Translations under genes and position numbers: made by a program
Virus record (IMG/VR): IMGVR_UViG_3300045988_184153
Length of the DNA: 64,000 bases
Source of the DNA: a virus
Direction: 5' to 3' (one strand)
Shown here: positions 1 to 64,000 of the stretch, piece by piece
How positions within the stretch are numbered: position 1 is the first letter of the stretch
Layout: each line of letters starts with the position of its first letter
Notes under the pieces: generated by a model
What the model was told of the DNA's origin: nothing
What the model saw: only the letters and a program-made list of their open reading frames with translations
The model's database searches: none

Positions 1-1
1 G

Positions 2-181
2 TTTGGATTTATTGCTTCTGTTATCAGCTTGTTCGTTAAGAAGATGTCTACTTGGAAATATCTCTCAGGAGCTATTCTTTCATTGGTTATCTTTTACGGA
101 TGTATGTCATTCTTAGGAGTTAGTATTTCTGCTACAAACAATCCAATTGTTGATTTAGTAAGTTACCTATTCCACGGATAA
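2..181 (+). CDS. 3' end of a membrane protein gene (partial; start lies upstream of the window)
   Basis: Open frame from position 2 to TAA at 179-181. Translation is hydrophobic (FGFIASVISLFV...LSLVIFYGCMSFLGVSISA). A terminator follows immediately. Confidence 0.5.
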   Translation, partial: FGFIASVISLFVKKMSTWKYLSGAILSLVIFYGCMSFLGVSISATNNPIVDLVSYLFHG

Positions 182-190
182 TAAATAAAA

Positions 191-220
191 AAGACTGAAT
201 TAATCAGTCTTTTTTTATTT
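191..220. terminator. Rho-independent terminator, bidirectional, between convergent genes
   Basis: Hairpin AGACTGAATTAATCAGTCT followed by T-run TTTTTTTATTTTT. Lies between the + gene end (181) and the - gene end (226). Confidence 0.7.
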
Positions 221-225
221 TTAAT

Positions 226-534
226 TTAGTGCGATAAATAAACCACCTTAAGATCCTTTCTGAAGGATAAATTCTCCAATCTTTCAATAACCTTATCTGT
301 AACAATTCCGGAACCTTTTACTATAACAAGTAAAGGCTTTGAGGTGTTGCTGAAGTTGATAAAGTCAAAGAAATCTTTGTCGCTTAAAATTTTTAAACCG
401 AAGGTGTTCCCCTCAAACAACCGACTAATTTCATCTACTACGTCAGAGTATTGCGGGACATCTTCAATAAGCACAGATCCTTCCTGGTTTGTGTTTATTT
501 GATTTCTATATTTGTAATCAATTCTTAAAATCAA
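226..534 (-). CDS. Hypothetical protein (102 aa), TTG start
   Basis: ORF track. GGAGG sits 8 nt upstream of TTG. Forms an operon with the small upstream membrane-protein ORF (6 nt gap). Confidence 0.55.
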   Translation of the reverse strand: MILRIDYKYRNQINTNQEGSVLIEDVPQYSDVVDEISRLFEGNTFGLKILSDKDFFDFINFSNTSKPLLVIVKGSGIVTDKVIERLENLSFRKDLKVVYLSH

Positions 535-539
535 ACTGA

Positions 540-719
540 TTAACCTCCAAAATTTTCTTCTAATCGGTTGTTTTCTCTGATTGCCAAACTTTCATAAGTA
601 GCTCTGACAACCCAGTTGATGATTCCGAATGTTAACGATAATGCAATCGACCATCCGATGACAACAGCTCCCAAACAAACCATAAAGATTACTGCCATCA
701 CTAATAAATCTAATAACAT
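540..719 (-). CDS. Small hydrophobic membrane protein (59 aa), not in the ORF track (below cutoff)
   Basis: Manual translation: MLLDLLVMAVIFMVCLGAVVIGWSIALSLTFGIINWVVRATYESLAIRENNRLEENFGG. The stop is 6 nt from the start of 226..534. Confidence 0.4.
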   Translation of the reverse strand: MLLDLLVMAVIFMVCLGAVVIGWSIALSLTFGIINWVVRATYESLAIRENNRLEENFGG

Positions 720-910
720 TTTTTTATACCTTTTTCTTTTTCTTAAAATAATCTCTTTCTTAATAACTATTTTATATTAAAATATATTATCTTTATATAA
801 GCATTAATAATATATTATTTTTTCGAATTATAGCAGAAAGTTTGTTTTTTGTCAAGTAAAAACTTTTATAATTTTTAAAAAAATACCTAAAAGGTTAGAA
901 AGAAGGTTTT

Positions 911-2347
911 GTGATGAAAATTACAAATTTAAAAGAAGTTAAAGATATCTTATTGAAGTTTGCGAGAGATTCTGCTCATATTTTTATTGTCGATTTGACA
1001 GATAAACGAGAAATGTTGAATGATTTAAAGCAGTATGGAGATCCTACTGGAATTATTTCAGAAGCGATTGAATTTGAATTGCTAGGTAAAAAGCGGATTC
1101 CTAATTTAAAGAATGAGGAGCTTTTATCTCAAGAGTTGAAGATGATTTTTAATTCGGATTCAGATTTGTTAGCAGAGGAATTTCTTTGTTCTACATTTTC
1201 CTTTGAATCAATCAATAAAATGAACAAAAGAATCGTTGAGCTCCAACTAGAGTATTCTACTGGAAATAAATATAGCAAAAAAATTGATTTCAAAGCTGGA
1301 ATTTTCGAAAATATTGTTGAATTTAATTTTCTTAACATCTACGGGGATTTGGTTTGGGGATTCTTGAATGACGAAAACGAAGATGAAGAATATACAGACA
1401 AGCTGATTTCAGAAACGAAAAAAGAATTGGTTAATTTATTGATGAATCAATTTGATGAGCGTTTAAATAAAATTGAGAAAGAGAAACCACTTGAAGAATT
1501 GATGGCTCTTGTAACACCAGGTATGAGTGACGATGATTATATCAAAGCAGTATCTGACATTGATATTTTTCTAAAAAGTGACCTATCACCTGAATTTATT
1601 GTGAATGACAAAATTGTTCTAAATTTCTTGAAAACAGCTGTTGAAAAAGACTCGTCTAATTTAACAACTTTGAAAAATATTTCTGGCAATTTGTTGAGAG
1701 TTATTAAATTACCAAAGATGAATCGGGATATGATGGATTCGGTTATCAAGTGGTATGTTGACGATGAAATCAAACGTGGTCTTTTCTCTCCGGTAGATCC
1801 TTGCAACAATAAAGTTGTTCTATCGTTCGAGCTCGATTTACTTTCAAAATTGTTGAACGGATATCTCAACAAGGAAAAGGCAGAGAAATTAGGTTCGTTG
1901 ATTGCCAAAGAGTTTAATAAAAACTCAAACCTAAGTTATCTCCAAACTTTTAAAATCGAAGAAGAAGACGCTCGTGATATCTTCTCTATCAATCGAGGAA
2001 TGAGATTGACGAAATCAGACTTGTTGTCTATCTTATCTCAAAATAAAGCTGTAGCAAAAGATTTTGTTCGAAAATTTAATGAAATTTCTGACAAAAAGGC
2101 GGTTATTGGATCTGAAGTAAAAATTGTCAACATTCCAAAGGATGTAGATCTATCTTTTTATGACAATCTAATCAACTTGGTTAATAATAACGAAGATTTT
2201 ATTATCAATTGCAGTCCAGATGAAAAGAAAAACATTAAGCGATCTCTAGAACGATTAATGTTGGTTTCTTACAAGGGAATCAATGCGGAAATTATCAAAA
2301 ATATTTTATCTTGCGTTGAATTTGACCTGATTTTGTTTGATATTTAA
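911..2347 (+). CDS. Hypothetical acidic cytoplasmic protein (478 aa; ATG at 914 may be the true start)
   Basis: ORF track. Upstream cassette variant TATAATTTTTAAAAAAA...AGAAAGAAGG. Terminator hairpin at 2361-2381. Confidence 0.7.
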   Translation: MMKITNLKEVKDILLKFARDSAHIFIVDLTDKREMLNDLKQYGDPTGIISEAIEFELLGKKRIPNLKNEELLSQELKMIFNSDSDLLAEEFLCSTFSFESINKMNKRIVELQLEYSTGNKYSKKIDFKAGIFENIVEFNFLNIYGDLVWGFLNDENEDEEYTDKLISETKKELVNLLMNQFDERLNKIEKEKPLEELMALVTPGMSDDDYIKAVSDIDIFLKSDLSPEFIVNDKIVLNFLKTAVEKDSSNLTTLKNISGNLLRVIKLPKMNRDMMDSVIKWYVDDEIKRGLFSPVDPCNNKVVLSFELDLLSKLLNGYLNKEKAEKLGSLIAKEFNKNSNLSYLQTFKIEEEDARDIFSINRGMRLTKSDLLSILSQNKAVAKDFVRKFNEISDKKAVIGSEVKIVNIPKDVDLSFYDNLINLVNNNEDFIINCSPDEKKNIKRSLERLMLVSYKGINAEIIKNILSCVEFDLILFDI

Positions 2348-2360
2348 AATAGATAAACTA

Positions 2361-2381
2361 AAGAGGCTTTAGCCTCTTTTT
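2361..2381 (+). terminator. Rho-independent terminator
   Basis: AAGAGGCTTTAGCCTCTT hairpin followed by TTT. Confidence 0.7.
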
Positions 2382-2476
2382 AATATATAAAAAGATATCT
2401 CAACTTTACTATATAATAGTAATAGATTGAATTTAAATTTTCTAATTTAAAAATAAAAAATGGAGGAATTGACTCC

Positions 2477-4768
2477 TTGAATCAGGAAACAAGTAAAAAT
2501 AAAAAGAAAATTGCTGTTATCACCCTATTCTCTGCATTAGTTTTAGGAGGTGTATCAGCAACAGCTTATTTGATGACGAAACCGTCAACAAATAATGATA
2601 GACCTCAACATCTAACAGCAACAGACTCTTCAAAGGGATCTGAAGTTGAATTTGTTGAATCATCCGATGATGGTAGTACAACATCTAAAGATAAAGAAAA
2701 GAGTAAAGAAAAAACCTCAAGTTCATCATCTTCTGATGAGAAAAAAGAGACTGCAAGCTCATCATCTTCGCAAGCCAACAACTCTAATAGACGTGAAGGT
2801 GCTACGCCGATTGATTCTTCTCGTGTAGCAAATACTCGTGAAGAAGGCGCTAACTCTATCGCACCAATCACTCAAGTTCGTGATATTATTAATCGAGCAG
2901 CTTCTTCAAATAGATCAATTTCAACGGGAAGCAATTCTATTACAGCTTCAGAGAAAAAATCTAAAGAACAAGAAGAAGAAGCACGTCGACTTGCTGAAAT
3001 CGAGGCTAGACGTAAACCTAAGACAGATAACACGAATACAATTCCGACATCACCAGCGATTCCAACTGTTCCTACATTGCCAATTGCACCAGTGATTCCA
3101 ATTGTGCCAAGTGTTCCACCAGTAATTCCTATTCCTACGCCAGCACCAGTTGTTCCAGAACCAGTTGAAGAGGAAAAACCTGCTGAAACTAAGCCAGCAG
3201 AACCAGAAACTCCGACTAAACCTGTTGAAGAACGTCCTTCTGAAATTAAACCTTCAGATATTGAAAATCCAACTAAACCTGTTGAAACTAAACCGGTCGA
3301 AGAAAAGCCTACTGAAACTAAGCCTACTGAAACTAAGCCTACTGAAACTAAACCAGAGGATAAGAAGCCAGAAGAAAAACCAGTAGATAAACCTGCTGAA
3401 ACTAAACCAGAAGATAAGAAACCAATTGAAACAAAACCAGTAGAGGAAAAACCTACTGATACAGCTAAAGAAGAGCAGAATGTTACTGCAACCATCCGCA
3501 CCCAAGAGGATCTAAATTCATACTTGAAGAAAACTGGTCGTGATCTTACAGGGGATACGGTTAACTTCTTGTTGAGCGAGGATGTTAAGTTCCCTAAAGA
3601 AACATACAAGATTTTAGGGAAAACAACCTTTAACTTCCCAGCAAATCCAGAAGGACACACACTTGATTTTAACGGATCTTCATTCTTGGTAGGTACTAAG
3701 AGTATCTTTAGATTCGACGCAACAGGTAAACACGGTAAAGATGATTCTGATTACTTAACAATCAAAAACTTTGTTGTTTACGGAAGTATCGAAGAAGAAA
3801 CGGATAAAGATGGAAATATCATTATAAAATCTCTTAATAAAGATATTTTTGAAGGTGACGGTCGATTCTCTGCCCGTATTGCAAAAGCTTCAAATATGAA
3901 ATTTGAAAATGCAACTTTCAACAATGCGCACGGTGCAGGATCTCACCTATTTGACGTTGCGGGATCTGACCACATTGTGTTTGAAAAAATTACAGCAGCT
4001 GGCTTTGGAGGAAAAGACCTATCTGAAGAAGAAGTTGAAAGACGATTCAACAAAGATCCACACTCTGTATATTCAGAAGCTATTCAGATTGACTCATTCC
4101 TTCCAACTTCATACGGACATATCTCTAATCTTAAAAACTCCATTCTTTCAAATCTAGAGGTTGACAACAAACCTTCTAGCGATATCACAATCACTGGCTC
4201 AACTTTCACAAGTTACGTTGGATTCACAGGACAAGATATTGCTGACGGTAATACCGCAAAACCTATCGTTCGTAACTTTGGTGCAACGGTCGGATCTCAT
4301 ACAGAGGGTTCTGATAAGTACAAGAATATCACAATTACGAACAACAAATTCGAAAACACAATCGGATTTGGTAGTCAAAATGGAGATAAGGATTGGGCGT
4401 CTAGGTTAGCGTACCCAATTCACCTAAAAGGTATACCTGAAGACTTATCTACTATCAAAGTTGAAGATAATACCTTTAATGATAAAGTATTTGCTAGAAC
4501 AAGTATCGGTAAATTTGTACACGGTATTTATTCAGTTAGTAAGGAGTTGATCTCTCCTGCTAAACCAGAAGATAAGAAACCTACTGAAACTAAACCAGCG
4601 GAAGAAAAACCTGCTGAAACTAAACCAGTAGAAAGTAAACCGGCAAATCCTGAATTACCAACTAAAGAACCTGAAGCTCCCCGAGAGAAGAAAGGTGATG
4701 ATAAGGGGAAGGATACAGGTAAAACAGACAAAGACAATTCTGAATCCGGAAAAGCCGATAAAAGATAA
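2477..4768 (+). CDS. Large surface protein (763 aa): N-terminal TM/signal anchor, Ser/Thr-rich linker, PTETKP-type proline repeats, central globular domain, second PT-rich region; no sortase motif
   Basis: TTG start with GGAGGAA upstream. KKKIAVITLFSALVLGGVSATAYLM hydrophobic segment. Tandem 15-nt repeats. Terminator at 4772-4800. Confidence 0.7.
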   Translation: MNQETSKNKKKIAVITLFSALVLGGVSATAYLMTKPSTNNDRPQHLTATDSSKGSEVEFVESSDDGSTTSKDKEKSKEKTSSSSSSDEKKETASSSSSQANNSNRREGATPIDSSRVANTREEGANSIAPITQVRDIINRAASSNRSISTGSNSITASEKKSKEQEEEARRLAEIEARRKPKTDNTNTIPTSPAIPTVPTLPIAPVIPIVPSVPPVIPIPTPAPVVPEPVEEEKPAETKPAEPETPTKPVEERPSEIKPSDIENPTKPVETKPVEEKPTETKPTETKPTETKPEDKKPEEKPVDKPAETKPEDKKPIETKPVEEKPTDTAKEEQNVTATIRTQEDLNSYLKKTGRDLTGDTVNFLLSEDVKFPKETYKILGKTTFNFPANPEGHTLDFNGSSFLVGTKSIFRFDATGKHGKDDSDYLTIKNFVVYGSIEEETDKDGNIIIKSLNKDIFEGDGRFSARIAKASNMKFENATFNNAHGAGSHLFDVAGSDHIVFEKITAAGFGGKDLSEEEVERRFNKDPHSVYSEAIQIDSFLPTSYGHISNLKNSILSNLEVDNKPSSDITITGSTFTSYVGFTGQDIADGNTAKPIVRNFGATVGSHTEGSDKYKNITITNNKFENTIGFGSQNGDKDWASRLAYPIHLKGIPEDLSTIKVEDNTFNDKVFARTSIGKFVHGIYSVSKELISPAKPEDKKPTETKPAEEKPAETKPVESKPANPELPTKEPEAPREKKGDDKGKDTGKTDKDNSESGKADKR
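3304..3351 (+). repeat. Three exact tandem 15-nt repeats (AAGCCTACTGAAACT) encoding KPTET; part of a longer degenerate PT-repeat tract (about 3170-3470, similar tract 4560-4640)
   Basis: Direct reading of the sequence. Confidence 0.85.
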
Positions 4769-4771
4769 AAA

Positions 4772-4800
4772 AAGGGAGCAACAAGCTCCTTTTTTTATTT
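4772..4800 (+). terminator. Rho-independent terminator
   Basis: GGAGCAACAAGCTCC hairpin followed by TTTTTTTATTT. Confidence 0.7.
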
Positions 4801-4862
4801 GATTTTTGGATGAAGAAATGATAAAATAAAACTAAAAATACAAAATAGAAAGAAGTAATAAA

Positions 4863-5690
4863 ATGTTAAAGACAAGCAACTCTAAAAACAAAAACTTGGG
4901 TGACTTTAGAACAAAACAGACTGAGATGATTGAAAAACTAATCGAAGACTCTGATTATACCCCTATCTACCAGCGTTACGTTTGCGGTATGTTCACAAGA
5001 AGCACCGACGTTAGATACAAAGATAATATGATTATCGCTGCTGAAGGCGGACAGATTTTTATGTGTTCAATTAGTGAACTGAATACCAGAAACAGTCCTG
5101 TTGTAATTCTTAGAAAGACAAAACATCTCTCTGATTTTTTAGTTAACAAATATGCTGATTCTACGGCAAAAAAATTTCCTTGTTTTGATGAGTTTTGCGA
5201 AGATACTAAGAACTGGCTTCTTGAGAATTGGAAAATCCAATCTTATTCAAACTCAATGGAAGAGAGTCCGATTAATGCTTTCAAGTCCGGAAACTTAAAT
5301 ATCACTCCACTTACTGGTCGTATGATTTTTGAATATTTAGTGTCGGAGGAAAATTTTGATCCTCAAATGTATAATTTGGGCTTGGCGAAACCTGGATGGT
5401 TTGTTAGAAAGTACTTCTTTTTATCCGAAGAGGAACGTTTAGATTTGAAAGAATATTCGCTGGAACAGTTACAGAATGGACGTTTCTCGTATGTTTTATA
5501 CATTATTGTATTTTTGGATCCTAAATTTTGGGCGGACGATTTCAAACAGGTTCTATCAAAATCCCCAATAGCTCATAATATTCTAAGTGATATGATTCGT
5601 GTTGCCAGAACTATCAGGAATGATAGTTTGATTTTCTCAGGAAAATTATCCGATGAAATCGAACGTAACATCTTAAAGATTGACGAGTGA
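4863..5690 (+). CDS. Hypothetical protein (275 aa)
   Basis: ORF track. AGAAAGAAG is upstream. Ends at TGA, immediately followed in the same frame by the next ORF. Confidence 0.6.
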   Translation: MLKTSNSKNKNLGDFRTKQTEMIEKLIEDSDYTPIYQRYVCGMFTRSTDVRYKDNMIIAAEGGQIFMCSISELNTRNSPVVILRKTKHLSDFLVNKYADSTAKKFPCFDEFCEDTKNWLLENWKIQSYSNSMEESPINAFKSGNLNITPLTGRMIFEYLVSEENFDPQMYNLGLAKPGWFVRKYFFLSEEERLDLKEYSLEQLQNGRFSYVLYIIVFLDPKFWADDFKQVLSKSPIAHNILSDMIRVARTIRNDSLIFSGKLSDEIERNILKIDE

Positions 5691-5696
5691 GGTGAG

Positions 5697-6197
5697 GTGA
5701 TGTTGATGATCGTTGAGGTGCAACACGTATCCAATTGGGTATGTTCCGTTTATAAAAAAACAACTGGAAGGTTCTTTGTTAGTCAAGCTAAAATTAACCT
5801 ATTAACCTACATTGTCTTTCAAGAATATTTGAAAATGAAGGAGTTATCACTTTGCGATTGCGAGTGGTATTTATCAAAGGAGGGCCTCCCCGTCAACAAA
5901 AAAATCGTTGATATAAATAGTAAATTTCCGAAACCTTATTTTAAAATAAAGGATAATGTAAAACGACCATCGTGGCTTGGTTTTATATCTAAAAAATATG
6001 ATTTAGATTTTAAATTTACTAAAGACGAGATTTATTTCGAAAATCTTATTTATAAATATAGAAACTACTCAGTTGAATCGCTAACTAATCGAATCCTAAT
6101 GAACACAGCCCTACAATTTTCTGAATTAAATCCAGGAGATAAGATTGACTCTGACTTGATTTATAACAGCAAATCATTCTTAAATAATAGTTGGTGA
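5697..6197 (+). CDS. Hypothetical protein (166 aa); possibly the C-terminal part of an interrupted gene together with 4863..5690
   Basis: ORF track. GAGGTGAGGTG RBS. Same reading frame as the upstream ORF, separated by a single TGA. Confidence 0.5.
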   Translation: MMLMIVEVQHVSNWVCSVYKKTTGRFFVSQAKINLLTYIVFQEYLKMKELSLCDCEWYLSKEGLPVNKKIVDINSKFPKPYFKIKDNVKRPSWLGFISKKYDLDFKFTKDEIYFENLIYKYRNYSVESLTNRILMNTALQFSELNPGDKIDSDLIYNSKSFLNNSW

Positions 6198-6307
6198 AAC
6201 AAGGTTGATTCTGACGAACAATCTTGTTTTTGTATATTAAAATATATAATATAAATCTCTATAATTAAACAGAGTAAAGTTAGAATAAATCAAGGAGAAT
6301 AAATACT

Positions 6308-9127
6308 TTGCAAAGTAAAAATAAAATTCTAAAACGTTTAGTTGGTTCATCTGCTATTCTAGTTACAGCTTTAGGTACTGTATCAACAATGCAACCAGCA
6401 TTTGCGAATCAAAATGTTGAAGTTCAAAAACAAGCAGGTGAAAACTTATCATTTGATGGAAGAACAGATACTGACAAAATTGTAAACCCTACAGCCGGAA
6501 GTAACACTCCTGACGCAGACGGCTACTATAATAGCCAAATCAAGGATATAACAGTCCTTTCTAAAAATGAAAACGACAATAGTGTTCGTTATCGTATCAC
6601 CTTTAAAGATGGATTTTCTATTCCGAAGGGTGGTCAAATCAGATTTTTGATGAGTTCAGCAAATCAATATGCTCCTGCAAAAGATCTTTATATGGGTAAA
6701 ACGAATGTTGCTACAATCTCAACTGCAAAGACAACAGATACCTCAAAAGAATTTATTGATAATTTAAAATCAGAAAATACTCTTGCTGGATATCGTTCTA
6801 AGTTAGATAAAGCTACTAGCGTTGATGTATTCGGTACTACAGAGTGGAAAATGACTTTTAACGAAGAGTTTGAGAAATTGAATAAAGATCGTTATGTCGA
6901 ATTTGTTGCAAGCAACTATATTGGACCAATCGAAAACAAGAAACTTCCAATTCTTTATATTGACGGTCAAGAAAAAGCTAAGTTGTTTGCGGATGATACA
7001 ATTTACAAAAAATATGAAAATAAGTTAATCATTCCATCTGTAACAGATAAGGCTTTAGCTGCTCCATACCTAAAATTGAAATATCCAATTTCAGATACAA
7101 GAGTAAAACTTATTGATCAACCTAACTACACAAGTGGATCTATTTTTGGATTAACAACAAACCCTGGATCTACAAAAAAACTACCGCTTTACCTATCTGA
7201 CGCACATTTCTACACATCTTACATCATTAAATCCGTTGGGGGAGAAGACGAAGAACACCGTGTAATTGAAAGAAATAAAGTTAACGGTCAAGAATTTTTC
7301 CTTAAAAAAGGCGATAAGATCAAAATGAACGTCCCAGAGGGATCTAAGCGTTTACTTGATATTAAATCTACAAACAAAGTTGGAGATATTATCGAGGGTG
7401 CTAACGTAGAAATTTTCTCTAGACCTGATAAAGACGGTGATCGCTTTACAGACTCAAATCTATACGAAAAAGATCGTCCTCTAACTAAAAAAGATGTTCC
7501 TGTAACTCTTAAGCTTTCAAAAATTAGTGAGAGTGGTGTTGAATACGAAGTTATGACAGATGTTCCGCTAGAAAACAACGCATTTGCTAAGTTTAGTTTT
7601 GGGGCTGCTTCAAAAGGTCTTTCTGTTGAGTTGAGAGAAAACTGGTTAGATGAATACGGTGCTGATAGACTCAAGGACTTTTTGTCAAGTAACAAGCTTT
7701 CTGATGAGTTGACTAAGAAAGATGGTTTTGGATTTGAAGTTAAATTGTCTAGAGAAGATAAAGATTTAGCTAAATTTGATAGATCAGTTAAATTGGTTAA
7801 AAACCCTAACTTAGCATTTGGTGAATCAACAAAAGGAACTATTAAAGTTAAATTTGTTGACGAAAAAACTGGTGAGGAAATCAAAGGCAACCCTATCGAA
7901 GTTGTCGCAAAAGATAGACCTTGGTACGAAACAGTTAACATTAAACCTAAGAAGATTGCTGATTACACGTATGTAAGTGCTGATGGCCCACTATCTACAA
8001 TCGTAGGTTCTGGAGAACAAACAGTTACACTTAAATACAAGAAGAATGTTCCTGATAAACCGGTAACAGATGATACAGATCCAAAAGATAAGGATCCTAA
8101 GACAACAGAAGCGCCTAAGACAACGGAAGCGCCTAAGACAACGGAAGCGCCTAAGACAACGGAAGAACCTAAGACAACAGAGGCTCCTAAGACGACAGAA
8201 GCGCCTAAGACAACGGAAGCGCCTAAGACGACAGAAGAACCTAAGACAACGGAAGCGCCTAAGACGACAGAAGAACCTAAGACAACAGAAGCTCCTAAGA
8301 CAACAGAAGCTCCTAAGACAACAGAAGTTCCTAAGACAACAGAAGTTCCTAAAGAAGTCACCACAACATTCAAGGATGATAAGGGTAATATCATTAAGAA
8401 AGAAAAGGGTACAAAGGACAAGGAAGATATCCCTGGATACAAATATATCAGAACTGAAAAGGATAAAGATGGCAACACAACTCACATCTATCACAAGATC
8501 GTAACACGTCATATTGAAAACAAAGAGGGTAAAGTAATTCTCCTTAAAGAAGAGGATGGAAACAAACCTAAAGGAACTTTCCCGGGTTATGATTTTGTAG
8601 AGACAAAAGTGAATCCTGAAAACGGAGATGTAACACATATCTATAAAGCTACTCCGGAAAAACCTGCTGAAACACCTAAAGAAGATATCACTACATTCTT
8701 CAAGGATGATAAGGGCAATGTCATTAAGACAGAAAAAGGTAATAAAGACAAGGAAGATATTCCTGGCTACAAATACCTAAGAACTGAAAAGGATAAAGAT
8801 GGCAATACTGTCCACCTATACCACAAAATTGTTACACGTCACGTTGAAAACAAAGATGGAAAAGTTATTGTTCTTAAAGAAGAAGAGGGCAATAAACCAA
8901 AAACCAACATCAGCGGATATGATTTTGTTGAAACAAAAGTTGATCCTGAAAATGGAGATGTAACACATTTCTACAAAGCTAACAACAAATCACCTGAGAA
9001 AAAAGACGCTGTTAAGACAGGGGCTAACGCTTCCTCAATCATTACTCCACTTATCGCACTAGTTGCTGGTGGTGGTGCAATCGGTGCAGCTACATACATC
9101 TCAAAACGCAAACGTAACGACAAGTAA
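6308..9127 (+). CDS. Cell-wall-anchored surface protein (939 aa): signal peptide, large N-terminal region, about 14 PKTTEA repeats, two about 100-aa duplicated adhesin-type repeats, C-terminal sorting signal AVKTGANAS + TM + KRKRNDK
   Basis: TTG start with AAGGAGA upstream. Signal peptide KILKRLVGSSAILVTALGTVSTMQPAFA. C-terminal LPXTG-like variant, hydrophobic stretch, basic tail. Terminator at 9146-9180. Confidence 0.8.
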   Translation: MQSKNKILKRLVGSSAILVTALGTVSTMQPAFANQNVEVQKQAGENLSFDGRTDTDKIVNPTAGSNTPDADGYYNSQIKDITVLSKNENDNSVRYRITFKDGFSIPKGGQIRFLMSSANQYAPAKDLYMGKTNVATISTAKTTDTSKEFIDNLKSENTLAGYRSKLDKATSVDVFGTTEWKMTFNEEFEKLNKDRYVEFVASNYIGPIENKKLPILYIDGQEKAKLFADDTIYKKYENKLIIPSVTDKALAAPYLKLKYPISDTRVKLIDQPNYTSGSIFGLTTNPGSTKKLPLYLSDAHFYTSYIIKSVGGEDEEHRVIERNKVNGQEFFLKKGDKIKMNVPEGSKRLLDIKSTNKVGDIIEGANVEIFSRPDKDGDRFTDSNLYEKDRPLTKKDVPVTLKLSKISESGVEYEVMTDVPLENNAFAKFSFGAASKGLSVELRENWLDEYGADRLKDFLSSNKLSDELTKKDGFGFEVKLSREDKDLAKFDRSVKLVKNPNLAFGESTKGTIKVKFVDEKTGEEIKGNPIEVVAKDRPWYETVNIKPKKIADYTYVSADGPLSTIVGSGEQTVTLKYKKNVPDKPVTDDTDPKDKDPKTTEAPKTTEAPKTTEAPKTTEEPKTTEAPKTTEAPKTTEAPKTTEEPKTTEAPKTTEEPKTTEAPKTTEAPKTTEVPKTTEVPKEVTTTFKDDKGNIIKKEKGTKDKEDIPGYKYIRTEKDKDGNTTHIYHKIVTRHIENKEGKVILLKEEDGNKPKGTFPGYDFVETKVNPENGDVTHIYKATPEKPAETPKEDITTFFKDDKGNVIKTEKGNKDKEDIPGYKYLRTEKDKDGNTVHLYHKIVTRHVENKDGKVIVLKEEEGNKPKTNISGYDFVETKVDPENGDVTHFYKANNKSPEKKDAVKTGANASSIITPLIALVAGGGAIGAATYISKRKRNDK
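8095..8350 (+). repeat. About 14 tandem 18-nt repeats (CCTAAGACAACGGAAGCG and variants) encoding PKTTEA/PKTTEE/PKTTEV
   Basis: Direct reading. The antisense ORFs 7963..8478 and 7991..8638 are artefacts of this array. Confidence 0.9.
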
Positions 9128-9145
9128 TATTTGTTAAATAACAAA

Positions 9146-9180
9146 AAGGGTTTCTGATAAATCAGAAACCTTTTTATTTT
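9146..9180 (+). terminator. Rho-independent terminator
   Basis: GGGTTTCTGATAAATCAGAAACC hairpin followed by TTTTTATTTT. Confidence 0.8.
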
Positions 9181-9257
9181 ATCATTTATCACGTAAATTA
9201 TCATTCTTCTTGATAAAATACAGATAAAATGATAATTCCACTGTAATTACTTTAGAC

Positions 9258-9286
9258 TTGACTAAATTCTGAATTTATGATAGAAT
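9258..9286 (+). promoter_or_regulatory. Sigma-A-type promoter (TTGACT-17 nt-TAGAAT) upstream of 9330..10439
   Basis: -35 TTGACT, 17-nt spacer, -10 TAGAAT read directly. Confidence 0.5.
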
Positions 9287-9329
9287 GAAATATAAATAAA
9301 AAATAATAAAAAGAGAAGAGGTTAAAAAT

Positions 9330-10439
9330 TTGGCAAATAAAATCTCCAGAAATTTCAGTATCGTACCATCCGGACACCACAAGGGTGCTGGTCAAGCAAA
9401 AGATAAGAATGTACCAGATGATAGCGGTATCATTACATTCACATCATCACTAGGGTTCTTATATCGAAACAAAGAGGCTCGTGCAAAAACCAATAAATCA
9501 GGATCTTACCTTTTGGGAGTGCTTAATTGTGAACAAGGTTTAGATTCTGTTAAAAAACGACTAAATTTTTATGGTTGGTTCGGAAAAGCAGCCCAAAATA
9601 ATCCTGACAAGAAATTCACAGATTTTGATGTAACTTCTATCTTCCTATTTGGAGGAAAAGTAACTAAATATGAAAGTGGTAAATTAGATAAATATATCAC
9701 AATGTTAGAGCGTCATCTTGGCGATGAAAATGCAACTGTGAAAAATCATCGACAAAGCCCTAAATACAAAGAAGCTCTAAAAGAAGCTGAAAATTCACAA
9801 ATTATTGTGACAGCGAAATTTGACAATCAGTACTTTAGTGTTGACGATAATGATGAAACTCGTGCTAGTATCTCACTCGGTTACGTAACTTTTAATACAG
9901 GTAAAAAGCCTATTGTTACTAATTTGGAGCCATCAGACTCGGATAAACTGGTAGACTTGGTTATTCGTGATGTAGAAAAGAAAGGTGATCCAGCTGAAAA
10001 AGCTTCAGTAGCATTTTCTGTGACCCGCTCCTACCTTAAAAACTTCGGTGGAAGTGATAAGGACAATCTTCGTATGTTTACCTCATCAAAAGATAACGCA
10101 CAGTTTTGGAGTGCTACGATGGGAAGTTATGAGGTTTCAGAACTCCCGACAGACTTCTTCCTAAACTTCTCACAAGAAATGATTGATAAAATCTTGGAAC
10201 AAGATCGTGTGCGATTCTCAATGACGTTCAAGAGTGGTCAGGATATTGATAAAATTCTAAACGTTGATAAAGTTGGAGACGCCATTCTTGTTGTTAATGG
10301 ACAAATTAATTGTGAATTTGATGAAGATTCAAAACGTATTCAGTTTTATGAGTCAGAGCCTAATGAGGATGGCGAAATCTTCAAAACTGTAACATTCCAG
10401 ATCAACCAAGGCACTTTGTACACACAAAAATTGTTGTAA
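9330..10439 (+). CDS. Hypothetical protein (369 aa), TTG start
   Basis: ORF track. AGAAGAGG upstream. Terminator at 10443-10473. Confidence 0.65.
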   Translation: MANKISRNFSIVPSGHHKGAGQAKDKNVPDDSGIITFTSSLGFLYRNKEARAKTNKSGSYLLGVLNCEQGLDSVKKRLNFYGWFGKAAQNNPDKKFTDFDVTSIFLFGGKVTKYESGKLDKYITMLERHLGDENATVKNHRQSPKYKEALKEAENSQIIVTAKFDNQYFSVDDNDETRASISLGYVTFNTGKKPIVTNLEPSDSDKLVDLVIRDVEKKGDPAEKASVAFSVTRSYLKNFGGSDKDNLRMFTSSKDNAQFWSATMGSYEVSELPTDFFLNFSQEMIDKILEQDRVRFSMTFKSGQDIDKILNVDKVGDAILVVNGQINCEFDEDSKRIQFYESEPNEDGEIFKTVTFQINQGTLYTQKLL

Positions 10440-10442
10440 AAT

Positions 10443-10473
10443 AAGGTAAGGATACTTCCTTACCTTATTTTTA
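10443..10473 (+). terminator. Rho-independent terminator
   Basis: AAGGTAAGGATACTTCCTTACCTT hairpin followed by ATTTTT. Confidence 0.8.
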
Positions 10474-10479
10474 GAAAGG

Positions 10480-11990
10480 AGTTACAAAACATTTGTCAAA
10501 AATATTGACAAATGTATTAATATATGTCATCATATACTTATGATTAAATTGAATGATTATTCACGTTTTCTCTTGTTGAATTTATGGTTTAAGGAAGTAT
10601 AAAATGGGGTTGCTGAAAAATGAAAGCTTATAAAACAGAAATAGATCCAACAAAATTTCAAATTGAGCTGATACACAAAACCTTTGGATGTACTCGTTAC
10701 GTTTACAATCAGTTTGTATTTGAAAACTTGGAAAATCTACGATTAGGTAATAAATTCATATCTGCTTTTGATTATTCAAAGAGAACCAATAATGATCCCG
10801 AAACTCCTAGTTGGTTGAAGGAGGTTCCGAGTAAAGCAATAAAGCAATCTTTAATTTATGCTGATCGTGCTTTTAGAGATTATTTTTCTAAACGTAAAGG
10901 AAAACCCAAATTTAAAAAGAAAGGCTCGAATGAAAGTTTTTACCTTATAGGAACTATAAAAGTTGAACGTCATCGTATATTTGTACCAGTTTTAAAATGG
11001 ATTAAGTTGAAAGAATTTGGGTATATTCCTAAGAATATTAGTTCTGTGACCATATCTATGAAAAATGGAAGATATTATATTTCTTGCTTATGTAAAGATG
11101 AAGTAGATGAACGTATACCTTTATCTAACTACATTATGGGGATCGATTTTGGCCTAAAAGACCAGTTTATCACAGAAGATAGAATTATACCATCAATTAA
11201 TAGAACCCCACGCATTAAAAAACTGGAGAAACGTTTACGCAGAGAGCAAAGAAAACTTTCTCGCAAATATGAAGCAAATATTGTCGATAAGGTTTTTTAT
11301 AAAACGGGCACTAAAAAGGGGCAACTTAAGTCTTACAAGCGGTTGAAACCTTTGCCTGATTGTAAGAATATTCAAAAGCAGAAATTGAAAGTTGCTCATA
11401 TTTATGAGCGTTTAACTCGTATTCGGACGGAATATAATCGGAAGGCGCTACATTCTTTAGTGTTAGAGCGAAAACCAAGCTCTATTGTTATAGAAAACTT
11501 AGCAGTGCGAAACTTGATGAAAAACCGTCGTTTGAGTAAAACCATCTCGAAAGCTCAGTGGTATCAGAGTCGATTGTATTTAGAAAATCTATGTAAAAAG
11601 TTAGGCATAGAACTAAGATTAGTAGACAGATTTTACCCGTCTAGTAAACTATGTTCTGATTGTGGTTTTAAGTATAAAGATTTAAAACTGAGTGAAAGAT
11701 TTTGGACTTGTTCTAATTGTGGTAGTGAACACGATAGAGATAGAAATGCCGCTATCAATTTAGGACAATGCAAACAATATACTGTGTTGACAGCAGTTTA
11801 AATATCGTCTCTACCGTGGGTTACACGGGAAGTTAAGCTTGTGGACTGTTATATCAAATGAGAGTAGACTTTATATTTCAAAGTATAAAGACAAAATCAG
11901 ACAGGTTGAAGCAAGAAGAATTTTTAAAAATAATTTAGAAAGGATCGTAAAATATACATTTTGGTATATTTTATGTAACAGTTTTATATT
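10480..11990 (+). mobile_element. IS200/IS605-family element carrying only tnpB (IS1341-like, non-autonomous), with structured flanks
   Basis: tnpB CDS. Upstream perfect 10-bp inverted repeat ACATTTGTCA-7nt-TGACAAATGT at about 10488-10514. Downstream 190 bp with several hairpins (CCGTGGGTTACACGG, CTTTATA..TATAAAG, AAATATAC..GTATATTT) consistent with a right end and omega-RNA region. No tnpA nearby. Boundaries are approximate. Confidence 0.55.
10620..11801 (+). CDS. tnpB: TnpB (IS605 OrfB family, RuvC-like RNA-guided endonuclease), 393 aa, catalytic motifs intact
   Basis: RuvC-I GIDFGLKD, RuvC-II IVIENL, zinc finger CSDCG...CSNCG, RuvC-III HDRDRNAAINL. These are family-defining motifs. Confidence 0.85.
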   Translation: MKAYKTEIDPTKFQIELIHKTFGCTRYVYNQFVFENLENLRLGNKFISAFDYSKRTNNDPETPSWLKEVPSKAIKQSLIYADRAFRDYFSKRKGKPKFKKKGSNESFYLIGTIKVERHRIFVPVLKWIKLKEFGYIPKNISSVTISMKNGRYYISCLCKDEVDERIPLSNYIMGIDFGLKDQFITEDRIIPSINRTPRIKKLEKRLRREQRKLSRKYEANIVDKVFYKTGTKKGQLKSYKRLKPLPDCKNIQKQKLKVAHIYERLTRIRTEYNRKALHSLVLERKPSSIVIENLAVRNLMKNRRLSKTISKAQWYQSRLYLENLCKKLGIELRLVDRFYPSSKLCSDCGFKYKDLKLSERFWTCSNCGSEHDRDRNAAINLGQCKQYTVLTAV

Positions 11991-11995
11991 CTCTA

Positions 11996-12820
11996 ATGAA
12001 AAAATTTTTAAAACGACTATTATTCGTTGTGGTTATTCTTGGAGTTTTTTCCGGTCTGGGATGGTACTCTTATAAAAGTGGTTGGCTAGAGAAAAAATTA
12101 TCCACTACTTCGGTTCCTTTTGAATTTTTCAGGACTTATAATAACAAATCAATCAATGAAATGACGGTTAAAAACGAAGGGAATCGTTCAGCAGAGACTC
12201 TTAAAAAGGAACTCTATGGATTAACATCAATATTCAATTCTGATACTGTAACAAAACCAGACATCAGCTCTACACATTTGACAGATTCAGGAAAGGATGA
12301 GTTAAACAAAATTCTAGAGCCTATTTATGGTGTAGAGAATCAATTCGTAGGTGAATCTCACGTAACAGGATTTGTTCAAGACAAGGACGGTTGGAATCCA
12401 ATCGTCACCTTTAGTGTTTTTAATGATACATCATCAATTCAGAATATTAGTTATAAACTTGTTAAAGCAGATGGTGTTTGGAGCTTATCGGATAAGATTT
12501 CTGAAACAACAGATGAGTTTGCATATTCGGAATTACCAGATGATTTTAGCGTGACTTATTTGGATCAGATCATCGCTCAAGATGATAAGTTTTATAAAAA
12601 TAAACAGTGGCAAAATCTCACATCAACAGTTCCAGAAGAGGTTACTGAATTACTTTCAAAAAACTATCCAAATACAACTTCAAGAATTGTATATTTCGAT
12701 TCAACAGCAATGGTTAAAATTTACCACGCTGTAAGCACTCCTGAGAAGATTAAGTTTATTGTTAGAACTCAATCACTAGACAGTGCAAACTCTTCAGTTT
12801 ATTCTTTGAATATTGAATAA
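11996..12820 (+). CDS. Membrane-anchored or secreted hypothetical protein (274 aa)
   Basis: ORF track. N-terminal hydrophobic segment LLFVVVILGVFSGLGWY. Confidence 0.6.
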   Translation: MKKFLKRLLFVVVILGVFSGLGWYSYKSGWLEKKLSTTSVPFEFFRTYNNKSINEMTVKNEGNRSAETLKKELYGLTSIFNSDTVTKPDISSTHLTDSGKDELNKILEPIYGVENQFVGESHVTGFVQDKDGWNPIVTFSVFNDTSSIQNISYKLVKADGVWSLSDKISETTDEFAYSELPDDFSVTYLDQIIAQDDKFYKNKQWQNLTSTVPEEVTELLSKNYPNTTSRIVYFDSTAMVKIYHAVSTPEKIKFIVRTQSLDSANSSVYSLNIE

Positions 12821-12843
12821 TTATTAAAATTAAAATCTAATTG

Positions 12844-12925
12844 TTGACAAAAATATTTTTTTCAACTATAATAATAGTAGCGATAAAACGCCCTTCGCTA
12901 CAAAAAATTCAAAAAGGGTTTTTGT
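12844..12925 (+). promoter_or_regulatory. Perfect-consensus sigma-A promoter plus conserved leader element, copy 1, upstream of 13040..13816
   Basis: -35 TTGACA (12844-12849), 17 nt, -10 TATAAT (12867-12872). Then TAGCGATAAAACGCCCTTCGCTACAAAAAATTCAAAAAGGGTTTTT, with stem TAGCGA/TCGCTA and GCCCTT/AAGGGT+U-run. Second copy at 29611. Confidence 0.6.
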
Positions 12926-13039
12926 CTTTCTAGCAACATACTGCGATGACTTCAACCATCGTCGCACGTCTCTTGCATTCACACTGAGGGGATTGTGCAA
13001 ACGATCCCTTCTTTTAATTAAGAATCGAGGTATTTTTTT

Positions 13040-13816
13040 ATGAAACAAGTCCTAAAACGATTACAGGATGGAATTGACAATGGGTCAATCAGTATTGATG
13101 AGGCTCGCTCACAATTGGGGCCAACAAGTGTTTATTTTGACACTTGCGATTTGAAACTTTACACAAAACTAAAAAAATCAATTGATAAAAATGTTGGTTA
13201 TAACCACTTATTCTTGTTTGATCAAGATGTTAAAGAAAAGATTCCGGTTGATGTTTATAAGGATTACATCAAAAAGGCTTGCGACCATATCGAAGCGCTT
13301 TTGCACGATAACCCTAAAATGGGTCAGCGAATCGAGCTTGTGAAGAAAAATTGGCTTAGTTTAACAATCATCACATCTTCAATTGACGAAGAGTTCGAAC
13401 TTTTTAAATCCATTCGGGCCTCCTATTCGGATATCGAATTTAACGCAACCTTTGGTCAACGATACGAAGAAGATTTTAAAAACTACATTTACAAAGAACT
13501 TCGCTCAGAAGCCAATTCCAAAAAGGATTCTTCAGATCTTGGAAGTGCAACTAACTTCCTTTATAAAACAAACATCGTAAAATTCTTTGGCGGTGAAATT
13601 GCAGCAGAATTACTTTGCTCGCTAACCGGAAAATCACGTGAACGTTACGTTCTACAAGGTAAGATTACATCGGATTTTCTCAGAAGCCCTCACACAGTAG
13701 CAAATTTCTTCTCTTTGGAACAAATCGAAAAAATCGAATCTAACTTAGAGGAATATAGTATCTGGAATAATCAAATTCTAGATTTATTGAATATTGCTAA
13801 GAAAAAGCTTAAGTAA
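13040..13816 (+). CDS. Hypothetical protein (258 aa)
   Basis: ORF track. Preceded by leader copy 1. Terminator at 13823-13860. Confidence 0.65.
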   Translation: MKQVLKRLQDGIDNGSISIDEARSQLGPTSVYFDTCDLKLYTKLKKSIDKNVGYNHLFLFDQDVKEKIPVDVYKDYIKKACDHIEALLHDNPKMGQRIELVKKNWLSLTIITSSIDEEFELFKSIRASYSDIEFNATFGQRYEEDFKNYIYKELRSEANSKKDSSDLGSATNFLYKTNIVKFFGGEIAAELLCSLTGKSRERYVLQGKITSDFLRSPHTVANFFSLEQIEKIESNLEEYSIWNNQILDLLNIAKKKLK

Positions 13817-13822
13817 TTAATC

Positions 13823-13860
13823 AGAGACTGTTTTTATTGAAGACAGTCTCTCTTTTCTTT
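13823..13860 (+). terminator. Rho-independent terminator
   Basis: AGAGACTGTTTTTATTGAAGACAGTCTCT hairpin followed by CTTTTCTTTT. Confidence 0.75.
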
Positions 13861-13922
13861 TATAATTTAAGAAATTTGTAAAATATCTGAATTAATTTCA
13901 GAAAGGAAAGAAGGAAATTTTA
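13861..13922 (+). promoter_or_regulatory. Canonical promoter/5'UTR cassette: TATAAT-TTAAGAAA, inverted repeat TCTGAATTAATTTCAGA, extended SD AGGAAAGAAGGAAA, then ATG
   Basis: Direct reading. The same architecture recurs more than 30 times in the window. Confidence 0.7.
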
Positions 13923-15446
13923 ATGGTAAAGCAAACTAATGTTAGTTTTGAATCAAAATATTTGCGTATGTTGAATAATATTGCGAAAAGGATGGTTGAG
14001 AATAGCTTCGAAATTAAAGTTGACGAATCTTATTTGATAGATAATTTATCAAAAACCTCAATGAATAAAAATAGATTATCATTATCGATCAATGGCAATG
14101 GATGTCAGCTAATTATTTTCGGGGATGAGGGGGCAGATTTTAATAACATAAACTATTGTAATTTTGAAAATATTTTTACAGGGATTGTTATTAAAGATTT
14201 GAATATCGAGAAATATCTCAGAGAAGAGACTAGATATGGTAAGTTCTATGGTCATAATCTATCAAAGGTAATTGGCAAAACTTTGCTAGATGAATTATCT
14301 GATTTAAACTCAAATAATGACTTCACAAACCATCAAACTTTGAATTTAATTGATAATCTAACGCCAGGACTTGCTTTGTTAATTTATGTTAAATTAATGG
14401 AGATTGGTTCTCGTTACAACAATTACGATTCTCACGAGATCAAATACTACATTGATGACAAAGATGTTAACGAAGGTATTTATAGAGATCTTGACCTTTG
14501 TAAGTTCTTACTAGAAGATGTGAAAAATTATTTTTCAGAAGACGTTTTGGTTGATCGAGTTGCGAATGCTATTTCTGAGTATATTTCTGATGATGAAGAT
14601 ACGTATGAAAACGTAAACTATTTCTGTATTTCAAATTCGAGATGTAAAACTTTTTTTGATACAATTGTAAAATGTTTCGGCAAAGATGTATTTGTGAGTG
14701 CTATCCAAAAATTATTGAGTAGCGAACATCATAATTTAAATGATTGTGACTGCGATCATCTGCGTAATAGTGAATTAAAATCTCATTTTGTTTTCGCAAA
14801 ATCTATTCTTAAATTTTTAAAGGAAGGAGATTTCAGTGAATCACAAAAGAAAATTCTTTTTGATGAATTGATGTTTGTTTTTTTTGAGAAAGATGAACAT
14901 TCAGAATACACACTTCATCAAAAATGGCAACAGATGTTTGATGTAGCTCAAAAAAAATCTGCTTTTGATTTTCGTTTAAATGATTTTAAAGAACGATTCC
15001 AAGAAGCGTTTGGTATGTTAATTGATTACCTAAAAGAAAACAGCAATACTGATAGAACTTTATTTATCAACGCTCCAACTCATAGCGGGTGTGATTTGAA
15101 TATTTTCAAGCAAGAAAAAATTGATGATGAAGAGTTTGATATTTTTAATCCTTATCTGAAAAACTTTTTAAATTTCTTTGATTTTGCTACAAAAATTATC
15201 ACTGACCACAAGTCGGAACATCTTTTCAAAATAGTAACACTATCATACAATGATGAGTTTATAACACTAGACGAAAATGAAGATTTAAGTTCCTTGAGAA
15301 AAACAAAAGACTATCGTGAACTTCTAAATCTATCTTTGGATGTTTTTAGTGAAACTTCAGATAAATTCGATGAAGGATCGAAGCAAGTTTTAAATAAACT
15401 TATCAACAGCACAATATTCAGATTATCTCAAATTGATTCAAAATAA
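13923..15446 (+). CDS. Hypothetical protein (507 aa), starts MVKQT
   Basis: ORF track. Canonical cassette upstream. Bidirectional terminator at 15449-15476. Confidence 0.7.
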   Translation: MVKQTNVSFESKYLRMLNNIAKRMVENSFEIKVDESYLIDNLSKTSMNKNRLSLSINGNGCQLIIFGDEGADFNNINYCNFENIFTGIVIKDLNIEKYLREETRYGKFYGHNLSKVIGKTLLDELSDLNSNNDFTNHQTLNLIDNLTPGLALLIYVKLMEIGSRYNNYDSHEIKYYIDDKDVNEGIYRDLDLCKFLLEDVKNYFSEDVLVDRVANAISEYISDDEDTYENVNYFCISNSRCKTFFDTIVKCFGKDVFVSAIQKLLSSEHHNLNDCDCDHLRNSELKSHFVFAKSILKFLKEGDFSESQKKILFDELMFVFFEKDEHSEYTLHQKWQQMFDVAQKKSAFDFRLNDFKERFQEAFGMLIDYLKENSNTDRTLFINAPTHSGCDLNIFKQEKIDDEEFDIFNPYLKNFLNFFDFATKIITDHKSEHLFKIVTLSYNDEFITLDENEDLSSLRKTKDYRELLNLSLDVFSETSDKFDEGSKQVLNKLINSTIFRLSQIDSK

Positions 15447-15448
15447 AA

Positions 15449-15476
15449 AAAGACCCAACCCGGGTCTTTTATTTTT
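15449..15476. terminator. Bidirectional Rho-independent terminator
   Basis: AGACCCAACCCGGGTCT hairpin flanked by A-run and T-run. Shared by 13923..15446 (+) and the small ORF 15469..15582 (-). Confidence 0.75.
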
Positions 15477-15582
15477 GTGTTTTTTTGTAATAAAGTTTCA
15501 CTCCAATTACAAATAGTGTCAATATAACGGCGAACGCCCCTACAAAAACTGAAAACACTATGTTAAAAAATAAATTTTTCAT
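15469..15582 (-). CDS. Small membrane protein (37 aa), not in the ORF track
   Basis: Manual translation: MKNLFFNIVFSVFVGAFAVILTLFVIGVKLYYKKTQK. Preceded by GAAAGAAGGAAAAAATG, which matches the window-wide SD. Confidence 0.45.
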   Translation of the reverse strand: MKNLFFNIVFSVFVGAFAVILTLFVIGVKLYYKKTQK

Positions 15583-15612
15583 TTTTTCCTTCTTTCAAAA
15601 AAGATATTTTTT

Positions 15613-16443
15613 CTAATTATAATATTCAGTTAGCTTTAAAATATTTTGTGGATTGTCGCTCAAATCAACACGGCTACGTAATTTTGGATAGCTATTAATC
15701 GTACCACCTGAAATTTGAACTGGATGTGCAACTGCGATAATGTCACCAGAGTATCGAATATCCTCCTGTTCGACTGGATCCACTTGGTTGATGTTCACAA
15801 TGTTTAATTTATAAACCTGACCACTTTTTTGTGCGAAATCTGCAAGAATACCAAGAGATTCTGATAACTTATCCTCTTCAGATCCTGGGTTGTAATAGAT
15901 CGTGATATCCAAAAACAAACCGGATAGATTTTCAGACAAATTCTTACTCTGATTTTTGTAAATTAAGTGCGCTTTTCCAGATTTTGAGGATAATAATGAG
16001 ATTCTAGAAGCAGGATCCCCGACCTTAAATTGATTAAGAACATTTTTTGTTTCTTTATCAAATTCAGACTGATTATTCTCTAAAACTTTGACAAAAGAGT
16101 TTTCGTTTTGCGTTAGATCTGATAGCGACTCATCAAACAATAAGGTGGTGTTACCCTCTGAATTGTAATAGAATACGTTGTTTAATGAGCTTAGTTTTAA
16201 AGGAATCAAAGTAGAGTATTTATCCTTATATTTTTTTAGAAAATTAATCAGCTGAACTTCTTGACTTACACTTGAATCAGATTTGTTCTGTTTGGATACA
16301 AACTCTGATCTATTTGCCTCACTTGTGCTTATTTCTCTATTGTTTGGGGTACGATCGCCAAAAATGTAAAAAAGCATAAAGAAGAGCGCTAAAATTGGGG
16401 CTAAAACTCCAATAACTGATCCTATTCCATTATTTTTATTCAT
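15613..16443 (-). CDS. Membrane-anchored protein, member 1 of a tandem triplet family (276 aa)
   Basis: N-terminal TM GVLAPILALFFMLFYIF. Shares a C-terminal about 150-aa domain with 16567..17565 and 17651..18547 (HLIY..Y.P..E.D....L....A...G....L.I..N......ED..YSGD..AVA). Own cassette at 16444-16510 with palindrome ACAGTTATAACTGT. Confidence 0.7.
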   Translation of the reverse strand: MNKNNGIGSVIGVLAPILALFFMLFYIFGDRTPNNREISTSEANRSEFVSKQNKSDSSVSQEVQLINFLKKYKDKYSTLIPLKLSSLNNVFYYNSEGNTTLLFDESLSDLTQNENSFVKVLENNQSEFDKETKNVLNQFKVGDPASRISLLSSKSGKAHLIYKNQSKNLSENLSGLFLDITIYYNPGSEEDKLSESLGILADFAQKSGQVYKLNIVNINQVDPVEQEDIRYSGDIIAVAHPVQISGGTINSYPKLRSRVDLSDNPQNILKLTEYYN

Positions 16444-16566
16444 AATAAATCCTTCCTTCTAACAGTTATAACTGTTTTTATTATTTCCTAAATTATAAAG
16501 AAATAAAAAAACGCCCGTTTGATAACGAGCAATTCAATTAATTTTTATTCAAAGTTAATGGGATTT

Positions 16567-17565
16567 TTAATTATTAAAATAATAGGTTATATTATTGATA
16601 TCTTCTGCATTATCAGTGATTTTCACTTTACTTCTTTTCCTGTACTCATTGTATATTCCGTAAGGCTTTGTAACCCTAACCTTTTCTGCAACAGCAACAA
16701 CATCTCCCGAATATTGAACATCTTCCAAAATTGCGGCGTTCTCGTCATTAATGTCTATAATATCAAAAGTTAAGATGTTTCCACGATCTTTTGCGTATTC
16801 AATCACATAGTCTAAAACTTTAGCTACAATATCCTCGTCTTTCTTCGGATCATAATATAACTTTAATATTAAATAATCATTATCAAACCAACTATCATAA
16901 CCCGGATCACCGTGATATCTGTATATGAGATGAGTTTTTCCACGATCACTTGATAGCAAATCGATCTTCTTTTTATTACTTCCAGACTGAAATTCTTGAA
17001 GTACAGATATACTTTCTTGATCAAATTCAGACTGTTGTTTTAATAGATAGTTTACAACCTCACTCTCATTAAAGTCTAAATCTTCAAAGTACAATTTCTT
17101 CGGAACTACATCTTTCGTTCCATCTTTTTTGTAATAAATAATATCATTAGCAGATTCTAAACTATGGAGTGATAAGTTCGGCAATTTGTTTTTATATTTT
17201 GTAACAAAATTTCGAATATCCACTTCGTTCTGATAAGAGTTCTTTTCAAACAAAGGGGAATCATTGTAAGTTCTGTATATTTCTTTCTCTTTATCCTCGT
17301 GTTTCTTTGATTCATAATTACTTTTTGGCAATTCTCTTGTGAAAACGTATTTTATCTTATCATAAAATGAAGTATTTTCAACACCGTACTCATTAAACTT
17401 TTCTGGAATAACAAAAGTGAAGACGAATGCAACTGATAGGATAAATATTATGTGCAATAATATAAAAATAAAAAATAACTTCTTTTTTCTACTTTCCTTT
17501 TTTAGATTATTCTTTCTTGTTTTGTTATTTAACGAAAATCGATTCTTTCTTTTAAAATTATTCAT
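16567..17565 (-). CDS. Membrane-anchored protein, member 2 of the tandem triplet family (332 aa)
   Basis: N-terminal TM FFIFILLHIIFILSVAFVF. Conserved C-terminal domain. Cassette plus upstream terminator at 17566-17650. Confidence 0.7.
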   Translation of the reverse strand: MNNFKRKNRFSLNNKTRKNNLKKESRKKKLFFIFILLHIIFILSVAFVFTFVIPEKFNEYGVENTSFYDKIKYVFTRELPKSNYESKKHEDKEKEIYRTYNDSPLFEKNSYQNEVDIRNFVTKYKNKLPNLSLHSLESANDIIYYKKDGTKDVVPKKLYFEDLDFNESEVVNYLLKQQSEFDQESISVLQEFQSGSNKKKIDLLSSDRGKTHLIYRYHGDPGYDSWFDNDYLILKLYYDPKKDEDIVAKVLDYVIEYAKDRGNILTFDIIDINDENAAILEDVQYSGDVVAVAEKVRVTKPYGIYNEYRKRSKVKITDNAEDINNITYYFNN

Positions 17566-17650
17566 AATTTTCCTCCTAAATTTTGTTAATTTTTGAAAAA
17601 TTATATTAGAGAAAAAGAGCCCACTAACAAATGGACTCTTTTTCTAATGG

Positions 17651-18547
17651 CTAATCTTCATTTTTCGGAATCACGTTGTTTTGAATAAATTCTTCAAAAT
17701 TAGATTTATTGAAATAATCAACCAAATCAATGATGTGATCTGGATTTTTCGTTAAACTAATTTGATGTCGATTTTCTTTGTTTTCAAACATACCATATTC
17801 GGCTGTAACACGTATAGGATAAGCCACGGCTGTAACATCTCCAGAGTAATTGATATCCTCCAAAACAACGGCATTTTCCTTGTTAACATCAATTAAATTC
17901 AAACGAAGAATATTTCCCTTATCCTTTGCCTGTTTTCTCAGGATATCCAAGGATGTTGCTAGGTTATTTATATCTGATTCTGAATTTGGATTGTAGTAAA
18001 TTTTTAAAACCAGGTAATCCCCGTTCAACCAGCGCTCGTAGCCCGGATTCCCGTTGTAACGATAAATTAGGTGCGCCTTTCCACGCTCAGTAGACAACAA
18101 ATCTACTTTTGATTTTGCGTCACCCTGCTGAAATTCTTCAAAAACAACCTTACTTTCCTGATCGAAGTCTTCCTGCTTATCTGATAAGAATTTAAGGACA
18201 TCATTTTCTTTTCCTTTTATATCAGTTCCGTATAGTTCTTCCGGGACTAAATTCATATAACCATCTTTTTGATAGTAAATAATCTTATTTGTATAGTCAA
18301 AACTGTTCATTGATAATACAGTAAATTTATTTTTATTTTTTGCTACAAATTCAAGCACTTCACGTTTTTGTTGCCACAATGAAGGTTCTGATTTTATTCT
18401 TTCAACATAGTTTCTAACTCCGAAAGGATCATTGTTTCTTTTGTGATATTCTGAAGAAAAAAAGAGATAACCAAAGAAAAGAAAAAGTAATGTTAAAAAT
18501 GTGAAAAATGAATATAGCCAATCGCTATTATTTTTGTTGTTTTCCAT
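17651..18547 (-). CDS. Membrane-anchored protein, member 3 of the tandem triplet family (start moved to MENNKNN; the ORF-track N-terminal 30 aa read through the promoter cassette)
   Basis: Cassette TATAATTAATAAAAATATAAATCCAGTAAAAACTGGTAGAAAGAAGGTTGTT-ATG sits on the minus strand upstream of 18547. TM LTLLFLFFGYLFF. Confidence 0.65.
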   Translation of the reverse strand: MENNKNNSDWLYSFFTFLTLLFLFFGYLFFSSEYHKRNNDPFGVRNYVERIKSEPSLWQQKREVLEFVAKNKNKFTVLSMNSFDYTNKIIYYQKDGYMNLVPEELYGTDIKGKENDVLKFLSDKQEDFDQESKVVFEEFQQGDAKSKVDLLSTERGKAHLIYRYNGNPGYERWLNGDYLVLKIYYNPNSESDINNLATSLDILRKQAKDKGNILRLNLIDVNKENAVVLEDINYSGDVTAVAYPIRVTAEYGMFENKENRHQISLTKNPDHIIDLVDYFNKSNFEEFIQNNVIPKNED

Positions 18548-18633
18548 AACAACCTTCTTTCTACCAGTTTTTACTGGATTTATATTTTTATTAATTATAA
18601 TTAAAATAAAAAATAAAGAAAGAAGGTGCCTTG

Positions 18634-19224
18634 ATGGCAAAATTAAAAGAATTAGAAAAGAATATTTTCTACAAAAAAGAACTTGTTGAGACTGGATCTC
18701 AACTGGACTTGGTTAAGTGGCGGTTTGATGAACTCGGGATGAACTTATCTGATTTGACAAGAATCGTTTACGAACATCAACACACATACTATTCTTTCCT
18801 TGATAAGAAAGAATGTGAGAATGCAATCCGAAAGGTTCTTAAGAAGCGTGAAATCCAACAAATTCTCATCACTGCAATTAACTTAGACGTTCTATGTGAA
18901 CAAGGATTATTGTTAGAACCACTCCAAAGTATGGTATGGAAAGATGAGGGCACGTTCGGGGTAGATGAAGTTTTGATTCACTCTGCACAATTGTTTGGAT
19001 CAATCGGTATCGCAAACGCCTATAATCTTGACAAAGAAAAACCAGGAATTATTGGTGTCACTGACAAGGTTGGCAAGAACTCCAAGTACTGTAACACATT
19101 CTTAGATGACGCACTTTGTGTTGTCTGCGGTGCTGCAATGGGGAAAATTGCCCACTCTTACGGTCTCGAAGCTCAGGAGAAACTATCAGGAGCTCTTGAC
19201 GATAACTTGCTAGACATTCTATAA
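18634..19224 (+). CDS. Hypothetical protein (196 aa) with CxxC (CVVCG) near the C-terminus
   Basis: ORF track. AAAGAAAGAAGGTG SD. Shares a palindromic TAATTATAATTA -10 region with the divergent gene 17651..18547. Terminator at 19230-19255. Confidence 0.65.
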   Translation: MAKLKELEKNIFYKKELVETGSQLDLVKWRFDELGMNLSDLTRIVYEHQHTYYSFLDKKECENAIRKVLKKREIQQILITAINLDVLCEQGLLLEPLQSMVWKDEGTFGVDEVLIHSAQLFGSIGIANAYNLDKEKPGIIGVTDKVGKNSKYCNTFLDDALCVVCGAAMGKIAHSYGLEAQEKLSGALDDNLLDIL

Positions 19225-19229
19225 CAATT

Positions 19230-19255
19230 AAAGGGACTAAATAGTCCTTTTTCTG
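19230..19255 (+). terminator. Rho-independent terminator
   Basis: AAGGGACTAAATAGTCCTTT hairpin followed by TTCT. Confidence 0.7.
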
Positions 19256-19256
19256 T

Positions 19257-19313
19257 TATAATTAAAGAAATTAAAATTATCTGAAATTATTTCAGTGGAA
19301 AGAAGGAAAAAAT
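19257..19313 (+). promoter_or_regulatory. Promoter/5'UTR cassette (TGTTATAATTAAAGAAA, CTGAAATTATTTCAG, GGAAAGAAGGAAAA)
   Basis: Direct reading. Extended -10 (TGnTATAAT). Confidence 0.7.
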
Positions 19314-20828
19314 ATGGTAATTAATACAAAATCGAATATCCAAATAGAGGCTGTCATTAATGACGATATTAATTCTGTGATTTGGGTATATCTAAAAAAA
19401 TTATTAAAATCATTAAAAGAAAATGATTGGTCAACTTGGAAGGTTACTATTGGTAATAGACTAATATATCCAGATGGCTGTTTTGGTGCAAATATCCTTG
19501 GTTTTGATTTGATAAATAAAACCATAATTTTGTCAGCTGATAATTTTTCGTCAAAAGAAAAATGCGAGTTGTCAAGTGATACTTATTTATACAAAAACCT
19601 TTGGATGAAGTGTGATTTCAAATCCAAATACACCTGCAAGAAAAATATTAGTTTTAAAGCAATGGCTGATTCTATCAATGTAGAAGATTTAATTCAAAAG
19701 ATTTTGGGCTTTATTTGTGAACTATACATTGATAATGATATGTTTAATTCAACATTTGAATTTTGGAAACAAATTTCTCTAGATAGAAATTTAAATTCTT
19801 ACAATAATCTTTTTGATTATATAAAAGACAAAAAGTTGTCAAAAAATTCTGATTTATTTTTAAAGGATCTTTTAACTAAATATTTCGTTGAATATTCTAA
19901 GAAGAATATTAAATGTATTAAGGAATCTGCTTACGAATTTGGATACGACCTTAAAGAATTTGAGAAAATTGTGCCTGGGATCATCACCAAAGATTTCATC
20001 AACGATATAATGGATTACAACAATTATGAATATAACAAACTTTATCAAGATAGCTTGTCTAAATCCGGTAAAAATTCTCTAAGTCTATTCAAATTCTTTT
20101 TAACAAACTATTATTTATTTAAGGAGAGTGTTTTGAATCGAGAGGATTCAAATTACAGAGATAATTTGCTAGTATTATCCACTATTTTATTCTTGGTAGA
20201 AGAAAATAGGTTTTCAAATTCATTAACATTTTCGCCTAAAATCTCAGCTTTGTACCAGTCTGACACAAGTGCTTATAATATTGCAGCAAAAGACCTCCTT
20301 AATTTATTAAAGGAAGAGTTTGGCACTGTAATTGTAAGAGTTGATTGCATTCGCTATCTTATTTACAGTAAGGAGATTCGTGATATCCACTTATCTTTAG
20401 GAAAGAACGATTTTTCTATCAGAAATTTTTCATCTTTGTTGAAAAATATTCGCTCTTTAGGTAAAGATAATTTTGAGCTTGTAATGAAATACAATAATCG
20501 TATAAGTGCAACCCCAGATAACGTTTTACTGATAAGTAAACACAAAAACGTTCCAACCCTTTTGATGGAAGTTAATTATTTTAAAGAATACAAATATTCA
20601 ATTAGAGAAGAATATCTGTATTACAGCAATTTAATTGATGTTGCTAAAGACACAAAAGAGTTGTTATCTGAATCATCTAGAGATAAGATTGTATTGCTAG
20701 ATGATTTTCAGAAGGAGTGTGGTGAACAAATCCAGAAGATGGGGTACAATCGTTTTTTAGGATTTTTTAGAAAAATCTTATCAAAATTAAAATCAGAAAA
20801 AATAAAATCAATTTCTGATTTTCTATGA
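19314..20828 (+). CDS. Hypothetical protein (504 aa), starts MVINT
   Basis: ORF track. Canonical cassette upstream. Confidence 0.7.
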   Translation: MVINTKSNIQIEAVINDDINSVIWVYLKKLLKSLKENDWSTWKVTIGNRLIYPDGCFGANILGFDLINKTIILSADNFSSKEKCELSSDTYLYKNLWMKCDFKSKYTCKKNISFKAMADSINVEDLIQKILGFICELYIDNDMFNSTFEFWKQISLDRNLNSYNNLFDYIKDKKLSKNSDLFLKDLLTKYFVEYSKKNIKCIKESAYEFGYDLKEFEKIVPGIITKDFINDIMDYNNYEYNKLYQDSLSKSGKNSLSLFKFFLTNYYLFKESVLNREDSNYRDNLLVLSTILFLVEENRFSNSLTFSPKISALYQSDTSAYNIAAKDLLNLLKEEFGTVIVRVDCIRYLIYSKEIRDIHLSLGKNDFSIRNFSSLLKNIRSLGKDNFELVMKYNNRISATPDNVLLISKHKNVPTLLMEVNYFKEYKYSIREEYLYYSNLIDVAKDTKELLSESSRDKIVLLDDFQKECGEQIQKMGYNRFLGFFRKILSKLKSEKIKSISDFL

Positions 20829-20976
20829 TTTTTTTGTTAGATCTTTTAATAAAATTTATAAAAAGGGTATCTAAAAGACGCTCTTTTTATTTTTTATTAC
20901 AATATATATAAAAATATATATTAAAAAGTTATATAATACAAAGGAGTAAAGAAAAAAAATACGGGGGAAATGTTTT

Positions 20977-22878
20977 TTGAGAAACAATAAAAAAATTCTA
21001 AATAGGATTGCAGGATCATCTGCTATTGTTATTACAGCTCTAGGTTCTGGAGCTGGTGCAGTAGCAACTCAGATTCCTGGAATTATGAGTACAGTTCTTG
21101 CTGAAGAAGCTAAGAACGTCAATGCAACAGCAACCCTTGATGTAGGTATTCAAGAAAATAGTAATTTTGGACGAACTGATAAATTCGAAATCAGTGCCGA
21201 AGTAAAACAACCAGTCAAGGAAGGCGATACTGTAACATTTACAGCTCAAGGTATTAGTGCTACAGCCTTAAATAATCAAGAAGTTAAAACTGCTGATGGT
21301 ACTGTAATTGGTGTTATCAAGGCTAAGGTGGGAGTTGGTTCTCCGACAGGACCTGACTATTGGAAAACTGTTTATTATAAAGATAAAAACAACCTCTCAA
21401 AAGAAAACAAAGACTTGAAACCTACAGACCAAGAAGTTTCTGAGATTCAAGTTGTATTCAACAAGAAAGCAGAAGAGTTCCAAAATCTATCCTTTAAAGT
21501 TGGATCAAATAATAATCGAACAGTTATCACTGTGCCAGTAAAAGATAAGGTTGAAAAAATCAATATCAAGCTTGGTGAAAAAACCCTAGTTGAAAAGGAA
21601 AATAAAGTTTCTGCTGCTAAAATTGTTCCAAATAATTTAAATAAAAATTATTTTGGAGTTATTAGTGAAACATCGAATATCTACAACACAGAGAAAGGTT
21701 TAGGTGGTGGTGTTTCCACATTCGGCTCAGTGCCAGCAAAAAACAAAGGTTTTAAGACGGGTGATAAATTCACAATTGAATTACCTAATGATGCTGGAGT
21801 AAAAGTTGATGTTAATCGTGCCTATAAAGTTGGAGAGGTTATTACACTAAGTCACGGTAGACTTTTAAGGGAAGAAGTTACAACAGTGAACACTAACGGT
21901 GTTATACTTACACAAAAAAATGATATTAAAGTCAAAGTTGTGGAGATTAATGCTGATAAAGCTGTTTTTGAAGTTGTTGATCAGCCAAACTTTTATTACG
22001 AAGATGTTAACATTCCATTGGCTGTTGTTGCAACAGACGTAAGTAAAGTTGATCAAGCAAACAACCGTGTTAATGTTAAGTTCAAAACATCTTTCGAATC
22101 AAAATCAGATCCAACTTTAAATACTACAGAAGAATCAAAAGACGCTTACATTCCAATTCGTGGAACAAGCCTTTCTTCTACTGGTGTTAAATTAGAGTTT
22201 AAAACAACACAATGGCGTGACGTTGATACGAATAAGAACCTGAAAGCTTCTAAGGTTGACACAAAGACTTATCCAGCTGATAAGATTGAAGGTTACACTT
22301 TTGTTCGTACAGATACAGATACAAAAACTGGTAACGTTATCCACTTCTTCAAGAAGGTTGGTGATACAGGATCACGTGATGATGTAAAGGATATTAAGAC
22401 AACACGTTTCCTTGAAAAAGGAACAAATAAGGTTCTTAAACCTGAACAAAAAGGTGATAAATTCTTAGAAGCCGGAACAATAGATGGTTATACTTTCGTA
22501 AATTCTGAGGTAAAAGGTGATATCACAACTCACTTCTTTAAGAAAGCTGAAGAACCTAAAAAGCCAGAAGTTCCTAAAACTACAGAACAACCTAAGACTA
22601 CGGAAGTTCCAAAAACAACTGAAGAGCCTAAAACAACTGAAACTCCTGCAACAGAGGAGCCTAAGAAACCAGAAGCTCCAAAAACAACAGAGGCTCCTAA
22701 AACGGAAGAACCTAAAAAGGTAGAAAAACCTAAAACTGCCGACGTTAAAACACCAGACAAAAAAGACGCTGTGAAGACAGGAGCTAACGCTTCTGTTGCA
22801 TTCGCTCCACTTATCGGGATTGCCAGCGGTGTTGGTGCTATTGGTGCCGCAGTCTACGTCGTAAAAAAACGTAAATAA
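20977..22878 (+). CDS. Cell-wall-anchored surface protein (633 aa), TTG start, signal peptide, C-terminal P/T/E-rich repeats and AVKTGANAS sorting signal
   Basis: Signal peptide ILNRIAGSSAIVITALGSGAGAVATQ. C-terminal VKTGANAS...TM...KKRK. Its last about 200 nt before the repeats are near-identical to 23034..25028. Confidence 0.8.
   Translation: MRNNKKILNRIAGSSAIVITALGSGAGAVATQIPGIMSTVLAEEAKNVNATATLDVGIQENSNFGRTDKFEISAEVKQPVKEGDTVTFTAQGISATALNNQEVKTADGTVIGVIKAKVGVGSPTGPDYWKTVYYKDKNNLSKENKDLKPTDQEVSEIQVVFNKKAEEFQNLSFKVGSNNNRTVITVPVKDKVEKINIKLGEKTLVEKENKVSAAKIVPNNLNKNYFGVISETSNIYNTEKGLGGGVSTFGSVPAKNKGFKTGDKFTIELPNDAGVKVDVNRAYKVGEVITLSHGRLLREEVTTVNTNGVILTQKNDIKVKVVEINADKAVFEVVDQPNFYYEDVNIPLAVVATDVSKVDQANNRVNVKFKTSFESKSDPTLNTTEESKDAYIPIRGTSLSSTGVKLEFKTTQWRDVDTNKNLKASKVDTKTYPADKIEGYTFVRTDTDTKTGNVIHFFKKVGDTGSRDDVKDIKTTRFLEKGTNKVLKPEQKGDKFLEAGTIDGYTFVNSEVKGDITTHFFKKAEEPKKPEVPKTTEQPKTTEVPKTTEEPKTTETPATEEPKKPEAPKTTEAPKTEEPKKVEKPKTADVKTPDKKDAVKTGANASVAFAPLIGIASGVGAIGAAVYVVKKRK
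22375..22580 (+). repeat. About 200-nt near-identical (about 97%) segment shared with 24522-24727 (encodes RDDVKDIKTTRFLEKGTNKVLKPEQKGDKFLEAGTIDGYTFVNSEVKGDITTHFFKKAEEPKKPE)
   Basis: Direct alignment by eye; only a few synonymous differences. Confidence 0.85.
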
Positions 22879-23033
22879 TAAAAACTTAAATAAAAATAAA
22901 AACTAAGATCGTTGCGAAATACATTCGTGGCGGTCTTTTTTTTTTGTATATATATAAGAATATAGTTGCAAATATCCTATAATACAAAAGAGTGAAGAAT
23001 GATAAACAATAAAAATTTCGTGAGGGAATAAAT

Positions 23034-25028
23034 TTGACAAATAAGAAAAAATTAATGAATCGTATTGCTGGTTCCTCTGCAATTTTAGTAACCGCATTAG
23101 GTTCTGGAGTTGGAACTGTATTAACTCAAGCACCGAGCTTATCTAACACTGTATTTGCAGCAGAAGGTAGAGCTGTAACAAATATAGAGGGTACTGGTAA
23201 ACTCGAGATCCTTACAAAACCGAAAGTTGAGGGTACAAAAATTTACAGAACACCACAATTCGATACCAACCAAAGTTACGAGTTTACGGTGAACGACAGT
23301 AATCTTAAGGAAGGCGATTATATCCCAATTCAAGGTGAAGGTTTGAATCTCTTACCAGATGACGTTCGTGTAGGCGAAACTGTTGTTGGAAAATTGGTTT
23401 ATGATAAGACAGATTTGAATCTTCCTAAATCAGGAAACTGGAATGCGAGCGAAGATAATGTGAATGACTCGACACATAAACTTTTAGGAACTCAACATTG
23501 GAAGATTGTGTTTAATAAAGAAATCGAGAAATTCCAAAATCCAAAAATAAAACTTGATATTAAAAATAAACGTATTGAGGGTCACAAGAATTACAAACCT
23601 AACGGTGGAGCTGACGTCACGCTATCAATGAAATTTGGTAACAAGATGTTGATAAACGAAACTGTTAAGGTTGAAGGTTTGGATAAACCACAAGAAAAAA
23701 ATGGCATTTACTTTGGTAGTGGTGATGGTTGGTGGACAACTACACTTGAAACAAGTGGAAAGCTCGTCAGCGATAATTTCTTTCCAATGGCAGTTACTAC
23801 ACCACTAAACGAATCAGGGCAACCAAACTTTGAAGTTGGAGATTTAATTGAATGGAACTTTGGTGAAGGAAGTGAAAACTTCGTCGTAACTCCGAAAGAT
23901 TATGTAAAACTTGGTAGCGAATTAAAACACGTTGACACATTAGATAATTTCAATCTAACTTCTTACAAAGTAAATAAAAATACAGGTGCTATCTTAGTTG
24001 ATGATAACAATGTAAAAGTTAAGCTTGTCGAAGCTGGTAAGAATAAAATTGTGGTACAAGTCGTTCGTGCAGGAGCCCCTGGTACAATCTCAAACTTTGG
24101 AAATGATTTCAAGGCAGAACTTACATCAACTAAAGGTGTGGACTTAAACAAGATGGTTGCGCCACCCGTCGCAGTAAACACAAAACTAATCCGTAACGGA
24201 AAAGTTTTAGCAGAGCAAAACAGAAACTTTACTCCTAAAATTTCAGGCGTAGCAATCGGTGCCAACGCTAATTTAGTTAAACGTGGATCTGTTGTAGTTA
24301 CAGGTGTTGATGAACAAGGTAAGAATCTATTCAAAGCGGTTGTTGCTGTAAACAACGAAAAGGTTGGTACAGACTACAAGGTTGATGAATCCAAATACAA
24401 CAAAGTTGAAGGATACACATATTCTGGACTTAAACAAGGATCTGCACCAGTTTCAGGTAAAATTATTGAGGGAACTCAAACAGTTACACTTCTATTTAAG
24501 AAAAATCAAGATGAGAAACCTCGTGATGATGTAAAGGATATTAAGACAACACGTTTCCTTGAAAAAGGAACAAATAAGGTTCTTAAACCTGAACAAAAAG
24601 GCGATAAATTCTTAGAAGCTGGAACAATCGACGGTTATACTTTCGTAAATTCTGAGGTAAAAGGTGATATCACAACTCACTTCTTCAAGAAGGCTGAAGA
24701 GCCCAAAAAGCCAGAAGCTCCTAAAACAACTGAGACCCCTAAGACAACTGAAGAACCTAAAAAAGTAGAAGAACCTAAGACCACCGAGATTCCTACGACA
24801 GAAGAACCTAAGAAACCAGAACAACCTAAGACAACAGAAGAGCCTAAAACGACAGAAGAGCCTAAAAAGGTAGAAAAACCAAAAAACCCTGATGTTAAAA
24901 CATCAGACAAGAAAGAAGCTGTTAAGACTGGAGCTAACGCTTCTTCTACAATAGCTCCACTAATCGCTGTTGCTATTGGATCTGGCGTAATTGGTGCTTC
25001 ACTATATGTTTCTAAAAAACGTAAGTAA
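23034..25028 (+). CDS. Cell-wall-anchored surface protein (664 aa), TTG start, signal peptide, AVKTGANAS sorting signal
   Basis: Signal peptide LMNRIAGSSAILVTALGSGVGTVLTQAPSLSNTVFA. C-terminal repeats and anchor as in 20977..22878. Confidence 0.8.
   Translation: MTNKKKLMNRIAGSSAILVTALGSGVGTVLTQAPSLSNTVFAAEGRAVTNIEGTGKLEILTKPKVEGTKIYRTPQFDTNQSYEFTVNDSNLKEGDYIPIQGEGLNLLPDDVRVGETVVGKLVYDKTDLNLPKSGNWNASEDNVNDSTHKLLGTQHWKIVFNKEIEKFQNPKIKLDIKNKRIEGHKNYKPNGGADVTLSMKFGNKMLINETVKVEGLDKPQEKNGIYFGSGDGWWTTTLETSGKLVSDNFFPMAVTTPLNESGQPNFEVGDLIEWNFGEGSENFVVTPKDYVKLGSELKHVDTLDNFNLTSYKVNKNTGAILVDDNNVKVKLVEAGKNKIVVQVVRAGAPGTISNFGNDFKAELTSTKGVDLNKMVAPPVAVNTKLIRNGKVLAEQNRNFTPKISGVAIGANANLVKRGSVVVTGVDEQGKNLFKAVVAVNNEKVGTDYKVDESKYNKVEGYTYSGLKQGSAPVSGKIIEGTQTVTLLFKKNQDEKPRDDVKDIKTTRFLEKGTNKVLKPEQKGDKFLEAGTIDGYTFVNSEVKGDITTHFFKKAEEPKKPEAPKTTETPKTTEEPKKVEEPKTTEIPTTEEPKKPEQPKTTEEPKTTEEPKKVEKPKNPDVKTSDKKEAVKTGANASSTIAPLIAVAIGSGVIGASLYVSKKRK
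24522..24727 (+). repeat. Second copy of the about 200-nt near-identical segment (see 22375-22580)
   Basis: Direct alignment. Confidence 0.85.
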
Positions 25029-25142
25029 TATTTTAAAATAAAAGATTATCACTAAACTTATTTAGTGATAATTTTTTTATAAAAAACTTATTTTTATTAA
25101 GCTATAATAGAGAGAGAAATAAAAAAAGGAATGGTATTTATC

Positions 25143-26963
25143 TTGAATAAAAGAAAATTGTCATCTATTTTGGCTACTGGTGCATTAATGGTAACGGTGG
25201 CCCCTGCATTAGGAACATTTGTACAAGTAGGTAATAATATCGCACACGCAGAAGTTTTCAAAGCCGGATCTACTGGAACACGAACGATTAAATTTAATGT
25301 AAAAGCTGGAGAATCAGTGACCTCAAAGACTGAAACTGTTACAGAGCCCGTTGACTTGATTCTCGTTGTAGACGGATCAGGATCCTTCACTGAGCCTTTT
25401 AATGATGGTAAAAACCCATCTCGAAGAAAATTCCAAGCTGCTCTTATCGACGCTGCGAAATTAGTTGAATCTTTACCAGAGGGATCTCAGGTTATGATTG
25501 CTTCCTATACTTGGAATACGACAGAATCGTACACATCTAACAGAATCACTAATTTAATTCCAAAAGCAGACGCCGCTAGAATTTTGAAAGATATCCTAAA
25601 TAAACCATCTGATTTAGACTGGTATACAACTTGGGAAAGATACTTATCTGATGTCGATAAAAAGATTTACAGCTCTTACGAAAAATTACCATACGAAGAA
25701 GCTTATGAAAAATCTAAAGCAAACAAAAATAAATATGTTTCTGTAGTGCAATTCACCGATGAATGGGTGCCAAATGAGGATATTGATACTTCTTTTGCTG
25801 AGTGGTCTAAGAAGAATGCAAAGACCTTTATGAGTGTAATTTATAACAAGACTGATAATGCTGCAATTTCTGAAGCTCAGATGAAGAAAATTGGACACCC
25901 AAATATTTACAACGCACGTGGAAAAACTGATGATCAACGTCAAAAGGACATTATTGAAAAATTCAAAACATCAGGTTTAAAAACAACAGTTATTAAAAAT
26001 CGAGTCTCTCCAGAGGGTGTTGTGACAGTTAAGGCCGAAAAGGGTATTGATATCACTGAAGTTGAATTAGTATCTCCTAAAGGAGTAAAAGAAAAACTTG
26101 AAAAACAACCAGGTGACGCAATCTCTTGGTCTTGGAAGGGTAAATTTGCTGAAGATGGAGAATATACTCTAAACTACAAGTTTACTGGAACACCTTCAGA
26201 AACAAAATCAATTACTGGTACTGTTCAAGTCTCAAATAAAGAGGTAGCGAAAGCTATTGATACCATTGAACCAAACAAATCTTCCGCTGTTGATACAGCT
26301 AAAGAGGACATTCCTTTCAAAACAATTGAAGAAAAGGATCCTACACTTCCATTTGGTGAACGTAAGGTTAAAGTTAAAGGGGTTCTAGGTGAGCGCACGA
26401 TTACAAAGACATACGATGTTCTTAATGGAAAACGTGTAGGTGATCCTAAAGTTGACACTAAGGTTACAAAAGAACCAGTTGACGAAGTTGTTCTTGTTGG
26501 TACCAAAGTAGAAGAGAAAGTAACTTATAAGACAATTCACAAGGGTGATGATGGTAAGGTTCTCAAAGAAGAAAACACTGCTGCTGAAAAGTCAGAGTTT
26601 GAAGGTTACAAGTACGTTAAAACTGAAGCTGATAACTCAGACAAGTTAAACGTCGTGACAACTCACTATTACCATAAGCTAATCACAACCTATAAGGGTG
26701 TGGATGAAAACGGCAAGGAAGTTGTTTTAGAAAAAGTAGACGGAACTAAGGACAAAAAAGATTTCAAGGGTTACATCTTCGAAAAGACAGAAAAATTAGA
26801 TAACGGTGACGTTGTTCATCACTACAAGGCTAAAAAGGCTGATGAGAAGAAAAAACCGGTAGAAACCGGAGCTAATGCTGGATCAATGTTACTTCCGCTC
26901 GGAGCGCTGGGAGCCTCTGTTGCTCTTGTTAGCGTCGCTAGATTTAAGTCTAAAAGAAAATAA
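25143..26963 (+). CDS. vWA-domain surface adhesin, tandem paralog 1 (TTG start at 25143 preferred over the ORF-track ATG 25131); C-terminal PVETGANAGS sorting signal
   Basis: MIDAS-like DLILVVDGSGSF motif. Signal peptide NKRKLSSILATGALMVTVAPALG...AHAE. AAGGA sits 12 nt before the TTG. C-terminal about 530 nt are about 90% identical to paralog 2. Confidence 0.75.
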   Translation: MNKRKLSSILATGALMVTVAPALGTFVQVGNNIAHAEVFKAGSTGTRTIKFNVKAGESVTSKTETVTEPVDLILVVDGSGSFTEPFNDGKNPSRRKFQAALIDAAKLVESLPEGSQVMIASYTWNTTESYTSNRITNLIPKADAARILKDILNKPSDLDWYTTWERYLSDVDKKIYSSYEKLPYEEAYEKSKANKNKYVSVVQFTDEWVPNEDIDTSFAEWSKKNAKTFMSVIYNKTDNAAISEAQMKKIGHPNIYNARGKTDDQRQKDIIEKFKTSGLKTTVIKNRVSPEGVVTVKAEKGIDITEVELVSPKGVKEKLEKQPGDAISWSWKGKFAEDGEYTLNYKFTGTPSETKSITGTVQVSNKEVAKAIDTIEPNKSSAVDTAKEDIPFKTIEEKDPTLPFGERKVKVKGVLGERTITKTYDVLNGKRVGDPKVDTKVTKEPVDEVVLVGTKVEEKVTYKTIHKGDDGKVLKEENTAAEKSEFEGYKYVKTEADNSDKLNVVTTHYYHKLITTYKGVDENGKEVVLEKVDGTKDKKDFKGYIFEKTEKLDNGDVVHHYKAKKADEKKKPVETGANAGSMLLPLGALGASVALVSVARFKSKRK

Positions 26964-27092
26964 AAACTAACTTATAAGTTATAAAAAAGGTATCCAAATT
27001 GGATACCTTTTGGAATTTTTAAAATCACTAAGAATATCAAGATACGATAACCTATAATAGATAAAGAAATAAAAAAAGGATTGGTACTTATT

Positions 27093-28919
27093 TTGAATAA
27101 AAAATTATCATCTATCTTAGCTACTGGCGCATTAATGGTTACTGTATCGCCAGCACTTGGAACTTTTGTTCAGGTTGGCAACAACATCGTACACGCAGAA
27201 GCCTTTAAAGCGGGATCTACCGGGACACGAACATTAAAATTCAATGTTAAAGCTGAAGAAAAGATAAATACGAAAACTGAGACTGTAGCTGAACCAGTTG
27301 ATTTAATTATGATTATCGACGGATCTGGATCTTTTATTGTTCCTTTTGATAGTGGAGATAATCCACAGAGACAAAAAGTAAACGTGGCATTAAGTGACGC
27401 CTTGAAACTTGTAGAATCTCTTCCTGAAGGATCACAAGTTATGATTGCCTCTTACACTTGGAACTCAAAAGATTCTTACGCAGCGAAAGGTGTTAGTAAT
27501 TTAATTTCAAAGGCTGACGCCATCAAAACTCTTAATGATATCAAGGACAAATCAAAACTATCTGATTTTGACTGGTACACAACTTGGGAGAATTATCTTA
27601 AGACTGTAGATTCAAAAATTTACAATAAAAATTCTGAAACTCTTCCATACGAAGAAGCATACGAAAAGAGCACAGCTAAAAAGAACAAGTACGTATCTGT
27701 AGTTCAATTTACAGATGAGTGGATTCAGAACGAAGACATCGACACCTCTTTTGCTGATTGGTCTAAGAAGAATGCGAAGACTTTTATGAGTGTCATTTAT
27801 CCTAAAATTAATGGAAGTACAAAGTCTGAAGAGCAGATGAAAAAAATCGGACACCCTAATATTTACAACGCTCGTGGAAAAACTGACGCAGTACGACAAA
27901 AAGATATTATTGAAAAATTCAAAAGCTCTGGTTTGAAAACAACTGTCACCAAGGATCGTATTTCTCCTGACGTGGTTGTATCTGTTAAAGCAGAAGACGG
28001 TGTAGATTTGACGGAAGTTGAGTTGGTATCTCCTACTGGAGCAAAGAAAAAACTTGAAAAAAACTCCGGTGACGCAACATTTTGGTCTTGGAAAGGCAAA
28101 CTAGAAGAAGATGGTGAGTATACACTTAATTACAAATTTACGGGTACACCTTCTGAGACTAAAACTATTACAGGAAGTGTGCAAGTTTCAAATAAAGAAG
28201 TGGTAAAATCAGTTGATACGATTGAGCCTAACAAGTCAAGTTCTGTAGATAAATCAGAAGAGGATATTCCTTTTAAAACGATTGAAGAAAAGGATCCTAC
28301 ACTTCCACTGGGAGAACGTAAGGTTAAAGTTAAGGGTGAAATCGGTAAGAAATCCACCACTAAGACTTACAATATGGTGAACGGTAAACGTGTGGGTGAT
28401 CCTAAAGTTGATACCAAGGTTACAAAAGAACCAGTTGACGAAGTTGTTCTCGTTGGTACCAAAGTAGACGAAAAAGTAACTTATAAGACTATTCACAAGG
28501 GTGACGATGGTAAGGTTCTTAAAGAAGAAAACACTGCTGCCGAAAAATCCGAGTTCGAAGGATACAAGTACGTTAAAACAGAATCTGATAATTCGGATAA
28601 GTTGAACGTCGTGACAACTCACCACTACCATAAGCTCATCACTACCTACAAGGGTGTGGATGAAAACGGCAAGGAAGTTGTTTTAGAAAAAGTTGACGGA
28701 ACTAAGGACAAGAAAGACTTCAAGGGTTACATCTTTGAAAAGACAGAAAAATTAGATAACGGTGACGTGGTTCATCACTACAAGGCTAAAAAGGCTGATG
28801 AGAAGAAAAAACCAGTAGAAACTGGAGCTTCAGCTGGATCAATGTTACTTCCAATTGGTGCACTAGGAGCCTCTGTTGCTCTTCTAGGAGTTGCTAAGTT
28901 TAAATCTAAAAGAAAATAA
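27093..28919 (+). CDS. vWA-domain surface adhesin, tandem paralog 2 (TTG start at 27093 preferred over 27081); PVETGASAGS sorting signal
   Basis: DLIMIIDGSGSF motif. Matching signal peptide. Conserved C-terminal half (THHYHKLITTYKGVDENGKEVVLEKVDGTKDKKDFKGYIFEKTEKLDNGDVVHHYKAKKADEKKKPVETGA). Confidence 0.75.
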   Translation: MNKKLSSILATGALMVTVSPALGTFVQVGNNIVHAEAFKAGSTGTRTLKFNVKAEEKINTKTETVAEPVDLIMIIDGSGSFIVPFDSGDNPQRQKVNVALSDALKLVESLPEGSQVMIASYTWNSKDSYAAKGVSNLISKADAIKTLNDIKDKSKLSDFDWYTTWENYLKTVDSKIYNKNSETLPYEEAYEKSTAKKNKYVSVVQFTDEWIQNEDIDTSFADWSKKNAKTFMSVIYPKINGSTKSEEQMKKIGHPNIYNARGKTDAVRQKDIIEKFKSSGLKTTVTKDRISPDVVVSVKAEDGVDLTEVELVSPTGAKKKLEKNSGDATFWSWKGKLEEDGEYTLNYKFTGTPSETKTITGSVQVSNKEVVKSVDTIEPNKSSSVDKSEEDIPFKTIEEKDPTLPLGERKVKVKGEIGKKSTTKTYNMVNGKRVGDPKVDTKVTKEPVDEVVLVGTKVDEKVTYKTIHKGDDGKVLKEENTAAEKSEFEGYKYVKTESDNSDKLNVVTTHHYHKLITTYKGVDENGKEVVLEKVDGTKDKKDFKGYIFEKTEKLDNGDVVHHYKAKKADEKKKPVETGASAGSMLLPIGALGASVALLGVAKFKSKRK

Positions 28920-28941
28920 TGAGTTAATTAATAAAAACAAA

Positions 28942-28966
28942 AAAGGTATCTAACCCAGATACCTTT
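28942..28966. terminator. Bidirectional terminator between convergent genes
   Basis: AAAGGTATCTAACCCAGATACCTTT hairpin flanked by A-run and T-run. Confidence 0.75.
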
Positions 28967-28967
28967 T

Positions 28968-29519
28968 TTAATCTTCTGCCGCAGCTAGTACAGCCAGTAC
29001 ATCATCAGCTACAGCATTGACCACATCATCGAATGTAGCTTTATCAAATGCAAAGTCTACAAACAAATGACTGTTTGTGGGGTGGTCGAAATCGATGATA
29101 ACCTCATCAATTAGGTTATCAGAAACGGTTACATCCCAACCCCAAGAAGCTACTGCAAGAGGCTTTCTTGACACGAAGCTAAAGAAATCCTTTCGGAACT
29201 TAAGCTCGTCATTTGGGTTCTTGATGACCCATAATGATTTGCTATGGTTGACTTTTTTAAAGTCCATCAAAGCTTTAGCCACAACATCTTTATCAAAGAT
29301 GTCAGCCTCTTTCGCTTTAGCAACAATAGAAATTGGATCATTGCTGTTCAAAAAACTAGTAGTACGTCTGTTAGTTCTAATATTTTGAACATTTACAATA
29401 TGATCAACTCGACCTTTAAGAGAGCTGATCATTTTTGTTGCTGTAGTTGATTTATTCAAGAAATCAACTACTTCTTCTTTTGTGAATGTTGTTTTCATAT
29501 TTTTCTCCTTCTTTTCCAA
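28968..29519 (-). CDS. Hypothetical protein (183 aa), paralog of 59603..60103 (shared acidic C-terminus)
   Basis: Shared C-terminus ...FDHPTNSHLFVDFAFDKATFDDVVNAVADDVLAVL versus ...FDNKDHSDLFIDFAFNKNGVGFDDVIDALADDVVKLM. 5'UTR hairpin CCAAACATAGATGTTTGG plus AAAGAAGGAG. Confidence 0.65.
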   Translation of the reverse strand: MEKKEKNMKTTFTKEEVVDFLNKSTTATKMISSLKGRVDHIVNVQNIRTNRRTTSFLNSNDPISIVAKAKEADIFDKDVVAKALMDFKKVNHSKSLWVIKNPNDELKFRKDFFSFVSRKPLAVASWGWDVTVSDNLIDEVIIDFDHPTNSHLFVDFAFDKATFDDVVNAVADDVLAVLAAAED

Positions 29520-29610
29520 ACATCTATGTTTGGTTTTTTATTATTATTTGTAATAATTATATTTATTAATTTATTTTATTACAAAAAATAAAAATAATAA
29601 AAAAATTCTA

Positions 29611-29775
29611 TTGACAAAAAATATTTTTTTTACTATAATAATATTAGCGATAAAACGCCCTTCGCTACAAAAATTCAAAGAGGGTTTTTTCTAGTAAAGT
29701 GGTGATGGCTACCATACATCACCCTATCTCTTACATTTATATTAAGGGGTTGCTTTGCAGCCTCTTTTTTTTATT
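29611..29775 (+). ncRNA. Candidate small RNA: perfect sigma-A promoter (TTGACA-17-TATAAT), conserved about 80-nt leader (copy 2 of the element at 12844), unique about 50-nt 3' part, terminator hairpin plus U8; no downstream + strand gene
   Basis: TTGACA 29611-29616, TATAAT 29634-29639. The conserved TAGCGATAAAACGCCCTTCGCTACAAAAATTCAAAGAGGGTTTTTT. Hairpin GGTGATGGCTACCATACATCACC. Terminator GGTTGCTTTGCAGCC followed by TCTTTTTTTT. Flanking genes are on the minus strand. Confidence 0.5.
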
Positions 29776-29833
29776 TATATTGAAAGTAAAAAAAAGACCG
29801 GCTAGGTCTTTTAATTATCTAAATTTGATTTCG

Positions 29834-30379
29834 TCACAAGCAATAAGATTTGATTTCCTCTATAAATAATTCAGTTTGAAGTTCATCAAATAGAATTTTT
29901 GTATTGGTGAGATTATTGTTAATAACTCCGCACTCATCGTAACTAATAAAGAACAACAAGGTTTGTACAGTTTTAACATCCGTCTTAGACAAATCTCCCT
30001 TAATAAACTTCTTTATCAAAACTTGCGAAGCAACTCTCATTTTATTAAAAAATAAGGAATTGTCACCGGAATCAAATCCTGGAACAGAAAAAGAGATCCC
30101 GGTTCTGAGCAATGAATCAGAACTCTCAATTTCTGGTACAGAATATTTGTTCTTGATGACGAAACATCTTTTACTTGGAATGTAATAAAGCTCCAAAGTG
30201 TCATCAGTTGGAAGTTTTAAATTTTCGATTTCATCAATATTGCTTGAAGAATCACATTGCAAGAATGATAATCCACCAGAATCAATGCTAATGATAGTAC
30301 CTTCAGAAATGGAATCAATATCTTCCAAAAGTGATTCGAAACCAATAAATTTATTGTTATTATTTAAAGTTTTAATCAT
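29834..30379 (-). CDS. Hypothetical protein (start moved to MIKTLNN at 30379; the ORF-track N-terminus is the translated RBS)
   Basis: GGGGAAAGAAGGAGAACAAA-ATG on the minus strand. TATAAT plus inverted repeat TCTGATATAATTTCAGA upstream. Confidence 0.6.
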   Translation of the reverse strand: MIKTLNNNNKFIGFESLLEDIDSISEGTIISIDSGGLSFLQCDSSSNIDEIENLKLPTDDTLELYYIPSKRCFVIKNKYSVPEIESSDSLLRTGISFSVPGFDSGDNSLFFNKMRVASQVLIKKFIKGDLSKTDVKTVQTLLFFISYDECGVINNNLTNTKILFDELQTELFIEEIKSYCL

Positions 30380-30508
30380 TTTGTTCTCCTTCTTTCCCCT
30401 TCTAAAATTCATTTAGTTTTTATCTCTCTCTGAAATTATATCAGAATCTTCTTTTTCTTTTATAATTTGAGAAAGATATTTTATATTAAGAAAGAAGGTA
30501 TTATATTA

Positions 30509-31117
30509 ATGAAAAAATACAATCGTATTGCAATCGAGGGTGGGGAAGGCGTTGGTAAATCAACTGTCTTAAACATCCTCAAGAAAAATCTTGACCCAGA
30601 AACAACTCTATTTGTGAAAGAACCTTACGAGAAGTCCTCAGTCGCTGGTGACATCATTCGTTGGCGAAAAGGTGAGCTTGATTTGGATGAGATTGAACAG
30701 ACTGAACTTATGGCAAAATCCCGAGCAGAACTAAACAATCAGGTTGTTATTCCGGCAATCAACGAAGGGAAAATTGTTGTTTTTGATCGCTCCATTATCT
30801 CAAACTTGGTTTATCAATTGACGGGCACACATCTGACTCGTAATGAAATCATTGACATCAATTTGGAAGAAGATGAGAATATGGCACTTCCAGATTTGTG
30901 TGTGTTAATCGACGCTGATCCTCGTGCTGTACAAGATCGACTAAATCAAAACGGTCGTGAGCGTGACGCCATCGATTCGAAACCCTTGGAGTTTCATTAT
31001 CAAATTCGAGATGAGTTCTTGAATCTCTCAGAAGACTTCCCCTGCGATTTTCTAATCCTATCCGGATTTGACGATCCTGAAGTTAATGCAGAGAAGATTC
31101 TTGAATTGCTGAAATAA
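30509..31117 (+). CDS. P-loop nucleotide kinase, thymidylate kinase / deoxynucleoside kinase family (203 aa; start moved to ATG 30509 after the cassette SD)
   Basis: P-loop IAIEGGEGVGKST. DRS/DRY-type motif VVFDRSIISNLVYQLTG. These are family motifs of Tmk and dNK. I cannot assign it to one of the two. Confidence 0.65.
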   Translation: MKKYNRIAIEGGEGVGKSTVLNILKKNLDPETTLFVKEPYEKSSVAGDIIRWRKGELDLDEIEQTELMAKSRAELNNQVVIPAINEGKIVVFDRSIISNLVYQLTGTHLTRNEIIDINLEEDENMALPDLCVLIDADPRAVQDRLNQNGRERDAIDSKPLEFHYQIRDEFLNLSEDFPCDFLILSGFDDPEVNAEKILELLK

Positions 31118-31265
31118 AAATAGAAAAAGCACCGCTGAAATAATTGCAGTGCTTTTTCTATTTATTTGTTTTTTTACAATTTCTTAAATTTTTATTAAAA
31201 AACTATTGCTATTATTTTTTTTATCTGATATAATGTAACTATCATAAATATAGGAGGAGTCATAT

Positions 31266-32750
31266 TTGGACTTAGGTATTATTTTTTGGATTGTTGGGGG
31301 ATTAGTTGGATTCCTTGTGCTATTATCATTGTTTTACGCAGGGTACGTAATTGCGCCACCTAACCAAGCCGTTGTTATTACCGGTGGAGGTAAACAGCGA
31401 GTACTACTTGGTGAAGCAGGATGGATGATTCCATTTCTCTCTACACGAAATTACATCTCAGTAGAGCAATTCAAAACTGATGTAAAAACATCAAACTTTG
31501 TTCCTACGAAAGATTTCATCAACGTTAAAGCTGACGCAGCAGTAACTCTTAAGATCGGAACATCAAAAGAAATGCTTGCCGCAGCTGCTGAAAACTTCTT
31601 GAACTGGAATACGGAAGATATTTCTGCACAAGTAACAGACGTTCTTGAAGGTAATCTTCGTGAAATTATCGGCCAGATGAACTTGCGTGAAATGGTAAAT
31701 AACCGTCAAGAATTTGCTGGTAAAGTACAAGAAAATGTTAGTCCCGACCTTGCCAAGATGGGTATTGAAGTTATCGCCTTTACAGTTCAAAGTTTCGAAG
31801 ATCAAAACAACGTAATTCTAGACCTCGGTGTTGATAATATTGTTGCGATCAAGAAAGACGCTGCGATTGCACGTGCTATTGCAGAGCGTGAAGAAAAAGA
31901 AACTAAAGCTGAACAAGACCGTCTCGCTAATGAGGCACGTGTCACAGCTGACCTTGAAATTTCTAAACGTCAAAATGAACTAAAAATCAAGCAAGCAGAA
32001 CTTCAAGCGGTATCAGACGCAGAAATTGCTAAGAGTGCCGCAGTTCTTGAGATTGAAACAGAGCGCCAACGTAAAACTATCGAGTTCGAGCGTTCACAAG
32101 CTGATATCACGAAACAAGAACAAGAAGCGATTATCGCCCAAAAAGGCGTTGAAGTTCAACGTCAATATTTAGCTGCCGAAGTTGAAGCTGCTGCCGACGC
32201 AGAAAAATACAAACGTGAACGTGAAGCTGAAGCACAACTTGCACTTAGTCAACGTGAAGCTGAAGCTCAATTGTACCGTGTACAAAAAGAAGCTGAAGCT
32301 CAAGAACGCCGTGCTGAATCTAATCGCCGTCAAGCTGAAGAAGAAGCTAAAGGTATTGAAGCTAAAGGTCGTGCTGAAGCGGAAGCCATTCGTCTTCGTC
32401 TAGAAGCTGAAGCTGAAGGTTTAGAGAAGAAAGCAGAAGCCCTTGCTAAAATGGATCAGGCTGGTATTGCTCAAATGTACTTCGAGGTTCTTCCTCAAGT
32501 TGTTGCAGCGGCAACTCAACCACTTGCTAACGTTGATAGTATCACAATGTACGGAGAAGGTAACAACTCTAAGATGATTGGTGATATTATGACAAGTATC
32601 AGCACCATCAACGAAGGTTCTGGAATGGACATCCGACAACTTCTAAGTGGATTGGTTGGAGCCAACATCACTGGAAATGCGATTGGAAGACAAATCAAAT
32701 CTGCAACAGTTGAAGAAGTTCCAGCAACTCCTGAAGTTGTTTCAGAATAG
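31266..32750 (+). CDS. Flotillin-like SPFH/band-7 protein (FloT/YuaG-like), 494 aa, TTG start
   Basis: N-terminal membrane hairpin GIIFWIVGGLVGFLVLLSLFYAGYVIA. SPFH-like core. Long EA-rich coiled coil (AEAQLALSQREAEAQLYRVQKEAEAQERRAE...). TAGGAGGAG RBS. Terminator at 32759-32787. Confidence 0.75.
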   Translation: MDLGIIFWIVGGLVGFLVLLSLFYAGYVIAPPNQAVVITGGGKQRVLLGEAGWMIPFLSTRNYISVEQFKTDVKTSNFVPTKDFINVKADAAVTLKIGTSKEMLAAAAENFLNWNTEDISAQVTDVLEGNLREIIGQMNLREMVNNRQEFAGKVQENVSPDLAKMGIEVIAFTVQSFEDQNNVILDLGVDNIVAIKKDAAIARAIAEREEKETKAEQDRLANEARVTADLEISKRQNELKIKQAELQAVSDAEIAKSAAVLEIETERQRKTIEFERSQADITKQEQEAIIAQKGVEVQRQYLAAEVEAAADAEKYKREREAEAQLALSQREAEAQLYRVQKEAEAQERRAESNRRQAEEEAKGIEAKGRAEAEAIRLRLEAEAEGLEKKAEALAKMDQAGIAQMYFEVLPQVVAAATQPLANVDSITMYGEGNNSKMIGDIMTSISTINEGSGMDIRQLLSGLVGANITGNAIGRQIKSATVEEVPATPEVVSE

Positions 32751-32758
32751 TAGAATTA

Positions 32759-32787
32759 AGAGAATCCAAACGGGTTCTCTTTTTTTC
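32759..32787 (+). terminator. Rho-independent terminator
   Basis: AGAGAATCCAAACGGGTTCTCT followed by TTTTTTT. Confidence 0.8.
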
Positions 32788-32837
32788 TCTTATAATTGAA
32801 GAAAATAAGTTTAATACTTTTAGAAAGAAGGAAAATA

Positions 32838-34085
32838 ATGGTAAAAAACACAAAGGATAATAATTTCTTTATCCTAAATCAAGCTGAAAAAGCAATTGAT
32901 GATTGCAAATTTATTTTTGGCGATTTAGAGGTTTTGAAAGAAAATGTAGATACCGATTTAGTTTCTGTACATTATTCTCGATCTTTAAATTCTTATTTGT
33001 TTAGGAGTGAGAATAGACCGTATCGTCAATTTATTGATAACTTCACAAGATTCAATTCTGACTGTACATCTCTGGGTATACACTTGAATGTTAAATTTTT
33101 AGTTGATTATCAAATTGATAAAAAGAAAGATATTTTAAATAAACTTTTAAAAAAGATGTTAAAATATTTCACTTTAAACCAACTAACAAAAGATATTATC
33201 GAAGCTATTCAATTAGAAGCTGATATAGATAATCTGGAGTTTGATGTTTCACAATATACAGATTCTATTTATGTAGATAACTACGATGAACTTTTAGAAG
33301 CTATCTCAAAAAAAAGTAATGATTTTTTGGATCAGTTAAGAGATTGGAGTAATGAAAAACATTATTATTTTTCCGATTATTTAAAACTATTGCACAGCAA
33401 AGAAGAATTAGAAAAAAATAATCTCTTTGTTGACGAAGAATATTTAAAATGGGTCGAGAAAATTTCTATTGAGGATATTAAAAAAGATTTATCTAGAATA
33501 ATCTACCATAATTATTCTCCACAAGATTGGATAAAATGTGAGAACGGAATTAAGCTTTTATCAAAAGATTATATTTCAAATAATATCTTGAAACCGGAAT
33601 ATGCAAACAAGATTAAGTTAGATTATGGTTTGGTTCAGTTGATATACAAGTATCACGGATTCGAATGTGCACCGGATGAGTTTTGGAAAAATTTTCAAAC
33701 AAAACGACAACAAGCCTTTGTTCACGACTTTTATTTTTGCAACTATGAAGATAAAAATGATTTCATTGATATGATTGTAGATATTGAAAATGAATTTGGT
33801 GTGAAAAAACAAATTACTCTCAATACTCTGGAGTTTAGAGAATTATCGAAGGCTAAAGTCGAAAATAGTAGGAGTTCTTTTATGACTCGTCTTGTATCAG
33901 TAATGGATACCGCAATTTTACTCGAAAGTGAAAAGTTCTTTGATATGATTCAAGGTAGCAATCGATTATTTAATTTCCTATCTGAATTTTATATAGCAAT
34001 GGAGGAATACGATTCTTTAATTGTTAAAGATGAGAATTACGATAAGATTATCAAAGCAATCGAGGCTTTATCTAATTTGAAATAA
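32838..34085 (+). CDS. Hypothetical protein (415 aa; start moved to MVKNTKD after the cassette SD)
   Basis: TATAATTGAAGAAA...AGAAAGAAGGAAAATA-ATG cassette. Confidence 0.65.
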   Translation: MVKNTKDNNFFILNQAEKAIDDCKFIFGDLEVLKENVDTDLVSVHYSRSLNSYLFRSENRPYRQFIDNFTRFNSDCTSLGIHLNVKFLVDYQIDKKKDILNKLLKKMLKYFTLNQLTKDIIEAIQLEADIDNLEFDVSQYTDSIYVDNYDELLEAISKKSNDFLDQLRDWSNEKHYYFSDYLKLLHSKEELEKNNLFVDEEYLKWVEKISIEDIKKDLSRIIYHNYSPQDWIKCENGIKLLSKDYISNNILKPEYANKIKLDYGLVQLIYKYHGFECAPDEFWKNFQTKRQQAFVHDFYFCNYEDKNDFIDMIVDIENEFGVKKQITLNTLEFRELSKAKVENSRSSFMTRLVSVMDTAILLESEKFFDMIQGSNRLFNFLSEFYIAMEEYDSLIVKDENYDKIIKAIEALSNLK

Positions 34086-34124
34086 AAAAAAGAAAAGGGG
34101 CAAAACCTCTTTTCTTTTTGTGTT

Positions 34125-35039
34125 TCAGACAAATACCACCATCGCCTTGTAGCAATCCGGTTTGTCCGGGAAGCGAACTAGCGACACCTCCTTGTTTGTA
34201 ATCCTTCGTGTGCTAAACTTGATATTTTCAAAGCTACTCTCATCTAAGTAAACGACGTAAAGTCGGTTACAGATATCACCCTTTTCAAGTCGGTAAACAT
34301 CTTGATTTTCAAATAGACTTTGTGCAAGTTTATTTGGATTTTTGCGTGCAGCCTTCACAGCCTCATCGTGCGATTCATAATCCTTTTCAAACATAGCTCC
34401 GAGGCTACGGGAAACCTTTTGGTCGTATGGTACGCCATCAACAAAATAGTCCAAACCAGCACTATGCTTCAGCGTTGGGAACACTTCCGAATTGTTTTTA
34501 AAAATCTCATACTCGATAAAATCATTTCGTAGTGCGTTGAAGTGTGTTACGCTAAGTTGATTAAGTGCCATATCCACTACTAGTTTCTCACGTGTTCGGC
34601 GAGAAATACAGTAACGGCGATTAATTTGCTGAATGGTTTGATCCAAGTTTCCTTGACGATTGGCCCAGAAATTATCCTGTTGCGATTCCAAACGATAATT
34701 TCGCTCTGCCGTTCGATACTGATTGTACTTGTCATACTTGTACTTGCCGTTGGGCAATACTGTCATCAGTTCATTTCGTGCGAACTGGAGTGCAATATTG
34801 TAGTCCCAATGTTCGATAATGATATCGTATGCTTTAGCTTTCGGAATCCGAAACAGACCCTTATTCTTTCCAGTTTTTAGTTTATAAGGTTCCTGATCGC
34901 CACCGGCAAGAATAAACAACTTTTCAGCCAAATCCTTTGCAGTTTCAGTTGTAAAAATCTTTTTAACCGTGTATCGATTGATTTCTTTCTTAATATTCTG
35001 GGACAGTTTCTTCTCTTCTGTTTTACTCATCAGAATCAC
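34125..35039 (-). CDS. Hypothetical protein (304 aa), overlaps the upstream primase-like gene by 17 nt (operon)
   Basis: ORF track. AAGAAGGGAAG RBS sits inside the end of the upstream gene. Confidence 0.6.
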   Translation of the reverse strand: MILMSKTEEKKLSQNIKKEINRYTVKKIFTTETAKDLAEKLFILAGGDQEPYKLKTGKNKGLFRIPKAKAYDIIIEHWDYNIALQFARNELMTVLPNGKYKYDKYNQYRTAERNYRLESQQDNFWANRQGNLDQTIQQINRRYCISRRTREKLVVDMALNQLSVTHFNALRNDFIEYEIFKNNSEVFPTLKHSAGLDYFVDGVPYDQKVSRSLGAMFEKDYESHDEAVKAARKNPNKLAQSLFENQDVYRLEKGDICNRLYVVYLDESSFENIKFSTRRITNKEVSLVRFPDKPDCYKAMVVFV

Positions 35040-36012
35040 TTCCCTTCTTAATCAATTTAAGCAAATCATTCCAATCTTTAACTGGTACAGTTCGTGAATC
35101 CGGTTTTTCTCTGATAGCTCCAGAAAAATGTTCCTTAAACAAATCATAAGCACCATTACCCGCTTCATCATTATCAGTTGCGATGATTAGCTGTAATTCT
35201 TTAAGATTCAAACCAAATCCAGTAGTTAGTTGTTCGATGATTCGTTCAACCTTTGTTAATGATCCACCGATTGCAACATACATAGTTTTAGATTCGGATT
35301 TTGGAATATTGTAAGGAATCTTATCTCGTACAGAATCAGAATAGCCGATTAGTTCCACATAGGATAATAGATCTATAACACCCTCGCAAAAGACAATCCG
35401 CTCTACATCTTTAAGAGAATTACAGTCCTTTCCAAGGATATAAAAGAACCCTTTAGATCCCGGCATATTTAATCGAATACGATTACCATCTTTGTCAGGA
35501 TGTGTCCCGATAACCTCAGCTCCGATACGATGTCCGTCCTTATCCAGTTGCAAAAAGACTAAGTTTCCAGAGGCGTTTTCTAAAATAAGTCCTCGTTTGA
35601 ATACAACATCTACCAACATCTCGTTTAGTTTACGTTCATCAATCAGATACTCCTTAGTTTGCCAAGCGTTCGGGTCATACACAATCTCGTCGAAGTTAGA
35701 ATCTTCTGCAATTTTCAGATCAACTTCTTTAAGTTTGTAAGACTTTCCGTTTGTCTTTCCGCCTAAGAAATTAAGCGCTGCTTTTTTGTCAACGATTCCC
35801 TGTTTCATCAAATAGGTCACAAGAGTATCGACCCCACGGCCACCTTCTTTTGTTGACCATCGGAACCAAGCGTCTTTGTATTCACCTTCAAGAGTGATTT
35901 GAAGTGAGTCGTGATCAACTAACTGAGCATTTCGTCCTTTCACAATATACGGAACTCCAAGGATGTCAAGTGCTGCTAGTGTTTTTGAAAATACTTTCTT
36001 TGTTTTTACCAT
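35023..36012 (-). CDS. Toprim-domain primase-like protein (DnaG/TraC-primase type), start moved to MVKTKK
   Basis: Toprim signatures IVFCEGVIDLLS (conserved Glu) and LIIATDNDEAGNGAY (DxD). Cassette TATAATTTTAGAAA, GAGTGTATACCGCACTC, AGAAAGAGGGAAGAAA-ATG on the minus strand. Confidence 0.65.
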   Translation of the reverse strand: MVKTKKVFSKTLAALDILGVPYIVKGRNAQLVDHDSLQITLEGEYKDAWFRWSTKEGGRGVDTLVTYLMKQGIVDKKAALNFLGGKTNGKSYKLKEVDLKIAEDSNFDEIVYDPNAWQTKEYLIDERKLNEMLVDVVFKRGLILENASGNLVFLQLDKDGHRIGAEVIGTHPDKDGNRIRLNMPGSKGFFYILGKDCNSLKDVERIVFCEGVIDLLSYVELIGYSDSVRDKIPYNIPKSESKTMYVAIGGSLTKVERIIEQLTTGFGLNLKELQLIIATDNDEAGNGAYDLFKEHFSGAIREKPDSRTVPVKDWNDLLKLIKKGSDSDE

Positions 36013-36072
36013 TTTCTTCCCTCTTTCTAGAGTGCGGTATACACTCAATATCAATATTTCTAAAATTATAGA
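36013..36072 (-). promoter_or_regulatory. Promoter/5'UTR cassette for the primase-like gene, back-to-back with the + cassette at 36090-36140
   Basis: Direct reading of the reverse complement. Confidence 0.6.
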
Positions 36073-36089
36073 AGAATAAACAAGTCTGT

Positions 36090-36140
36090 TATAATTAAAG
36101 AAAAATAGTAACTGAAATAGTTACAGAAAGAAGGTAAATA
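36090..36140 (+). promoter_or_regulatory. Promoter/5'UTR cassette (TGTTATAATTAAAGAAA, GTAACTGAAATAGTTAC, AGAAAGAAGGTAAATA)
   Basis: Direct reading. Confidence 0.7.
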
Positions 36141-37709
36141 ATGAAAGAAACTAAAAACAGCGTTTTGTATTTATATCTAAAGAACATCAAAAATTTGGTT
36201 AAAATGTTAGAAAAACCAGATGATTGGAAGTTTGTTGTTGGAGATACAAGGATCATTGATGATGGGGGCAGAGAAAGATTATATTTTATCAATGAAATTT
36301 CAAAAGAAATTGAAATTGCTATTTATAAAAAAAATATAACCTCAAGTTCGAAATACAATATTAATGAATTAGAATCCCTATTTACAGGTTTGGCTGTTGT
36401 TGCTGATTTATCTAAGTCTCTTAATAAGAATGAACGAATCAAAGAATTGAAAAATATTTTAATTCGAGAATTAACTGAGGTAAAAGTTGAAGATGTATCA
36501 TTTGAAAATGATGGCTTAAATAAACAATATATTTCACTCAATAAAAATCAAAACTATGTAAATCTATTAACAAAATTCTATACAATAGAAAATTTGATGA
36601 ACAAAAACAAAAAACTATCAGGTTTAGAAGAGATTGTTTTAGATAAATTAAAAAACATTTTTGAATTAGATCCGGTTAGTTCTTGGTGGAAAATTCTCAA
36701 AAAAACATATAACGAATATGAAACTAATTACAATGCCAAAGTGTTGATTTCATCTTTTTCAAAAGAAAGTTTGGTTAATTCTCTACAAAAATATATTGAA
36801 CATCATATCGAAGAAAAAATTAGATTTAATAACAGTGATGTTGTTTATGTTCTCAAGTATATCAATATTTTCTCGAAAATAAACAAAAACGATAAAAACG
36901 AATTTGAAAAACTGTTAGATTTTTGTTTTTACAACTTTGCAAAATCTATGATTTCTGAGTTTGGTGAGATGGAAAATGAGAGGGTTCGTTTTAATATAGA
37001 TTTGATTCGATTATTTAATTTTATTGAGTTTAATCCAAACTCCTTAAATAAAGTGACCGATGAATTTTTTGATGATTTACTTCAAAGATTGGTTTTTTCA
37101 ATAAAAACAATTTTATCTGAAAACAATAAACCTGTTTACTTATCTCAAGAGTTTTACGGAGAACTTTCAAAGGATTGGGCTTACAAAGTTATCGCTGGTG
37201 GCAGAACCACAGCAACTATGGATAATTTAAGGTTGACTTTGAATGGTTTAAAAAATTTCAATAAATTTTTAGAAAAACTTATTGAAGTTAAAGATGATAT
37301 TAATTTCTTTTTTAAAGATTCCTCATTAACAGATGTTTTTGTTCTGTCAGCTTATGGAAGGAATGACGAAGGACCTTTGGGTTCTATTAACAATGAACTT
37401 CGTTACTACTCTGAATCAAAAATAGCAAAAGATTTTCTACTTGAACACCGAAATTCTTGTGAGTTATTTTCTAAATTAATCTCAGAAGAGTGTCCTGCTC
37501 TTGAACTGTACAAGATGGATGTTGATTTTCTGATGAAGAAAATTGATTTAATGTCAAGGATGAATTGTGAGAAGTTGGATCCTAAGAAAGAAAATACCAA
37601 TAATTCAAAAGATAAGGGTTTGTATTTTTCTGATGACGACTATTTTAAATTTAAAATTTCAAGTAGTTGGGATTCCATCAAGACCCTAAGAAGTAAAGTT
37701 ACTTTTTAG
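36141..37709 (+). CDS. Hypothetical protein (522 aa)
   Basis: ORF track. Cassette upstream. Bidirectional terminator at 37717-37742. Confidence 0.7.
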   Translation: MKETKNSVLYLYLKNIKNLVKMLEKPDDWKFVVGDTRIIDDGGRERLYFINEISKEIEIAIYKKNITSSSKYNINELESLFTGLAVVADLSKSLNKNERIKELKNILIRELTEVKVEDVSFENDGLNKQYISLNKNQNYVNLLTKFYTIENLMNKNKKLSGLEEIVLDKLKNIFELDPVSSWWKILKKTYNEYETNYNAKVLISSFSKESLVNSLQKYIEHHIEEKIRFNNSDVVYVLKYINIFSKINKNDKNEFEKLLDFCFYNFAKSMISEFGEMENERVRFNIDLIRLFNFIEFNPNSLNKVTDEFFDDLLQRLVFSIKTILSENNKPVYLSQEFYGELSKDWAYKVIAGGRTTATMDNLRLTLNGLKNFNKFLEKLIEVKDDINFFFKDSSLTDVFVLSAYGRNDEGPLGSINNELRYYSESKIAKDFLLEHRNSCELFSKLISEECPALELYKMDVDFLMKKIDLMSRMNCEKLDPKKENTNNSKDKGLYFSDDDYFKFKISSSWDSIKTLRSKVTF

Positions 37710-37716
37710 TTAAAAT

Positions 37717-37742
37717 AAAAACAGCTTAAAAGCTGTTTTTTA
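37717..37742. terminator. Bidirectional terminator
   Basis: AAAACAGCTTAAAAGCTGTTTT palindrome flanked by A/T runs. Confidence 0.8.
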
Positions 37743-37743
37743 T

Positions 37744-39039
37744 TTAGATAAAATTCTTCTTTTCCAAGAATCTCAGACCATCAAGAATGCCGCTAATAGA
37801 TTTTATTTTTTTACTTAAAAGAGATCTATTATTCTTGTTCTTGTTTTGCTCTTTTATTGATTTATCTTTATCAACTAGATGGCTAATTCCATCATAAATT
37901 TTCAGAAAAATATAATAATTCCAAAATTCCTTATAGCATAGCATTTTATTAATCTTACCAAATTTTTTAACATAAAAATTCTCTATTTTTCTATCTGATA
38001 AATAAGCCAGTTCTTCCGAAAGACCTTTTATTTCCAGGATACCCTCTTCAATAAATTCAGTCCAAAGACTCACGTCAATATTTTTATTATATTCCGTTAT
38101 TTTTTCGTAAATAAAATCATTTTCTTTGTCGTAATGATTTTGTAAGCAAAAATCTAGAATAAGTTTAAATTGATTTTTCTTAAACAAATCCAGATAGTAT
38201 TTATCATCTGAAAAATAAACAGATAAATAATCAACAAAAAGAGAAAAATTGAATGCGTTGAATGTTGGAGTTGAACCCTTTCTTTTGTGGTAATCGATAA
38301 ATTTATTTAAAAAATTACAAACATCATCTCTTGTCTCAAATAAATCCATCAAAATTTTTTCAACAATAATATCATCGAATGGATATCCAATTTTAGAGAA
38401 AAACGAATCCCAATTTTTTTCATTTTGTAACATTTCGAATGCTAAACCTGTTAAAGAAAAGTTTTTTGTTTCTGCATTATTATAATACCAACTGAGAGCT
38501 CCGTAAAATTCGTCTGCACACTCATCCAAGAAAAATTTTGTAAAATGATCCACAAATTTTCTCCGAATATCCTCGTTGTAAGGATATTCTGAATTTTCTT
38601 CGACGGATAAGGGAATCATCTCCAAAATCTTCATACGCTTTTTATTCCCCTCATCACTTTGGGGTGAGTTTTTAAAAGTGTTCATTAGATTAAATGCGTG
38701 CTCATCTACAATAGTCTTTAGTGATGTAGCTCGGTAATTCAATTCAACACGAAGAGTTTCGATGGATACGTGTGTGCTATTATACAGTACATCATCAATA
38801 CTGTTACCATAAGCAACTGCAACAAATCTATCAAGTGGATAACCAAAACTACTTGATGTTAGATAGAAATTATTGTCTACAAAACAAAATAAAATAATGG
38901 TTGAGTTTCCACCAACGCCAGCCTCTACTATCGATTTAGGAAAGAGATTTTCTGTTGGTAGCAATAGTTTTGCACCGTTGTTAACAGCGTCAAGAACCAT
39001 CTTGTCTATTTCCAACAGTAAATTTCCTGTTTCTTTCAT
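37744..39039 (-). CDS. Hypothetical protein (431 aa), member of a 3-gene family together with 45311..46552 and 46664..47443
   Basis: Shared N-terminal region (LLEIDK..L.....G...L..P.......G.......F......FY). Cassette on the minus strand at 39040-39096. Confidence 0.65.
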   Translation of the reverse strand: MKETGNLLLEIDKMVLDAVNNGAKLLLPTENLFPKSIVEAGVGGNSTIILFCFVDNNFYLTSSSFGYPLDRFVAVAYGNSIDDVLYNSTHVSIETLRVELNYRATSLKTIVDEHAFNLMNTFKNSPQSDEGNKKRMKILEMIPLSVEENSEYPYNEDIRRKFVDHFTKFFLDECADEFYGALSWYYNNAETKNFSLTGLAFEMLQNEKNWDSFFSKIGYPFDDIIVEKILMDLFETRDDVCNFLNKFIDYHKRKGSTPTFNAFNFSLFVDYLSVYFSDDKYYLDLFKKNQFKLILDFCLQNHYDKENDFIYEKITEYNKNIDVSLWTEFIEEGILEIKGLSEELAYLSDRKIENFYVKKFGKINKMLCYKEFWNYYIFLKIYDGISHLVDKDKSIKEQNKNKNNRSLLSKKIKSISGILDGLRFLEKKNFI

Positions 39040-39096
39040 TTTAATACCTTCTTTCTACTGAAATAAATTCAGATTTGTTATTTCTTAAATTATAAA
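39040..39096 (-). promoter_or_regulatory. Promoter/5'UTR cassette (minus strand) for 37744..39039
   Basis: Reverse complement reads TTATAATTTAAGAAATAACAAATCTGAATTTATTTCAGTAGAAAGAAGGTATTAAA-ATG. Confidence 0.65.
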
Positions 39097-39113
39097 AGCA
39101 AATCAAATTCTAT

Positions 39114-39165
39114 TATAATTTAAGAAAAATATTTTGCTGTTATTACAGCTAGAAAGAAGGAAAAA
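39114..39165 (+). promoter_or_regulatory. Promoter/5'UTR cassette (TATAATTTAAGAAA, GCTGTTATTACAGC, AGAAAGAAGGAAAAA)
   Basis: Direct reading. Confidence 0.7.
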
Positions 39166-40914
39166 ATGGTAGTAAATTCTACTTTAATAAAAGATGATCG
39201 CCGTATTCTTGCAATTAAGGAATTGTCTGGATTACTTAAAGATAAGAATTACAACTTTGACCAGGAATGTATCGATAATTTGGTTAAACGATTTAATCAA
39301 AATGTATCTAGCGGGACCGCCACTTACCCCTGTAAGAATATTAAATTTAAAACTCATTACGTCTGGTACTCTTTTAAGGAGAAAAAGTTTTTTGTTTTTG
39401 CAGAGGATTGTTACGGTTATTCTTATCCGGATCCCAAATATCTATCTTTGGATCTTTTAATGATTGGAAAATTAGATATCGATAAAAAAAGAATCAACAA
39501 GGGCTTTGTCGAGCTTTACGAAATTAAAGACTATACTTTATTTATCAAAGATGAAGAGTTGGTCGAGAGGTATGTAGAAAAACTTTTGATTACTTTCACT
39601 ACAAAGCAGTTGAAAGACTTGTCTCAAAAATTATTGTTGGAGAACTCAACATTCTATTCCGAATTGAATGAGGAAAGAACACTGGTTCCTTTAAAGGCAA
39701 TATACAATTTGAGTGGCACCAGCGTATATTATTTATATAATACACCATTAATTTTAATGACTAAAGAAGAACGTGAATCGGTTTACAATTTATTAATAAG
39801 GAAAAATATTAATAGATTACAGTTTGGAAGAAAATTTAGTTTTTCTTATACCGAGGATGAAAATTACACCTCCTCCTTTAAGGAAGAAGTTAAAAATTTC
39901 TTGGAAAATACTCGTTCTGTAATGATTGAATCTTTTGTTGATTATGGTAAAGGATATGATGAAAAATTCTCATTATTAAAAATAACAAAAGAGTTTATTT
40001 TTAATACTTACGAAGAATTGTTTTTAAATTCTAAAGTAATGGAATATTCTAAAAATGATTCCGTTTTTAAAATTAAGAATCATATTAAAGATGAACATAT
40101 TTTAAATCGGTTGTCGTTGTTTACTGAATTTTTGCAGCAGATCGGATCACACAATTTTACCAAAAATCGTGGAACATTATTGTATACGTTAATGAAATTC
40201 TTATCTGAGAATTTGGATGAATCTACGATGAATGTATTGGTTTCAAAAATATTGGATACAGAGGCTAATAATTCAACCTACAAGATGGAATCCATTCGGG
40301 AAAAACTTAAACTGTTTATAACAGAACATTTTATAGATCTGTTTTTTGGAAAACTAATTAAATCTAATAAAGAAGAATTTTTGAATGAGATTTACATCTT
40401 TGATAAAGAGAGTACATCATTTAGTTTACATATCAATAGAAATGTTGAAATGTTCAAAAAAATTAAGAGTATTTTTCATAAAAAGGTCGGATTACCTTTA
40501 AAACCTCTAAATCACCTTGACGTTATGGAATTTGAATTTCTTAATGCAAATAGTTTATATTCTAATGGAATTAACGAATGGAAAATTTGTTTCGCAACAG
40601 AATTGGGGCAGAATATTAAATTCAAAGAAAAACCGAGTGTTTCCTTATCTATATCCGGTTTTACATCTATTTTATTAGAAACATCACAGTTCCGTCTGAA
40701 CCAGAGCAAACAATGCTTGGAAACCTTTGCAGCGGTAACAAAAAATAATTTTGATGATTTGGATATCAACTTAACAGAAGAAGACGGTGGTGATTACCAA
40801 AAAGCATTTGAGTTTTTCAAATACGGTGTCGAAAATGGAACGTTATCTAACTTTACTAACACAAAATACTTATCTGACTTCATCATCAAGATGGCAGATC
40901 ATCTTAAAAAGTAA
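39166..40914 (+). CDS. Hypothetical protein, about 580-aa paralog family member 1 (582 aa), starts MVVNST
   Basis: Family-conserved N-terminal block (VWYSF.E.K....E). Cassette upstream. Confidence 0.7.
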   Translation: MVVNSTLIKDDRRILAIKELSGLLKDKNYNFDQECIDNLVKRFNQNVSSGTATYPCKNIKFKTHYVWYSFKEKKFFVFAEDCYGYSYPDPKYLSLDLLMIGKLDIDKKRINKGFVELYEIKDYTLFIKDEELVERYVEKLLITFTTKQLKDLSQKLLLENSTFYSELNEERTLVPLKAIYNLSGTSVYYLYNTPLILMTKEERESVYNLLIRKNINRLQFGRKFSFSYTEDENYTSSFKEEVKNFLENTRSVMIESFVDYGKGYDEKFSLLKITKEFIFNTYEELFLNSKVMEYSKNDSVFKIKNHIKDEHILNRLSLFTEFLQQIGSHNFTKNRGTLLYTLMKFLSENLDESTMNVLVSKILDTEANNSTYKMESIREKLKLFITEHFIDLFFGKLIKSNKEEFLNEIYIFDKESTSFSLHINRNVEMFKKIKSIFHKKVGLPLKPLNHLDVMEFEFLNANSLYSNGINEWKICFATELGQNIKFKEKPSVSLSISGFTSILLETSQFRLNQSKQCLETFAAVTKNNFDDLDINLTEEDGGDYQKAFEFFKYGVENGTLSNFTNTKYLSDFIIKMADHLKK

Positions 40915-41019
40915 AAGGAAAGCCTTTTACTTTTTTTACTTCAAGGACGCATACTTTTGCTATTATAATTTAAGAAATAATAATTCTGAATTTAATTCAG
41001 TTAGAAAGAAGGAAAAATA

Positions 41020-42825
41020 ATGGTAGTAAAAAGTAATTCGATTTCAACAGAGCGAGAATCGGAACCGGTTCGTTGGAAAAGAATTGATAAAATCAAATCC
41101 TTGATTAAGGGCAAAAACATTACAGTATCTGAAGATAATATAGATTTTTTGCTTAAATTGCTAAAAAATTTTAGTCACCCTTGGTATCCAAGAGAAAATT
41201 CACTAGATGGAGTTTGTTTTAGCAAATTTCAAATTTGGTACAGTTTCTTAGAGGATAAGATTATTTTAATCGAAGGTGAAAGGTTGGATGATATTCAACA
41301 TAAGAGCTTTTTAGATAAAGATGTCCTATATTTAGGTATTTTCAATCTAAATCAATCTAGAAAATCTAAAAAACTTATAGAGTGCTATTCATTAGTCGAA
41401 TATAAAGATTCTTGGGGTATGAAAAATAATCGTATAAAATTAACTAATGAGGATTCAGCTAAAAAATTTATCGTTGAATATTTGACAAAAAGGCTTCGTG
41501 AAAAACTTAAATTAGTTTGCAAACAACTAGTTTTAGAGGAAAATACATTTGTTGAAAAAGGACAATTAGGTTCTGACGGTCTTCTCACATCACCAGGACA
41601 GGATGTTGAATTTATTTTTAATACACCTTTATCGTTGTTGAAAAAGAATGAACGGAGATGGATGTATAACTATTTATTTTTCGAAACAAAAGATTCGTTA
41701 AAATCAACATCAAACTATGACGGAGAAATAAAGGTTATTGAATCGTATTGTTGGGATTATCTCTCAATTTTTCGTGAAGAATTTAACCAATATTTGTCGG
41801 ATATTAAAACTGATATCGTTAATATGTTTGTTCAACCAAATAGTTATGTTGGTTTTAAAACTATGTCTACACGTAGTAAACTTTTGGGACTTATCTGTAA
41901 TTGGTTTAGAAAATATTTTTTTACTGAAGAAGCTGGTGTTTTCTACCTAAAGGATTCTAGTATATGTTGTGAAAATCTTTATTTCGAAGATAGCAAGTAT
42001 TATTCTAATCAAATTAATTTGATTGAATTGTTGGGAGAAATGGCTAGATCTTCGTTCAACAGTAATACAGCAAATGTTATTTTAGGATTGGCAGAAATTA
42101 CCGGTGATCTTGCAGGTCATCGAATTTCGAACTCAGTTATGAGTACTTTGAAATTGTCATCATCGTTCTTTTTATCTACAGGAACGAAAGGGAAATTTAT
42201 TCAGCTTTTATTCGGTAAACTACTTGAATCCGCAACAAAAGATTTCAACAAAAAAGAACTCGAACTTTTAGTTTATGATTTTCAAAATGGGCTTACTATT
42301 GGTAAGTTAGGACGAGGCTCCGTATTCCTTGGAGACGGATACAATAAAAAGTTAATTTTGGAAGTGTTAGACTCATTTATCAAGGAAAAAGAGCTAGATA
42401 AATTAAGAGAATTTAACCTTGACATTGATTTGGTTTATAACCTTACAAGTAAAAATAATTCTATTACGTTTGGTCACTCAAGCGTGGATCTTGCAATTTT
42501 AAAATCTATATCCAATAACATTCCGGTTAAGATAAGTGGTTCTCTTTTTATAAGGCTTGAGTTTGAAACAATCCTTAAACTGTTAATTGATGAAGTTGAT
42601 TTTAATTATCAATCTACTATGGATCACATCAAAATAATCAAAGAAATTAGGGATAATAATCCTGGAAAAGTGAAAGTGATTCTTGAAAATTCAGAACCAG
42701 AATTGTTTTCAAAACAGATTGATTATTTGAGGGTTGGAATTGAGGATGGAATTTATGATGAGTTTGAGAAACCTAAAATTTTACTTGAGTTTGTCAACCT
42801 TATTTTAGAATTGATGAAAAACTGA
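41020..42825 (+). CDS. Hypothetical protein, about 580-aa family member 2 (601 aa), starts MVVKSN
   Basis: IWYSFLEDKIILIEGE block. C-terminal GIYDEFEKPKILLEFV shared with member 4. Cassette upstream. Confidence 0.7.
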   Translation: MVVKSNSISTERESEPVRWKRIDKIKSLIKGKNITVSEDNIDFLLKLLKNFSHPWYPRENSLDGVCFSKFQIWYSFLEDKIILIEGERLDDIQHKSFLDKDVLYLGIFNLNQSRKSKKLIECYSLVEYKDSWGMKNNRIKLTNEDSAKKFIVEYLTKRLREKLKLVCKQLVLEENTFVEKGQLGSDGLLTSPGQDVEFIFNTPLSLLKKNERRWMYNYLFFETKDSLKSTSNYDGEIKVIESYCWDYLSIFREEFNQYLSDIKTDIVNMFVQPNSYVGFKTMSTRSKLLGLICNWFRKYFFTEEAGVFYLKDSSICCENLYFEDSKYYSNQINLIELLGEMARSSFNSNTANVILGLAEITGDLAGHRISNSVMSTLKLSSSFFLSTGTKGKFIQLLFGKLLESATKDFNKKELELLVYDFQNGLTIGKLGRGSVFLGDGYNKKLILEVLDSFIKEKELDKLREFNLDIDLVYNLTSKNNSITFGHSSVDLAILKSISNNIPVKISGSLFIRLEFETILKLLIDEVDFNYQSTMDHIKIIKEIRDNNPGKVKVILENSEPELFSKQIDYLRVGIEDGIYDEFEKPKILLEFVNLILELMKN

Positions 42826-42900
42826 GGGGGAATCATTCCTCCTCTTTTATAATTTAAGAAATTAAAAAATCTGAATTTATTTCAGTAGAAAGAGGGAAAA

Positions 42901-43431
42901 ATGGTTTTAAACACAAAAACAGAAGAGTCTTCTCAGTTTGAACAGATGAAGCAAATAAAGGATATTATCCAAAAAGGAGATTATCCACTTTCAGAACAAT
43001 TTATGGATGTTGTCAGGTTGTCTATTAAGAAGCTAACTAAATATCCTTTTGTCAAAGTTAATGCCGGATCAGTAAATGAATTGAAGCTTCCTGTTTTTCA
43101 AATTTATTACTTTTTAAAAACGGATACGTTTGAAATCTTTTCAGAGTACGATGTGGAAGATCTTCCGTTTTTCACAGATGATTTGTGTGTCAACCAACCA
43201 ATTTTGCTAGGAAAGCTCAACTTAAACTCAAGTCGTGAAACTCGACAGTTTAGAGCAATTTTTGGAAAAAGTTTATTGAACGGATCAGAAAATAGAAAAT
43301 TAGAAGTTAACGATTATTATCTTGATAGATTTATAAATTACAAATTTAAAAGTTTTATTAAGAAAAATTTATTGTCAATTTATCAGAATTTTTTGAATAA
43401 CGGTGATTTTCCAAATATTATTACTCGATAG
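42901..43431 (+). CDS. Truncated member of the about 580-aa family (176 aa; N-terminal third only), possibly a gene fragment
   Basis: The IYYFLKTDTFEIF and LGKLNLNSSRETR blocks align to the N-terminal regions of the neighbouring paralogs. Own cassette upstream. Confidence 0.55.
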   Translation: MVLNTKTEESSQFEQMKQIKDIIQKGDYPLSEQFMDVVRLSIKKLTKYPFVKVNAGSVNELKLPVFQIYYFLKTDTFEIFSEYDVEDLPFFTDDLCVNQPILLGKLNLNSSRETRQFRAIFGKSLLNGSENRKLEVNDYYLDRFINYKFKSFIKKNLLSIYQNFLNNGDFPNIITR

Positions 43432-43542
43432 TAAAAAGGAGAGTTAAAGCTCTTCTTTTTTTATTAAAGATTTTATTCTCTAATCTGTTATAATTTAAGA
43501 GAATAAAAATAAAACTATTTAAATAGAAAGAAGGAAAATAAA

Positions 43543-45279
43543 ATGATTAAAACATCAGGATCCAGCAAGATGGATACTATCAAAAAAATTAAGAGTGCGT
43601 TTGAGCGTGTATCTAAATCTGATTTCAAGTTTAGCGAAGGCAATATCAATGATCTATGCTCGGCTATCTTTAATTTCAAAGATGAAGGCAACTATCTCAA
43701 CAAGCAAGAAGGGTCTTTGAAGAATTTAACATTCAAAACGATCAACGTTTGGTACTTGTTTGATACGGAAGAGTTTATCTTTGAGATGAACGGTATTCCA
43801 CGTTACAAATTAGAGCAACAAGCTATTAAGATTGGAACTATCAACTTCAATAAAAATAAGGGTTCATCCTTATTGAAGGACGCCTTTGGTTTGTCTTTGT
43901 ATAAAAATAAATTTGGATTCATTGATCCAAAAATTGATGACAAAGACACCCTGAAAAAGTTTGTTGAGAGTGCAGCTAAAAATTTTGTGGTAAAAAACCT
44001 AAAAGAGCTTTACAAACAGTTGTTAGAATACGAATCAACTTATTCTAATAATTTTCTTAAAAAGCCAGACAAACCTTGGGTTCGTTCTGGTGAATTTACG
44101 GTTCCGCTTTGTCTTTTAAGTGAAGTTGAACGAGATGAGGCTCTTGAAACTCTAATCTTCACTGAATCTACTTCAGAAAAGTGGACACACGCTTTAAAAT
44201 TATCAGTTGATGGTTTTGAAATAACAAATCAGAATCTTCTCTCTTACACAAAACCTTTCGAAGAATACGTCAAATCTTTTGTGAAGAACGAACAGGATAA
44301 CTTTGTTAATAATTTGATTACTGAAATTGGTTCAACAGCTAAATATAACAAAAAATTGAGATTGGACTATATTTCTAAATATTTGTATAGTTTGTATACA
44401 AAAGAAGATCTTTACGATAGCTTCGATGGTGAAGAAAAGTTGAATCAAAAATTGGAATCTCTTGGTATGCAATTTGAAGAGGTGTTGGAAGATACTGATA
44501 ATTTCATTCTGTATTTATTCAAGGAACTGTCAAAGCGTAGCCCAGGTTATGGTATGAAGTTTTTATTATACATCCTAGATGATGGTTATTATCATCTATC
44601 AAGCCATATATCTAAACATTCTAGAGTTGGTTATGGTTACGGTTATAATAATAAAGATTCGCAAATAAAATCTGCGTTTAACAAGATTTCTAATCACGTT
44701 CTAGATTTTATTGAAGCGAAAATTGACAGTCGTGATGACCTTCTGTCAGAATATATTGCGTTTGAAGAAAGTTCCGCTTCAAAAGAGAAAGAACGACACT
44801 ACTACGGCTCTAGAGCTGTTGATCTCGGTGATTTATTTGTTATCAAAATCAAATCAAGATACAAGGACGAGTCTTTGAAGGTTGTGAGCAGCTTCAAGGT
44901 TGAAAAGAAATTGAAGTACGAATCAACAATCCGTATTAAGAAAATCGATGATTATGAAAAACGAATACTTCAGATGATTAATTTTGGTAAAGAATTGTCC
45001 TTCTCAGAACCTGTAATTTTTGGATTCAAATTTGAAGATTTGATAAATCTAATCACTGTAAAAGTCGACGAAACTGATGATCGTGTTAAACTATTCGAAC
45101 ATCTTCTGGATCAATATAAGGATGATCTGACTGTTCTAATTCCAGACGGTGAAACATCTGAACAGTTTAAGAAGAAGATTATGTTATTCAATGAAAGTAT
45201 CGAGTCTGGTCTTTACGACGAGTTCGAATCTATCCCGGTTTTGAAGACGATCCTAAAAATCTATCTTGCAAAAATCTAA
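43543..45279 (+). CDS. Hypothetical protein, about 580-aa family member 4 (578 aa), starts MIKTSG
   Basis: VWYLFDTEEFIF block. C-terminal GLYDEFESIPVLKTIL. Terminator at 45291-45313. Confidence 0.7.
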   Translation: MIKTSGSSKMDTIKKIKSAFERVSKSDFKFSEGNINDLCSAIFNFKDEGNYLNKQEGSLKNLTFKTINVWYLFDTEEFIFEMNGIPRYKLEQQAIKIGTINFNKNKGSSLLKDAFGLSLYKNKFGFIDPKIDDKDTLKKFVESAAKNFVVKNLKELYKQLLEYESTYSNNFLKKPDKPWVRSGEFTVPLCLLSEVERDEALETLIFTESTSEKWTHALKLSVDGFEITNQNLLSYTKPFEEYVKSFVKNEQDNFVNNLITEIGSTAKYNKKLRLDYISKYLYSLYTKEDLYDSFDGEEKLNQKLESLGMQFEEVLEDTDNFILYLFKELSKRSPGYGMKFLLYILDDGYYHLSSHISKHSRVGYGYGYNNKDSQIKSAFNKISNHVLDFIEAKIDSRDDLLSEYIAFEESSASKEKERHYYGSRAVDLGDLFVIKIKSRYKDESLKVVSSFKVEKKLKYESTIRIKKIDDYEKRILQMINFGKELSFSEPVIFGFKFEDLINLITVKVDETDDRVKLFEHLLDQYKDDLTVLIPDGETSEQFKKKIMLFNESIESGLYDEFESIPVLKTILKIYLAKI

Positions 45280-45290
45280 AATCAAAAAAA

Positions 45291-45313
45291 AGAGGCTTTC
45301 AAACCTCTTTTTA
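45291..45313. terminator. Bidirectional terminator
   Basis: AGAGGCTTTCAAACCTCT followed by TTTTTATTTTT. Overlaps the stop codon of the convergent gene. Confidence 0.75.
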
Positions 45314-46552
45314 TTTTTGATTAATACTTATAAGTTGTTCTGAAATACCTAGCAAATTTTCGGAAGTCTCCTTGGATATTTTTATTAGCAAAATACGTTC
45401 ATCTTTGGATAATTGATCCGTAAATAAATCAAGAGTTTCCAAACCAACAAAGAAATAAGCTTCTTTTTGATTGAAATCAGAAAACATATCTTTAAATTTT
45501 GATTTATCTATGTCTGTTTTATTCAATCCCTTTAACAGATTTGATTGAAAGCTTTTTAGGTATTCTAAATAACTTTCCATCTTACTCAATAAAGTTGAAA
45601 CTTTATCAATTTCAATCTGTTTTTTTCTGACAAGTTCACCGAATCGACTTTTAAAACTTTTATCATCGATATTTTTGAAATTCACTTCATCAAAATAAGG
45701 TTCTACTTTGAGATTTACGTTTGAATTTTCAAACAATTCAAAGAAACTATCTCCTAACTTATTAGCAATTAAAATTAGTTTGTCTGCCGATATAGTTTTA
45801 TGATTTGACAACAACCCCTTATAAAAATTTAGCATATTTATATTTGGATTTTTATTCAAAATTGAGGATAATAACTTTCTCTCTTCAATACCAAATGGAT
45901 CGTTTAAATTATTGAAGAAGAATAATAACTTTTTCTCATCATCTACAAAATCCAGCAGAAACTTTTCCACCCTAGTACCCAAATTATTTTTTGTGTTTTC
46001 AAAGTAATTAATCATAACTCTTCCTTCGCTTCTGAAAAAAACATCGAAAACAAAATCTTTAAGTTCTTTTTCAAAACAATCGTTGGTATTCGAGAGTTCA
46101 TATTTTCTTATATCGTAACCTAACATCACCTCATCAACTTTGTTTGTAGGTATTGTTTTAATTCTGTTATACTTATAGATTACTTTATAAAAGTCATCAA
46201 AAGTGAATAAACCAAAACTATTTTTAGAAAACCTATCAAGTAAAATTTTCTCAACAACTTTTGAATCTAAAACTGAAGGGAAAGTATCACCACGATTTTC
46301 CTCACTGAATATTGTTACAAACTTATCTTTTGGAAGAAGTTTTCTGCTTGACAAAAGATAAAATTTTCCATTCTCAATAGAAAAAACAATTCTTGAAAGG
46401 TAATTGACTCGAATCTTTACACCCTCTTCACCAAAAATCTCTTTATCTGGTAGGTTTAAAAATTGATCACCCGATTCTGCATATTTGTGAATTGATCTTA
46501 AGATTTTTTGCTCTAATCTTAATAAAAAATCACCTGTATTAGTTTCAATCAT
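45311..46552 (-). CDS. Hypothetical protein (413 aa), 3-gene family member
   Basis: N-terminal similarity to 46664..47443 and 37744..39039. Cassette TATAATTTAAGAAAATAAATAAATAAAAAAGAAAGAAGG on the minus strand at 46553-46615. Confidence 0.65.
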   Translation of the reverse strand: MIETNTGDFLLRLEQKILRSIHKYAESGDQFLNLPDKEIFGEEGVKIRVNYLSRIVFSIENGKFYLLSSRKLLPKDKFVTIFSEENRGDTFPSVLDSKVVEKILLDRFSKNSFGLFTFDDFYKVIYKYNRIKTIPTNKVDEVMLGYDIRKYELSNTNDCFEKELKDFVFDVFFRSEGRVMINYFENTKNNLGTRVEKFLLDFVDDEKKLLFFFNNLNDPFGIEERKLLSSILNKNPNINMLNFYKGLLSNHKTISADKLILIANKLGDSFFELFENSNVNLKVEPYFDEVNFKNIDDKSFKSRFGELVRKKQIEIDKVSTLLSKMESYLEYLKSFQSNLLKGLNKTDIDKSKFKDMFSDFNQKEAYFFVGLETLDLFTDQLSKDERILLIKISKETSENLLGISEQLISINQK

Positions 46553-46615
46553 CGTATAATAATCCTTCTTTCTTTTTTATTTATTTATTTTCTTAAATTA
46601 TATCTCTAATCAAAA

Positions 46616-46650
46616 AAACAAGAGGAGTTATATAACCGCTCTTGTTTTTT
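46616..46650. terminator. Bidirectional terminator
   Basis: AACAAGAGGAGTTATATAACCGCTCTTGTT flanked by A-run and T-run. Confidence 0.7.
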
Positions 46651-46663
46651 TCTTATTTTCTAA

Positions 46664-47443
46664 TTATGGACTTTTTTGTAGGAAGTTTTGTTTAAAATTT
46701 TCTTTATCAAAATTAAATAGACTATTCCACTCTTTTTCTAAATAATCAAATGCCCAATCTCCAAAAGTTGATTTCCCTAAACTCTGAAGAAATTCCAGGA
46801 GCTTATTTTCATCTGTTACAAAATCAGATAAAACTTTTGAAAAATCAGAGTTTGAGTTTTTATTCAAAGTCTGAGAGTATGGTTTTGATTTAAGGTGTTT
46901 TACAACAAGACTGTCAGAACCTTTGAAAAGTAGATTGTAAACGAAATTTTGCAAGTTAAGTTTGTAATCACTATCTTTGTCTGAAAGTTCGTAAAATCTA
47001 TACAAAAATTCACGTGCCTCACGCTTAGAGGTTTCTCCTTTAATCATATATTCATAAAGGAATCCGTATATTTTGTCGTAATAAAATGTATTAAAACTGT
47101 AATTTGCTATGCGATTAACAATAATCTTCGCAAACTCCTCGGCGTTTACTACGATATCAGTCATCTCTTTTTGAAAATCAAGACTAGAATCGTAAAGTGT
47201 TACAAACTGATCAATTGGTAACATTTCCACCGAGTTTACACAGTAGAATTTGTCATTAAAAATACAGAATACAATTTTCGAACTTCTGTGCCCAACCCCG
47301 ATTCGCATTTTATCAGGAGGAAACACGCCCTTTTCCGGAAAATTAAGGAATTGATCTCCAGATTTTGAATATTGATTTAGAACCTTAATAATGTGCTTTT
47401 CTAATTCTAAAAGCAAATTATTATTTTTGTTTGTTGCAATCAA
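46664..47443 (-). CDS. Hypothetical protein (259 aa), 3-gene family member, TTG start
   Basis: ORF track. Cassette TTATAATTTTAGAAAAAAATAAACTTTTACAGTTTTAGAAAGAGGG on the minus strand. Confidence 0.6.
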   Translation of the reverse strand: MIATNKNNNLLLELEKHIIKVLNQYSKSGDQFLNFPEKGVFPPDKMRIGVGHRSSKIVFCIFNDKFYCVNSVEMLPIDQFVTLYDSSLDFQKEMTDIVVNAEEFAKIIVNRIANYSFNTFYYDKIYGFLYEYMIKGETSKREAREFLYRFYELSDKDSDYKLNLQNFVYNLLFKGSDSLVVKHLKSKPYSQTLNKNSNSDFSKVLSDFVTDENKLLEFLQSLGKSTFGDWAFDYLEKEWNSLFNFDKENFKQNFLQKSP

Positions 47444-47589
47444 ATAACTGCCCTCTTTCTAAAACTGTAAAAGTTTATTTTTTTCTAAAATTATAAAAGA
47501 TGACTAGAACCTCCCCCTCTTTTTTGTTGCAGAAAATTCAATTTTTTGATATAATATAAGAAACAAAAATATAGAAAGAAGGAATTAAA

Positions 47590-48147
47590 ATGGTTTTAAA
47601 GTCTGAGATTTTATCTCAAGAAAAAGATGTCATTTTTAAAGAACGTCTGAAAGAACTTCTGGAATTGTCTCAGAAAGATGATATCCTGAATTTAATTCAG
47701 AATTTAAATCGACGCTATTCCACTTGGGAAAAAATTGCGATTAAAGTGATGAAAAAAAATAGAAAAATGATGAAGGACGATCGAACTGAATATTTGTCTA
47801 TGTTTATTTTTTTATTCACCTATCACCCAAATAATAAACAAAAATTAAGAATTGAATTGAAGCCGTTCTTTCACAATGGACTTTTATCATCAACTAACGG
47901 ACAAAAGTTAACCGTTTCAAAATTGAAGAGTTCTTCTAACGAGATAGTTTTGGGGGTTCTTCCAATGAGCTTTCCATTATCCAGCGAAAATCATCCAATT
48001 CTAACTCTTCGGCAGCTTGAATATCTAAAGGAATTTGTTAAAAATAGATTAAAGGATATTTTTGATGAAATTTCGGAAGATTATTTGAATCCAGAGAACT
48101 CAACAGGGTCAAAAGATATTTTGAAGAAATATATTCCTTATAATTAA
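47590..48147 (+). CDS. Hypothetical protein (185 aa)
   Basis: ORF track. Cassette variant ATATAATATAAGAAA...AGAAAGAAGGAATTAAA. Confidence 0.65.
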   Translation: MVLKSEILSQEKDVIFKERLKELLELSQKDDILNLIQNLNRRYSTWEKIAIKVMKKNRKMMKDDRTEYLSMFIFLFTYHPNNKQKLRIELKPFFHNGLLSSTNGQKLTVSKLKSSSNEIVLGVLPMSFPLSSENHPILTLRQLEYLKEFVKNRLKDIFDEISEDYLNPENSTGSKDILKKYIPYN

Positions 48148-48189
48148 GGAAAGTAAAAATAATATAGAAAGAAGGGAGGTAATCAAATT

Positions 48190-48816
48190 ATGATTATCGA
48201 AAACCAAGAAAAGCGTCAAGCTGGTATTGTGGTGATTACTGGAATTTCGGGTTCTGGTAAGACAACTTTATCAAAAATTTTTGATGATGAACACACGTTG
48301 ATTTCGTATACCACACGATCCCCACGACCCGGGGAGGTAGACGGAGTTGATTATTATTTTCTTTCAGAAGCTCAAGCAAAAGAACTGTCTGAGTCCAACT
48401 CGGTTTTTGAGGAAACAAAATTCCAAGAAAATCTTTACGGTGTTACGAAAGATGAGGTTGTATCGAAGACCGATAATTTCACCAATCACGCTGTATTAGT
48501 TGCAGATACGAATTTCTACTCACACGTATTTCAAGATCAGGGTGATCTGTATTACGAGTATGGTGGTTTACGTGTGAAGGTATACCCTGTTATTTTGAAT
48601 CTACCTATTGATGTTGCTATCGAGCGTATCAAATCTCGTGGTGGAGACGAAGAACAAATCAACGGTCGTATCGAACGAGTTCAACTCGAACAGGAACGGG
48701 TATCAACCATTCAAGACTTGTTCTGCTTGCCAGTTTTCAACGTTCTTCCTGACGTGTCACTCGATGGCAACGTCGAACGATTTGTTGAATTTTTGGATGA
48801 AACGTACAATATCTAA
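48190..48816 (+). CDS. gmk: Guanylate kinase (Gmk-like), 208 aa
   Basis: GISGSGKTT P-loop. SYTTRSPRPGEVDGVDYYF signature. FEE..F.ENLYGVTK. Lid region RIKSRGGDEEQINGRIE. Strong SD AGAAAGAAGGGAGGTAA. Confidence 0.8.
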   Translation: MIIENQEKRQAGIVVITGISGSGKTTLSKIFDDEHTLISYTTRSPRPGEVDGVDYYFLSEAQAKELSESNSVFEETKFQENLYGVTKDEVVSKTDNFTNHAVLVADTNFYSHVFQDQGDLYYEYGGLRVKVYPVILNLPIDVAIERIKSRGGDEEQINGRIERVQLEQERVSTIQDLFCLPVFNVLPDVSLDGNVERFVEFLDETYNI

Positions 48817-48908
48817 AAAAGAAGAGTGAATATTTCACTCTTCTTTTATAATTTAAGAAAAAAATATTTTACTGAATTATTTTCAGTTAGAAAAGAAGGA
48901 AATTTATA

Positions 48909-50336
48909 ATGAAAAGAACTGATGAACCAACAAAGAGCCAATCTTTGGAAGGTAAGTTTTATTTAAAAGCAGTAGCTAAACTTTTATCTGAAAAACCGGA
49001 AGATATCTCAGTTATTGATTTGGGTGGATCTTTATTCAATTCTCGTGTTGCTTACTACGATGATAGCACAAAAACGATTTATTTAATCGAATCATCTGAT
49101 GGTGGAATCAATCTAATCAATATAAAGATGATGAAAGAAAAACTTGAAAAACCACTGAATATTTACAACCTAATACCTGTAACTGCTTCAGTGAAGATTC
49201 AACAAAATGAGGATGAATTTAAAAGATTACTGTTTAATTCTATCAGAAAAGATTTTGAAGATTCAACCTTATCTGATAATTTAAAAAAGGATGACTTTGT
49301 TCCTTTTGTAAAAAATTACCTAAAATCAATAAATATTAAAGGTGATGAGGGATACAAATCGATTTTGTTCTTATTGGAACTCGGATTGAAAGCAAAAGAT
49401 GTCCGAAAAAGTGAAAATTTTATGAAATACTTACAAAAAGTTACACTGGAACAATTTGGTTACTTAAAAGAAAATCCTTTGGATAATAGATTCTTCTTCC
49501 CATCTATCTTAATTTTGTTTGAGATTGACGATATTGTGAGTGGCAATTTACCAGACGAGGTAGTTAAGTTTGTTGAAAAATCTGGGATCAAAAAACTTGT
49601 GGAGAGTGATTGGTTTGGTATTGACATCCAACTAAACTTTATCTTGAAGGAGATGACACAGCTTGGATATTTGAAGAAGAAATATTTTTCTAATAATCCG
49701 GAACGTGTTATTTTAACAGAAAAAGCTACAAAGTACCTCAATACAGCTGAAAAATATGAGTTGATGGATTACAACTTTTTGAAAGAATCACCATTTTATC
49801 GCAGTGATATTTACACTTTTTTTAATAAGAAAGAAGAGTTACCGGATATTTTTTATAAATTCTTCAAAGAAGAAAAGAAAATTTTGGGGAAAAATCGTTG
49901 TATTAGATGTTGCGATTATTTCAGTAAAGAAAACAAATCCTTATCGCTCCTTGAATTACACAAGAAAAAGATTTTCAGTGTAACCTTTGATTATGAGGAA
50001 GGAAATCCACTAAACGAAAGCGGAGCTCTTTCTGAAGTATATCTTAAAGAAAATGTACTATCAAAACTTAAGGATAAAGGCGCTGTATTTTCGGACGTGT
50101 TAAAGAAATATTACGAGTTGATTTCTAACGAATACATTGACTTTTTCCTTTATAAGTATGATCAGAGTGATCTTCGTGATATGATTAATGGACTTATCGA
50201 GGAAGCCAAGTCTGACTTGCGAGAGGAATTAGAAAAAGAATTTTCTTTAGAACGTGAAGAATTTGAACGAATTATTGAAAATAAGAATGATGAGATTTTT
50301 TACTTGACTCAAGAAATTGATGATCTTCGAGATTAA
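48909..50336 (+). CDS. Hypothetical protein (475 aa)
   Basis: ORF track. Canonical cassette (ACTGAATTATTTTCAGT). Terminator at 50359-50381. Confidence 0.7.
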   Translation: MKRTDEPTKSQSLEGKFYLKAVAKLLSEKPEDISVIDLGGSLFNSRVAYYDDSTKTIYLIESSDGGINLINIKMMKEKLEKPLNIYNLIPVTASVKIQQNEDEFKRLLFNSIRKDFEDSTLSDNLKKDDFVPFVKNYLKSINIKGDEGYKSILFLLELGLKAKDVRKSENFMKYLQKVTLEQFGYLKENPLDNRFFFPSILILFEIDDIVSGNLPDEVVKFVEKSGIKKLVESDWFGIDIQLNFILKEMTQLGYLKKKYFSNNPERVILTEKATKYLNTAEKYELMDYNFLKESPFYRSDIYTFFNKKEELPDIFYKFFKEEKKILGKNRCIRCCDYFSKENKSLSLLELHKKKIFSVTFDYEEGNPLNESGALSEVYLKENVLSKLKDKGAVFSDVLKKYYELISNEYIDFFLYKYDQSDLRDMINGLIEEAKSDLREELEKEFSLEREEFERIIENKNDEIFYLTQEIDDLRD

Positions 50337-50358
50337 GCATAAAAGTAATAGCTTATAA

Positions 50359-50381
50359 AAAGAGGAATAAACCTCTTTTTA
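50359..50381 (+). terminator. Rho-independent terminator
   Basis: AAGAGGAATAAACCTCTT followed by TTTATTTTTTTT. Confidence 0.75.
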
Positions 50382-50475
50382 TTTTTTTTGCTTTAGTTTT
50401 TTTATTTCTATATATTTTACAAAATAAAATAAATCCAAACATTTATGTTTGGTCGAACAGAAGGATAAACAAAAA

Positions 50476-50508
50476 AACAATCCCTGGGTTAGGGGTTGTT
50501 TTTTTTGC
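50476..50508 (+). terminator. Hairpin plus T8 with loop CCTGGGTTAGG; upstream twin of 50985-51018
   Basis: AACAATCCCTGGGTTAGGGGTTGTT followed by TTTTTTTT. Confidence 0.65.
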
Positions 50509-50586
50509 GCTCTGTTTTATTAGATTCTATAATTATTACAAATAATAAAAAACACCTGATTCAATCAGGAAAGAAGGAGAAATAAA

Positions 50587-50952
50587 ATGAAAAAAACTAT
50601 AAAGCTTGGTCTAACTGACCGACACGCTGACGGAATGCCTGCCCTTGACGGGTACGTATTCCCATCAGTTATTAATGATGTAACTGATGTCAAAGCAATG
50701 GACAAGATGGCAGCTGAAGCTATCTTGCCATTACTCCAATTTAAAAAAGTTGCTAAGGAGGCCTTAGCAAACGCTGATATGGGCGACCAAGTCCTATGGC
50801 AATCTGATAAAGGGATTGACCTATACGTGACTGGGCTTACGTCCCTCACAGCTGCTGTTATCAAGTTGGCAGCTTACGAGGGTATTGCCCTAACTTTGTG
50901 GCACTTTGACCGTGCTACAAATACATACTTCCCACAAGTTATTTTTAAATAA
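50587..50952 (+). CDS. Hypothetical protein (121 aa) in a markedly GC-richer segment (about 43% GC against about 28% background); likely horizontally acquired
   Basis: ORF track. Cassette TATAATTATTACAAATAATAAAAAACACCTGATTCAATCAGGAAAGAAGGAG. Composition contrast visible by eye. The antisense ORF 50565..50864 was rejected. Confidence 0.6.
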   Translation: MKKTIKLGLTDRHADGMPALDGYVFPSVINDVTDVKAMDKMAAEAILPLLQFKKVAKEALANADMGDQVLWQSDKGIDLYVTGLTSLTAAVIKLAAYEGIALTLWHFDRATNTYFPQVIFK

Positions 50953-50984
50953 TTGTGGGGAGTATATCTTATCTTGCAAGATTA

Positions 50985-51018
50985 AAATCGACTCCTGGGT
51001 TAGGAGTTGATTTTTTTA
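50985..51018 (+). terminator. Hairpin plus T7 with loop CCTGGGTTAGG; downstream twin of 50476-50508
   Basis: AATCGACTCCTGGGTTAGGAGTTGATT followed by TTTTTTT. Also the palindrome ATCTTGCAAGAT at 50969-50980. Confidence 0.65.
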
Positions 51019-51063
51019 TATTTTAAAAACAAAAAAGGAGTTTTTAAAACCCCTTTTTCTTTA

Positions 51064-53058
51064 TTAAATCCAGTGAGAATATACATTCTCAATCAAATCC
51101 AGGTAAGCCTGTTTGTTGAGATTCTTTGGTAGTTCTTCTGGAAGTTTATCGTTATAGAGTGTAACTGGAGATTCAGGTACGTTTATTACCTTGTTAAGTT
51201 GACCAGTTTTCATATTATAACTCTGAACTCGTTCGCCAGATTCGGTTAGCAGGAATCGATTGATACGAGGTGCTAACTTCAAATTAAAAACAGTTCTAGT
51301 TTCTCGTTGCGCTTTTGATACAAATGCAAATTCTGAAACATTTCCAGATTTGATTTCTTTCTCTAACAAATCAAGCAACTCTTCCTCCGGATTCAAAAGT
51401 TTTTGTAGAATAACTTTATCAACAACCCGAGGTTTTGTTCCGAGTTTTTTGAGGTTTGAAAGTTGATGGTGAACTAGATCATCGCCTTTAGCCTCAACCA
51501 AGACACCATCGTTTACTAGGATACGATCATTATCTGATTTTGCAATATACAAGTCAATCATTTCAGATCCAATCTTCATACCCCAGAACTCTTCCCATTC
51601 ACGAACAACACTTGTGATATCTTTCTCAGAAGTCCAAAACACACCATCTGTGTTAGCACTCCAAACTTCACCACCTGCACGCAGGATACGTGTCACTAGG
51701 TTAAATAGAAGAATTTGAAGGATGATACGTCCTTGAATCATACCGATTGGGTTGTAGATTGGTGTTCCGTTACGGTCTGCATTTCCGGTAGGTTCGTTAG
51801 TTGCTAATTTGCTTGACTCAACACCTTCATTAATTACAGTCACGAGATCTGAAATTGTTTTAACAGATTCTTCGATATCGATACCAAAATCTTTAATCTG
51901 CTCTTTTAGCTCAAACAAATCCAGGAATCCTTCGCTATTCGCTTTATCGATAAGTTTCTTTGCTTTTTTGTAGGCAAACTTATCCTCTTTGTATCCACGA
52001 TAAATTCCGGCGATTTCAGGACTGAAGATGTCCTTCGCTAGAATAATTTCAGTATAAGCGCCTTCCACGTCATCGTGATGAACATTTTTCTTACGGACAC
52101 AAACGGTGTCTAGTCGTTTAGTATGTAAGCCACCACCGGAAGATGAAATTTCCAATTTATTATCAATTGTAAATTTATAGCTTGGGAAAGAAACTTCTTT
52201 GAAAACCTTTTCAGCTTCGAAAATGTGTCCACCTGAAGCAATAATTTCCAAGTATTTATCCATCGCAGCTTCCATCTCAGCTTGATAACGCTTCAACTCT
52301 TCCTTCCAGCCGTCAGGAATAAAATCCAATACGTTGCGACCATTAAATTGCCAGTCAAACTTCTTATCCTTGTGGTTTTTGAATTGTCCGTTGCGTGTGA
52401 TACCTTCAGTTGCTAATTGAGCTCCAGTTTTAGAAAATAGGTGTTCTTTTCCATCAAGGTATCGGTCAATCATTGCAAGATGTTGTTTGTAACCCGCTGT
52501 AATATAAGGATGTTTAAATACAACCTTCATATTTGAAGAACGGTTCATTGAATAAAGAACAACTTTTAAAAGTTTTTCTTCGTTCAACTTTTTCTTTGTC
52601 TTCAAATATACATCAGGTTCAGAAATTGATAACCCCATACGACCAGCAACCTCCTCTAGGGTTGTGCCTTGTTGTAATAAGTTTGCAATATCAAAGAAAC
52701 CGTATGTTTGTTTTGGAGCCGGTGTTAGTTTCCAAGGTTTTACACGTTTAACAGTGAGTTGATTGTGCAACCAATCAATATCACTTTGATTTTTTCCTTG
52801 AGAAACAAGTGGCAAAATGTAAGAATCTAGGAACTTACCATTCCAGAAAACTACACGTTTGTTGTACAGGTAATTGTACAAGGCTTTGGAGTCTAAATAT
52901 TTAGCTCCGTTCTTGTAAATCTCCGCTTGTTTAATTTTTCCACCAATTACAGACACGTACTTCTCATCTGAATCAAGTTCAGAAAATGTTGTGACTGTAT
53001 GATGTTTCAGTAGAATGATATCTACAAAAATAATTGGTTTGTTAATGTCTTTAGCCAT
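51064..53058 (-). CDS. Divergent family-B-like DNA polymerase / nucleotidyltransferase candidate (664 aa)
   Basis: My tentative motif reading, in PolB order: Exo II-like FWNGKFLDSYIL; motif A-like HDDVEGAYTEII; motif B-like KLIDKANSEGF; motif C-like SANTDGVFW. Canonical Exo I DxE is absent (FVDIIL). Motif C has N in place of the first D. The assignment is weak. Confidence 0.35.
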   Translation of the reverse strand: MAKDINKPIIFVDIILLKHHTVTTFSELDSDEKYVSVIGGKIKQAEIYKNGAKYLDSKALYNYLYNKRVVFWNGKFLDSYILPLVSQGKNQSDIDWLHNQLTVKRVKPWKLTPAPKQTYGFFDIANLLQQGTTLEEVAGRMGLSISEPDVYLKTKKKLNEEKLLKVVLYSMNRSSNMKVVFKHPYITAGYKQHLAMIDRYLDGKEHLFSKTGAQLATEGITRNGQFKNHKDKKFDWQFNGRNVLDFIPDGWKEELKRYQAEMEAAMDKYLEIIASGGHIFEAEKVFKEVSFPSYKFTIDNKLEISSSGGGLHTKRLDTVCVRKKNVHHDDVEGAYTEIILAKDIFSPEIAGIYRGYKEDKFAYKKAKKLIDKANSEGFLDLFELKEQIKDFGIDIEESVKTISDLVTVINEGVESSKLATNEPTGNADRNGTPIYNPIGMIQGRIILQILLFNLVTRILRAGGEVWSANTDGVFWTSEKDITSVVREWEEFWGMKIGSEMIDLYIAKSDNDRILVNDGVLVEAKGDDLVHHQLSNLKKLGTKPRVVDKVILQKLLNPEEELLDLLEKEIKSGNVSEFAFVSKAQRETRTVFNLKLAPRINRFLLTESGERVQSYNMKTGQLNKVINVPESPVTLYNDKLPEELPKNLNKQAYLDLIENVYSHWI

Positions 53059-53154
53059 AATAGCTACCTTCTTTCTATCTCTAGCTTTGCTAGGAATTTT
53101 TTATTAAATTATAAGAAAAATAAAAAGAATAGAGGCATAACTCTCTATTCTTTT

Positions 53155-54198
53155 TTAAAAAGGAAGAATACTATCCATTTCTTCTAATATTTCAGAAACA
53201 ATCTGAATAACCCTATTTTTTTGTTCAGGATCGCATTTTAATTGAAACATATTTATTAATTTCAGCATTGAATCATTGTCTAACAATCCAGATTTTAATT
53301 CTTCATCACTTATAAGCCAAATCGGTTGGCTACCAGATAGAAAATCTTTAAATTCAAAGCGATCATCAGAAAGTAAAATTTTTTTGTAAAATTCTTCAAA
53401 ATCTTCCTTTGCTTTTTGAGCATAATATTTTAAAATATTTTCATAACCTTCACCACGAGGATCGATTAACATCTGGATTAAATTTTTATTCATCCAACTT
53501 GTTGAAAAATCCTTGGTTGATAGTTTTATATTATGCTGACCAACTTTAGAAGAATCTCTTGTATGATAAAGTGATAGTTTACTATCTGAATCAATATAAA
53601 ATTCTATTTTGTTAGAACCTAAATTTGAGTCTAAATCCAATTGATTAAAAATTGATAATTTTTTTGTGAGGTATTGTGAAATTCTCTTGATAGTTTCTTC
53701 TCTATCAAGTTCAACACTAGGCTTTCTGGTATTAATAAGGTTATTAAAAATATACGCCGTTTCAACCTCAAGTTTCCTAATATTTTTTGTTAAAAACAGA
53801 TACATTTTTTTGTTAATATCCTGTGGAACTCCTGTAATATTTAATTTCGTGATTTCCAATAGATATCTATGTTCTCTACCAAATTTACCACCAGGTTTGA
53901 AATTTGTTTTTGAATCAAAAAATCTATAATCAATATCAAAAACTAAATTTTCGAGTATCTCGTCGTGTTGAATGATGAGGTGAGGATTGTTTGCGAACAA
54001 ACGAATATCTCTATTATTACTATTAGTTTTAAATTTCGACTTAATTTCGCACAAAACTTTTTTTATTAGTAAATTAAATTTTGCGTCCTCTCTTAAACTT
54101 TCAATAAATTCAGTTATATCAGATTTTGCTAGATTTTTTGCAGCATTCATCAAATTAATAATTTGATTATTGTTTTCTTCTTTTGTTTTTACTACCAT
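53155..54198 (-). CDS. Hypothetical protein, about 320-aa paralog family member (347 aa), starts MVVKTKEE
   Basis: Family blocks NRDIRLFANNPHLIIQHDEILENLVFDIDY and C-terminal DPEQKNRVIQIVSEILEEM. Cassette on the minus strand. Confidence 0.7.
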   Translation of the reverse strand: MVVKTKEENNNQIINLMNAAKNLAKSDITEFIESLREDAKFNLLIKKVLCEIKSKFKTNSNNRDIRLFANNPHLIIQHDEILENLVFDIDYRFFDSKTNFKPGGKFGREHRYLLEITKLNITGVPQDINKKMYLFLTKNIRKLEVETAYIFNNLINTRKPSVELDREETIKRISQYLTKKLSIFNQLDLDSNLGSNKIEFYIDSDSKLSLYHTRDSSKVGQHNIKLSTKDFSTSWMNKNLIQMLIDPRGEGYENILKYYAQKAKEDFEEFYKKILLSDDRFEFKDFLSGSQPIWLISDEELKSGLLDNDSMLKLINMFQLKCDPEQKNRVIQIVSEILEEMDSILPF

Positions 54199-54266
54199 AA
54201 TTTCCTTCTTTCTAAAAATTCTATTTTTAAAAATTATAAGAAAAAGAGTAAGTAATTGAAAATTAC

Positions 54267-55286
54267 CTACTCTTGTAATAATCTGGATACAGCCTCCGCA
54301 AATCTTTTTCTCTGTTCAGGATCCTTTTCGTACTGGATTAGAGATTTCAAATGATCGAATGCGCCATATTTTTTGATTTCATCCTCTAACTTTCCTTCAC
54401 TTAAAATTCCAAGTCCGTACTGTCCATTTTTAACATTATTAAGGGTGAAATTATTCCCCTCTAATAATAATTTTGACAAGTAGTTTTTGGCCTCTTGTTT
54501 GATTATCTTAGCGTAATAGATAACGATATCGTCATAAGAATCTCCATACCTGTCGTCCAACATTTTAATATAGGATGTTCTTAAAAACAATGAACTTCTT
54601 AAAGACAAAGATAAATCTATATATCCGAAAAATGTATTCTCTGGTGTGTGGGATTCGGTGACATTTCCTAAATTTCCATCGCTATCAACAAACAAGATGA
54701 AGGCGTTTGATATTGCTTCGTTTCCAATTAATATCTTTAAAGATGACAACTCTGTTTTGATACTTTTAGATACGAACGAAATGACGTCATCATTGGTTAT
54801 ATCTTTATCCGGCTCATCACCGAATGGATTGTTATTAATATCTATTTTCTTTATAATAGAAACTTTTTTCTTTGCCATTTCAATCCGTTTTTCAAGAGAT
54901 AAATTCATTTTCTTATTGATGTTTGATGGAATATTACCCACTAAAAGATTTTTGACCAAAATTGTTTCGTAAGTATCATTACTCCAGGGAGATGATATAA
55001 TAGAATACGGTCCGTCTTCAAAGTCACAAGAAAATTCAAGGTTATCCACAATATTTTCATATTCTAGAATAAGATGATGATTATTCGCCAATAAACGAAC
55101 ATCCCTATTTCTTGAATTTGTTTTTAAAGATGAACGTAAGTATTTCAAAATATCATCAATGGCATTATTAAACAACTCGTGATCAAGTAAATCTTCGTAA
55201 ATTTCCTCAACAGTCTTATTGGCAAGATTCTTCATCCTATTAACCAAATTGATAAAGTTCGTTTCATCTTTGGTAGTCTTTACCAT
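54267..55286 (-). CDS. Hypothetical protein, about 320-aa family member (339 aa), starts MVKTTKDE
   Basis: NRDVRLLANNHHLILEYENIVDNLEF and C-terminal DPEQRKRFAEAVSRLLQE. Cassette at 55287-55343. Confidence 0.7.
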   Translation of the reverse strand: MVKTTKDETNFINLVNRMKNLANKTVEEIYEDLLDHELFNNAIDDILKYLRSSLKTNSRNRDVRLLANNHHLILEYENIVDNLEFSCDFEDGPYSIISSPWSNDTYETILVKNLLVGNIPSNINKKMNLSLEKRIEMAKKKVSIIKKIDINNNPFGDEPDKDITNDDVISFVSKSIKTELSSLKILIGNEAISNAFILFVDSDGNLGNVTESHTPENTFFGYIDLSLSLRSSLFLRTSYIKMLDDRYGDSYDDIVIYYAKIIKQEAKNYLSKLLLEGNNFTLNNVKNGQYGLGILSEGKLEDEIKKYGAFDHLKSLIQYEKDPEQRKRFAEAVSRLLQE

Positions 55287-55343
55287 TTTTTCACCTTCTT
55301 TCTAAAACTATTACAGTTTTCAAATATTTCTTAAATTATAACA
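55287..55343 (-). promoter_or_regulatory. Promoter/5'UTR cassette (minus strand) for 54267..55286, directly abutting the 3' flank of the tnpB-like gene
   Basis: Reverse complement reads TGTTATAATTTAAGAAATATTTGAAAACTGTAATAGTTTTAGAAAGAAGGTGAAAAA-ATG. Confidence 0.65.
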
Positions 55344-55597
55344 GAACTGACCGACATTGATGTGGTACAAGAATTATGAAATATTGTCTACTCCGTAATT
55401 CAAGATTTTTTTTCGTCCGTGACCACAATGACTATTTCATCTTGAAGCAGATGAATATTCTAATTTCATTATCTTATCTGTTTCACCACAGAGGAATTGC
55501 AACATCAAAGACGATGAAAAGTTATTTTAATTTGAATTTCCACACAGAGCCAGACGTCAATCACTTGGTCTTATTCTGGTTAAGTGGAAATACTATG

Positions 55598-56950
55598 TTA
55601 TTTTATTTTATCTGTTAAAGACATACCTCTTCGAGCAATAACATAAGAGGCTCCTGAATGTATGTTTAATTTCATTTTAGGACAATATTTTTGTTTTGCA
55701 ATCCAACTAGTCCAAGCAGGATTAACCTTATGTAAGAAGATTTTATTTTTAACGCATTTAGAAGTTATGATAGAATCAAATTTAGAGTAAGCGAGAGATG
55801 ATAACATCTCATTATACTTCATACCCTTTTTACTAATTAAGTCATCTTTCTTTTTGTTAAAATTAAGTTTTTCTATAACTAAATCTTTTCCGGATTTTAA
55901 ACAATAATCTTTTAATTTAGTTGCTATATATTGAAAATCGATTATTGTTTGATTGCCTTTGCCATATTTATAATATATATTAAAATTATTTATTAGATTA
56001 CCATATTTATCGGTTTCACTAACTGAAACAAAACCCTTGTTAAAATCAACCCCCACCACACCATAACTATTTCTAGTAATACATAAATCCTTATTATGTT
56101 TAAAGTTGTACATAATTTGAAGAAATACTCTATTGTCTTTAATCTTAATTCTATAAGTTAAGGCACTTTCTTTTGTTTTAAGTAGATTCTTCAATAAATT
56201 AGTATAACTTTTATTATTGAAATAAAATTTTCCGTAAACAAATTTGTCATTTTCTAAGTCAATTTCTTTTCTAATTTTAAAATAGAATTGATTTGTTTTC
56301 GAACTGTATTTAACTTGAAAATTGTTATTACAGGTAATATCACCAGATCTACCTATAAAATAGATTTCGCTATCTCGCCTCTTAACAAATTCTTTATAAT
56401 CTTTTTGTAATAATTTTTTAGTTCCAAAACAAACTTTATATTTACCTGTTTTAATTTCATTTAAAATATTGTTTAGCTTTTGTTTCTTAGTATTTAACCT
56501 GTTTTGTTTCCAGTAAATTTTAATTTTTAGATTTTTATATTTAGTAGAATTGAAAGCGCTAGGATTGTTTTTTAAATCGATTCTTTGTAGAGCTCTTTCA
56601 TCTTTTAATTTAATAATCTCTTTTTCAAGATTGTGTATTTTTCTTTCTAAACTCTTTCTTTCAAAATTTTTTAATTCTTTAATAGATTCATATCGACCAA
56701 ACATATTACTCAATATTGCGTCTACCGCTCTACTTGTCAGGTTAAACTCCTCTTTTAATTGAGCGTGAATAATATTTTTATCCTTTTGAGTGACCCTACC
56801 GCTCTTTATATAATAATTTTTAATTCTATGGAAGGTTAATCGTTGAATTTTATTGAACAGTTCAATGTAATCAGAAATGTATTTTCCAACCAACTGATTG
56901 TATTCCCTATTTATTTTTAATTCAGTTGTTATCGTAAATACATTACTCAT
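55598..56950 (-). CDS. TnpB-like protein (450 aa) with degenerate zinc finger and His in place of the RuvC-III Asp; possibly nuclease-impaired
   Basis: RuvC-I-like GVVGVDFNKG. RuvC-II-like DLVIEKLNF. DPAYTSQ-like VNPAWTSWIAKQKYCPKM, with only one Cys where the CxxC...CxxC finger should be. C-terminal NIHSGASYVIARRG aligns to nADxNAAxNIarrG with D replaced by H. Long coiled-coil insertion in the N-terminal half. Own TAAGGAG RBS, not the standard cassette. Confidence 0.6.
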   Translation of the reverse strand: MSNVFTITTELKINREYNQLVGKYISDYIELFNKIQRLTFHRIKNYYIKSGRVTQKDKNIIHAQLKEEFNLTSRAVDAILSNMFGRYESIKELKNFERKSLERKIHNLEKEIIKLKDERALQRIDLKNNPSAFNSTKYKNLKIKIYWKQNRLNTKKQKLNNILNEIKTGKYKVCFGTKKLLQKDYKEFVKRRDSEIYFIGRSGDITCNNNFQVKYSSKTNQFYFKIRKEIDLENDKFVYGKFYFNNKSYTNLLKNLLKTKESALTYRIKIKDNRVFLQIMYNFKHNKDLCITRNSYGVVGVDFNKGFVSVSETDKYGNLINNFNIYYKYGKGNQTIIDFQYIATKLKDYCLKSGKDLVIEKLNFNKKKDDLISKKGMKYNEMLSSLAYSKFDSIITSKCVKNKIFLHKVNPAWTSWIAKQKYCPKMKLNIHSGASYVIARRGMSLTDKIK

Positions 56951-57169
56951 TATTTAATAACTCCTTATTCCTTTTTTATCTAAAACATAACTATATCTTT
57001 CAAAAGATATAATACATTTGTTATCACATTTTTTGACTGCTTGATAAAAACTTAAAATGAATCAACAAATTTATTGATTGTATAATGGTTTTATTTATAT
57101 TCTTTTTTTTGTAAAAAATATTTTCCCTTTTATATCATATTATAAATAAATAATATAAAAAAGTCAAAT

Positions 57170-57214
57170 AAACTATGTAGAATAATTTAAATACATAATC
57201 ATTCTACATAGTTT
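57170..57214. terminator. Perfect 14-bp-arm palindrome (AAACTATGTAGAAT ... ATTCTACATAGTTT) with flanking T-runs; terminator of 57260..58219 within a 310-bp AT-rich non-coding region
   Basis: Direct reading. Confidence 0.6.
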
Positions 57215-57259
57215 ATTTATATTTATTTTTCGGTCTGTTAAAAACTTAAATTGATATAG

Positions 57260-58219
57260 CTATTCTAGCAATAATTCTGTAATAATGTCAGCGAAACGCT
57301 TCTTGTTTTCTTTTGATTCGTTATACAAAAGTTCTTTAATAGCACAAAAACTATTATTGTAACGCAATTCGCTTTTTATTTTTTTATCAGTGAAATAATC
57401 TAGTGAGGCTGTTCTAGCCTCCAAATCTTTAAAGGAAAAGATATCCTCTTCAATTAAAAATTTTGCACTTAATTCTAGAGCCTTTTTTCTAATTTTATCA
57501 CAGTAATCTTTTAATAAAAACTTTTCATCTTCATCGTCAATAAATGATTTTAAAAATAACTTATTATCTCGAGATAAAAAATTGGTTTTATCGTTAATGC
57601 CAATTTTCAAGTTTAACAAATCAATAAGATGATTTTTAAAGCTAAGAGATAATTTTTTATTTTTATCAAGATAAACAGTGGTTGTTTTGAGACGGTGGTG
57701 TGACGATTTTTCAGAATGATAGATGTGGTTAGCAAAGGATAATTTTTCTTTCAAATACTTAGATAAAGAAGTTGCAACTTTATCTTCAGATTTGCATTTT
57801 GAGTCAACACGAAATGAAACTGTAAAGTATTCCCAACTAGATCCATTAGAAATTTTCTTAACTTTAGTATTAATTTTATCCTTAAATTCTTTCTTGATTT
57901 TTTCTGGAAATATTACAGAAACATACTTACCAACCTCAAAAGTATTGCTTGAGTTTTCGACGATATTAAAATCAAATTTTAAATCCTTAACCGCCTTCTC
58001 ATACTCAAAGATTAATTCCGGATTTTCCGCAAACATCTTTGCAAAATCATCAGTGTAATTCAATCGTGCGTACAAATCAGCAAATTCATCATAGATTTCT
58101 TTTACAATTTTAGCCTCACCTATTTTGGATAAAATATCCTCATCACTCATTTTTGCAATATTCTTAAGCGACAAAGATAGTTCTAAAACTTCATTATTAT
58201 TATTTTTCGAACTTTTCAT
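57260..58219 (-). CDS. Hypothetical protein, about 320-aa family member (319 aa)
   Basis: ENPELIFEYEKAVKDLKFDF block and C-terminal ENKKRFADIITELLLE. GAAAGAAGGTG SD. In an operon with 58249..58554. Confidence 0.65.
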   Translation of the reverse strand: MKSSKNNNNEVLELSLSLKNIAKMSDEDILSKIGEAKIVKEIYDEFADLYARLNYTDDFAKMFAENPELIFEYEKAVKDLKFDFNIVENSSNTFEVGKYVSVIFPEKIKKEFKDKINTKVKKISNGSSWEYFTVSFRVDSKCKSEDKVATSLSKYLKEKLSFANHIYHSEKSSHHRLKTTTVYLDKNKKLSLSFKNHLIDLLNLKIGINDKTNFLSRDNKLFLKSFIDDEDEKFLLKDYCDKIRKKALELSAKFLIEEDIFSFKDLEARTASLDYFTDKKIKSELRYNNSFCAIKELLYNESKENKKRFADIITELLLE

Positions 58220-58248
58220 TCGAGCACCTTCTTTCTTTATTTAAATTA

Positions 58249-58554
58249 CTACAAATTGTTAACCAACAACTCTTTTACCAAAAGGAGTCTATTTTCAGTC
58301 TTTTCCAACCACTCCGGCAAATCATCATCAGGTTGCCACGAATATTTTTTCTCTAGCAAGGATAGTTGTGCTTTGTCTCCAAACTCCATATTCTCGGACA
58401 ACCAACGGATGAAATCTGTATCAGATAAAGTGTAAATCATTACAGTTAAATTTTCTGGGTTGATTTCTGTTCCAAAATTAGGCCAGATAACTTTTAAAAA
58501 GTCATAAACTTTTTCTGGAGCAGCAGGTTTTGTATTATCTTTCGATTTTTTCAT
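58249..58554 (-). CDS. Hypothetical protein (101 aa)
   Basis: ORF track. Cassette TTATAATTAAATAAAAAATATACGAAAGAAAGAAGGTATTCGA-ATG on the minus strand. Confidence 0.6.
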   Translation of the reverse strand: MKKSKDNTKPAAPEKVYDFLKVIWPNFGTEINPENLTVMIYTLSDTDFIRWLSENMEFGDKAQLSLLEKKYSWQPDDDLPEWLEKTENRLLLVKELLVNNL

Positions 58555-58646
58555 TCGAATACCTTCTTTCTTTCGTATATTTTTTATTTAATTATAAAAG
58601 AGAATTGACTACAAAAACCAACTCTCTTAATCTCTGTGTCTACTTC

Positions 58647-59510
58647 TTAGGAGAGAACTTTTTTAGCTTCTTTTTTGAAGATTTTTATTAACTTCAACAA
58701 GAAATCATCTTCTGAAATTTTTCCAAAAGTATAGTCAAAGAAATCATTGTTGATATCTGGGTCGATTGGGTTAATTTCGAATCTTGGAATGTGACGGGCA
58801 ACGGATAAATAAAAATCTAAAATCGTTTTGCGATTTTTATTGTTTGTAATAAATAATTTACCATTCTGATCAAAAGAAAGCGTGACTCTCACAGAATCAA
58901 TAGCACGATGATCAAAAATCAAATTAACAACATTTCCTTGATTGCTAATCATTGAACGAACAGATTCAAGAATACGTGAATACTCATTTTGTTCGAATGG
59001 TGAATAATAAAATGTTCGATCACTCAGCAAAAAACCCTCGTCAAGTTCTTTTAGGTTGTTTGAGATATAATCGATATATTTGCAAAGATTAGGATTTGTA
59101 TTTTTGGGAAAAATAAGTTTAATGTCATCAATTTTGTATACAGGTATTCCCATCTCAAAACTATCTAAATTATTACCTTTGATAATCTCTGATTTAAAAC
59201 GAATTTTATTCAACATAGGAAGAACCAGTTCGTCATTTTGGTAATCAACTTCAATTTCCATTTTTTGGATAGTTTCAAAAAATTCAAAAATTAATCCAGG
59301 ATTTTCGTGAAACATAATGATTCCATCATCACCATCTCGACTTTTATCTAATCGAGCACGCTCTTTAGCCTCTTTGAAAACCTCATCGAATTTTTTTCTA
59401 ACAGAACCTAATCGGTTGATAAGAGCCTTATTCTTCTTGAACTCTTTCAGGAGATCCTGCTCGCTTCCACTACGTAAAAATTCTAGTTTTTCATTAAGTT
59501 TAGTTGTCAT
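58647..59510 (-). CDS. Hypothetical protein, about 320-aa family member (287 aa)
   Basis: FHENPGLIFEFFETIQKMEIEVDY block. Cassette on the minus strand. Confidence 0.65.
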   Translation of the reverse strand: MTTKLNEKLEFLRSGSEQDLLKEFKKNKALINRLGSVRKKFDEVFKEAKERARLDKSRDGDDGIIMFHENPGLIFEFFETIQKMEIEVDYQNDELVLPMLNKIRFKSEIIKGNNLDSFEMGIPVYKIDDIKLIFPKNTNPNLCKYIDYISNNLKELDEGFLLSDRTFYYSPFEQNEYSRILESVRSMISNQGNVVNLIFDHRAIDSVRVTLSFDQNGKLFITNNKNRKTILDFYLSVARHIPRFEINPIDPDINNDFFDYTFGKISEDDFLLKLIKIFKKEAKKVLS

Positions 59511-59602
59511 TATAAAACCTTCTTTCTTTTTATTCTTTTAATTTATTATATCAAAATTCGTACTTTTTTTCAATAAAAAAAAGAGGGTGCCGCCCCTCAT
59601 TT

Positions 59603-60103
59603 TTATTTATTCATCAACTTGACAACATCGTCAGCTAATGCGTCAATAACGTCGTCAAACCCGACTCCGTTTTTATTGAATGCAAAGTCGATGAACAAGT
59701 CAGAATGATCTTTGTTATCAAAATCGACAACAATTGATCCGAGGAGTGGGTGTAGGCGGTTAACAACATCGCCATCACGAACCACGCCGAAAAATGGATT
59801 TGTGATTACTTTGACCATTCCATTAACAGACATTAAAAATAATGTCTTTGTGGTTCCAAGAGGACCCTTGGAGTCTTTTAGCGCTTTTGCTAAAAGACCC
59901 GCACCAATGTTGAAGTTGGCGTCGGTTGCGGCATAACCGATAATAAACATTGGTGAATTTGTGTGACTTTTCACCACTTTAGACTTATTAAAGTCATTAG
60001 TGACGTTAATCACACGATTACGCATAGCCATAACAGCTTTGCGGACAGCTGTTGAGTTCTTCAACATATCAACAGCTGTTTTTTTAGTTAATTTGTCAGT
60101 CAT
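59603..60103 (-). CDS. Hypothetical protein (166 aa), paralog of 28968..29519
   Basis: Conserved C-terminus (see 28968..29519). Cassette with ATCCGATAAAAATCGG hairpin and GGAAAGAAGGGACAATA-ATG. Confidence 0.65.
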   Translation of the reverse strand: MTDKLTKKTAVDMLKNSTAVRKAVMAMRNRVINVTNDFNKSKVVKSHTNSPMFIIGYAATDANFNIGAGLLAKALKDSKGPLGTTKTLFLMSVNGMVKVITNPFFGVVRDGDVVNRLHPLLGSIVVDFDNKDHSDLFIDFAFNKNGVGFDDVIDALADDVVKLMNK

Positions 60104-60204
60104 ATTGTCCCTTCTTTCCCCGATTTTTATCGGATTTTTTTAAATATCTGAATTAATTATAGAGAAAAAATAAAAGGACATACTAATGTCCCTTTTTATT
60201 TTGC

Positions 60205-60750
60205 TTATAAAACTTCAAAAATGATATCGAAGTTTTCTTTTTTGATTGGGTAAAGTTCACCCTTCACCCCACGAGCAAGGATATCTGTTGGAAACAGATT
60301 TTCCTTACCTTCTAAAGTATCAATTGCGATATGCCCAACTTCTTTGACTGATTCAGTTGTTTGAGCTGTTTCTCCAATAAATTTCAGAACATCCTGAATA
60401 TCTTCATCTTTTAAAGATGAAAATTCAATCACGTCAATTTGAATGGGTACTTTTTTATAAGTATCCCCCTCAACTTTTTCGTATGTTTTAGAGAAAATTT
60501 CAGGATCGACAGACCAGTAAGATACGCCATCAACATCCAATAACATCCAGTTATTCACCGGTAATAAAATTGGTTGTTTTGTATCACCAAAAGTTTTGGT
60601 AATCAAAATAGTTTTTGATTTTTCTTCAAGAACAGCCGGTTCAGATTCATTTTTATTTAACAAATCCAATACCAATTTGGTGTTAGAACCGTCATACTGC
60701 ATAGCGAATGTTTCGATCGCTTTCTTTTGTGCTTTAAAGTTTTGTGTCAT
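60205..60750 (-). CDS. Hypothetical protein (181 aa)
   Basis: ORF track. Cassette with CTGAGCCAAGCTCAG hairpin and GAGGAAGAAGGAGATTAAA-ATG. Confidence 0.65.
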   Translation of the reverse strand: MTQNFKAQKKAIETFAMQYDGSNTKLVLDLLNKNESEPAVLEEKSKTILITKTFGDTKQPILLPVNNWMLLDVDGVSYWSVDPEIFSKTYEKVEGDTYKKVPIQIDVIEFSSLKDEDIQDVLKFIGETAQTTESVKEVGHIAIDTLEGKENLFPTDILARGVKGELYPIKKENFDIIFEVL

Positions 60751-60834
60751 TTTAATCTCCTTCTTCCTCTGAGCTTGGCTCAGTAATTTATTTTTAAAAT
60801 TATAGAAAAAAGAAAACCGATTAATTCAGTTTTC

Positions 60835-61839
60835 TTAAGAATTACCCTTTAACAATTCTGCAATAATTTCAGCAAAGCGTTCAATCTGTTTCGGATCTTT
60901 TTCATTCTTGATAAAATCTTTGAGCCCCAATACATTGTGATTAAATTTAAGCCCCTCTTTTATTTTTTTATCAGAAATCAATTCAAGTTTAGCGTTACCT
61001 TTTCGAACATCATCAATTGTAAAAGGATCATCCAAAACTAGAACTTCAGAGGCTTTTTTTATCGAAGCTTTGATTATCTTTTCAGCATAAAATTCTAACA
61101 AGAGTTTTTTATTAGAATCAATATTATTACATAAATAATCAAAGAACAGGCCATTTGTTTGAGAAGAGTATTTTCCAAGAGTATCTAATCCAACTTTTAG
61201 ATTTCCAAATTTAATACATTCTTTTTGGTACTTATAACTCTTGTCTGTATAAAGTTGGCCATCCTTATCAATCAAAAGCGGCATAATTTTTGTAGTTGTT
61301 TCAATCCACTGATCCCGAAAAATAATATTAAAAGGATACAATTCTCTTTTGATTTTCTTAAGTAAAAATTTTTCAATTTCACTTTCCTTTGCTTTCCGGA
61401 TATAACTTTTTGTGATATCGTAAAGATTAATCTCTAATAGATTACCTTTTACCTTTGAAAATCTTTCTGTAATTATTGTTTTGATATTAGGATTTGTATT
61501 TTGGGGAATGTTGATCTTTAAATTTTTAATTTCGTAAACGTAAGAATGATCACCGGTTACAATTCGTTCATCAAATGAAATCGTGATTTCACTAACTGCT
61601 TTTTCTAGTTTGGGAACTAAATCTAAATTTTCAACAAGCAATCTTCCTTCTTCAGTATCAACTTTTTTGACATTCAAAAAATAAGAACAATTTTTAATTA
61701 GAGTTTTTAAAACACCCATAAAAGACTCGTCACTTTCCAAAATTTCTGCCACATCACTGACAGATTTTTTTGAAAAAGTTTGCAGTTGTTTAAAAACATC
61801 AATTTTAGGATTGTCAATTTCTTTTGACTTTTTAACCAT
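60835..61839 (-). CDS. Hypothetical protein, about 320-aa family member (334 aa), starts MVKKSKE
   Basis: C-terminal DPKQIERFAEIIAELLKG. Cassette TGTTATAATATAAGAAAGAATTAAATGCTGAAATAAATTCAGTTAAAAGAAAGGAATTTAATA-ATG. Confidence 0.7.
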   Translation of the reverse strand: MVKKSKEIDNPKIDVFKQLQTFSKKSVSDVAEILESDESFMGVLKTLIKNCSYFLNVKKVDTEEGRLLVENLDLVPKLEKAVSEITISFDERIVTGDHSYVYEIKNLKINIPQNTNPNIKTIITERFSKVKGNLLEINLYDITKSYIRKAKESEIEKFLLKKIKRELYPFNIIFRDQWIETTTKIMPLLIDKDGQLYTDKSYKYQKECIKFGNLKVGLDTLGKYSSQTNGLFFDYLCNNIDSNKKLLLEFYAEKIIKASIKKASEVLVLDDPFTIDDVRKGNAKLELISDKKIKEGLKFNHNVLGLKDFIKNEKDPKQIERFAEIIAELLKGNS

Positions 61840-61962
61840 TATTAAATTCCTTTCTTTTAACTGAATTTATTTCAGCATTTAATTCTTTCTTATATTATAA
61901 CAGAAATAAGCCTATATATCAAATTTAAAAAAGGAATATCAAACTTGATATTCCTAGTTTTA

Positions 61963-62913
61963 TTACAGTGAATAATATTCTTGTAAACTTTCGTAACTTG
62001 GTTTATAATCGCCATTAAAGGCTGACCATTTGTATTTATACTTTCTATCATTAATCCAGAATTTCATCTTCTCCAAAAGATAATCTGAAAAAATAAGGTT
62101 CGTTAACCCACCAATCTTAATTTCATTAATAGATAAAATGTCTTTTACAGACCTAACAGAAAAACCTTGCTCTTCAGACATTTCTGAAACTTTTCTGCAA
62201 AATTTACATTTCTTAAATAAGAAAAACTCATAAATCAAAAAGAAAGATATACTACCTAAACCATAATAGAAGAACATTTCTTCGGATAGCATAACAATTC
62301 CAATACCGATCCCAAAAACAACCGCAAAGGGTGTTGGTATAACCGGGAAAAACATTTTTTCTTTTGCGTGCTTGAAGAAATTAATCTCCCAAGAACGCTT
62401 ATCCAACAAGGTTAAGTAAGACTCGAGGTCATAACCTTTGTACCAGGAAAGATTTTTTAAAACCTCTTCCAGTTTTGGATCAAAAACGTTGTCAATCTTT
62501 TCAATATCTACAATATTGTTATCAGCAATTCTAGACTTTGTTGAATCATTTGCAAAATCAACCAATTTACTGATAACAACTTCGTACTCTTCCACTGAAA
62601 TAAATTCAGAGAGTTTCTGTGCTTGACTGAAATACATTTCAGTAGATGGAATCTTCTCTTGACTAACGAAAGTATCACCTTCGTTATCTTTCAAGACCTT
62701 CATACGATTTCCTGAAACAGTTGAAACTGTGGATCCGCCATCTTCGAGCTCTAATTTTACTTTTCCATCAGAAATATTGATAAAGATGTTTGTTTCTCCA
62801 GTTGAAAATTGAGCTCCAACACTATTATGACCTTCCTTTAGTTTGGAGCTATAAATATCATTAATTTTTAGCAACTTATCTAAATAAATAGCCAATTCTT
62901 TTGTTAATGTCAT
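61963..62913 (-). CDS. Membrane protein (316 aa) with C-terminal TM helices, co-transcribed downstream of the helicase gene
   Basis: ORF track. Hydrophobic segments FFPVIPTPFAVVFGIGIGIVML and GLGSISFFLIYEFFLF. The start is 24 nt after the helicase stop, with AAGAAAGGATAAAAAAAACAA-ATG. Confidence 0.6.
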   Translation of the reverse strand: MTLTKELAIYLDKLLKINDIYSSKLKEGHNSVGAQFSTGETNIFINISDGKVKLELEDGGSTVSTVSGNRMKVLKDNEGDTFVSQEKIPSTEMYFSQAQKLSEFISVEEYEVVISKLVDFANDSTKSRIADNNIVDIEKIDNVFDPKLEEVLKNLSWYKGYDLESYLTLLDKRSWEINFFKHAKEKMFFPVIPTPFAVVFGIGIGIVMLSEEMFFYYGLGSISFFLIYEFFLFKKCKFCRKVSEMSEEQGFSVRSVKDILSINEIKIGGLTNLIFSDYLLEKMKFWINDRKYKYKWSAFNGDYKPSYESLQEYYSL

Positions 62914-62936
62914 TTGTTTTTTTTATCCTTTCTTAA

Positions 62937-64000
62937 TTACAGACGCTCTTTAATCAAACTAACACGTTCTAAGTTTGAAATATCAGTTAATGATTCATTA
63001 AGAGTTTCGACTTGACCAATGATAACATTTACTTCCCTTGTCCTTGTGTATCCGGTGTAAACAAGCGATCTGTTCAAAGTTCTTCGTTGTGTTTTATCCA
63101 CAATCTGAATAACGACCTTAGCTTCACTTCCTTGAGACTTGTGGCAAGTTATTGCGTATGCAATGTTGATATCGTAAATACTGTACCCTGAATACTCAAC
63201 AACCCGATTTTCATCGACAGTATCGCCCTCAAACGTTACCTCCAAAACCTTTTTCCCATCATCTCTAATAATAATGTCAGTCACGATTCCGGTTTCTCCG
63301 TTAAAGACTAAATTGTCATAGTCGTTCACCATTTGAATAATTGGATCACCAACATAAAATGCAGAATTGTCTTCCTTGCGAATAATAACCGGCTCATCTT
63401 CTGGATGTTCAAACGTTCTCTGGATCTCTCGATTGATATTTAAGGTTCCCAACTCACCTTTCTTTTGGGCAGACAGGATTAAAATATCGCTATGGTCGAA
63501 TCCTAGCTTTAAAAATCGCTTATAGGATTTAATGAGTGCGTCGATCCCCTCTTGAGTGTTTTGTGTATTGATAAAATAAGAGTCCGAAATTCCACCGTCA
63601 CTTCTCTTTTCGTTGAAAACAAGCCCGTTTTGGTTTTCTTTGTTATAACCAACACCAGATTTCATAAGATGTGCGTTACTAACCAATCTCGATCCGTCAG
63701 CTTGACGAAAAACTTTATTTAAAATTACAGTTTCTACCTTTTTAGATTCAATCAAATCTCTTAAAATCAAACCCGCACCAACAGAAGGCAATTGGTTCTC
63801 GTCGCCAACAAGTAAAAGGTTTGAATTTGGTGACAATGCACTTAAAAGTTGAGAGAATAGGTAAACGTCAATCATTGAGGATTCATCCACAATAACAAAA
63901 TGCTCCTCAATCTTCTTAACATTTTCCTCTCGACCAAAACCCTGAAGATGTAGTTTTCGGTGGATAGTAGAAGCAGGAAATCCCAGAACTTCTGCAAGGC
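62937..64000 (-). CDS. recD2: RecD2-type SF1B DNA helicase, C-terminal portion (the gene continues beyond the window end; the ORF-track Met is internal)
   Basis: The frame stays open to position 64000. Translation there reads LAEVLGFPASTIHRKLHLQGFGREENVKKIEEHFVIVDESSMIDVY, the RecD2 motif Ia/II region. Then LLLVGDENQLPSVGAG, ITCHKSQGSEAKVVI, VYTGYTRTRE (motifs III, V, VI). Confidence 0.8.
   Translation of the reverse strand, partial: LAEVLGFPASTIHRKLHLQGFGREENVKKIEEHFVIVDESSMIDVYLFSQLLSALSPNSNLLLVGDENQLPSVGAGLILRDLIESKKVETVILNKVFRQADGSRLVSNAHLMKSGVGYNKENQNGLVFNEKRSDGGISDSYFINTQNTQEGIDALIKSYKRFLKLGFDHSDILILSAQKKGELGTLNINREIQRTFEHPEDEPVIIRKEDNSAFYVGDPIIQMVNDYDNLVFNGETGIVTDIIIRDDGKKVLEVTFEGDTVDENRVVEYSGYSIYDINIAYAITCHKSQGSEAKVVIQIVDKTQRRTLNRSLVYTGYTRTREVNVIIGQVETLNESLTDISNLERVSLIKERL

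Follow-up and report, generated by a model that had tools for sequence, protein, structure and literature searches.

IS607 TnpB proteins of about 390 residues co-occur with the RAGATH-18 RNA motif (Ren et al., Cell Res 2024, PMC11061315). The RNA of this system is comprised of segments of 37, 73 and 64 nt followed by the guide, for which 20 nt is the optimal length, its TAM is 5'-AGGAG, and residues D194, E290 and D371 of the protein are essential (PMC11061315). The element described here resembles ISFba1 and its IS607 family in several respects. TnpB (387 residues in ISFba1, 393 here) has the RuvC D-E-D residues and a zinc-ribbon region in both; the RNA consists of a 5' motif, RAGATH-18 and a 64-nt 3' motif, with the guide directly after the right end; a pseudoknot joins the loop of the 5' hairpin to the 3' terminus; the TAM is 5'-AGGAG; and tnpA is often decayed in the family. 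The differences are that the present TnpB belongs to another lineage, for which ISFba1 TnpB (PDB 8iaz) is the closest solved structure (phmmer E = 1.5e-75, full-length alignment), that the ISFba1 system comes from the gut and this one from human oral metagenomes, that the present copy carries an internal tnpA deletion and appears to have moved as a 1.5-kb unit, and that the apical stem of RAGATH-18 is longer (80 versus about 73 nt), giving an RNA of 36 + 80 + 64 nt.

The IS607 elements and IStrons of Clostridium (Zedaveinyte et al., bioRxiv 10.1101/2023.11.20.567912) share with this element a serine-recombinase TnpA, the lack of a target-site duplication, a scarless donor joint, a core dinucleotide common to both junctions that forms the 3' end of the TAM, and a TnpB that targets the empty joint. 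The TAM/target there is TGGG and the core GG; the corresponding sequences here are AGGAG and, apparently, AG. Unlike in the IStrons, no group I intron was detected in the window, where RAGATH-18 is the sole Rfam match at the gathering threshold. In the IS200/IS605 element ISDra2 the transposase is of the Y1 type, the intermediate is single-strand DNA, DNA hairpins lie in subterminal position and the TAM is TTGAT. Like the present protein is expected to be, ISDra2 TnpB is an RNA-guided RuvC nuclease, with its guide taken from the right-end flank and its TAM from the left-end flank (Karvelis et al., Nature 2021, PMC8612924). The protein analysed here matches ISDra2 TnpB (8bf8) with a phmmer E-value of 3.7e-47, but the ISDra2 RNA scaffold is unlike the one found here.

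The locus lies in a 64-kb stretch of viral DNA, the window. The tnpA-less IS607-type element occupies positions 10482-11981 (1,500 bp), its ends being set by an empty allele (L039) and by a second copy elsewhere, the sibling L233, which shares its deletion junction exactly, matches it at 96.2% identity over 1,509 bp and lies in different flanks. We put at about 85% the probability that it is a non-autonomous derivative of an IS607-family insertion sequence with an intact tnpB and a RAGATH-18-type guide RNA (reRNA, or omega-RNA), for which we infer expression, ribonucleoprotein formation, cleavage, homing and mobilisation in trans. Since the IS607 TnpB/RAGATH-18 system was described and structurally solved in 2024, the finding adds a member and not a mechanism; the type is already described, and this copy of it is unusually well delimited. 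A first-pass annotation had placed a tnpB-only element at 10480-11990, within 2-9 nt of the ends now determined; the observation holds overall and its interpretation in part. It had proposed a search for further copies, exact ends and the TAM, and named as fatal the lack of copies or ends and of a conserved 3' RNA. That objection fails, since further copies were found, the ends could be placed exactly, and both the TAM and a conserved RNA were identified.

TnpB, its guide RNA and its promoter

The tnpB gene (10620-11801, + strand) was delineated from its open reading frame, Pfam, NCBIfam and alignment. Its product contains the Pfam domains HTH_OrfB_IS605, OrfB_IS605 and Cas12f1-like_TNB, and it scores 243.6 bits against the NCBIfam guided_TnpB model (cutoff 100). 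The RuvC residues D176 (GIDFG), E292 (VIENL) and D372 (HDRDRN) are in place, as is a zinc finger of C345, C348, C364 and C367, so that the intact, canonical TnpB with RuvC residues and a C4 finger first noted here is borne out. The triad, in a protein of about 390 residues as in the IS607 TnpB-reRNA system, lines up with D194, E290 and D371 of ISFba1 TnpB. It is this alignment that points to D372, and not D374, as the catalytic residue; position 372 is N in two relatives. Residue 293 is N in the window protein and D in all ten aligned relatives. Against six relatives, dN/dS of tnpB is 0.07-0.13. The intact catalytic residues and these ratios make it plausible that the protein is still competent as an RNA-guided nuclease, as had been suggested.

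The tnpB stop codon is followed by 194 nt of non-coding sequence (11802-11995) with three hairpins, at 11814-11828, within 11838-11917 and at 11948-11973, in agreement with the roughly 190 bp and at least three hairpins reported earlier. The 5' flanking motif of the reRNA (11802-11837, + strand; 36 nt) contains the first hairpin and is conserved as far as the Tissierella and Niallia relatives; 11802 is the boundary of the motif. RAGATH-18 (Rfam RF03064; 11838-11917) begins 36 nt past the stop codon on the same strand and matches over the full length of the model with 72.5 bits (gathering score 44.9, E = 1.4e-12). The 3' flanking motif (11918-11981, + strand; 64 nt), which includes the stem-loop 11948-11973, is the right end of the element and terminates in ...TGTAACAG at a sharp break of homology. 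A pseudoknot joins the GUAAC at 11975-11979 of this motif to loop bases 11820-11823 of the 5' hairpin, and the pair covaries (UA in seven sequences, CG in four). The arrangement, with flanking motifs of 36 and 64 nt and then a variable guide, corresponds to the 5' motif of about 37-50 nt and 3' motif of about 60-64 nt expected of such RNAs.

Homology stops sharply past the CAG of ...GTARCAG, both in 11 contexts (7 close, 4 distant) and in 46 distinct metagenome contexts. Half of the metagenome matches to the 18-nt right-end pattern are due to chance, and the contexts counted were filtered by requiring reRNA sequence upstream. In the alignment of the RNA, 94.7% of cells are paired and 15 of 41 pairs, among them pairs in the RAGATH-18 helices, have undergone compensatory changes, values that none of 500 shuffles reached; the fold z-score is -3.87. 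Synonymous sites are far less conserved than the scaffold, which keeps about 88% identity at a dS of about 1.1. The proposal that the 3' flank is a right end and an omega-RNA scaffold, for which a covariance-model search had been advised, is thus upheld by the RAGATH-18 match, the covariation and the sharp end in many contexts.

The left end (10482-10539, + strand) is non-coding, begins with TTACAAAAC and carries the tnpA/tnpB promoter. It aligns with the full-length copies L006 and L023 and with the tnpA-less copy L033, and its boundary is that of the empty site and of L233. The best promoter-like site of the region is TTGACA-17-CATCAT, preceded by TG (10505-10533, + strand; 10 of 12 matches). 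The -10 box CATCAT is weaker than that of the relatives (TAAAAT in L006, ATAAAT in L033), and the tnpB Shine-Dalgarno sequence is AUGGGG versus AAGGAG in the relatives. The window copy therefore looks, by its sequence, slightly weakened relative to them. Both changes and N293 are common to L233 and are therefore older than the last move.

With tnpA gone, these weakened signals and N293, at a position where ten of ten relatives have D, are what would be expected of a decaying relic, in which TnpB and RNA have ceased to be made or to work and the reading frame is intact only through too little elapsed time. Such a relic is unlikely, however, given a dN/dS of 0.08-0.13 between tnpA-less copies that have dS of 0.3-0.5, the conservation of the RNA scaffold at a dS of about 1.1, and the persistence of the 1.5-kb form at two or more loci in several samples.

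Target site, empty alleles and other copies

The five bases of host sequence before the left end (10477-10481, + strand) are AGGAG, the TAM as judged from the empty allele and the left flanks of other copies; AGGAG or GAGGG would be expected of an IS607 TnpB-reRNA system. The empty allele L039, which was taken from a 93%-identical orthologue of the downstream protein, reads ...GAAAGGAG directly followed by TTTTATATTC, and in it AGGAG serves the gene downstream as its Shine-Dalgarno sequence. An exact look-up of the downstream protein returned only a contig that is broken at the element. By comparative evidence, AGGAG adjoins the left end in seven of nine independent contexts; it is found in L033, L006/L143, L233, L257, L052 and L053, while L023 has CGGAG and L227 AGGAA. 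The empty site is GGAG/TTTT and the occupied site GGAG/TTAC...AACAG/TTTT. AG thus stands at both junctions, no target-site duplication is seen, as is usual for IS607, and AG is likely, from the junction sequences, to be the crossover dinucleotide of the recombinase.

At the other end, the host flank TTTTATATTCTCTAATGAAA (11982-12001, + strand) occupies the position of the guide in the reRNA architecture of Ren et al. and includes the ATG (11996) of the downstream gene, which encodes 274 residues. The guide sequence is unique in the window and stands, identical, beside AGGAG in L039. Guide position 1 is C instead of T in the other nine of the ten empty alleles sampled (L036-L045), and the IS607 TnpB family is reported to be sensitive to mismatches. 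The population contains both occupied and empty alleles, and the tnpA-less form of 1.5 kb is present at at least two loci in several samples. As a separate observation, 63% of 46 insertions lie 0-14 nt before a start codon, and they are concentrated 5-10 nt before it.

An internal deletion took out nearly all of tnpA and left the left end with its promoter, the intact tnpB and the complete right end in place. A mechanism can be proposed for such an element. Transcription from the left-end promoter, or read-through, would yield the tnpB mRNA and a scaffold of about 180 nt running into the adjacent host sequence. TnpB would bind the scaffold, and the ribonucleoprotein would recognise 5'-AGGAG followed by TTTTATATTCTCTAATGAAA, that is, the unoccupied allele, which the RuvC site would cut. 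At the occupied locus the target is preceded by AACAG and not by AGGAG, for which reason that locus would be spared. Cutting of empty alleles would favour repair from the occupied copy and hence retention or homing, by analogy with what has been shown for IS605 and IS607 TnpBs; a homing model for IS607 is given by Zedaveinyte et al. (bioRxiv 10.1101/2023.11.20.567912).

The 1.5-kb cassette cannot move alone, yet since losing tnpA it has moved in one piece at least once, presumably with TnpA supplied in trans. The source of this TnpA would be the full-length copies, which lie on human oral metagenome contigs of the same kind, and the predicted excision joint of the element is GAAAGGAGTTTTATATTC. 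As an alternative to transposition, the deletion may have spread between loci by gene conversion.

Some of the same facts could be read as exaptation, in which an immobile TnpB-RNA benefits its carrier, for example by excluding empty-allele variants or by controlling the downstream gene. Strong purifying selection in the absence of tnpA, a fixed position between the Shine-Dalgarno sequence and the ATG, which are now separated by the element, a guide that covers the start codon and the coexistence of occupied and empty alleles would all agree with it, and exaptation of TnpB is frequent (Altae-Tran et al., PMC10691335). A selfish homing element predicts the same pattern of selection, however; the element is found at many different sites, as would be expected of a mobile element more than of a domesticated gene, and no conserved partner gene is present. 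We consider a host or replicon function of this kind improbable. A mobile, non-autonomous IS607 derivative remains the preferred reading.

A more speculative extension of it, offered tentatively and with the odds somewhat against it, is that the RAGATH-18/IS607 lineage is specialised for ribosome-binding sites, and that the 1.5-kb form is a selected, trans-mobilised nuclease cassette populating Inocles and acting by allele drive between variants of these elements or by gating translation of the downstream gene. Since the TAM AGGAG is itself a Shine-Dalgarno sequence, copies would land between the Shine-Dalgarno sequence and the start codon, and each guide would cover a translation start. In the literature searched, no paper was found that states this coincidence of TAM and Shine-Dalgarno sequence together with the clustering at start codons. 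The locus offers a ready natural test of homing or retention for an element that is unable to excise itself. It is useful because all the natural components exist in public data: the occupied allele, an empty allele that matches TAM and guide base for base, a second tnpA-less copy and full-length siblings with tnpA. The position-1 variant of the guide is a possible escape variant.

Transposase remnants, palindrome and family assignment

Relatives that are 83-86% identical carry a tnpA of the MerR+resolvase type (serine recombinase), which lies upstream of tnpB and overlaps it (L006-L014, L023-L032 and L052), and more distant relatives are likewise paired with a serine recombinase. The 64-kb window holds no intact tnpA, either of this type, with its MerR-type helix-turn-helix and resolvase domain, or of the Y1 (HUH) type; what is left is two remnants of 6 and about 36 codons, and the earlier statement that tnpB lacks tnpA is correct. 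The 5' remnant ATGATTAAATTGAATGAT (10540-10557, + strand) consists of the first six codons (MIKLND) and aligns to the tnpA start of L006/L023, ATGATTAAATTAAAAGATATGGCT. The 3' remnant (10556-10666, + strand), with in-frame stops (IIHVFSC*IYGLRKYK...), matches residues 172-207 of L006 TnpA in tblastn with 64% identity (36 residues, 10556-10663; E = 4e-8) and overlaps the start of tnpB, the same arrangement as in the intact elements. As only remnants of tnpA are present and the relatives have the full gene, the window copy is a deletion derivative and not an autonomous insertion sequence. The IS605-family label given at first cannot be kept, the close relatives carrying the overlapping MerR+resolvase tnpA whose remnants flank the deletion here.

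The same annotation described a perfect 10-nt palindrome, ACATTTGTCA-N7-TGACAAATGT (10489-10498 and 10506-10515), overlapping a TTGACA box. It is present, and it is part of a perfect palindrome with 11-nt arms and a 5-nt loop, ACATTTGTCAA-AAATA-TTGACAAATGT (10489-10515), which overlaps the -35 box at 10505-10510. The chance of at least one such repeat in 1.8 kb is about 4% under a first-order Markov model. The right arm coincides with the -35 region of the element promoter, which is conserved. The left arm reads ACAGGTGTCAA in the 96%-identical sibling L233 (9 of 11 matches) and is not conserved in L033, L127, L006 and L023. Judged from these copies, the palindrome is lineage-specific and not a conserved end structure. 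Since the copies do not share it, it was rejected both as an end hairpin of the IS605 kind and as a conserved operator. IS607 elements are not known to use end hairpins.

That the element is a tnpB-only member of IS200/IS605, with the palindrome and the downstream hairpins serving as subterminal single-stranded DNA hairpins for a Y1 transposase, is most improbable: the Pfam and NCBIfam names contain 'IS605', IS200_TnpB outscores IS607_TnpB (277.6 versus 115 bits, each under its own cutoff) and a palindrome lies near the left end, but close and distant relatives pair with a MerR+resolvase serine recombinase and not with Y1, the window holds remnants of that same tnpA, RAGATH-18 occurs only with IS607 TnpB (Ren et al., PMC11061315), the AGGAG flank and the AG common to both junctions are the signature of a serine-recombinase core, the palindrome is unconserved, so that conserved hairpins are not found at both ends, and the right-end stems covary as RNA, long-range pseudoknot included.

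Host replicon and the second TnpB gene

The host replicon is probably an Inocle, a giant oral extrachromosomal element. The description of Inocles mentions abundant insertion sequences and never TnpB. A single-protein scan of the GTDB representative contigs for the TnpB found nothing, and an alignment-based scan found only relatives of at most 47% identity; at the sensitivity of such pattern-based scans, the host species therefore lies outside the GTDB representative set. In BLAST searches of plasmid and phage collections, the only matches to the element were short and distant and lay in tnpB. Pfam recognised only G5 and SSSPR-51 repeats in 15 other window proteins, and ARAGORN found no tRNA in the window.

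A second reading frame, at 55598-56950, had been taken for a degenerate copy of the 393-residue TnpB. This was rejected, since a BLASTP comparison of the two gives E = 1.1 and the protein is full-length and highly conserved; it is a TnpB unrelated to the first, itself intact, whose active site is D-E-H and which has no zinc finger. In an alignment of 34 sequences of its family D302, E360 and H431 are invariant, H431 occupying the position where RuvC-III usually has D, and CxxC pairs or a C4 zinc finger are found in none of them. A profile search of the family against PDB sequences returned only coiled-coil noise. The AF2 model reached a pLDDT of 89.9 with a diverse alignment (38 with a shallow one), and its best Foldseek matches are Cas12f (E = 4e-9), consistent with a Cas12f/TnpB-like fold. 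By the published description of the clade (Altae-Tran et al., PNAS 2023, PMC10691335), the protein would belong to RIIIr-4, which is defined by a TnpB/Cas12 fold with H in place of the RuvC-III D and without the C4 finger. The gene has its own conserved 3' tail of 237 nt.

TnpB and the remnants of TnpA

The element is a 1,500-bp IS607-family derivative which lost tnpA by deletion, was probably mobilised in trans and has a TnpB-reRNA module that is apparently in working order. The window ORF at 10620-11801 (+) encodes a 393-aa TnpB with the Pfam domains HTH_OrfB_IS605 (residues 2-40), OrfB_IS605 (159-303) and Cas12f1-like_TNB (314-381). It scores 243.6 bits with the NCBIfam guided_TnpB model (cutoff 100), and the top solved relative is ISFba1 TnpB (PDB 8iaz; E = 1.5e-75, full-length alignment). 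D176 (GIDFG), E292 (VIENL) and D372 (HDRDRN) align with ISFba1 D194, E290 and D371, mutation of which abolishes cleavage (Ren et al., PMC11061315). The zinc-finger cysteines are C345, C348, C364 and C367. In relatives P0108 and P0113, HNRD replaces HDRD where ISFba1 has its catalytic aspartate, while D374 is invariant; D372, by the ISFba1 alignment, and D374 are both candidates for the catalytic residue. The dN/dS ratio of tnpB is 0.07-0.13 in all comparisons and is low between tnpA-less copies too (dS 0.3-0.5), a pattern indicative of strong purifying selection.

Thousands of relatives were found in the protein search. The best 120 are 83-92% identical and come almost all from metagenome assemblies (ENA and Logan, few from JGI and NCBI); the fetched loci are human oral or HMP samples wherever the record name tells. 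In the contigs of relatives P0075 and P0061, tnpB is preceded by a 207-aa gene, which overlaps its start by 47 nt. With its MerR and Resolvase domains, this gene is the serine-recombinase tnpA, the hallmark of IS607. The left end of the window element aligns with full-length copies through GGAGTTAC, the TTGACA promoter and the tnpA start ATGATTAAATT, and the alignment then leaps from the first 18 nt of tnpA to the final ~110 nt. The remnants translate as MIKLND and IIHVFSC*IYGLRKYK, the C-terminal end of intact TnpA being ...IIHVFSSRIYGLRKYKKEL..., and tblastn for TnpA across the 64-kb window found nothing beyond them. The first-pass annotation was thus right about a canonical tnpB, with its catalytic residues and C4 zinc finger, that lacks tnpA. 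Its IS605 label has to be replaced by IS607, since the relatives pair tnpB with a MerR-Resolvase TnpA whose remnants are in the window. Distant TnpB relatives (42-47% identity) from Tissierella, Niallia and a Peribacteria MAG have serine TnpA, or fragments of it, upstream and RAGATH-18 downstream.

The upstream palindrome that had been noted across a TTGACA box is real (10489-10515). Its halves, ACATTTGTCA (10489-10498) and TGACAAATGT (10506-10515), lengthen to perfect 11-nt arms with a 5-nt loop and overlap the TTGACA box (10505-10510). The most promoter-like sequence of the region is TTGACA-17-CATCAT, with TG before it. In a first-order Markov simulation, ~4% of 1.8-kb sequences contain one or more such repeats. 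The right arm is the -35 region of the conserved left-end promoter, TATTGACAAA in all relatives. For the left arm, sibling L233 (96% identical) has ACAGGTGTCAA, and relatives L033, L127, L006 and L023 have nothing recognisable. Because the left arm is not conserved and palindromic ends are reported absent from IS607 elements (Zedaveinyte et al., bioRxiv 10.1101/2023.11.20.567912), the perfect palindrome is taken to be the form that an imperfect repeat has in this lineage, and no function is assigned to it; it might act on the promoter in the manner of an operator.

Ends, target site and spread of the tnpA-less form

Ten contigs, reached via orthologues of the downstream 274-aa gene, have the 369-aa and 274-aa genes adjacent and the element absent between them. 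The empty allele L039 reads ...TTTTTAGAAAGGAG joined directly to TTTTATATTCTCTAATGAAAAAA. The occupied window allele reads ...GAAAGGAG, then the 1,500 bp from TTAC to GTAACAG, then TTTTATATTCTCTAATG. This comparison places the element at 10482-11981 and reveals no target duplication. Homology among copies ends after ...GTATATTTT(A/G)TGTAACAG, at 11981, in 7/7 different close contexts.

The TAM, AGGAG, lies in the host flank at 10477-10481, and the 20-nt guide equivalent, which is unique in the window, lies past the right end at 11982-12001. In the occupied allele, AACAG stands before the target, which therefore has no TAM. AG is found at both junctions and, as expected by analogy, would fit a serine-recombinase crossover dinucleotide that doubles as the 3' end of the TAM; its Clostridium IS607 equivalent is GG within TGGG (Zedaveinyte et al., bioRxiv 10.1101/2023.11.20.567912). 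Guide position 1 is C in 9/10 empty alleles (L036-L045, position ~2487), and T in window 11982, in all other occupied alleles and in one empty allele, L039. The difference may reflect escape from cleavage or mere linkage.

L233, a copy with 96.2% identity over 1,509 bp, was retrieved when metagenomes were scanned for the right-end terminus. In wholly unlike flanks (...ATATAAGGAG before TTAC, GTTGTATTTTGCC after AACAG), it repeats the tnpA deletion junction, the weak -10 and the weak ribosome-binding site of the window element, and it independently confirms both ends and the TAM. The search for other copies, suggested at first pass, has thus defined the exact ends and TAM from the empty allele, the seven contexts and L233. 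The same deletion in other flanks shows that the 1.5-kb derivative spread after tnpA was lost. TnpA acting in trans is the most likely route; gene conversion, which would have carried the derivative between loci, is less likely. The left part was lost in other, differing ways in relatives L005, L015, L125 and L127, so that tnpA was lost repeatedly and independently with tnpB retained. Loci L015-L022 (tnpB at 2501), L125/L126, L127 and L005 keep tnpB and the reRNA and have the left side swapped or shortened; tnpB of L015 begins 4 nt inside an unrelated 212-aa gene.

The position of the insertions relative to genes was examined through scans of metagenomes and IMG/VR, which gave 46 distinct contexts of the right end (flanking the right ends of L136-L272, L033, L125, L127, L023, L053-L055 and L087, and window 11982-11998). 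In 29 of them (63%), an ORF of 60 codons or more begins on the same strand 0-14 nt past the right end; for positions drawn at random from these loci the figure is 13%. The distance has a mode of 8 nt and is 5-10 nt in 23/29, and distant relatives repeat the pattern. With AGGAG before the left end and a start codon just after the right end, the element splits a Shine-Dalgarno site, which is the TAM, from its start codon, and the guides consequently cover translation starts. In the literature library that was searched, no paper was found to connect AGGAG, TnpB and ribosome-binding sites.

Guide RNA

The non-coding gap between the tnpB stop and the ATG of the next gene at 11996 is 194 nt long. 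A covariance-model search for the omega-RNA, as had been proposed, found RAGATH-18 (Rfam RF03064) at 11838-11917 (+) with 72.5 bits (gathering score 44.9). RAGATH-18 adjoins IS607 TnpBs of ~390 aa, and the TnpB-bound RNA consists of a 37-nt 5' motif, a 73-nt RAGATH-18, a 64-nt 3' motif and the guide, with an optimal guide length of 20 nt and the TAM 5'-AGGAG in 18/22 strains (Ren et al. 2024, PMC11061315). In the window the 5' motif has 36 nt (11802-11837, +), RAGATH-18 has 80 nt and the 3' motif has exactly 64 nt (11918-11981, +). The 3' flank is this already described IS607 guide RNA. What is new here is one more member, for which the TAM, the guide, both exact ends and an empty allele are now defined; the IS607 TnpB-reRNA kind itself was described in 2024.

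For the 180-nt scaffold the folding energy is -37.8 kcal/mol (z = -3.87), which none of the shuffles equals. A structure comprising a 5' hairpin, the RAGATH-18 helices, a 3' stem-loop and a loop-to-terminus pseudoknot was tested on seven close and four distant copies; this structure, partly derived from the window sequence itself, is 94.7% paired with compensatory changes at 15/41 pairs. The observed values are matched by 0/500 shuffles, and slid controls reach 34-51% pairing. The pseudoknot pairs 11820-11823 with 11976-11979 and is the counterpart of the PK2 interaction of the cryo-EM structure (Ren et al., PMC11061315). It covaries: the close family has UA where 4/4 distant copies have CG, a difference that may go back to one event in evolution. 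The downstream hairpins, first read as a right end and omega-RNA scaffold, are borne out as such by the RAGATH-18 match, the compensatory pairs and the sharp terminus. A weak match to the Helicobacter pylori sRNA HPnc0580 (11799-11894, +) overlaps the reRNA start and stays under the gathering score (24 against 37 bits); in H. pylori, this sRNA may likewise serve an IS element as guide RNA.

The second TnpB element and the replicon

The ORF at 55598-56950 (-) had been regarded as a degenerate copy of tnpB, useful for tracing its divergence. That reading is refuted: the ORF is intact, full-length (450 aa) and widely conserved, and has no significant similarity to the TnpB at 10620-11801 (BLASTP E = 1.1; hhalign probability 10%). 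It is a different TnpB element, probably an active one, and therefore gives no such comparison. More than 120 relatives are listed at 84-99% identity, nearly all of exactly 450 aa and one of 457 aa, and the family comprises 1,480 clusters at 50% identity. TnpB models match the ORF below threshold only. In a 34-sequence alignment of the family, D302, E360 and H431 are invariant and CxxC pairs are absent; the AF2 model from this alignment (pLDDT 89.9) has Cas12f structures as its best Foldseek PDB matches (E = 4e-9). The predicted D-E-H site and missing zinc finger are exactly the traits described for the major clade RIIIr-4, in which the RuvC-III Asp is changed to His (Altae-Tran et al., PMC10691335). 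Compared with a context after recJ, the unit runs from 56968 to 55361 (-), starting 18 nt ahead of the ATG and reaching 237 nt beyond the stop. The 237-nt tail is 93% conserved up to a sharp break, the unit ending ...TTCTTGTACCA, and at least two genomic contexts are known. A weak IS605-orfB-I match scores 22 bits (gathering score 94).

The second element is inserted in a series of genes (53155-55286, 57260-58219 and 60835-63890, all -) which look paralogous, encode 316-347 aa and are alike in size, wording and C-terminal motifs (...RFAEAVSRLLQE or ...RFADIITELLLE). Pfam assigned no family to the two that were searched (339 and 319 aa).

The replicon is probably an 'Inocle', an attribution made from shared features rather than by alignment to an Inocle sequence. 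Inocles are very large, plasmid-like elements found in oral Streptococcus, ~245-395 kb, with 32% GC and many insertion sequences (Kiguchi et al. 2025, where TnpB goes unmentioned). The window agrees in G+C (32.3%) and human oral origin (including PRJEB6997), and related contigs (including BNJS-BNJV and IMGVR_UViG_3300045988_*) agree in size, ~250 to ~392 kb. Also in keeping with an Inocle, the majority of proteins have no Pfam family, and sortase, bifunctional transglycosylase and surface-repeat or LPXTG-like genes lie nearby. In IMG/VR, related contigs of 226-325 kb are listed among the viruses.

A repeated intergenic sequence, ~60-110 nt long, precedes many window genes (~12820-13040, 13855-13931, 19249-19331, 29585-29692, 32785-32858, 36085-36148, 39032-39171, 40960-41025, 42843-42900, 47451-47500, 48835-48911 and 55270-55345). 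It combines TTGACA...TATAAT with a short GC hairpin after it and looks like a shared promoter and leader. Large surface proteins are encoded at 6308-9127 (+; PKTTEAPKTTE repeated in tandem, membrane anchor at the C-terminus), 20977-22878 (SSSPR-51) and 25131-26963 (SSSPR-51 and G5); SSSPR-51 is also present in an orthologue of the first.

Follow-up and report, generated by a model that had tools for sequence, protein, structure and literature searches.

The DNA analyzed here, referred to as the window, is a 64,000-nucleotide (64-kb) stretch of a virus record that carries two related predicted transcription units on its plus strand. The first unit (copy 1) precedes two genes, and the second (copy 2) lies in an intergenic region between two minus-strand genes, one divergent and upstream, the other convergent and downstream; this orientation of both flanking genes agrees with the first-pass annotation. 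The features of both units and their surroundings are listed in Table 1. Four tandem paralogous genes, the last of them stopping shortly before the copy-2 locus, encode proteins of ~610–660 aa; the three that were scanned carry G5 and SSSPR51 surface-protein domains.

Table 1. Positions of the two RNA units, their predicted structural parts and other features of the window.
Feature	Position	Strand	Description
Promoter of copy 2	29611-29639	+	TTGACA, 17-nt spacer, TATAAT; perfect promoter
P1, 5'-terminal hairpin	29645-29667	+	UAGCGA UAAAACGCCCU UCGCUA; 6 bp, 11-nt loop
Proposed pseudoknot	29657-29685	+	Loop GCCCU (29657-29661) with AGGGU (29681-29685)
U-rich tract and conserved CUAG	29685-29693	+	Between pseudoknot and P2; from alignments
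P2, two-part hairpin	29694-29734	+	P2a and P2b, loop GCUACCAUA
P2a	29694-29697 with 29731-29734	+	GUAA/UUAC
P2b	29701-29707 with 29717-29723	+	GGUGAUG/CAUCACC
Intrinsic terminator of copy 2	29744-29772	+	10-bp stem, UUU loop, U8; sets predicted RNA 3' end
Upstream neighbor	28968-29498	-	Divergent, 176 aa; ATG with GGAGA ribosome-binding site
Downstream neighbor	29834-30379/30412	-	Convergent, 181 aa (192 aa if the start is 30412)
Terminator of convergent gene	29792-29812	-	Separate; AAAAGACC-UAGCC-GGUCUUUU and U tract
Copy 1 paralog	12844-13019	+	Promoter 12844-12872 (perfect); RNA from ~12879; same P1, pseudoknot, P2 and terminator
Terminator of copy 1	12986-13011	+	Followed by CUUCUUUU
Genes led by copy 1	13040-15446	+	258 aa and 507 aa; no family match for either
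Third perfect promoter	855-827	-	
TnpB-like ORF	10620-11801	+	OrfB_IS605 and Cas12f1-like TNB domains
RAGATH-18 RNA	11838-11917	+	RF03064, 72.5 bits, full-length
Four tandem paralogous genes	20977-28919	+	
DUF3991 and Toprim gene	35023-36054	-	Primase-like

The copy 2 promoter matches the sigma-70 consensus at 12 of 12 positions, with TTGACA at 29611-29616 and TATAAT at 29634-29639; it had been described as perfect, and the same match is found at copy 1. Three 12/12 TTGACA-17-TATAAT sites occur in the 64-kb window, as compared to 0.04 expected by chance. The third, on the minus strand, was considered as a further family member and rejected because it leads to an unrelated small membrane ORF: an AT-rich leader of ~105 nt is followed by a membrane-like ORF of ~60 aa (ATG at 718; to ~540). 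At copy 2 the sequence TAGCGA begins 5 nt past the -10 hexamer, and the predicted start of the RNA is A29646 or G29647. The terminator sequence is AAGGGGUUGC-UUU-GCAGCCUCUU (29744-29766) with eight T residues at 29765-29772, and its folding energy is -13.1 kcal/mol (z -4.4). A terminator with U8 had been correctly described before, but its stem is longer than was noted, at 10 bp. The predicted copy 2 RNA therefore extends from ~29646 to ~29770, a length of ~120–127 nt, or roughly 125 nt. The whole RNA folds at -34 kcal/mol (z -3.1), better than shuffled sequences.

The convergent gene has a terminator of its own (29812-29792; -9.9 kcal/mol, z -4.6), which is outside the copy 2 RNA but delimits it. 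The U tract of the copy 2 terminator is complementary to the A tract that precedes this neighboring terminator (29763-29797 on the plus strand; 14 nt, 93%), and a read-through transcript past copy 2 could form an extra hairpin from these complementary tracts. In each of the 15 copy-2 contexts examined (the window and 14 variants), the convergent gene follows copy 2 and has the same orientation. Copy 2 has the sequence properties by which sRNA genes are generally recognized: it has its own promoter and intrinsic terminator, it is intergenic and no co-oriented gene follows it, and it is conserved above the level of the neighboring sequence with substitutions that preserve structure. The earlier description of a free-standing unit with a strong terminator and no gene of the same orientation next to it was borne out in these respects.

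The neighboring genes gave little indication of function. The neighboring proteins had no match in Pfam or PADLOC. For the convergent gene, PHROGs gave a single marginal hit (E 0.0084), to a family whose function is unknown, and AlphaFold models of neighboring proteins reached pLDDT values of 55 and 38 (38 for the convergent gene), too poor for a fold search. A relationship of the copy 2 neighbors to the protein led by copy 1 was also considered; comparison showed both to be unrelated to it.

Copy 1 and copy 2 are 93% identical over 75 nt by BLAST (12849-12923 and 29617-29689), of which ~28 nt belong to the promoter. A conserved 5' part is shared with copy 1, as had been claimed, but the near-identical transcribed portion is only ~50 nt (29645-29694) and not the 80 nt given previously. 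The 3' part of copy 2 had been regarded as a unique segment of ~50 nt. It instead aligns helix for helix with copy 1 and is a diverged homolog, containing the same P2 helices and a homologous terminator. P2a is GUAA/UUAC in copy 2 as compared to GCAA/UUGC in copy 1, and P2b is GGUGAUG/CAUCACC as compared to UGCGAUG/CGUCGCA. In both copies P2 is followed by the single strand AUUYAYAYU and then by a terminator with a GAGG..CCUC base; the two copies are paralogous over their entire length.

In the case of copy 1, the ATG at 13040 stands 25 nt past the terminator, and the gap holds a ribosome-binding site and has no room for a second promoter. The terminator is located between promoter and gene, as in attenuator leaders. 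Because the terminator precedes the ATG without room for another promoter, copy 1 behaves, on sequence grounds, as an attenuator-type leader whose terminator would have to be read through for expression of 13040-15446. The U tract is CUUCUUUU at copy 1 as compared to U8 at copy 2 of the window and U6–U9 among copy-2 terminators. The stretch GUCUCUUGCAUU is unchanged in all but one of the copy-1-type variants, including the diverged L193 and L196 (L195 reads AUCUCUUACAUU), and the stretch matching it varies among copy-2 variants. A convincing conserved antiterminator pairing was not found in the copy 1 and copy 2 alignments; the candidates, UCUCUU with the terminator 5' arm and AGAGGG with the terminator 3' arm, are weak or broken in some variants.

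Neither the 42%- nor the 37%-identical homologs of the 258-aa protein are preceded by this RNA; their leaders are different or lacking, which indicates that the RNA is not bound to this family of genes. In L203–L205, the 37%-identical homolog has a plain promoter with no leader RNA and is followed by a GmrSD_N (PF03235) protein (in L203, 3001-3783 for the homolog and 3860-4801 for the next gene). This arrangement hints that the 258-aa gene family can sit in defense-like operons. A DUF3991-Toprim gene, like the one in the window, is also present in L201 (1334-2320), near a distant homolog of the 258-aa protein.

The predicted RNA begins with hairpin P1, which is unchanged in 29 of 30 variants. 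In the remaining variant, L195, two compensatory pair changes (G-C to A-U, and G-C to U-A) preserve P1, whose loop is 4 nt, and the pseudoknot is absent; this locus is at a contig edge in a low-coverage assembly. The proposed pseudoknot joins the P1 loop to AGGGU across an A-rich linker, CAAAAAUUCAAAG (29668-29680), as read from the sequence. One of its C-G pairs is changed to U-A in L193, L194 and L196 (loop GCCUU, partner AAGGU) and to U.G in L200 and L197. An H-type pseudoknot formed from the P1 loop and AGGGU is probable, with support from one or two independent substitution events. Position 29680 varies between G and A, either of which could pair with U29662, yet this U is already paired within P1.

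Downstream of the pseudoknot, the second pair of P2a is U-A in the copy-2 type and C-G in the copy-1 type, and five of the seven P2b pairs are changed on both sides. The sequence ACCAUA in the P2b loop is constant across all copy-2 variants. Across the family, both bases have changed in 8 of the 11 pairs of the terminator helix.

A metagenome scan yielded 51 loci, 31 of them real members, and these occur in exactly two contexts, the copy-1 type and the copy-2 type, on contigs of up to 393 kb. The variants (n = 30) come from saliva or gut metagenomes, and, according to identical-protein look-ups, the locus is present in many assemblies of human metagenomes. More distant members (L193–L200) were added through diverged homologs of the flanking proteins. 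An nhmmer profile and covariance model R1 revealed no further copies, either in the window or across ~280 kb of related loci. The pattern ATAAAACGCCCTTN{8,30}AGGGTTTT had only 11 chance matches, in unrelated taxa, in a scan of 185,579 species genomes. A looser pattern gave more than 120 matches on viral contigs, BLAST of both RNA copies against all of these gave only a chance match of 23 nt in GC-rich coding sequence, and BLAST of the RNA against plasmids and phages gave no match. T-box leaders of another organism (GGTGGTACCGCG, then a ATAAAACGCCCTT...AAGGGTTTT terminator) were caught by the metagenome scan at L164, L158, L169, L178–L180, L182, L191, L192 and L148; they share 21 specified bases with the module, which was judged a coincidence.

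The 176-aa upstream gene is missing in about half of the element variants (compared in L142, L143, L149, L151, L161, L174 and L186). In these elements copy 2 directly follows the G5 gene and has the promoter TTGACA...TGaTAAACT. The copy 2 RNA is kept despite the replaced promoter and the lost upstream gene, and with the same 5-nt spacing to the -10 hexamer. The 5-nt gap between the -10 and TAGCGA is in fact common to four promoter versions: those of window copy 1 and window copy 2, TTGACA..TGaTAAACT, and TTGACT..TAAAAT in L193.

Alignments of the variants were used to assess selection on the RNA. In 24 sequences, 95.5% of cells were paired and 11 pairs were changed on both sides; in 30 sequences with the pseudoknot included, these values were 96.2% and 17 pairs, as compared to 42–61% of cells paired in slid controls. 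These counts correspond to few independent events, since all variants belong to one narrow element family and many of the changes separate the paralogs and were inherited. Among copy-2 orthologs alone, 97.9% of cells were paired, with three pairs changed on both sides and several wobble-preserving changes. The 5' module is 90–100% identical as compared to 75–84% for the flanking coding sequence. The compensatory helices, the conservation of the module and its retention after the exchange of promoter and upstream gene support the notion that this RNA is under selection as RNA. Sequence comparison also supports copy 2 as a stand-alone, structured and selectively maintained RNA gene with a predicted transcript. 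The two copies together are a well-supported candidate for a new RNA family of a known kind, the terminator-ended bacterial sRNA gene.

Known RNA classes did not account for the pair. In Rfam 15, neither copy 1 nor copy 2 had a match at the gathering threshold, and permissive scans gave only sub-threshold, terminator-like noise. The sole Rfam match in the window was RAGATH-18, which lies 37 nt past the TnpB-like ORF and is probably the guide-type RNA of a TnpB-like insertion sequence. A T-box leader was considered and rejected: there was no Rfam match, and the T-box leaders picked up by the metagenome scan (the L164 group) resemble the module in nothing but a terminator-like string. A type III toxin-antitoxin system was likewise rejected, as the RNA contains no tandem repeats and no PADLOC match was obtained.

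The window has 32.3% GC and no tRNA genes, and most of its ORFs have no Pfam or NCBIfam match. Its DUF3991-Toprim gene is typical of conjugative or plasmid-like elements. Related contigs, 267–393 kb long, derive from saliva and from other human metagenomes. Inocles are giant extrachromosomal elements of ~350 kb and ~32% GC, of oral (saliva) origin, with mostly unknown genes and the InoC marker gene (PMC12340149). In GC content, size of the related contigs, saliva origin and scarcity of family matches, the window and its relatives agree with that description and are compatible with an Inocle-type element of oral Streptococcus. The functions of ~95% of the genes of these giant mouth-streptococcal elements are elusive (PMC12340149), and a word search of the same text gave no occurrence of 'sRNA' or 'non-coding'.

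The explanation that we tentatively prefer, and to which we give slightly less than an even chance, is that copy 2 is an independently transcribed sRNA gene, paralogous to an attenuator-type leader, whose product probably acts via its 5' pseudoknot on a factor shared with that leader. A single factor, be it a small ligand or a protein from the element or its host, would recognize the surface of the invariant 5' pseudoknot and set the efficiency of termination, or read-through, at copy 1. Copy 2, with the strongest possible promoter, a U6–U9 terminator and nothing to lead, would yield an abundant terminated RNA. Given this combination of consensus promoter and terminator, the copy 2 RNA would offer this pseudoknot surface in trans, serving as the factor's decoy or buffer, or else as a second effector. 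It would not be a base-pairing sRNA with a seed of its own. A role as decoy fits two differences between the copies, namely the poorer U tracts of copy 1 and the near invariance of GUCUCUUGCAUU in copy 1 as compared to its drift in copy 2. A more specific form of this explanation, possible but on the doubtful side, is that the 45-nt 5' pseudoknot is a new ligand- or protein-sensing module, specific to giant plasmid-like oral-streptococcal elements, that is used both in cis, as the attenuator of a two-gene operon, and in trans, as an abundant free RNA buffering the same signal.

Alternatively, copy 2 could serve as a conditional terminator, a switch identical to that of copy 1, bypass of which would repress the gene at 29834-30379 through antisense RNA or polymerase collision. 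The two units are convergent in 15 of 15 contexts and 55–100 nt apart, whatever lies upstream, and the L142-type terminator, which has an A run on one side and a U run on the other, is the only one between the units, so that their transcripts would overlap. However, a second terminator (29792-29812) stands between the units in the window, and gene order is conserved across the whole narrow family, which makes the synteny weak evidence. The longer U tracts of the copy-2 terminators (U6–U9) and the variation in copy 2 of the stretch that is nearly invariant in copy-1 leaders also argue against this gating, and we consider it unlikely.

The first-pass annotation had proposed a family of sRNAs with a shared scaffold and differing targeting regions, the variable 3' part being the targeting region. 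Such a base-pairing sRNA, acting in trans, would combine the 5' scaffold with a seed for mRNA targets in the P2 loop (ACCAUA) or the C-rich P1 loop. The ACCAUA of the P2b loop is kept in all copy-2 variants. C-rich seeds are typical of Firmicute sRNAs, and the P1 loop, GCCCUU, is likewise C-rich and could pair with GAAGGG in the 5' untranslated region of the convergent gene. Only two paralogs were found, however, one being a leader. Instead of a variable single-stranded seed, the 3' part forms a conserved hairpin whose stem drifts with compensation. A motif search of the window for complements of the P2 and P1 loops returned only the RNAs themselves or chance-level matches, and complementarity above chance was not found in the 64 kb. 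RNA duplex energies calculated against start regions of the window gave long-loop duplexes that were uninterpretable and were discarded. Action by base pairing is, in our estimation, as improbable as antisense gating.

Still less probable is a function at the level of DNA, in which TAGCGA-N11-TCGCTA at the start is a repressor site common to both promoters and the short transcript itself does nothing. In both copies the palindrome falls precisely on +1, 29 of 30 variants keep its arms unchanged, and the consensus strength of both promoters suits repression. An operator would leave unexplained why loop and linker are invariant, why a C-G pair of the loop with AGGGU became U-A, and why the P2 and terminator helices 50–120 nt downstream are compensated. 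Moreover, L195 keeps the pairing although the spacing is reduced from 11 to 4 nt. An operator at the +1 palindrome could coexist with a function of the RNA.

The remaining possibility, that copy 2 is a non-functional relic, a MITE or a small protein gene, is very improbable: copy 2 does duplicate a leader and an ORF can be drawn, but copy 2 is better conserved than the flanking coding sequence and was retained through the upstream rearrangement; a MITE or terminal repeat, which the first-pass annotation had allowed for, is at odds with two copies in 64 kb, two metagenome contexts and the presence only of AT-rich low-complexity inverted repeats, with no terminal inverted or tandem repeats; and the ORF (29699-29869, 56 codons), also considered as a conserved ORF or leader peptide, has no ribosome-binding site, runs through the terminator, varies from 20 to 56 codons among variants, is absent in L152, L167 and L168, and lies in a different frame from the ORF of copy 1.

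The RNA pair is among the few features of the window with a readable logic, because of its strong conservation, consensus promoters and compensated helices. If the 5' module binds a factor, as the preferred explanation holds, it would offer a way into the regulation of the element and a new case of a leader and a free-standing paralog working together. If a sensing module is indeed used both in cis and in trans, these elements would gain their first described regulatory RNA circuit. If copy 2 is only one more small RNA without a known target, the pair would still constitute a new candidate family that RNA databases could usefully include.

Several known systems resemble these RNAs in part. As in ToxIN, a mobile element carries a promoter, a structured RNA able to form a pseudoknot, a terminator and a gene whose protein product has no assigned function; however, the copy 1 and copy 2 RNAs have no tandem repeats, and the downstream protein has no match to ToxN/AbiQ or to any PADLOC entry. 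The lambda 6S RNA at pR'/tR' and the HK022 put RNA are short, promoter-proximal, terminated transcripts of antitermination systems. Copy 1, also on a mobile element, has a similar layout in which strong promoter, short structured RNA and terminator precede the genes. However, neither RNA shows sequence similarity to copy 1 or copy 2. Lambda Q acts through promoter DNA sites, but in the present case it is the RNA that is conserved and the promoter that can be exchanged, and put RNA would make terminators irrelevant, whereas here the terminators are conserved by compensation.

The preQ1-I and SAM-II riboswitch aptamers are H-type pseudoknots with an A-rich tail. The proposed pseudoknot shares with them a short 5' hairpin whose loop pairs downstream across an A-rich linker, a size of ~40 nt and a position upstream of a terminator. 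In contrast to these aptamers, the present RNA had no covariance-model match in a 500-nt search even at E values up to 10, its loop and stem sizes and sequences differ, it contains a long conserved second hairpin, and its downstream genes are unrelated to the metabolism of queuosine or SAM.

A further parallel is found in SreA/SreB of Listeria and EutX/Rli55 of Enterococcus and Listeria, which are reportedly orphan or trans-acting copies of riboswitch or attenuator leaders. Those RNAs have known aptamers (SAM, B12) and partners (prfA mRNA, EutV), whereas here there is no Rfam match and the action in trans is one that we infer. The likeness is one of organization: in each case a terminated, leader-type RNA carries the sensing module of a cis regulator and, as a free RNA, can act in trans or sequester the regulator, as is proposed here for copy 2.

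Follow-up and report, generated by a model that had tools for sequence, protein, structure and literature searches.

The 64-kb stretch of DNA analysed here (64,000 nucleotides, hereafter the window) encodes a divergent family-B DNA polymerase (PolB) with a decayed exonuclease site, belonging to the “NTDG” group of crAss-like and Leuconostoc phages. It is probably a catalytically competent, primer-dependent and proofreading-deficient enzyme, and a core replication or repair gene of Inocle-family elements. To our knowledge, a replicative-type DNA polymerase is hardly ever found on a circular plasmid or plasmid-like element, and those elements known to be self-synthesising (pipolins, casposons, polintons and linear plasmids) rely on PolBs that are protein-primed or primer-independent. 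Here, a newly described and highly prevalent family of human oral elements would carry a conserved PolB of the RNA/DNA-primed type, providing a concrete handle on Inocle replication or DNA-damage tolerance. No PolB had been described from an Inocle before: the text of the Inocle paper lists Pol III, exonuclease, gyrase, RecD, RecJ and DinG, and reports no family-B polymerase (Kiguchi et al., 2025, Nat Commun 16:7397; PMC12340149). The enzyme escapes standard annotation by Pfam and NCBIfam and, as far as that text goes, also its Prokka-based annotation. The features of the gene and its surroundings are collected in Table 1.

Table 1. Positions of the PolB gene, its motifs and neighbouring features in the window.
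Feature	Position	Strand	Remarks
Guanylate-kinase-like gene	48190..48816	+	PHROG 1815; syntenic with PolB in three diverged lineages
Intrinsic terminator of PolB gene	51031..51059	-	directly after the stop codon
PolB gene	51064..53058	-	ATG start, 664 aa; family-B DNA polymerase, “NTDG” (crAss-like / Leuconostoc-phage) group
Thumb domain, aa ~531-664	51067..51468	-	from AF2 secondary structure
KxY-motif equivalent LYIAKSDNDRI, aa 503-513	51520..51552	-	K507 kept, Tyr replaced by R512
Motif C EVWSANTDGVFW, aa 464-475	51634..51669	-	N469-T470-D471-G472, aligns with YGDTDS
Motif B ESSKLATNEPTGNADR, aa 414-429	51772..51819	-	K417, N421, G425
Motif A HHDDVEGAYTEIIL, aa 327-340	52039..52080	-	putative catalytic D330, steric-gate Y335
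SGGGLH, aa 307-312	52123..52140	-	family-specific GGxH motif, just upstream of motif A
N-terminal DEDD-exonuclease-fold domain, aa ~1-230	52369..53058	-	active site decayed
Exo III remnant YSMNR, aa 165-176	52531..52566	-	Y169 kept, catalytic Asp replaced by R173; aligned to family YCxxD
Exo II WNGKFLDSYIL, aa 72-82	52813..52845	-	N73 and D78 present; gone in sister lineages
Exo I remnant FVDIILL, aa 11-17	53008..53028	-	D13 kept, Glu replaced by I15; aligned to family YDIEVF
Promoter/5'-UTR cassette of PolB gene	53059..53121	-	TATAAT 53108-53113, hairpin 53080-53094, SD AGAAAGAAGG 53067-53076
Terminator of gene upstream of PolB	53122-53155
tnpB-like gene	55598-56950	-	TIGR01766, 31.3 bits (cut-off 32)
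RecD2-like SF1 helicase, cut by window end	62937..64000	-	Pfam SH3_13, AAA_30, UvrD_C_2; syntenic with PolB in related elements

Family membership and polymerase site

Neither Pfam nor NCBIfam matches the protein itself, and PDB searches with the protein alone or with a clade-only profile found no polymerase but a single, spurious match between aa 116-150 and a designed “CAP repeat” protein, so that it takes a wider-family profile and the predicted structure to connect the gene product with PolB. Residues 6-660 match PHROG 1252 (“DNA polymerase”) with an E-value of 2.5e-38, and an exhaustive profile search retrieved 704 relatives at E<=1e-3, which excludes a chance motif match; among 60 sampled relatives, 18 reach Pfam DNA_pol_B (PF00136) and 7 reach DNA_pol_B_2. 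The wider-family profile (A2) matches 132 solved PolBs, the best being Sso PolB1 (E 1.1e-18), and the alignment holds at the level of single residues in motifs A, B, C and KxY. A second, word-indexed search with the same profile yielded almost only the close clade and one new protein (P0234), and those long relatives (~1000 aa) that lie closest to the query subfamily, tested for a HelPrimPolB architecture, showed no recognised Pfam domains. The AF2 model, built from the same alignment as the wider-family profile (pLDDT 95.8, pTM 0.92), has the exonuclease and palm/fingers/thumb fold of solved PolBs: the best 50 Foldseek matches in the PDB are all PolBs, full-length phage DNA polymerases are reached at TM 0.7-0.83, and a 611-aa phage protein in BFVD at TM 0.77-0.83. 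Homology and alignment thus agree with the original prediction of a divergent PolB with its motifs in family-B order, and the outcomes that it had named as fatal (no polymerase homology, or another fold) did not appear in the profile searches or in Foldseek.

At the polymerase site, G309, G310 and H312 of the GGxH motif are unchanged in 60/60 sequences of the family alignment. Motif A aligns, through the A2 profile, with DFASLYPS of Sso PolB1 and KOD, its Asp being present in 140/140 and its Tyr in 133/140 family representatives. The clade-invariant motif B (S416-K417-LAT-N421-EPT-G425) has the K-x3-N-x3-G spacing of KxxxNSxYG in solved PolBs; its Lys is found in 140/140 representatives, and its canonical Tyr is replaced by T424 in the query subfamily. 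The KxY equivalent aligns with the family “QKDVNNYI” and with KKxY of archaeal PolBs. D330, K417 and D471 thus occur in order, aligned to DFASLYPS, KxxxNxxYG and DTDS of 1s5j and KOD, and G309, G310, H312, D330, K417, G425, N469, T470, D471 and G472 are constant columns (60/60, and also 140/140). The query subfamily is recognised by D[IV]xGAY[GT] in motif A, KLxTNxPTG in motif B and KxDNxR in place of KDVNNY. With respect to the motifs first proposed, the Exo II-like WNGKFLD, the A-like DVEGAYTEII (aa 330-339) and the C-like SANTDGV (aa 467-473) were borne out by the alignment, whereas the stretch proposed as motif B (“K..DKANSEGF”, aa ~367-378) falls where the fingers helix varies, the real one being K417-LATN-EPTG425.

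The canonical YxDTDS with two aspartates is absent from motif C, which reads N469-T-D471, and this had been taken for a peculiar substitution and a possible sign of lost catalysis. N-T-D is nonetheless found in 140/140 family representatives, among them the enzymes that serve Leuconostoc phage 1-A4 and crAss-like phages as replicative polymerases, and is the normal state of the entire group rather than evidence of inactivation, which corrects a tempting misreading. The crAss-like and HelPrimPolB groups have been described as profoundly different from other PolBs in MotifC and KxY (Kazlauskas et al., 2020, NAR 48:10142; PMC7544198), and the piPolBs of pipolins lack the first MotifC Asp and yet polymerise efficiently (PMC7544198; Redrejo-Rodriguez et al., 2017; PMC5695915), so that loss of this residue is compatible with efficient polymerisation; other groups, too, are known to do without it. 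A catalytically dead polymerase derivative with a scaffolding role, of the kind played by the C-terminal half of Pol epsilon, would fit the missing first Asp, the dead exonuclease site, the replacement of two more canonical Tyr (T424 in motif B and R512 in KxY) and the lack of a Pfam match. We consider it very unlikely, as N-T-D is universal in a family serving phages as replicase, the clade retains D330, Y335, K417, N421, G425 and D471 without exception down to 45% identity, palm/fingers show the lowest dN/dS in the gene, and high activity is known from piPolBs that lack the first Asp (PMC5695915).

The gene is under purifying selection, with a dN/dS of 0.044 for the whole gene, 0.053 for the exonuclease-like domain and 0.032 for palm/fingers; two alleles encode proteins 96% identical, at a dS of 0.42. 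Activity is suggested by this conservation and by phage genomes in which an NTDG PolB is the only DNA polymerase, and we know of no member of the group that has been characterised biochemically. Polymerisation would proceed by the two-metal mechanism, with D330 and D471 (the second acidic position of motif C) as metal ligands, K417/N421 and a basic fingers helix binding the incoming dNTP, and Y335 acting as the sugar gate; N469 would fill the place of the first, dispensable motif C Asp, as in every relative.

The enzyme might also start synthesis without an RNA/DNA primer, as a protein-primed (phi29-like pPolB) or primer-independent polymerase (piPolB), a type that the original prediction had considered. 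Like piPolB, it is encoded by a bacterial mobile element, lacks the first motif C Asp and has a non-canonical KxY (PMC5695915), and it is compact, without a long N-terminal domain. Such a mode of priming is extremely improbable, however, since KH-X8-KTRG is missing (the KxY position reads KSDNDR) and in the AF2 model motifs B and C are separated by no more than 44 residues with a single helix (aa 437-460), which leaves no TPR2 hairpin; piPolBs possess TPR1/TPR2, KH-X8-KTRG and an active exonuclease (PMC5695915), all absent in the query. Furthermore, a DUF3991-Toprim primase is encoded within the window, and Inocles are described as circular with ori/ter GC-skew patterns (PMC12340149).

The closest known enzymes come from phages. 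Protein gp46 of crAss-like phage cr52_1 (YP_010112118.1) shows full-length homology to the family HMM (E 2e-102), and its group shares with the query a compact ~640-aa architecture starting directly at Exo I, GGxH, a motif A of DxxSxYP type, the K-x3-N-x3-G motif B and NTDG in motif C. In contrast to the query, it keeps an intact DEDDy exonuclease (YDIEVF, NNxxYD, YNIxD); the query forms a separate subfamily, carried by a plasmid-like element and not by a phage. On the strength of the cr52_1 and crAssphage matches, the query family may be equated with the crAss-like group of Kazlauskas et al. (PMC7544198). The polymerases of Leuconostoc phage 1-A4 (YP_009168335.1, Mccleskeyvirinae; E 2e-144 against the family HMM) and Lactococcus phage P087 belong to the same family, have NTDG in common with the query, and are 21-23% identical to it over the C-terminal 250 aa (tblastn), the thumb region matching both Leuconostoc and crAss-like phage polymerases; their hosts are Firmicutes/Lactobacillales, the phylum of the query's host. 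Unlike the query, the 1-A4 enzyme has an intact exonuclease site and lies in the replication module of a ~28-kb siphovirus, with a PrimPol and a helicase.

Decay of the exonuclease site

The full exonuclease catalytic set (Exo I DxE, Exo II NxxxYD and Exo III YxxxD) is intact in 123/140 family representatives. In the query, the site reads D13-x-I15, N73..D78 and Y169..R173 and is not that of a DEDDy 3'-5' exonuclease. The earlier reading was right on the missing Exo I DxE, D13 being kept with I15 at the Glu position, and on substituted exonuclease residues in general; loss of the Exo III Asp comes in addition to what it had noticed. Exo II WNGKFLD (aa 72-78) aligns with the family “NNxxYDD”. 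None of the 8 clade members keeps the Glu of Exo I or the Asp of Exo III. Two of the four catalytic carboxylates are gone in the query lineage, and all four in sister lineages. With two of four lost, the enzyme is predicted from its residues to lack proofreading of its own.

The exonuclease fold is nonetheless retained as a selected structural module (dN/dS 0.053), and the DEDD domain would persist as a folded unit with which proofreading by PolB alone is presumably impossible. A comparable situation is known in Pol alpha, Pol zeta and archaeal PolB2, which keep the fold, have lost the exonuclease residues and have an active polymerase site, as we read the query, and which work beside a main polymerase, as the query may do beside DnaE. 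On the other hand, these enzymes are 10-12% identical to the query and carry metal-binding modules at the C-terminus in addition to a large N-terminal domain, and the loss in the query clade arose independently and recently within a PolB family of phage type. The clade thus offers a natural case of exonuclease-site decay within that family, with an exonuclease-proficient sister in the same gene context.

Carrier replicon and gene context

The replicon carrying the gene is most likely an Inocle-family giant extrachromosomal element of oral streptococci: the contigs measure 349-383 kb, GC is 32%, surface proteins of streptococcal type are encoded, a sister lineage has an InoC-like gene, and the regulatory cassette recurs on contigs that carry both Inocle_004 primers. 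The related contigs (GC 0.32, with TnpB copies) agree with Inocles in size, GC content and richness in IS/TnpB, as well as in having a RecD-like helicase and cell-wall surface proteins, the Inocle paper giving sizes of ~245-368 kb (mean for Inocle-alpha, 368 kb) and a GC of ~32% (PMC12340149). Both published Inocle_004 primers are absent from the 64-kb window, and the link is therefore drawn indirectly, through two metagenome contigs (L010 and L012) in which the primers lie ~225 bp apart and which share the intergenic promoter/5'-UTR cassette of the window at 80-86% identity over about 10 sites. The InoC marker gene (~454 aa, Replic_Relax PF13814) is likewise not in the window; the sister lineage L006 has a 456-aa PF13814 gene at a distance of 8 kb from its PolB orthologue. 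PLSDB and the GTDB representatives gave no match to catalogued plasmids or species genomes, and absence from public genome, plasmid and phage collections is itself a trait of Inocles. A phage replicon was discarded: INPHARED gave no megablast match, IMG/VR no clade member, the neighbours no PHROG structural matches, and the context is conjugative or plasmid-like.

The gene would be a conserved core gene of Inocle elements with its own promoter and terminator, and within the window it is a monocistronic unit, as its terminator directly follows the stop codon. The terminator of the upstream gene, TATAAT, the 5'-UTR hairpin and the SD sequence were all located, so that transcription from a standard cassette, as first proposed, is well founded; this layout recurs before about 20 of the 47 genes of the window. 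The RecD2-like (62937-63890) and tnpB-like genes do lie in the same strand block as PolB, all three being on the minus strand.

PolB is kept at 45-55% identity across element lineages with almost nothing else in common, and it lies in a conserved module with the RecD2-like helicase and nucleotide kinases, its relatives occurring alongside a DnaE-type Pol III alpha. Guanylate-kinase-like homologues adjoin PolB in L006 and L016; the helicase corresponds to a 791-aa gene in L003, and a RecD-like gene lies beside PolB in L016. In L016, an exonuclease-proficient relative is accompanied by DnaE (Pol III alpha type), RecD and the guanylate kinase (GK), and the Pol-GK-RecD module thus predates the loss of the exonuclease. 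In L006, PolB is accompanied by the InoC-like Replic_Relax gene, TraG, Topo IA and an RNase_T exonuclease.

Tandem paralogs upstream of PolB (347, 339 and 319 aa) were considered as clamp-like accessory subunits and found no support: they have no match in Pfam, PHROGs or NCBIfam, and the AF2 model is poor (pLDDT 59), helix-rich and not clamp-like. The array next to PolB differs by lineage, and the arrays are not homologous (hhalign). As a separate observation, GC skew is ambiguous as a terminus marker at ~51 kb; it follows the local coding strand at 1-kb resolution.

Possible roles in the element

A first possibility, which we put forward tentatively, is that PolB is the main replicase, derived from a phage-type module, with a separate DnaQ/RNase_T-family exonuclease acting in trans and the mismatch repair of the host to ensure fidelity, and with DnaE extending primers, as it does in Firmicutes. 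Its homologue is the annotated DNA polymerase beside primase and helicase genes in Leuconostoc and crAss-like phages, and the gene itself behaves as a core gene across otherwise dissimilar lineages, with low dN/dS and synteny with the RecD helicase and dNMP kinases; in addition, the RNase_T-family exonuclease (380 aa) lies 3 kb from the L006 orthologue, and the window holds the Toprim primase. Against this role, it is unusual for a replicon of ~370 kb to have a replicase that has lost intrinsic proofreading, the vicinity of PolB yielded neither a clamp nor a clamp-loader gene, and the RNase_T gene has no homologue in the 64-kb window. Moreover, the elements also encode Pol III alpha, as seen in L016 and in the published account of Inocles (PMC12340149).

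The co-resident DnaE-type polymerase could indeed be the real replicase, with PolB as an accessory. PolB may then be a specialised exo-minus enzyme for repair, translesion synthesis or gap filling, like Pol zeta, archaeal PolB2 or exo-minus Pol II, while DnaE and host PolC replicate the element; we regard this as a credible role, if still short of an even chance. It is favoured by loss of the exonuclease site across the entire clade and by the co-resident DnaE-type Pol III alpha of a related element, an enzyme reported for all Inocles; annotated Inocle genes are enriched in DNA-damage functions, 95% of Inocle genes being of unknown function (PMC12340149). Archaeal B2, with one MotifC Asp and a degenerate exonuclease domain, is likewise a TLS enzyme (PMC7544198). 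However, the exonuclease-proficient L016 sister shares the same Pol-GK-RecD context, there is no sign of control by SOS or LexA-type regulation (the cassette looks constitutive and is the same as that of the neighbours), and the ancestry of the family is replicative.

On a bolder reading, Inocles would be “self-synthesising”, a ~370-kb circle being copied by its own phage-derived, proofreading-less PolB together with the DnaE, RecD2 helicase and Toprim primase of the element. This we judge rather unlikely; if true, a built-in low-fidelity replicase could help to explain the high divergence among Inocle strains (dS 0.42 between the alleles above, and 88.9% ANI within taxa according to PMC12340149).

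Polymerase identity and motifs

The 664-aa PolB is recognised as a polymerase neither by Pfam or NCBIfam nor by direct PDB sequence search, where its sole match is a designed "CAP repeat" protein, 8vd6 (aa 116-150; window ~52609-52713, -); this low-information match, through the helix-turn-helix-like stretch GFFDIANLLQQGTTLEEVAGRMGLSISE of the exonuclease-fold domain, is probably spurious. PHROGs give an end-to-end match to phrog_1252 "DNA polymerase" (E 2.5e-38), and tblastn against phage genomes gives weak C-terminal matches to annotated DNA polymerases of Leuconostoc and crAss-like phages. A large protein database contains 85 relatives, 78 at ≥94% identity and 7 diverged ones (P0079-P0085, 84-45%), the latter forming with the query what we will refer to as the clade. 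The clade profile (A1), run exhaustively against 1.84 billion representatives, retrieved 704 relatives at E≤1e-3 (123 at E≤1e-10), of which a 60-sequence sample makes up the wider-family profile A2. In this sample, DNA_pol_B of Pfam is reached by 18 sequences and DNA_pol_B_2 by 7, and A2 matches 132 solved family-B polymerases, S. solfataricus PolB1 being the best (E 1.1e-18), together with KOD, Tgo, 9°N, Pfu, Pol epsilon and poxvirus polymerases. Foldseek of an AlphaFold2 model built on A2 (pLDDT 95.8, pTM 0.92), the check originally proposed, returns PolBs as 50/50 top PDB matches and no other fold; full-length matches (TM 0.7-0.83) among viral models are ~600-670-aa phage DNA polymerases (Lactococcus P087, crAss-like and Enterococcus phages). 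The protein is thus the divergent family-B polymerase of the original prediction. Fusions to ERF recombinase, Prim-Pol, D5-type helicase or C5-methylase domains occur in some relatives within the family.

Motifs were assigned by A2 profile-to-structure alignment and a per-sequence table. Motifs A and C and Exo II had been placed correctly beforehand; the motif B then proposed (K..DKANSEGF, aa ~367-378) is a variable fingers stretch. Among 140 family representatives (≥450 aa, aligned to the family HMM), N-T-D is found in all (NTDG 138, NTDA 2), as are the motif A Asp and the motif B Lys (140/140 each); full-length NTDG members include the polymerases of Leuconostoc phage 1-A4 (E 2e-144) and crAss-like cr52_1 (gp46, E 2e-102). 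NTD is the normal motif C state of this family, and not a substitution hinting at lost catalysis, as had been suggested. MotifC and KxY have been described as profoundly different in the "crAss-like" and "HelPrimPolB" PolB groups (Kazlauskas et al. 2020, PMC7544198), and piPolBs, likewise devoid of the first MotifC Asp, are efficient polymerisers (PMC7544198; PMC5695915). As NTD is family-wide and such piPolBs are active, N469 is no argument for a dead enzyme.

The piPolB or protein-primed type also envisaged is scarcely credible: the query lacks KTRG, has no TPR2 (a single 44-residue helix joins motifs B and C) and matches phi29 only weakly, the window encodes a primase, and Inocles, the giant plasmid-like elements discussed below, are circular (PMC12340149).

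Exonuclease-site loss

In the family consensus the DEDDy set is complete (Exo I YDIEVF, Exo II NNxxYDD, Exo III YCxxD), and 123/140 representatives have it in full. The exonuclease substitutions first noticed as a missing Exo I DxE extend to the whole clade: the Exo I Glu and Exo III Asp are absent from 8/8 members, and the Exo I and Exo II Asp are gone as well from the more distant lineages (P0081-P0085). The loss is derived, since the nearest outgroups in an NJ tree (P0086-P0089, 30-35% identity) retain all exonuclease catalytic residues; at least three more independent losses occurred elsewhere in the family (P0090, P0116/P0126, P0145). Mutagenesis of Klenow, T4/RB69 and phi29 polymerases established that proofreading is lost once either the Exo I Glu or the Exo III Asp is removed.

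The exonuclease-fold domain itself is retained, as shown by its confidently modelled fold and low dN/dS (0.053 against a 96%-identical allele; 0.044 for the whole gene, 0.032 for palm/fingers; 135.5 synonymous vs 28.5 non-synonymous differences). That the protein has lost catalysis and persists as a dead scaffold is very improbable, given its invariant catalytic residues and the strongest constraint on palm and fingers. From its sequence, the enzyme is likely to be an active, primer-dependent PolB unable to proofread.

Transcription unit and replicon

The ORF coincides exactly with that originally predicted, and its flanking signals make it a self-contained transcription unit (table). The "standard cassette" ascribed to it is real, as the identical layout (terminator, TTATAATTTAAGAAA, small hairpin, AGAAAGAAGG) precedes ~20/47 larger window genes; the RecD2 helicase and tnpB-like gene indeed share its strand block. 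Across the window, the stereotyped cassette comprises, in order, a hairpin terminator and its T-run, (C/T)TTATAATTTAAGAAA, a short hairpin in the 5'-UTR for which CTGAATTTATTTCAG is a frequent sequence, tAGAAAGAAGG and the ATG; no obvious -35 element accompanies (C/T)TTATAATTTAAGAAA. This layout renders most window genes monocistronic. The + to - gene switch, near which cumulative GC skew peaks (~50-51 kb), may mark the terminus of replication that has been described in Inocles, or the peak may reflect convergent transcription only, as skew tracks the local coding strand at 1-kb resolution.

Coordinates and residues of the features (window unless a contig is named)
Feature	Position	Strand	Remarks
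PolB ORF	51064..53058	-	ATG start, 664 aa
Terminator of gene upstream of PolB	53122-53155		hairpin + T-run
TATAAT box of PolB	53108-53113
Short 5'-UTR hairpin of PolB	53080-53094
PolB SD	53067-53076		AGAAAGAAGG, then ATG
Terminator after PolB stop codon	51031-51059	-	back to back with 50984-51014 (+)
Strand switch	~50340-51063	+ to -
Cassette examples	13853-13918, 19242-19309, 39046-39107, 40956-41015, 42843-42899, 43484-43537, 48841-48910, 53059-53155
Exonuclease residues	D13-I-I15, N73...D78, Y169...R173
Motif A	D330, Y335		HHDDVEGAYTEIIL; aligns to DFASLYPS
Motif B	K417, N421, G425		SKLATNEPTG; aligns to KxxxNSxYG
Motif C	N469, T470, D471		SANTDG; aligns to YGDTDS
KxY strand	K507, R512		IAKSDNDR; aligns to KxY
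RecD2-like helicase	62937-63890	-	cut by window end; strand block of PolB
TnpB-like ORF	55598-56950	-	450 aa, divergent; TIGR01766 31.3 bits (cut-off 32), NF040570 E 2e-7
TnpB insertion	55367-57229		1.86 kb
Surface protein cluster	6308-9127, 20977-22878, 23034-25028, 25131-26963, 27081-28919	+	large, secreted/surface
Thymidylate-kinase-like gene	30467-31117	+	53% identical to L006 counterpart
Flotillin/SPFH protein	31266-32750	+
DUF3991 + Toprim protein	35023-36054	-	3' end overlaps start of ORF 34125-35039 (-) by 17 nt
Guanylate kinase	48190-48816	+
Window paralog array	53155-54198, 54267-55286, 57260-58219	-	347/339/319 aa
L006 paralog array	12114-12887, 12968-13696, 16026-16763		257/242/245 aa
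L008 paralog array	11180-12037, 12087-12938, 12975-13982		285/283/335 aa
RNase_T/DnaQ-family exonuclease	L006:14861-16003	+	380 aa, 3 kb from exo-dead PolB
DnaE-type Pol III alpha	L016:21979-22043 onward	-	1209 aa, ~10 kb from PolB

The replicon carrying the window is not a phage. Matching records are absent from INPHARED, IMG/VR, PLSDB and GTDB, and PolB neighbours have almost no PHROG matches. The window encodes Gram-positive surface proteins (SSSPR-51, MucBP and G5 domains), flotillin, a DUF3991-Toprim primase, two nucleotide kinases, TnpB elements and RecD2, and near-identical PolBs occur on contigs up to 349-383 kb. On L006, a contig of 306 kb, the orthologue has as neighbours genes for thymidylate and guanylate kinases, an exonuclease of the RNase_T family and a DUF3945-containing topoisomerase IA; the contig also encodes a TraG-like coupling protein and a Replic_Relax protein of 456 aa. 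These features agree with those published for Inocles, a family of giant extrachromosomal elements from oral Streptococcus (mean length of Inocle-alpha 368 kb, ~32% GC, IS-rich), for which Pol III alpha, a RecD-like helicase and the ~454-aa marker InoC (PF13814) are reported; the same paper states that 95% of genes are of unknown function and mentions no family-B polymerase (PMC12340149). Neither InoC nor the published Inocle_004 PCR primers are found in the 64-kb window; the forward primer lies on three metagenome contigs of 267, 338 and 14 kb, with the reverse primer ~225 bp off, and the sole nucleotide similarity of these loci to the window is the promoter/5'-UTR cassette (80-86% identity, ~10 window sites). 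We consider it very likely that the window is Inocle-family DNA, probably alpha. The NTDG-type PolB group and the Inocle family were already known; a conserved PolB of that group on Inocle-type elements, missed by standard annotation, and its exonuclease-site decay throughout the clade are new.

The surface cluster (SSSPR-51, MucBP, G5, weak VWA) is typical of streptococcal and lactobacillales adhesins, its 610-aa and 612-aa genes being close paralogs. The sister contig L003, though otherwise collinear, lacks the TnpB insertion, whose protein falls just under the NCBIfam threshold, and carries TnpB insertions at two sites empty in the window; this reciprocity indicates that TnpB elements are actively polymorphic between strains.

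Partner genes and possible roles

PolB is a core gene, as nothing is recognisably common to the window and L006 apart from PolB itself (47%), SSSPR proteins and the two kinases (44-53%). The 88-kb contig L016 encodes P0089, an exo-proficient relative at 31% identity, together with G5 proteins, TnpB, a RecD-like helicase of 784 aa and a guanylate kinase; the PolB-GK-RecD arrangement is therefore older than the exonuclease-site loss. With the Pol III alpha of L016, PolB-bearing elements carry two polymerases. From gene content, this DnaE would be a candidate partner polymerase, the L006 exonuclease a candidate trans-acting proofreader (homologues of both are absent from the window), and the DUF3991-Toprim protein, of a primase type common on Gram-positive conjugative elements, a candidate primase for PolB. 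The proofreading-deficient polymerase may be the main replicase, proofread in trans, or, beside DnaE, an exo-minus enzyme specialised for repair, TLS or gap filling; each is a tentative reading, about as likely as the other.

In the window, L006 and L008, which represent three diverged lineages, PolB is flanked by 2-3 paralogous, function-unassigned genes; neither BLASTP nor hhalign detects homology between the lineages' arrays, no link to a known fold could be shown, and the AF2 model of the 347-aa protein is poor (pLDDT 59). Very few genes are conserved between diverged element lineages, the two dNMP kinases being among them.
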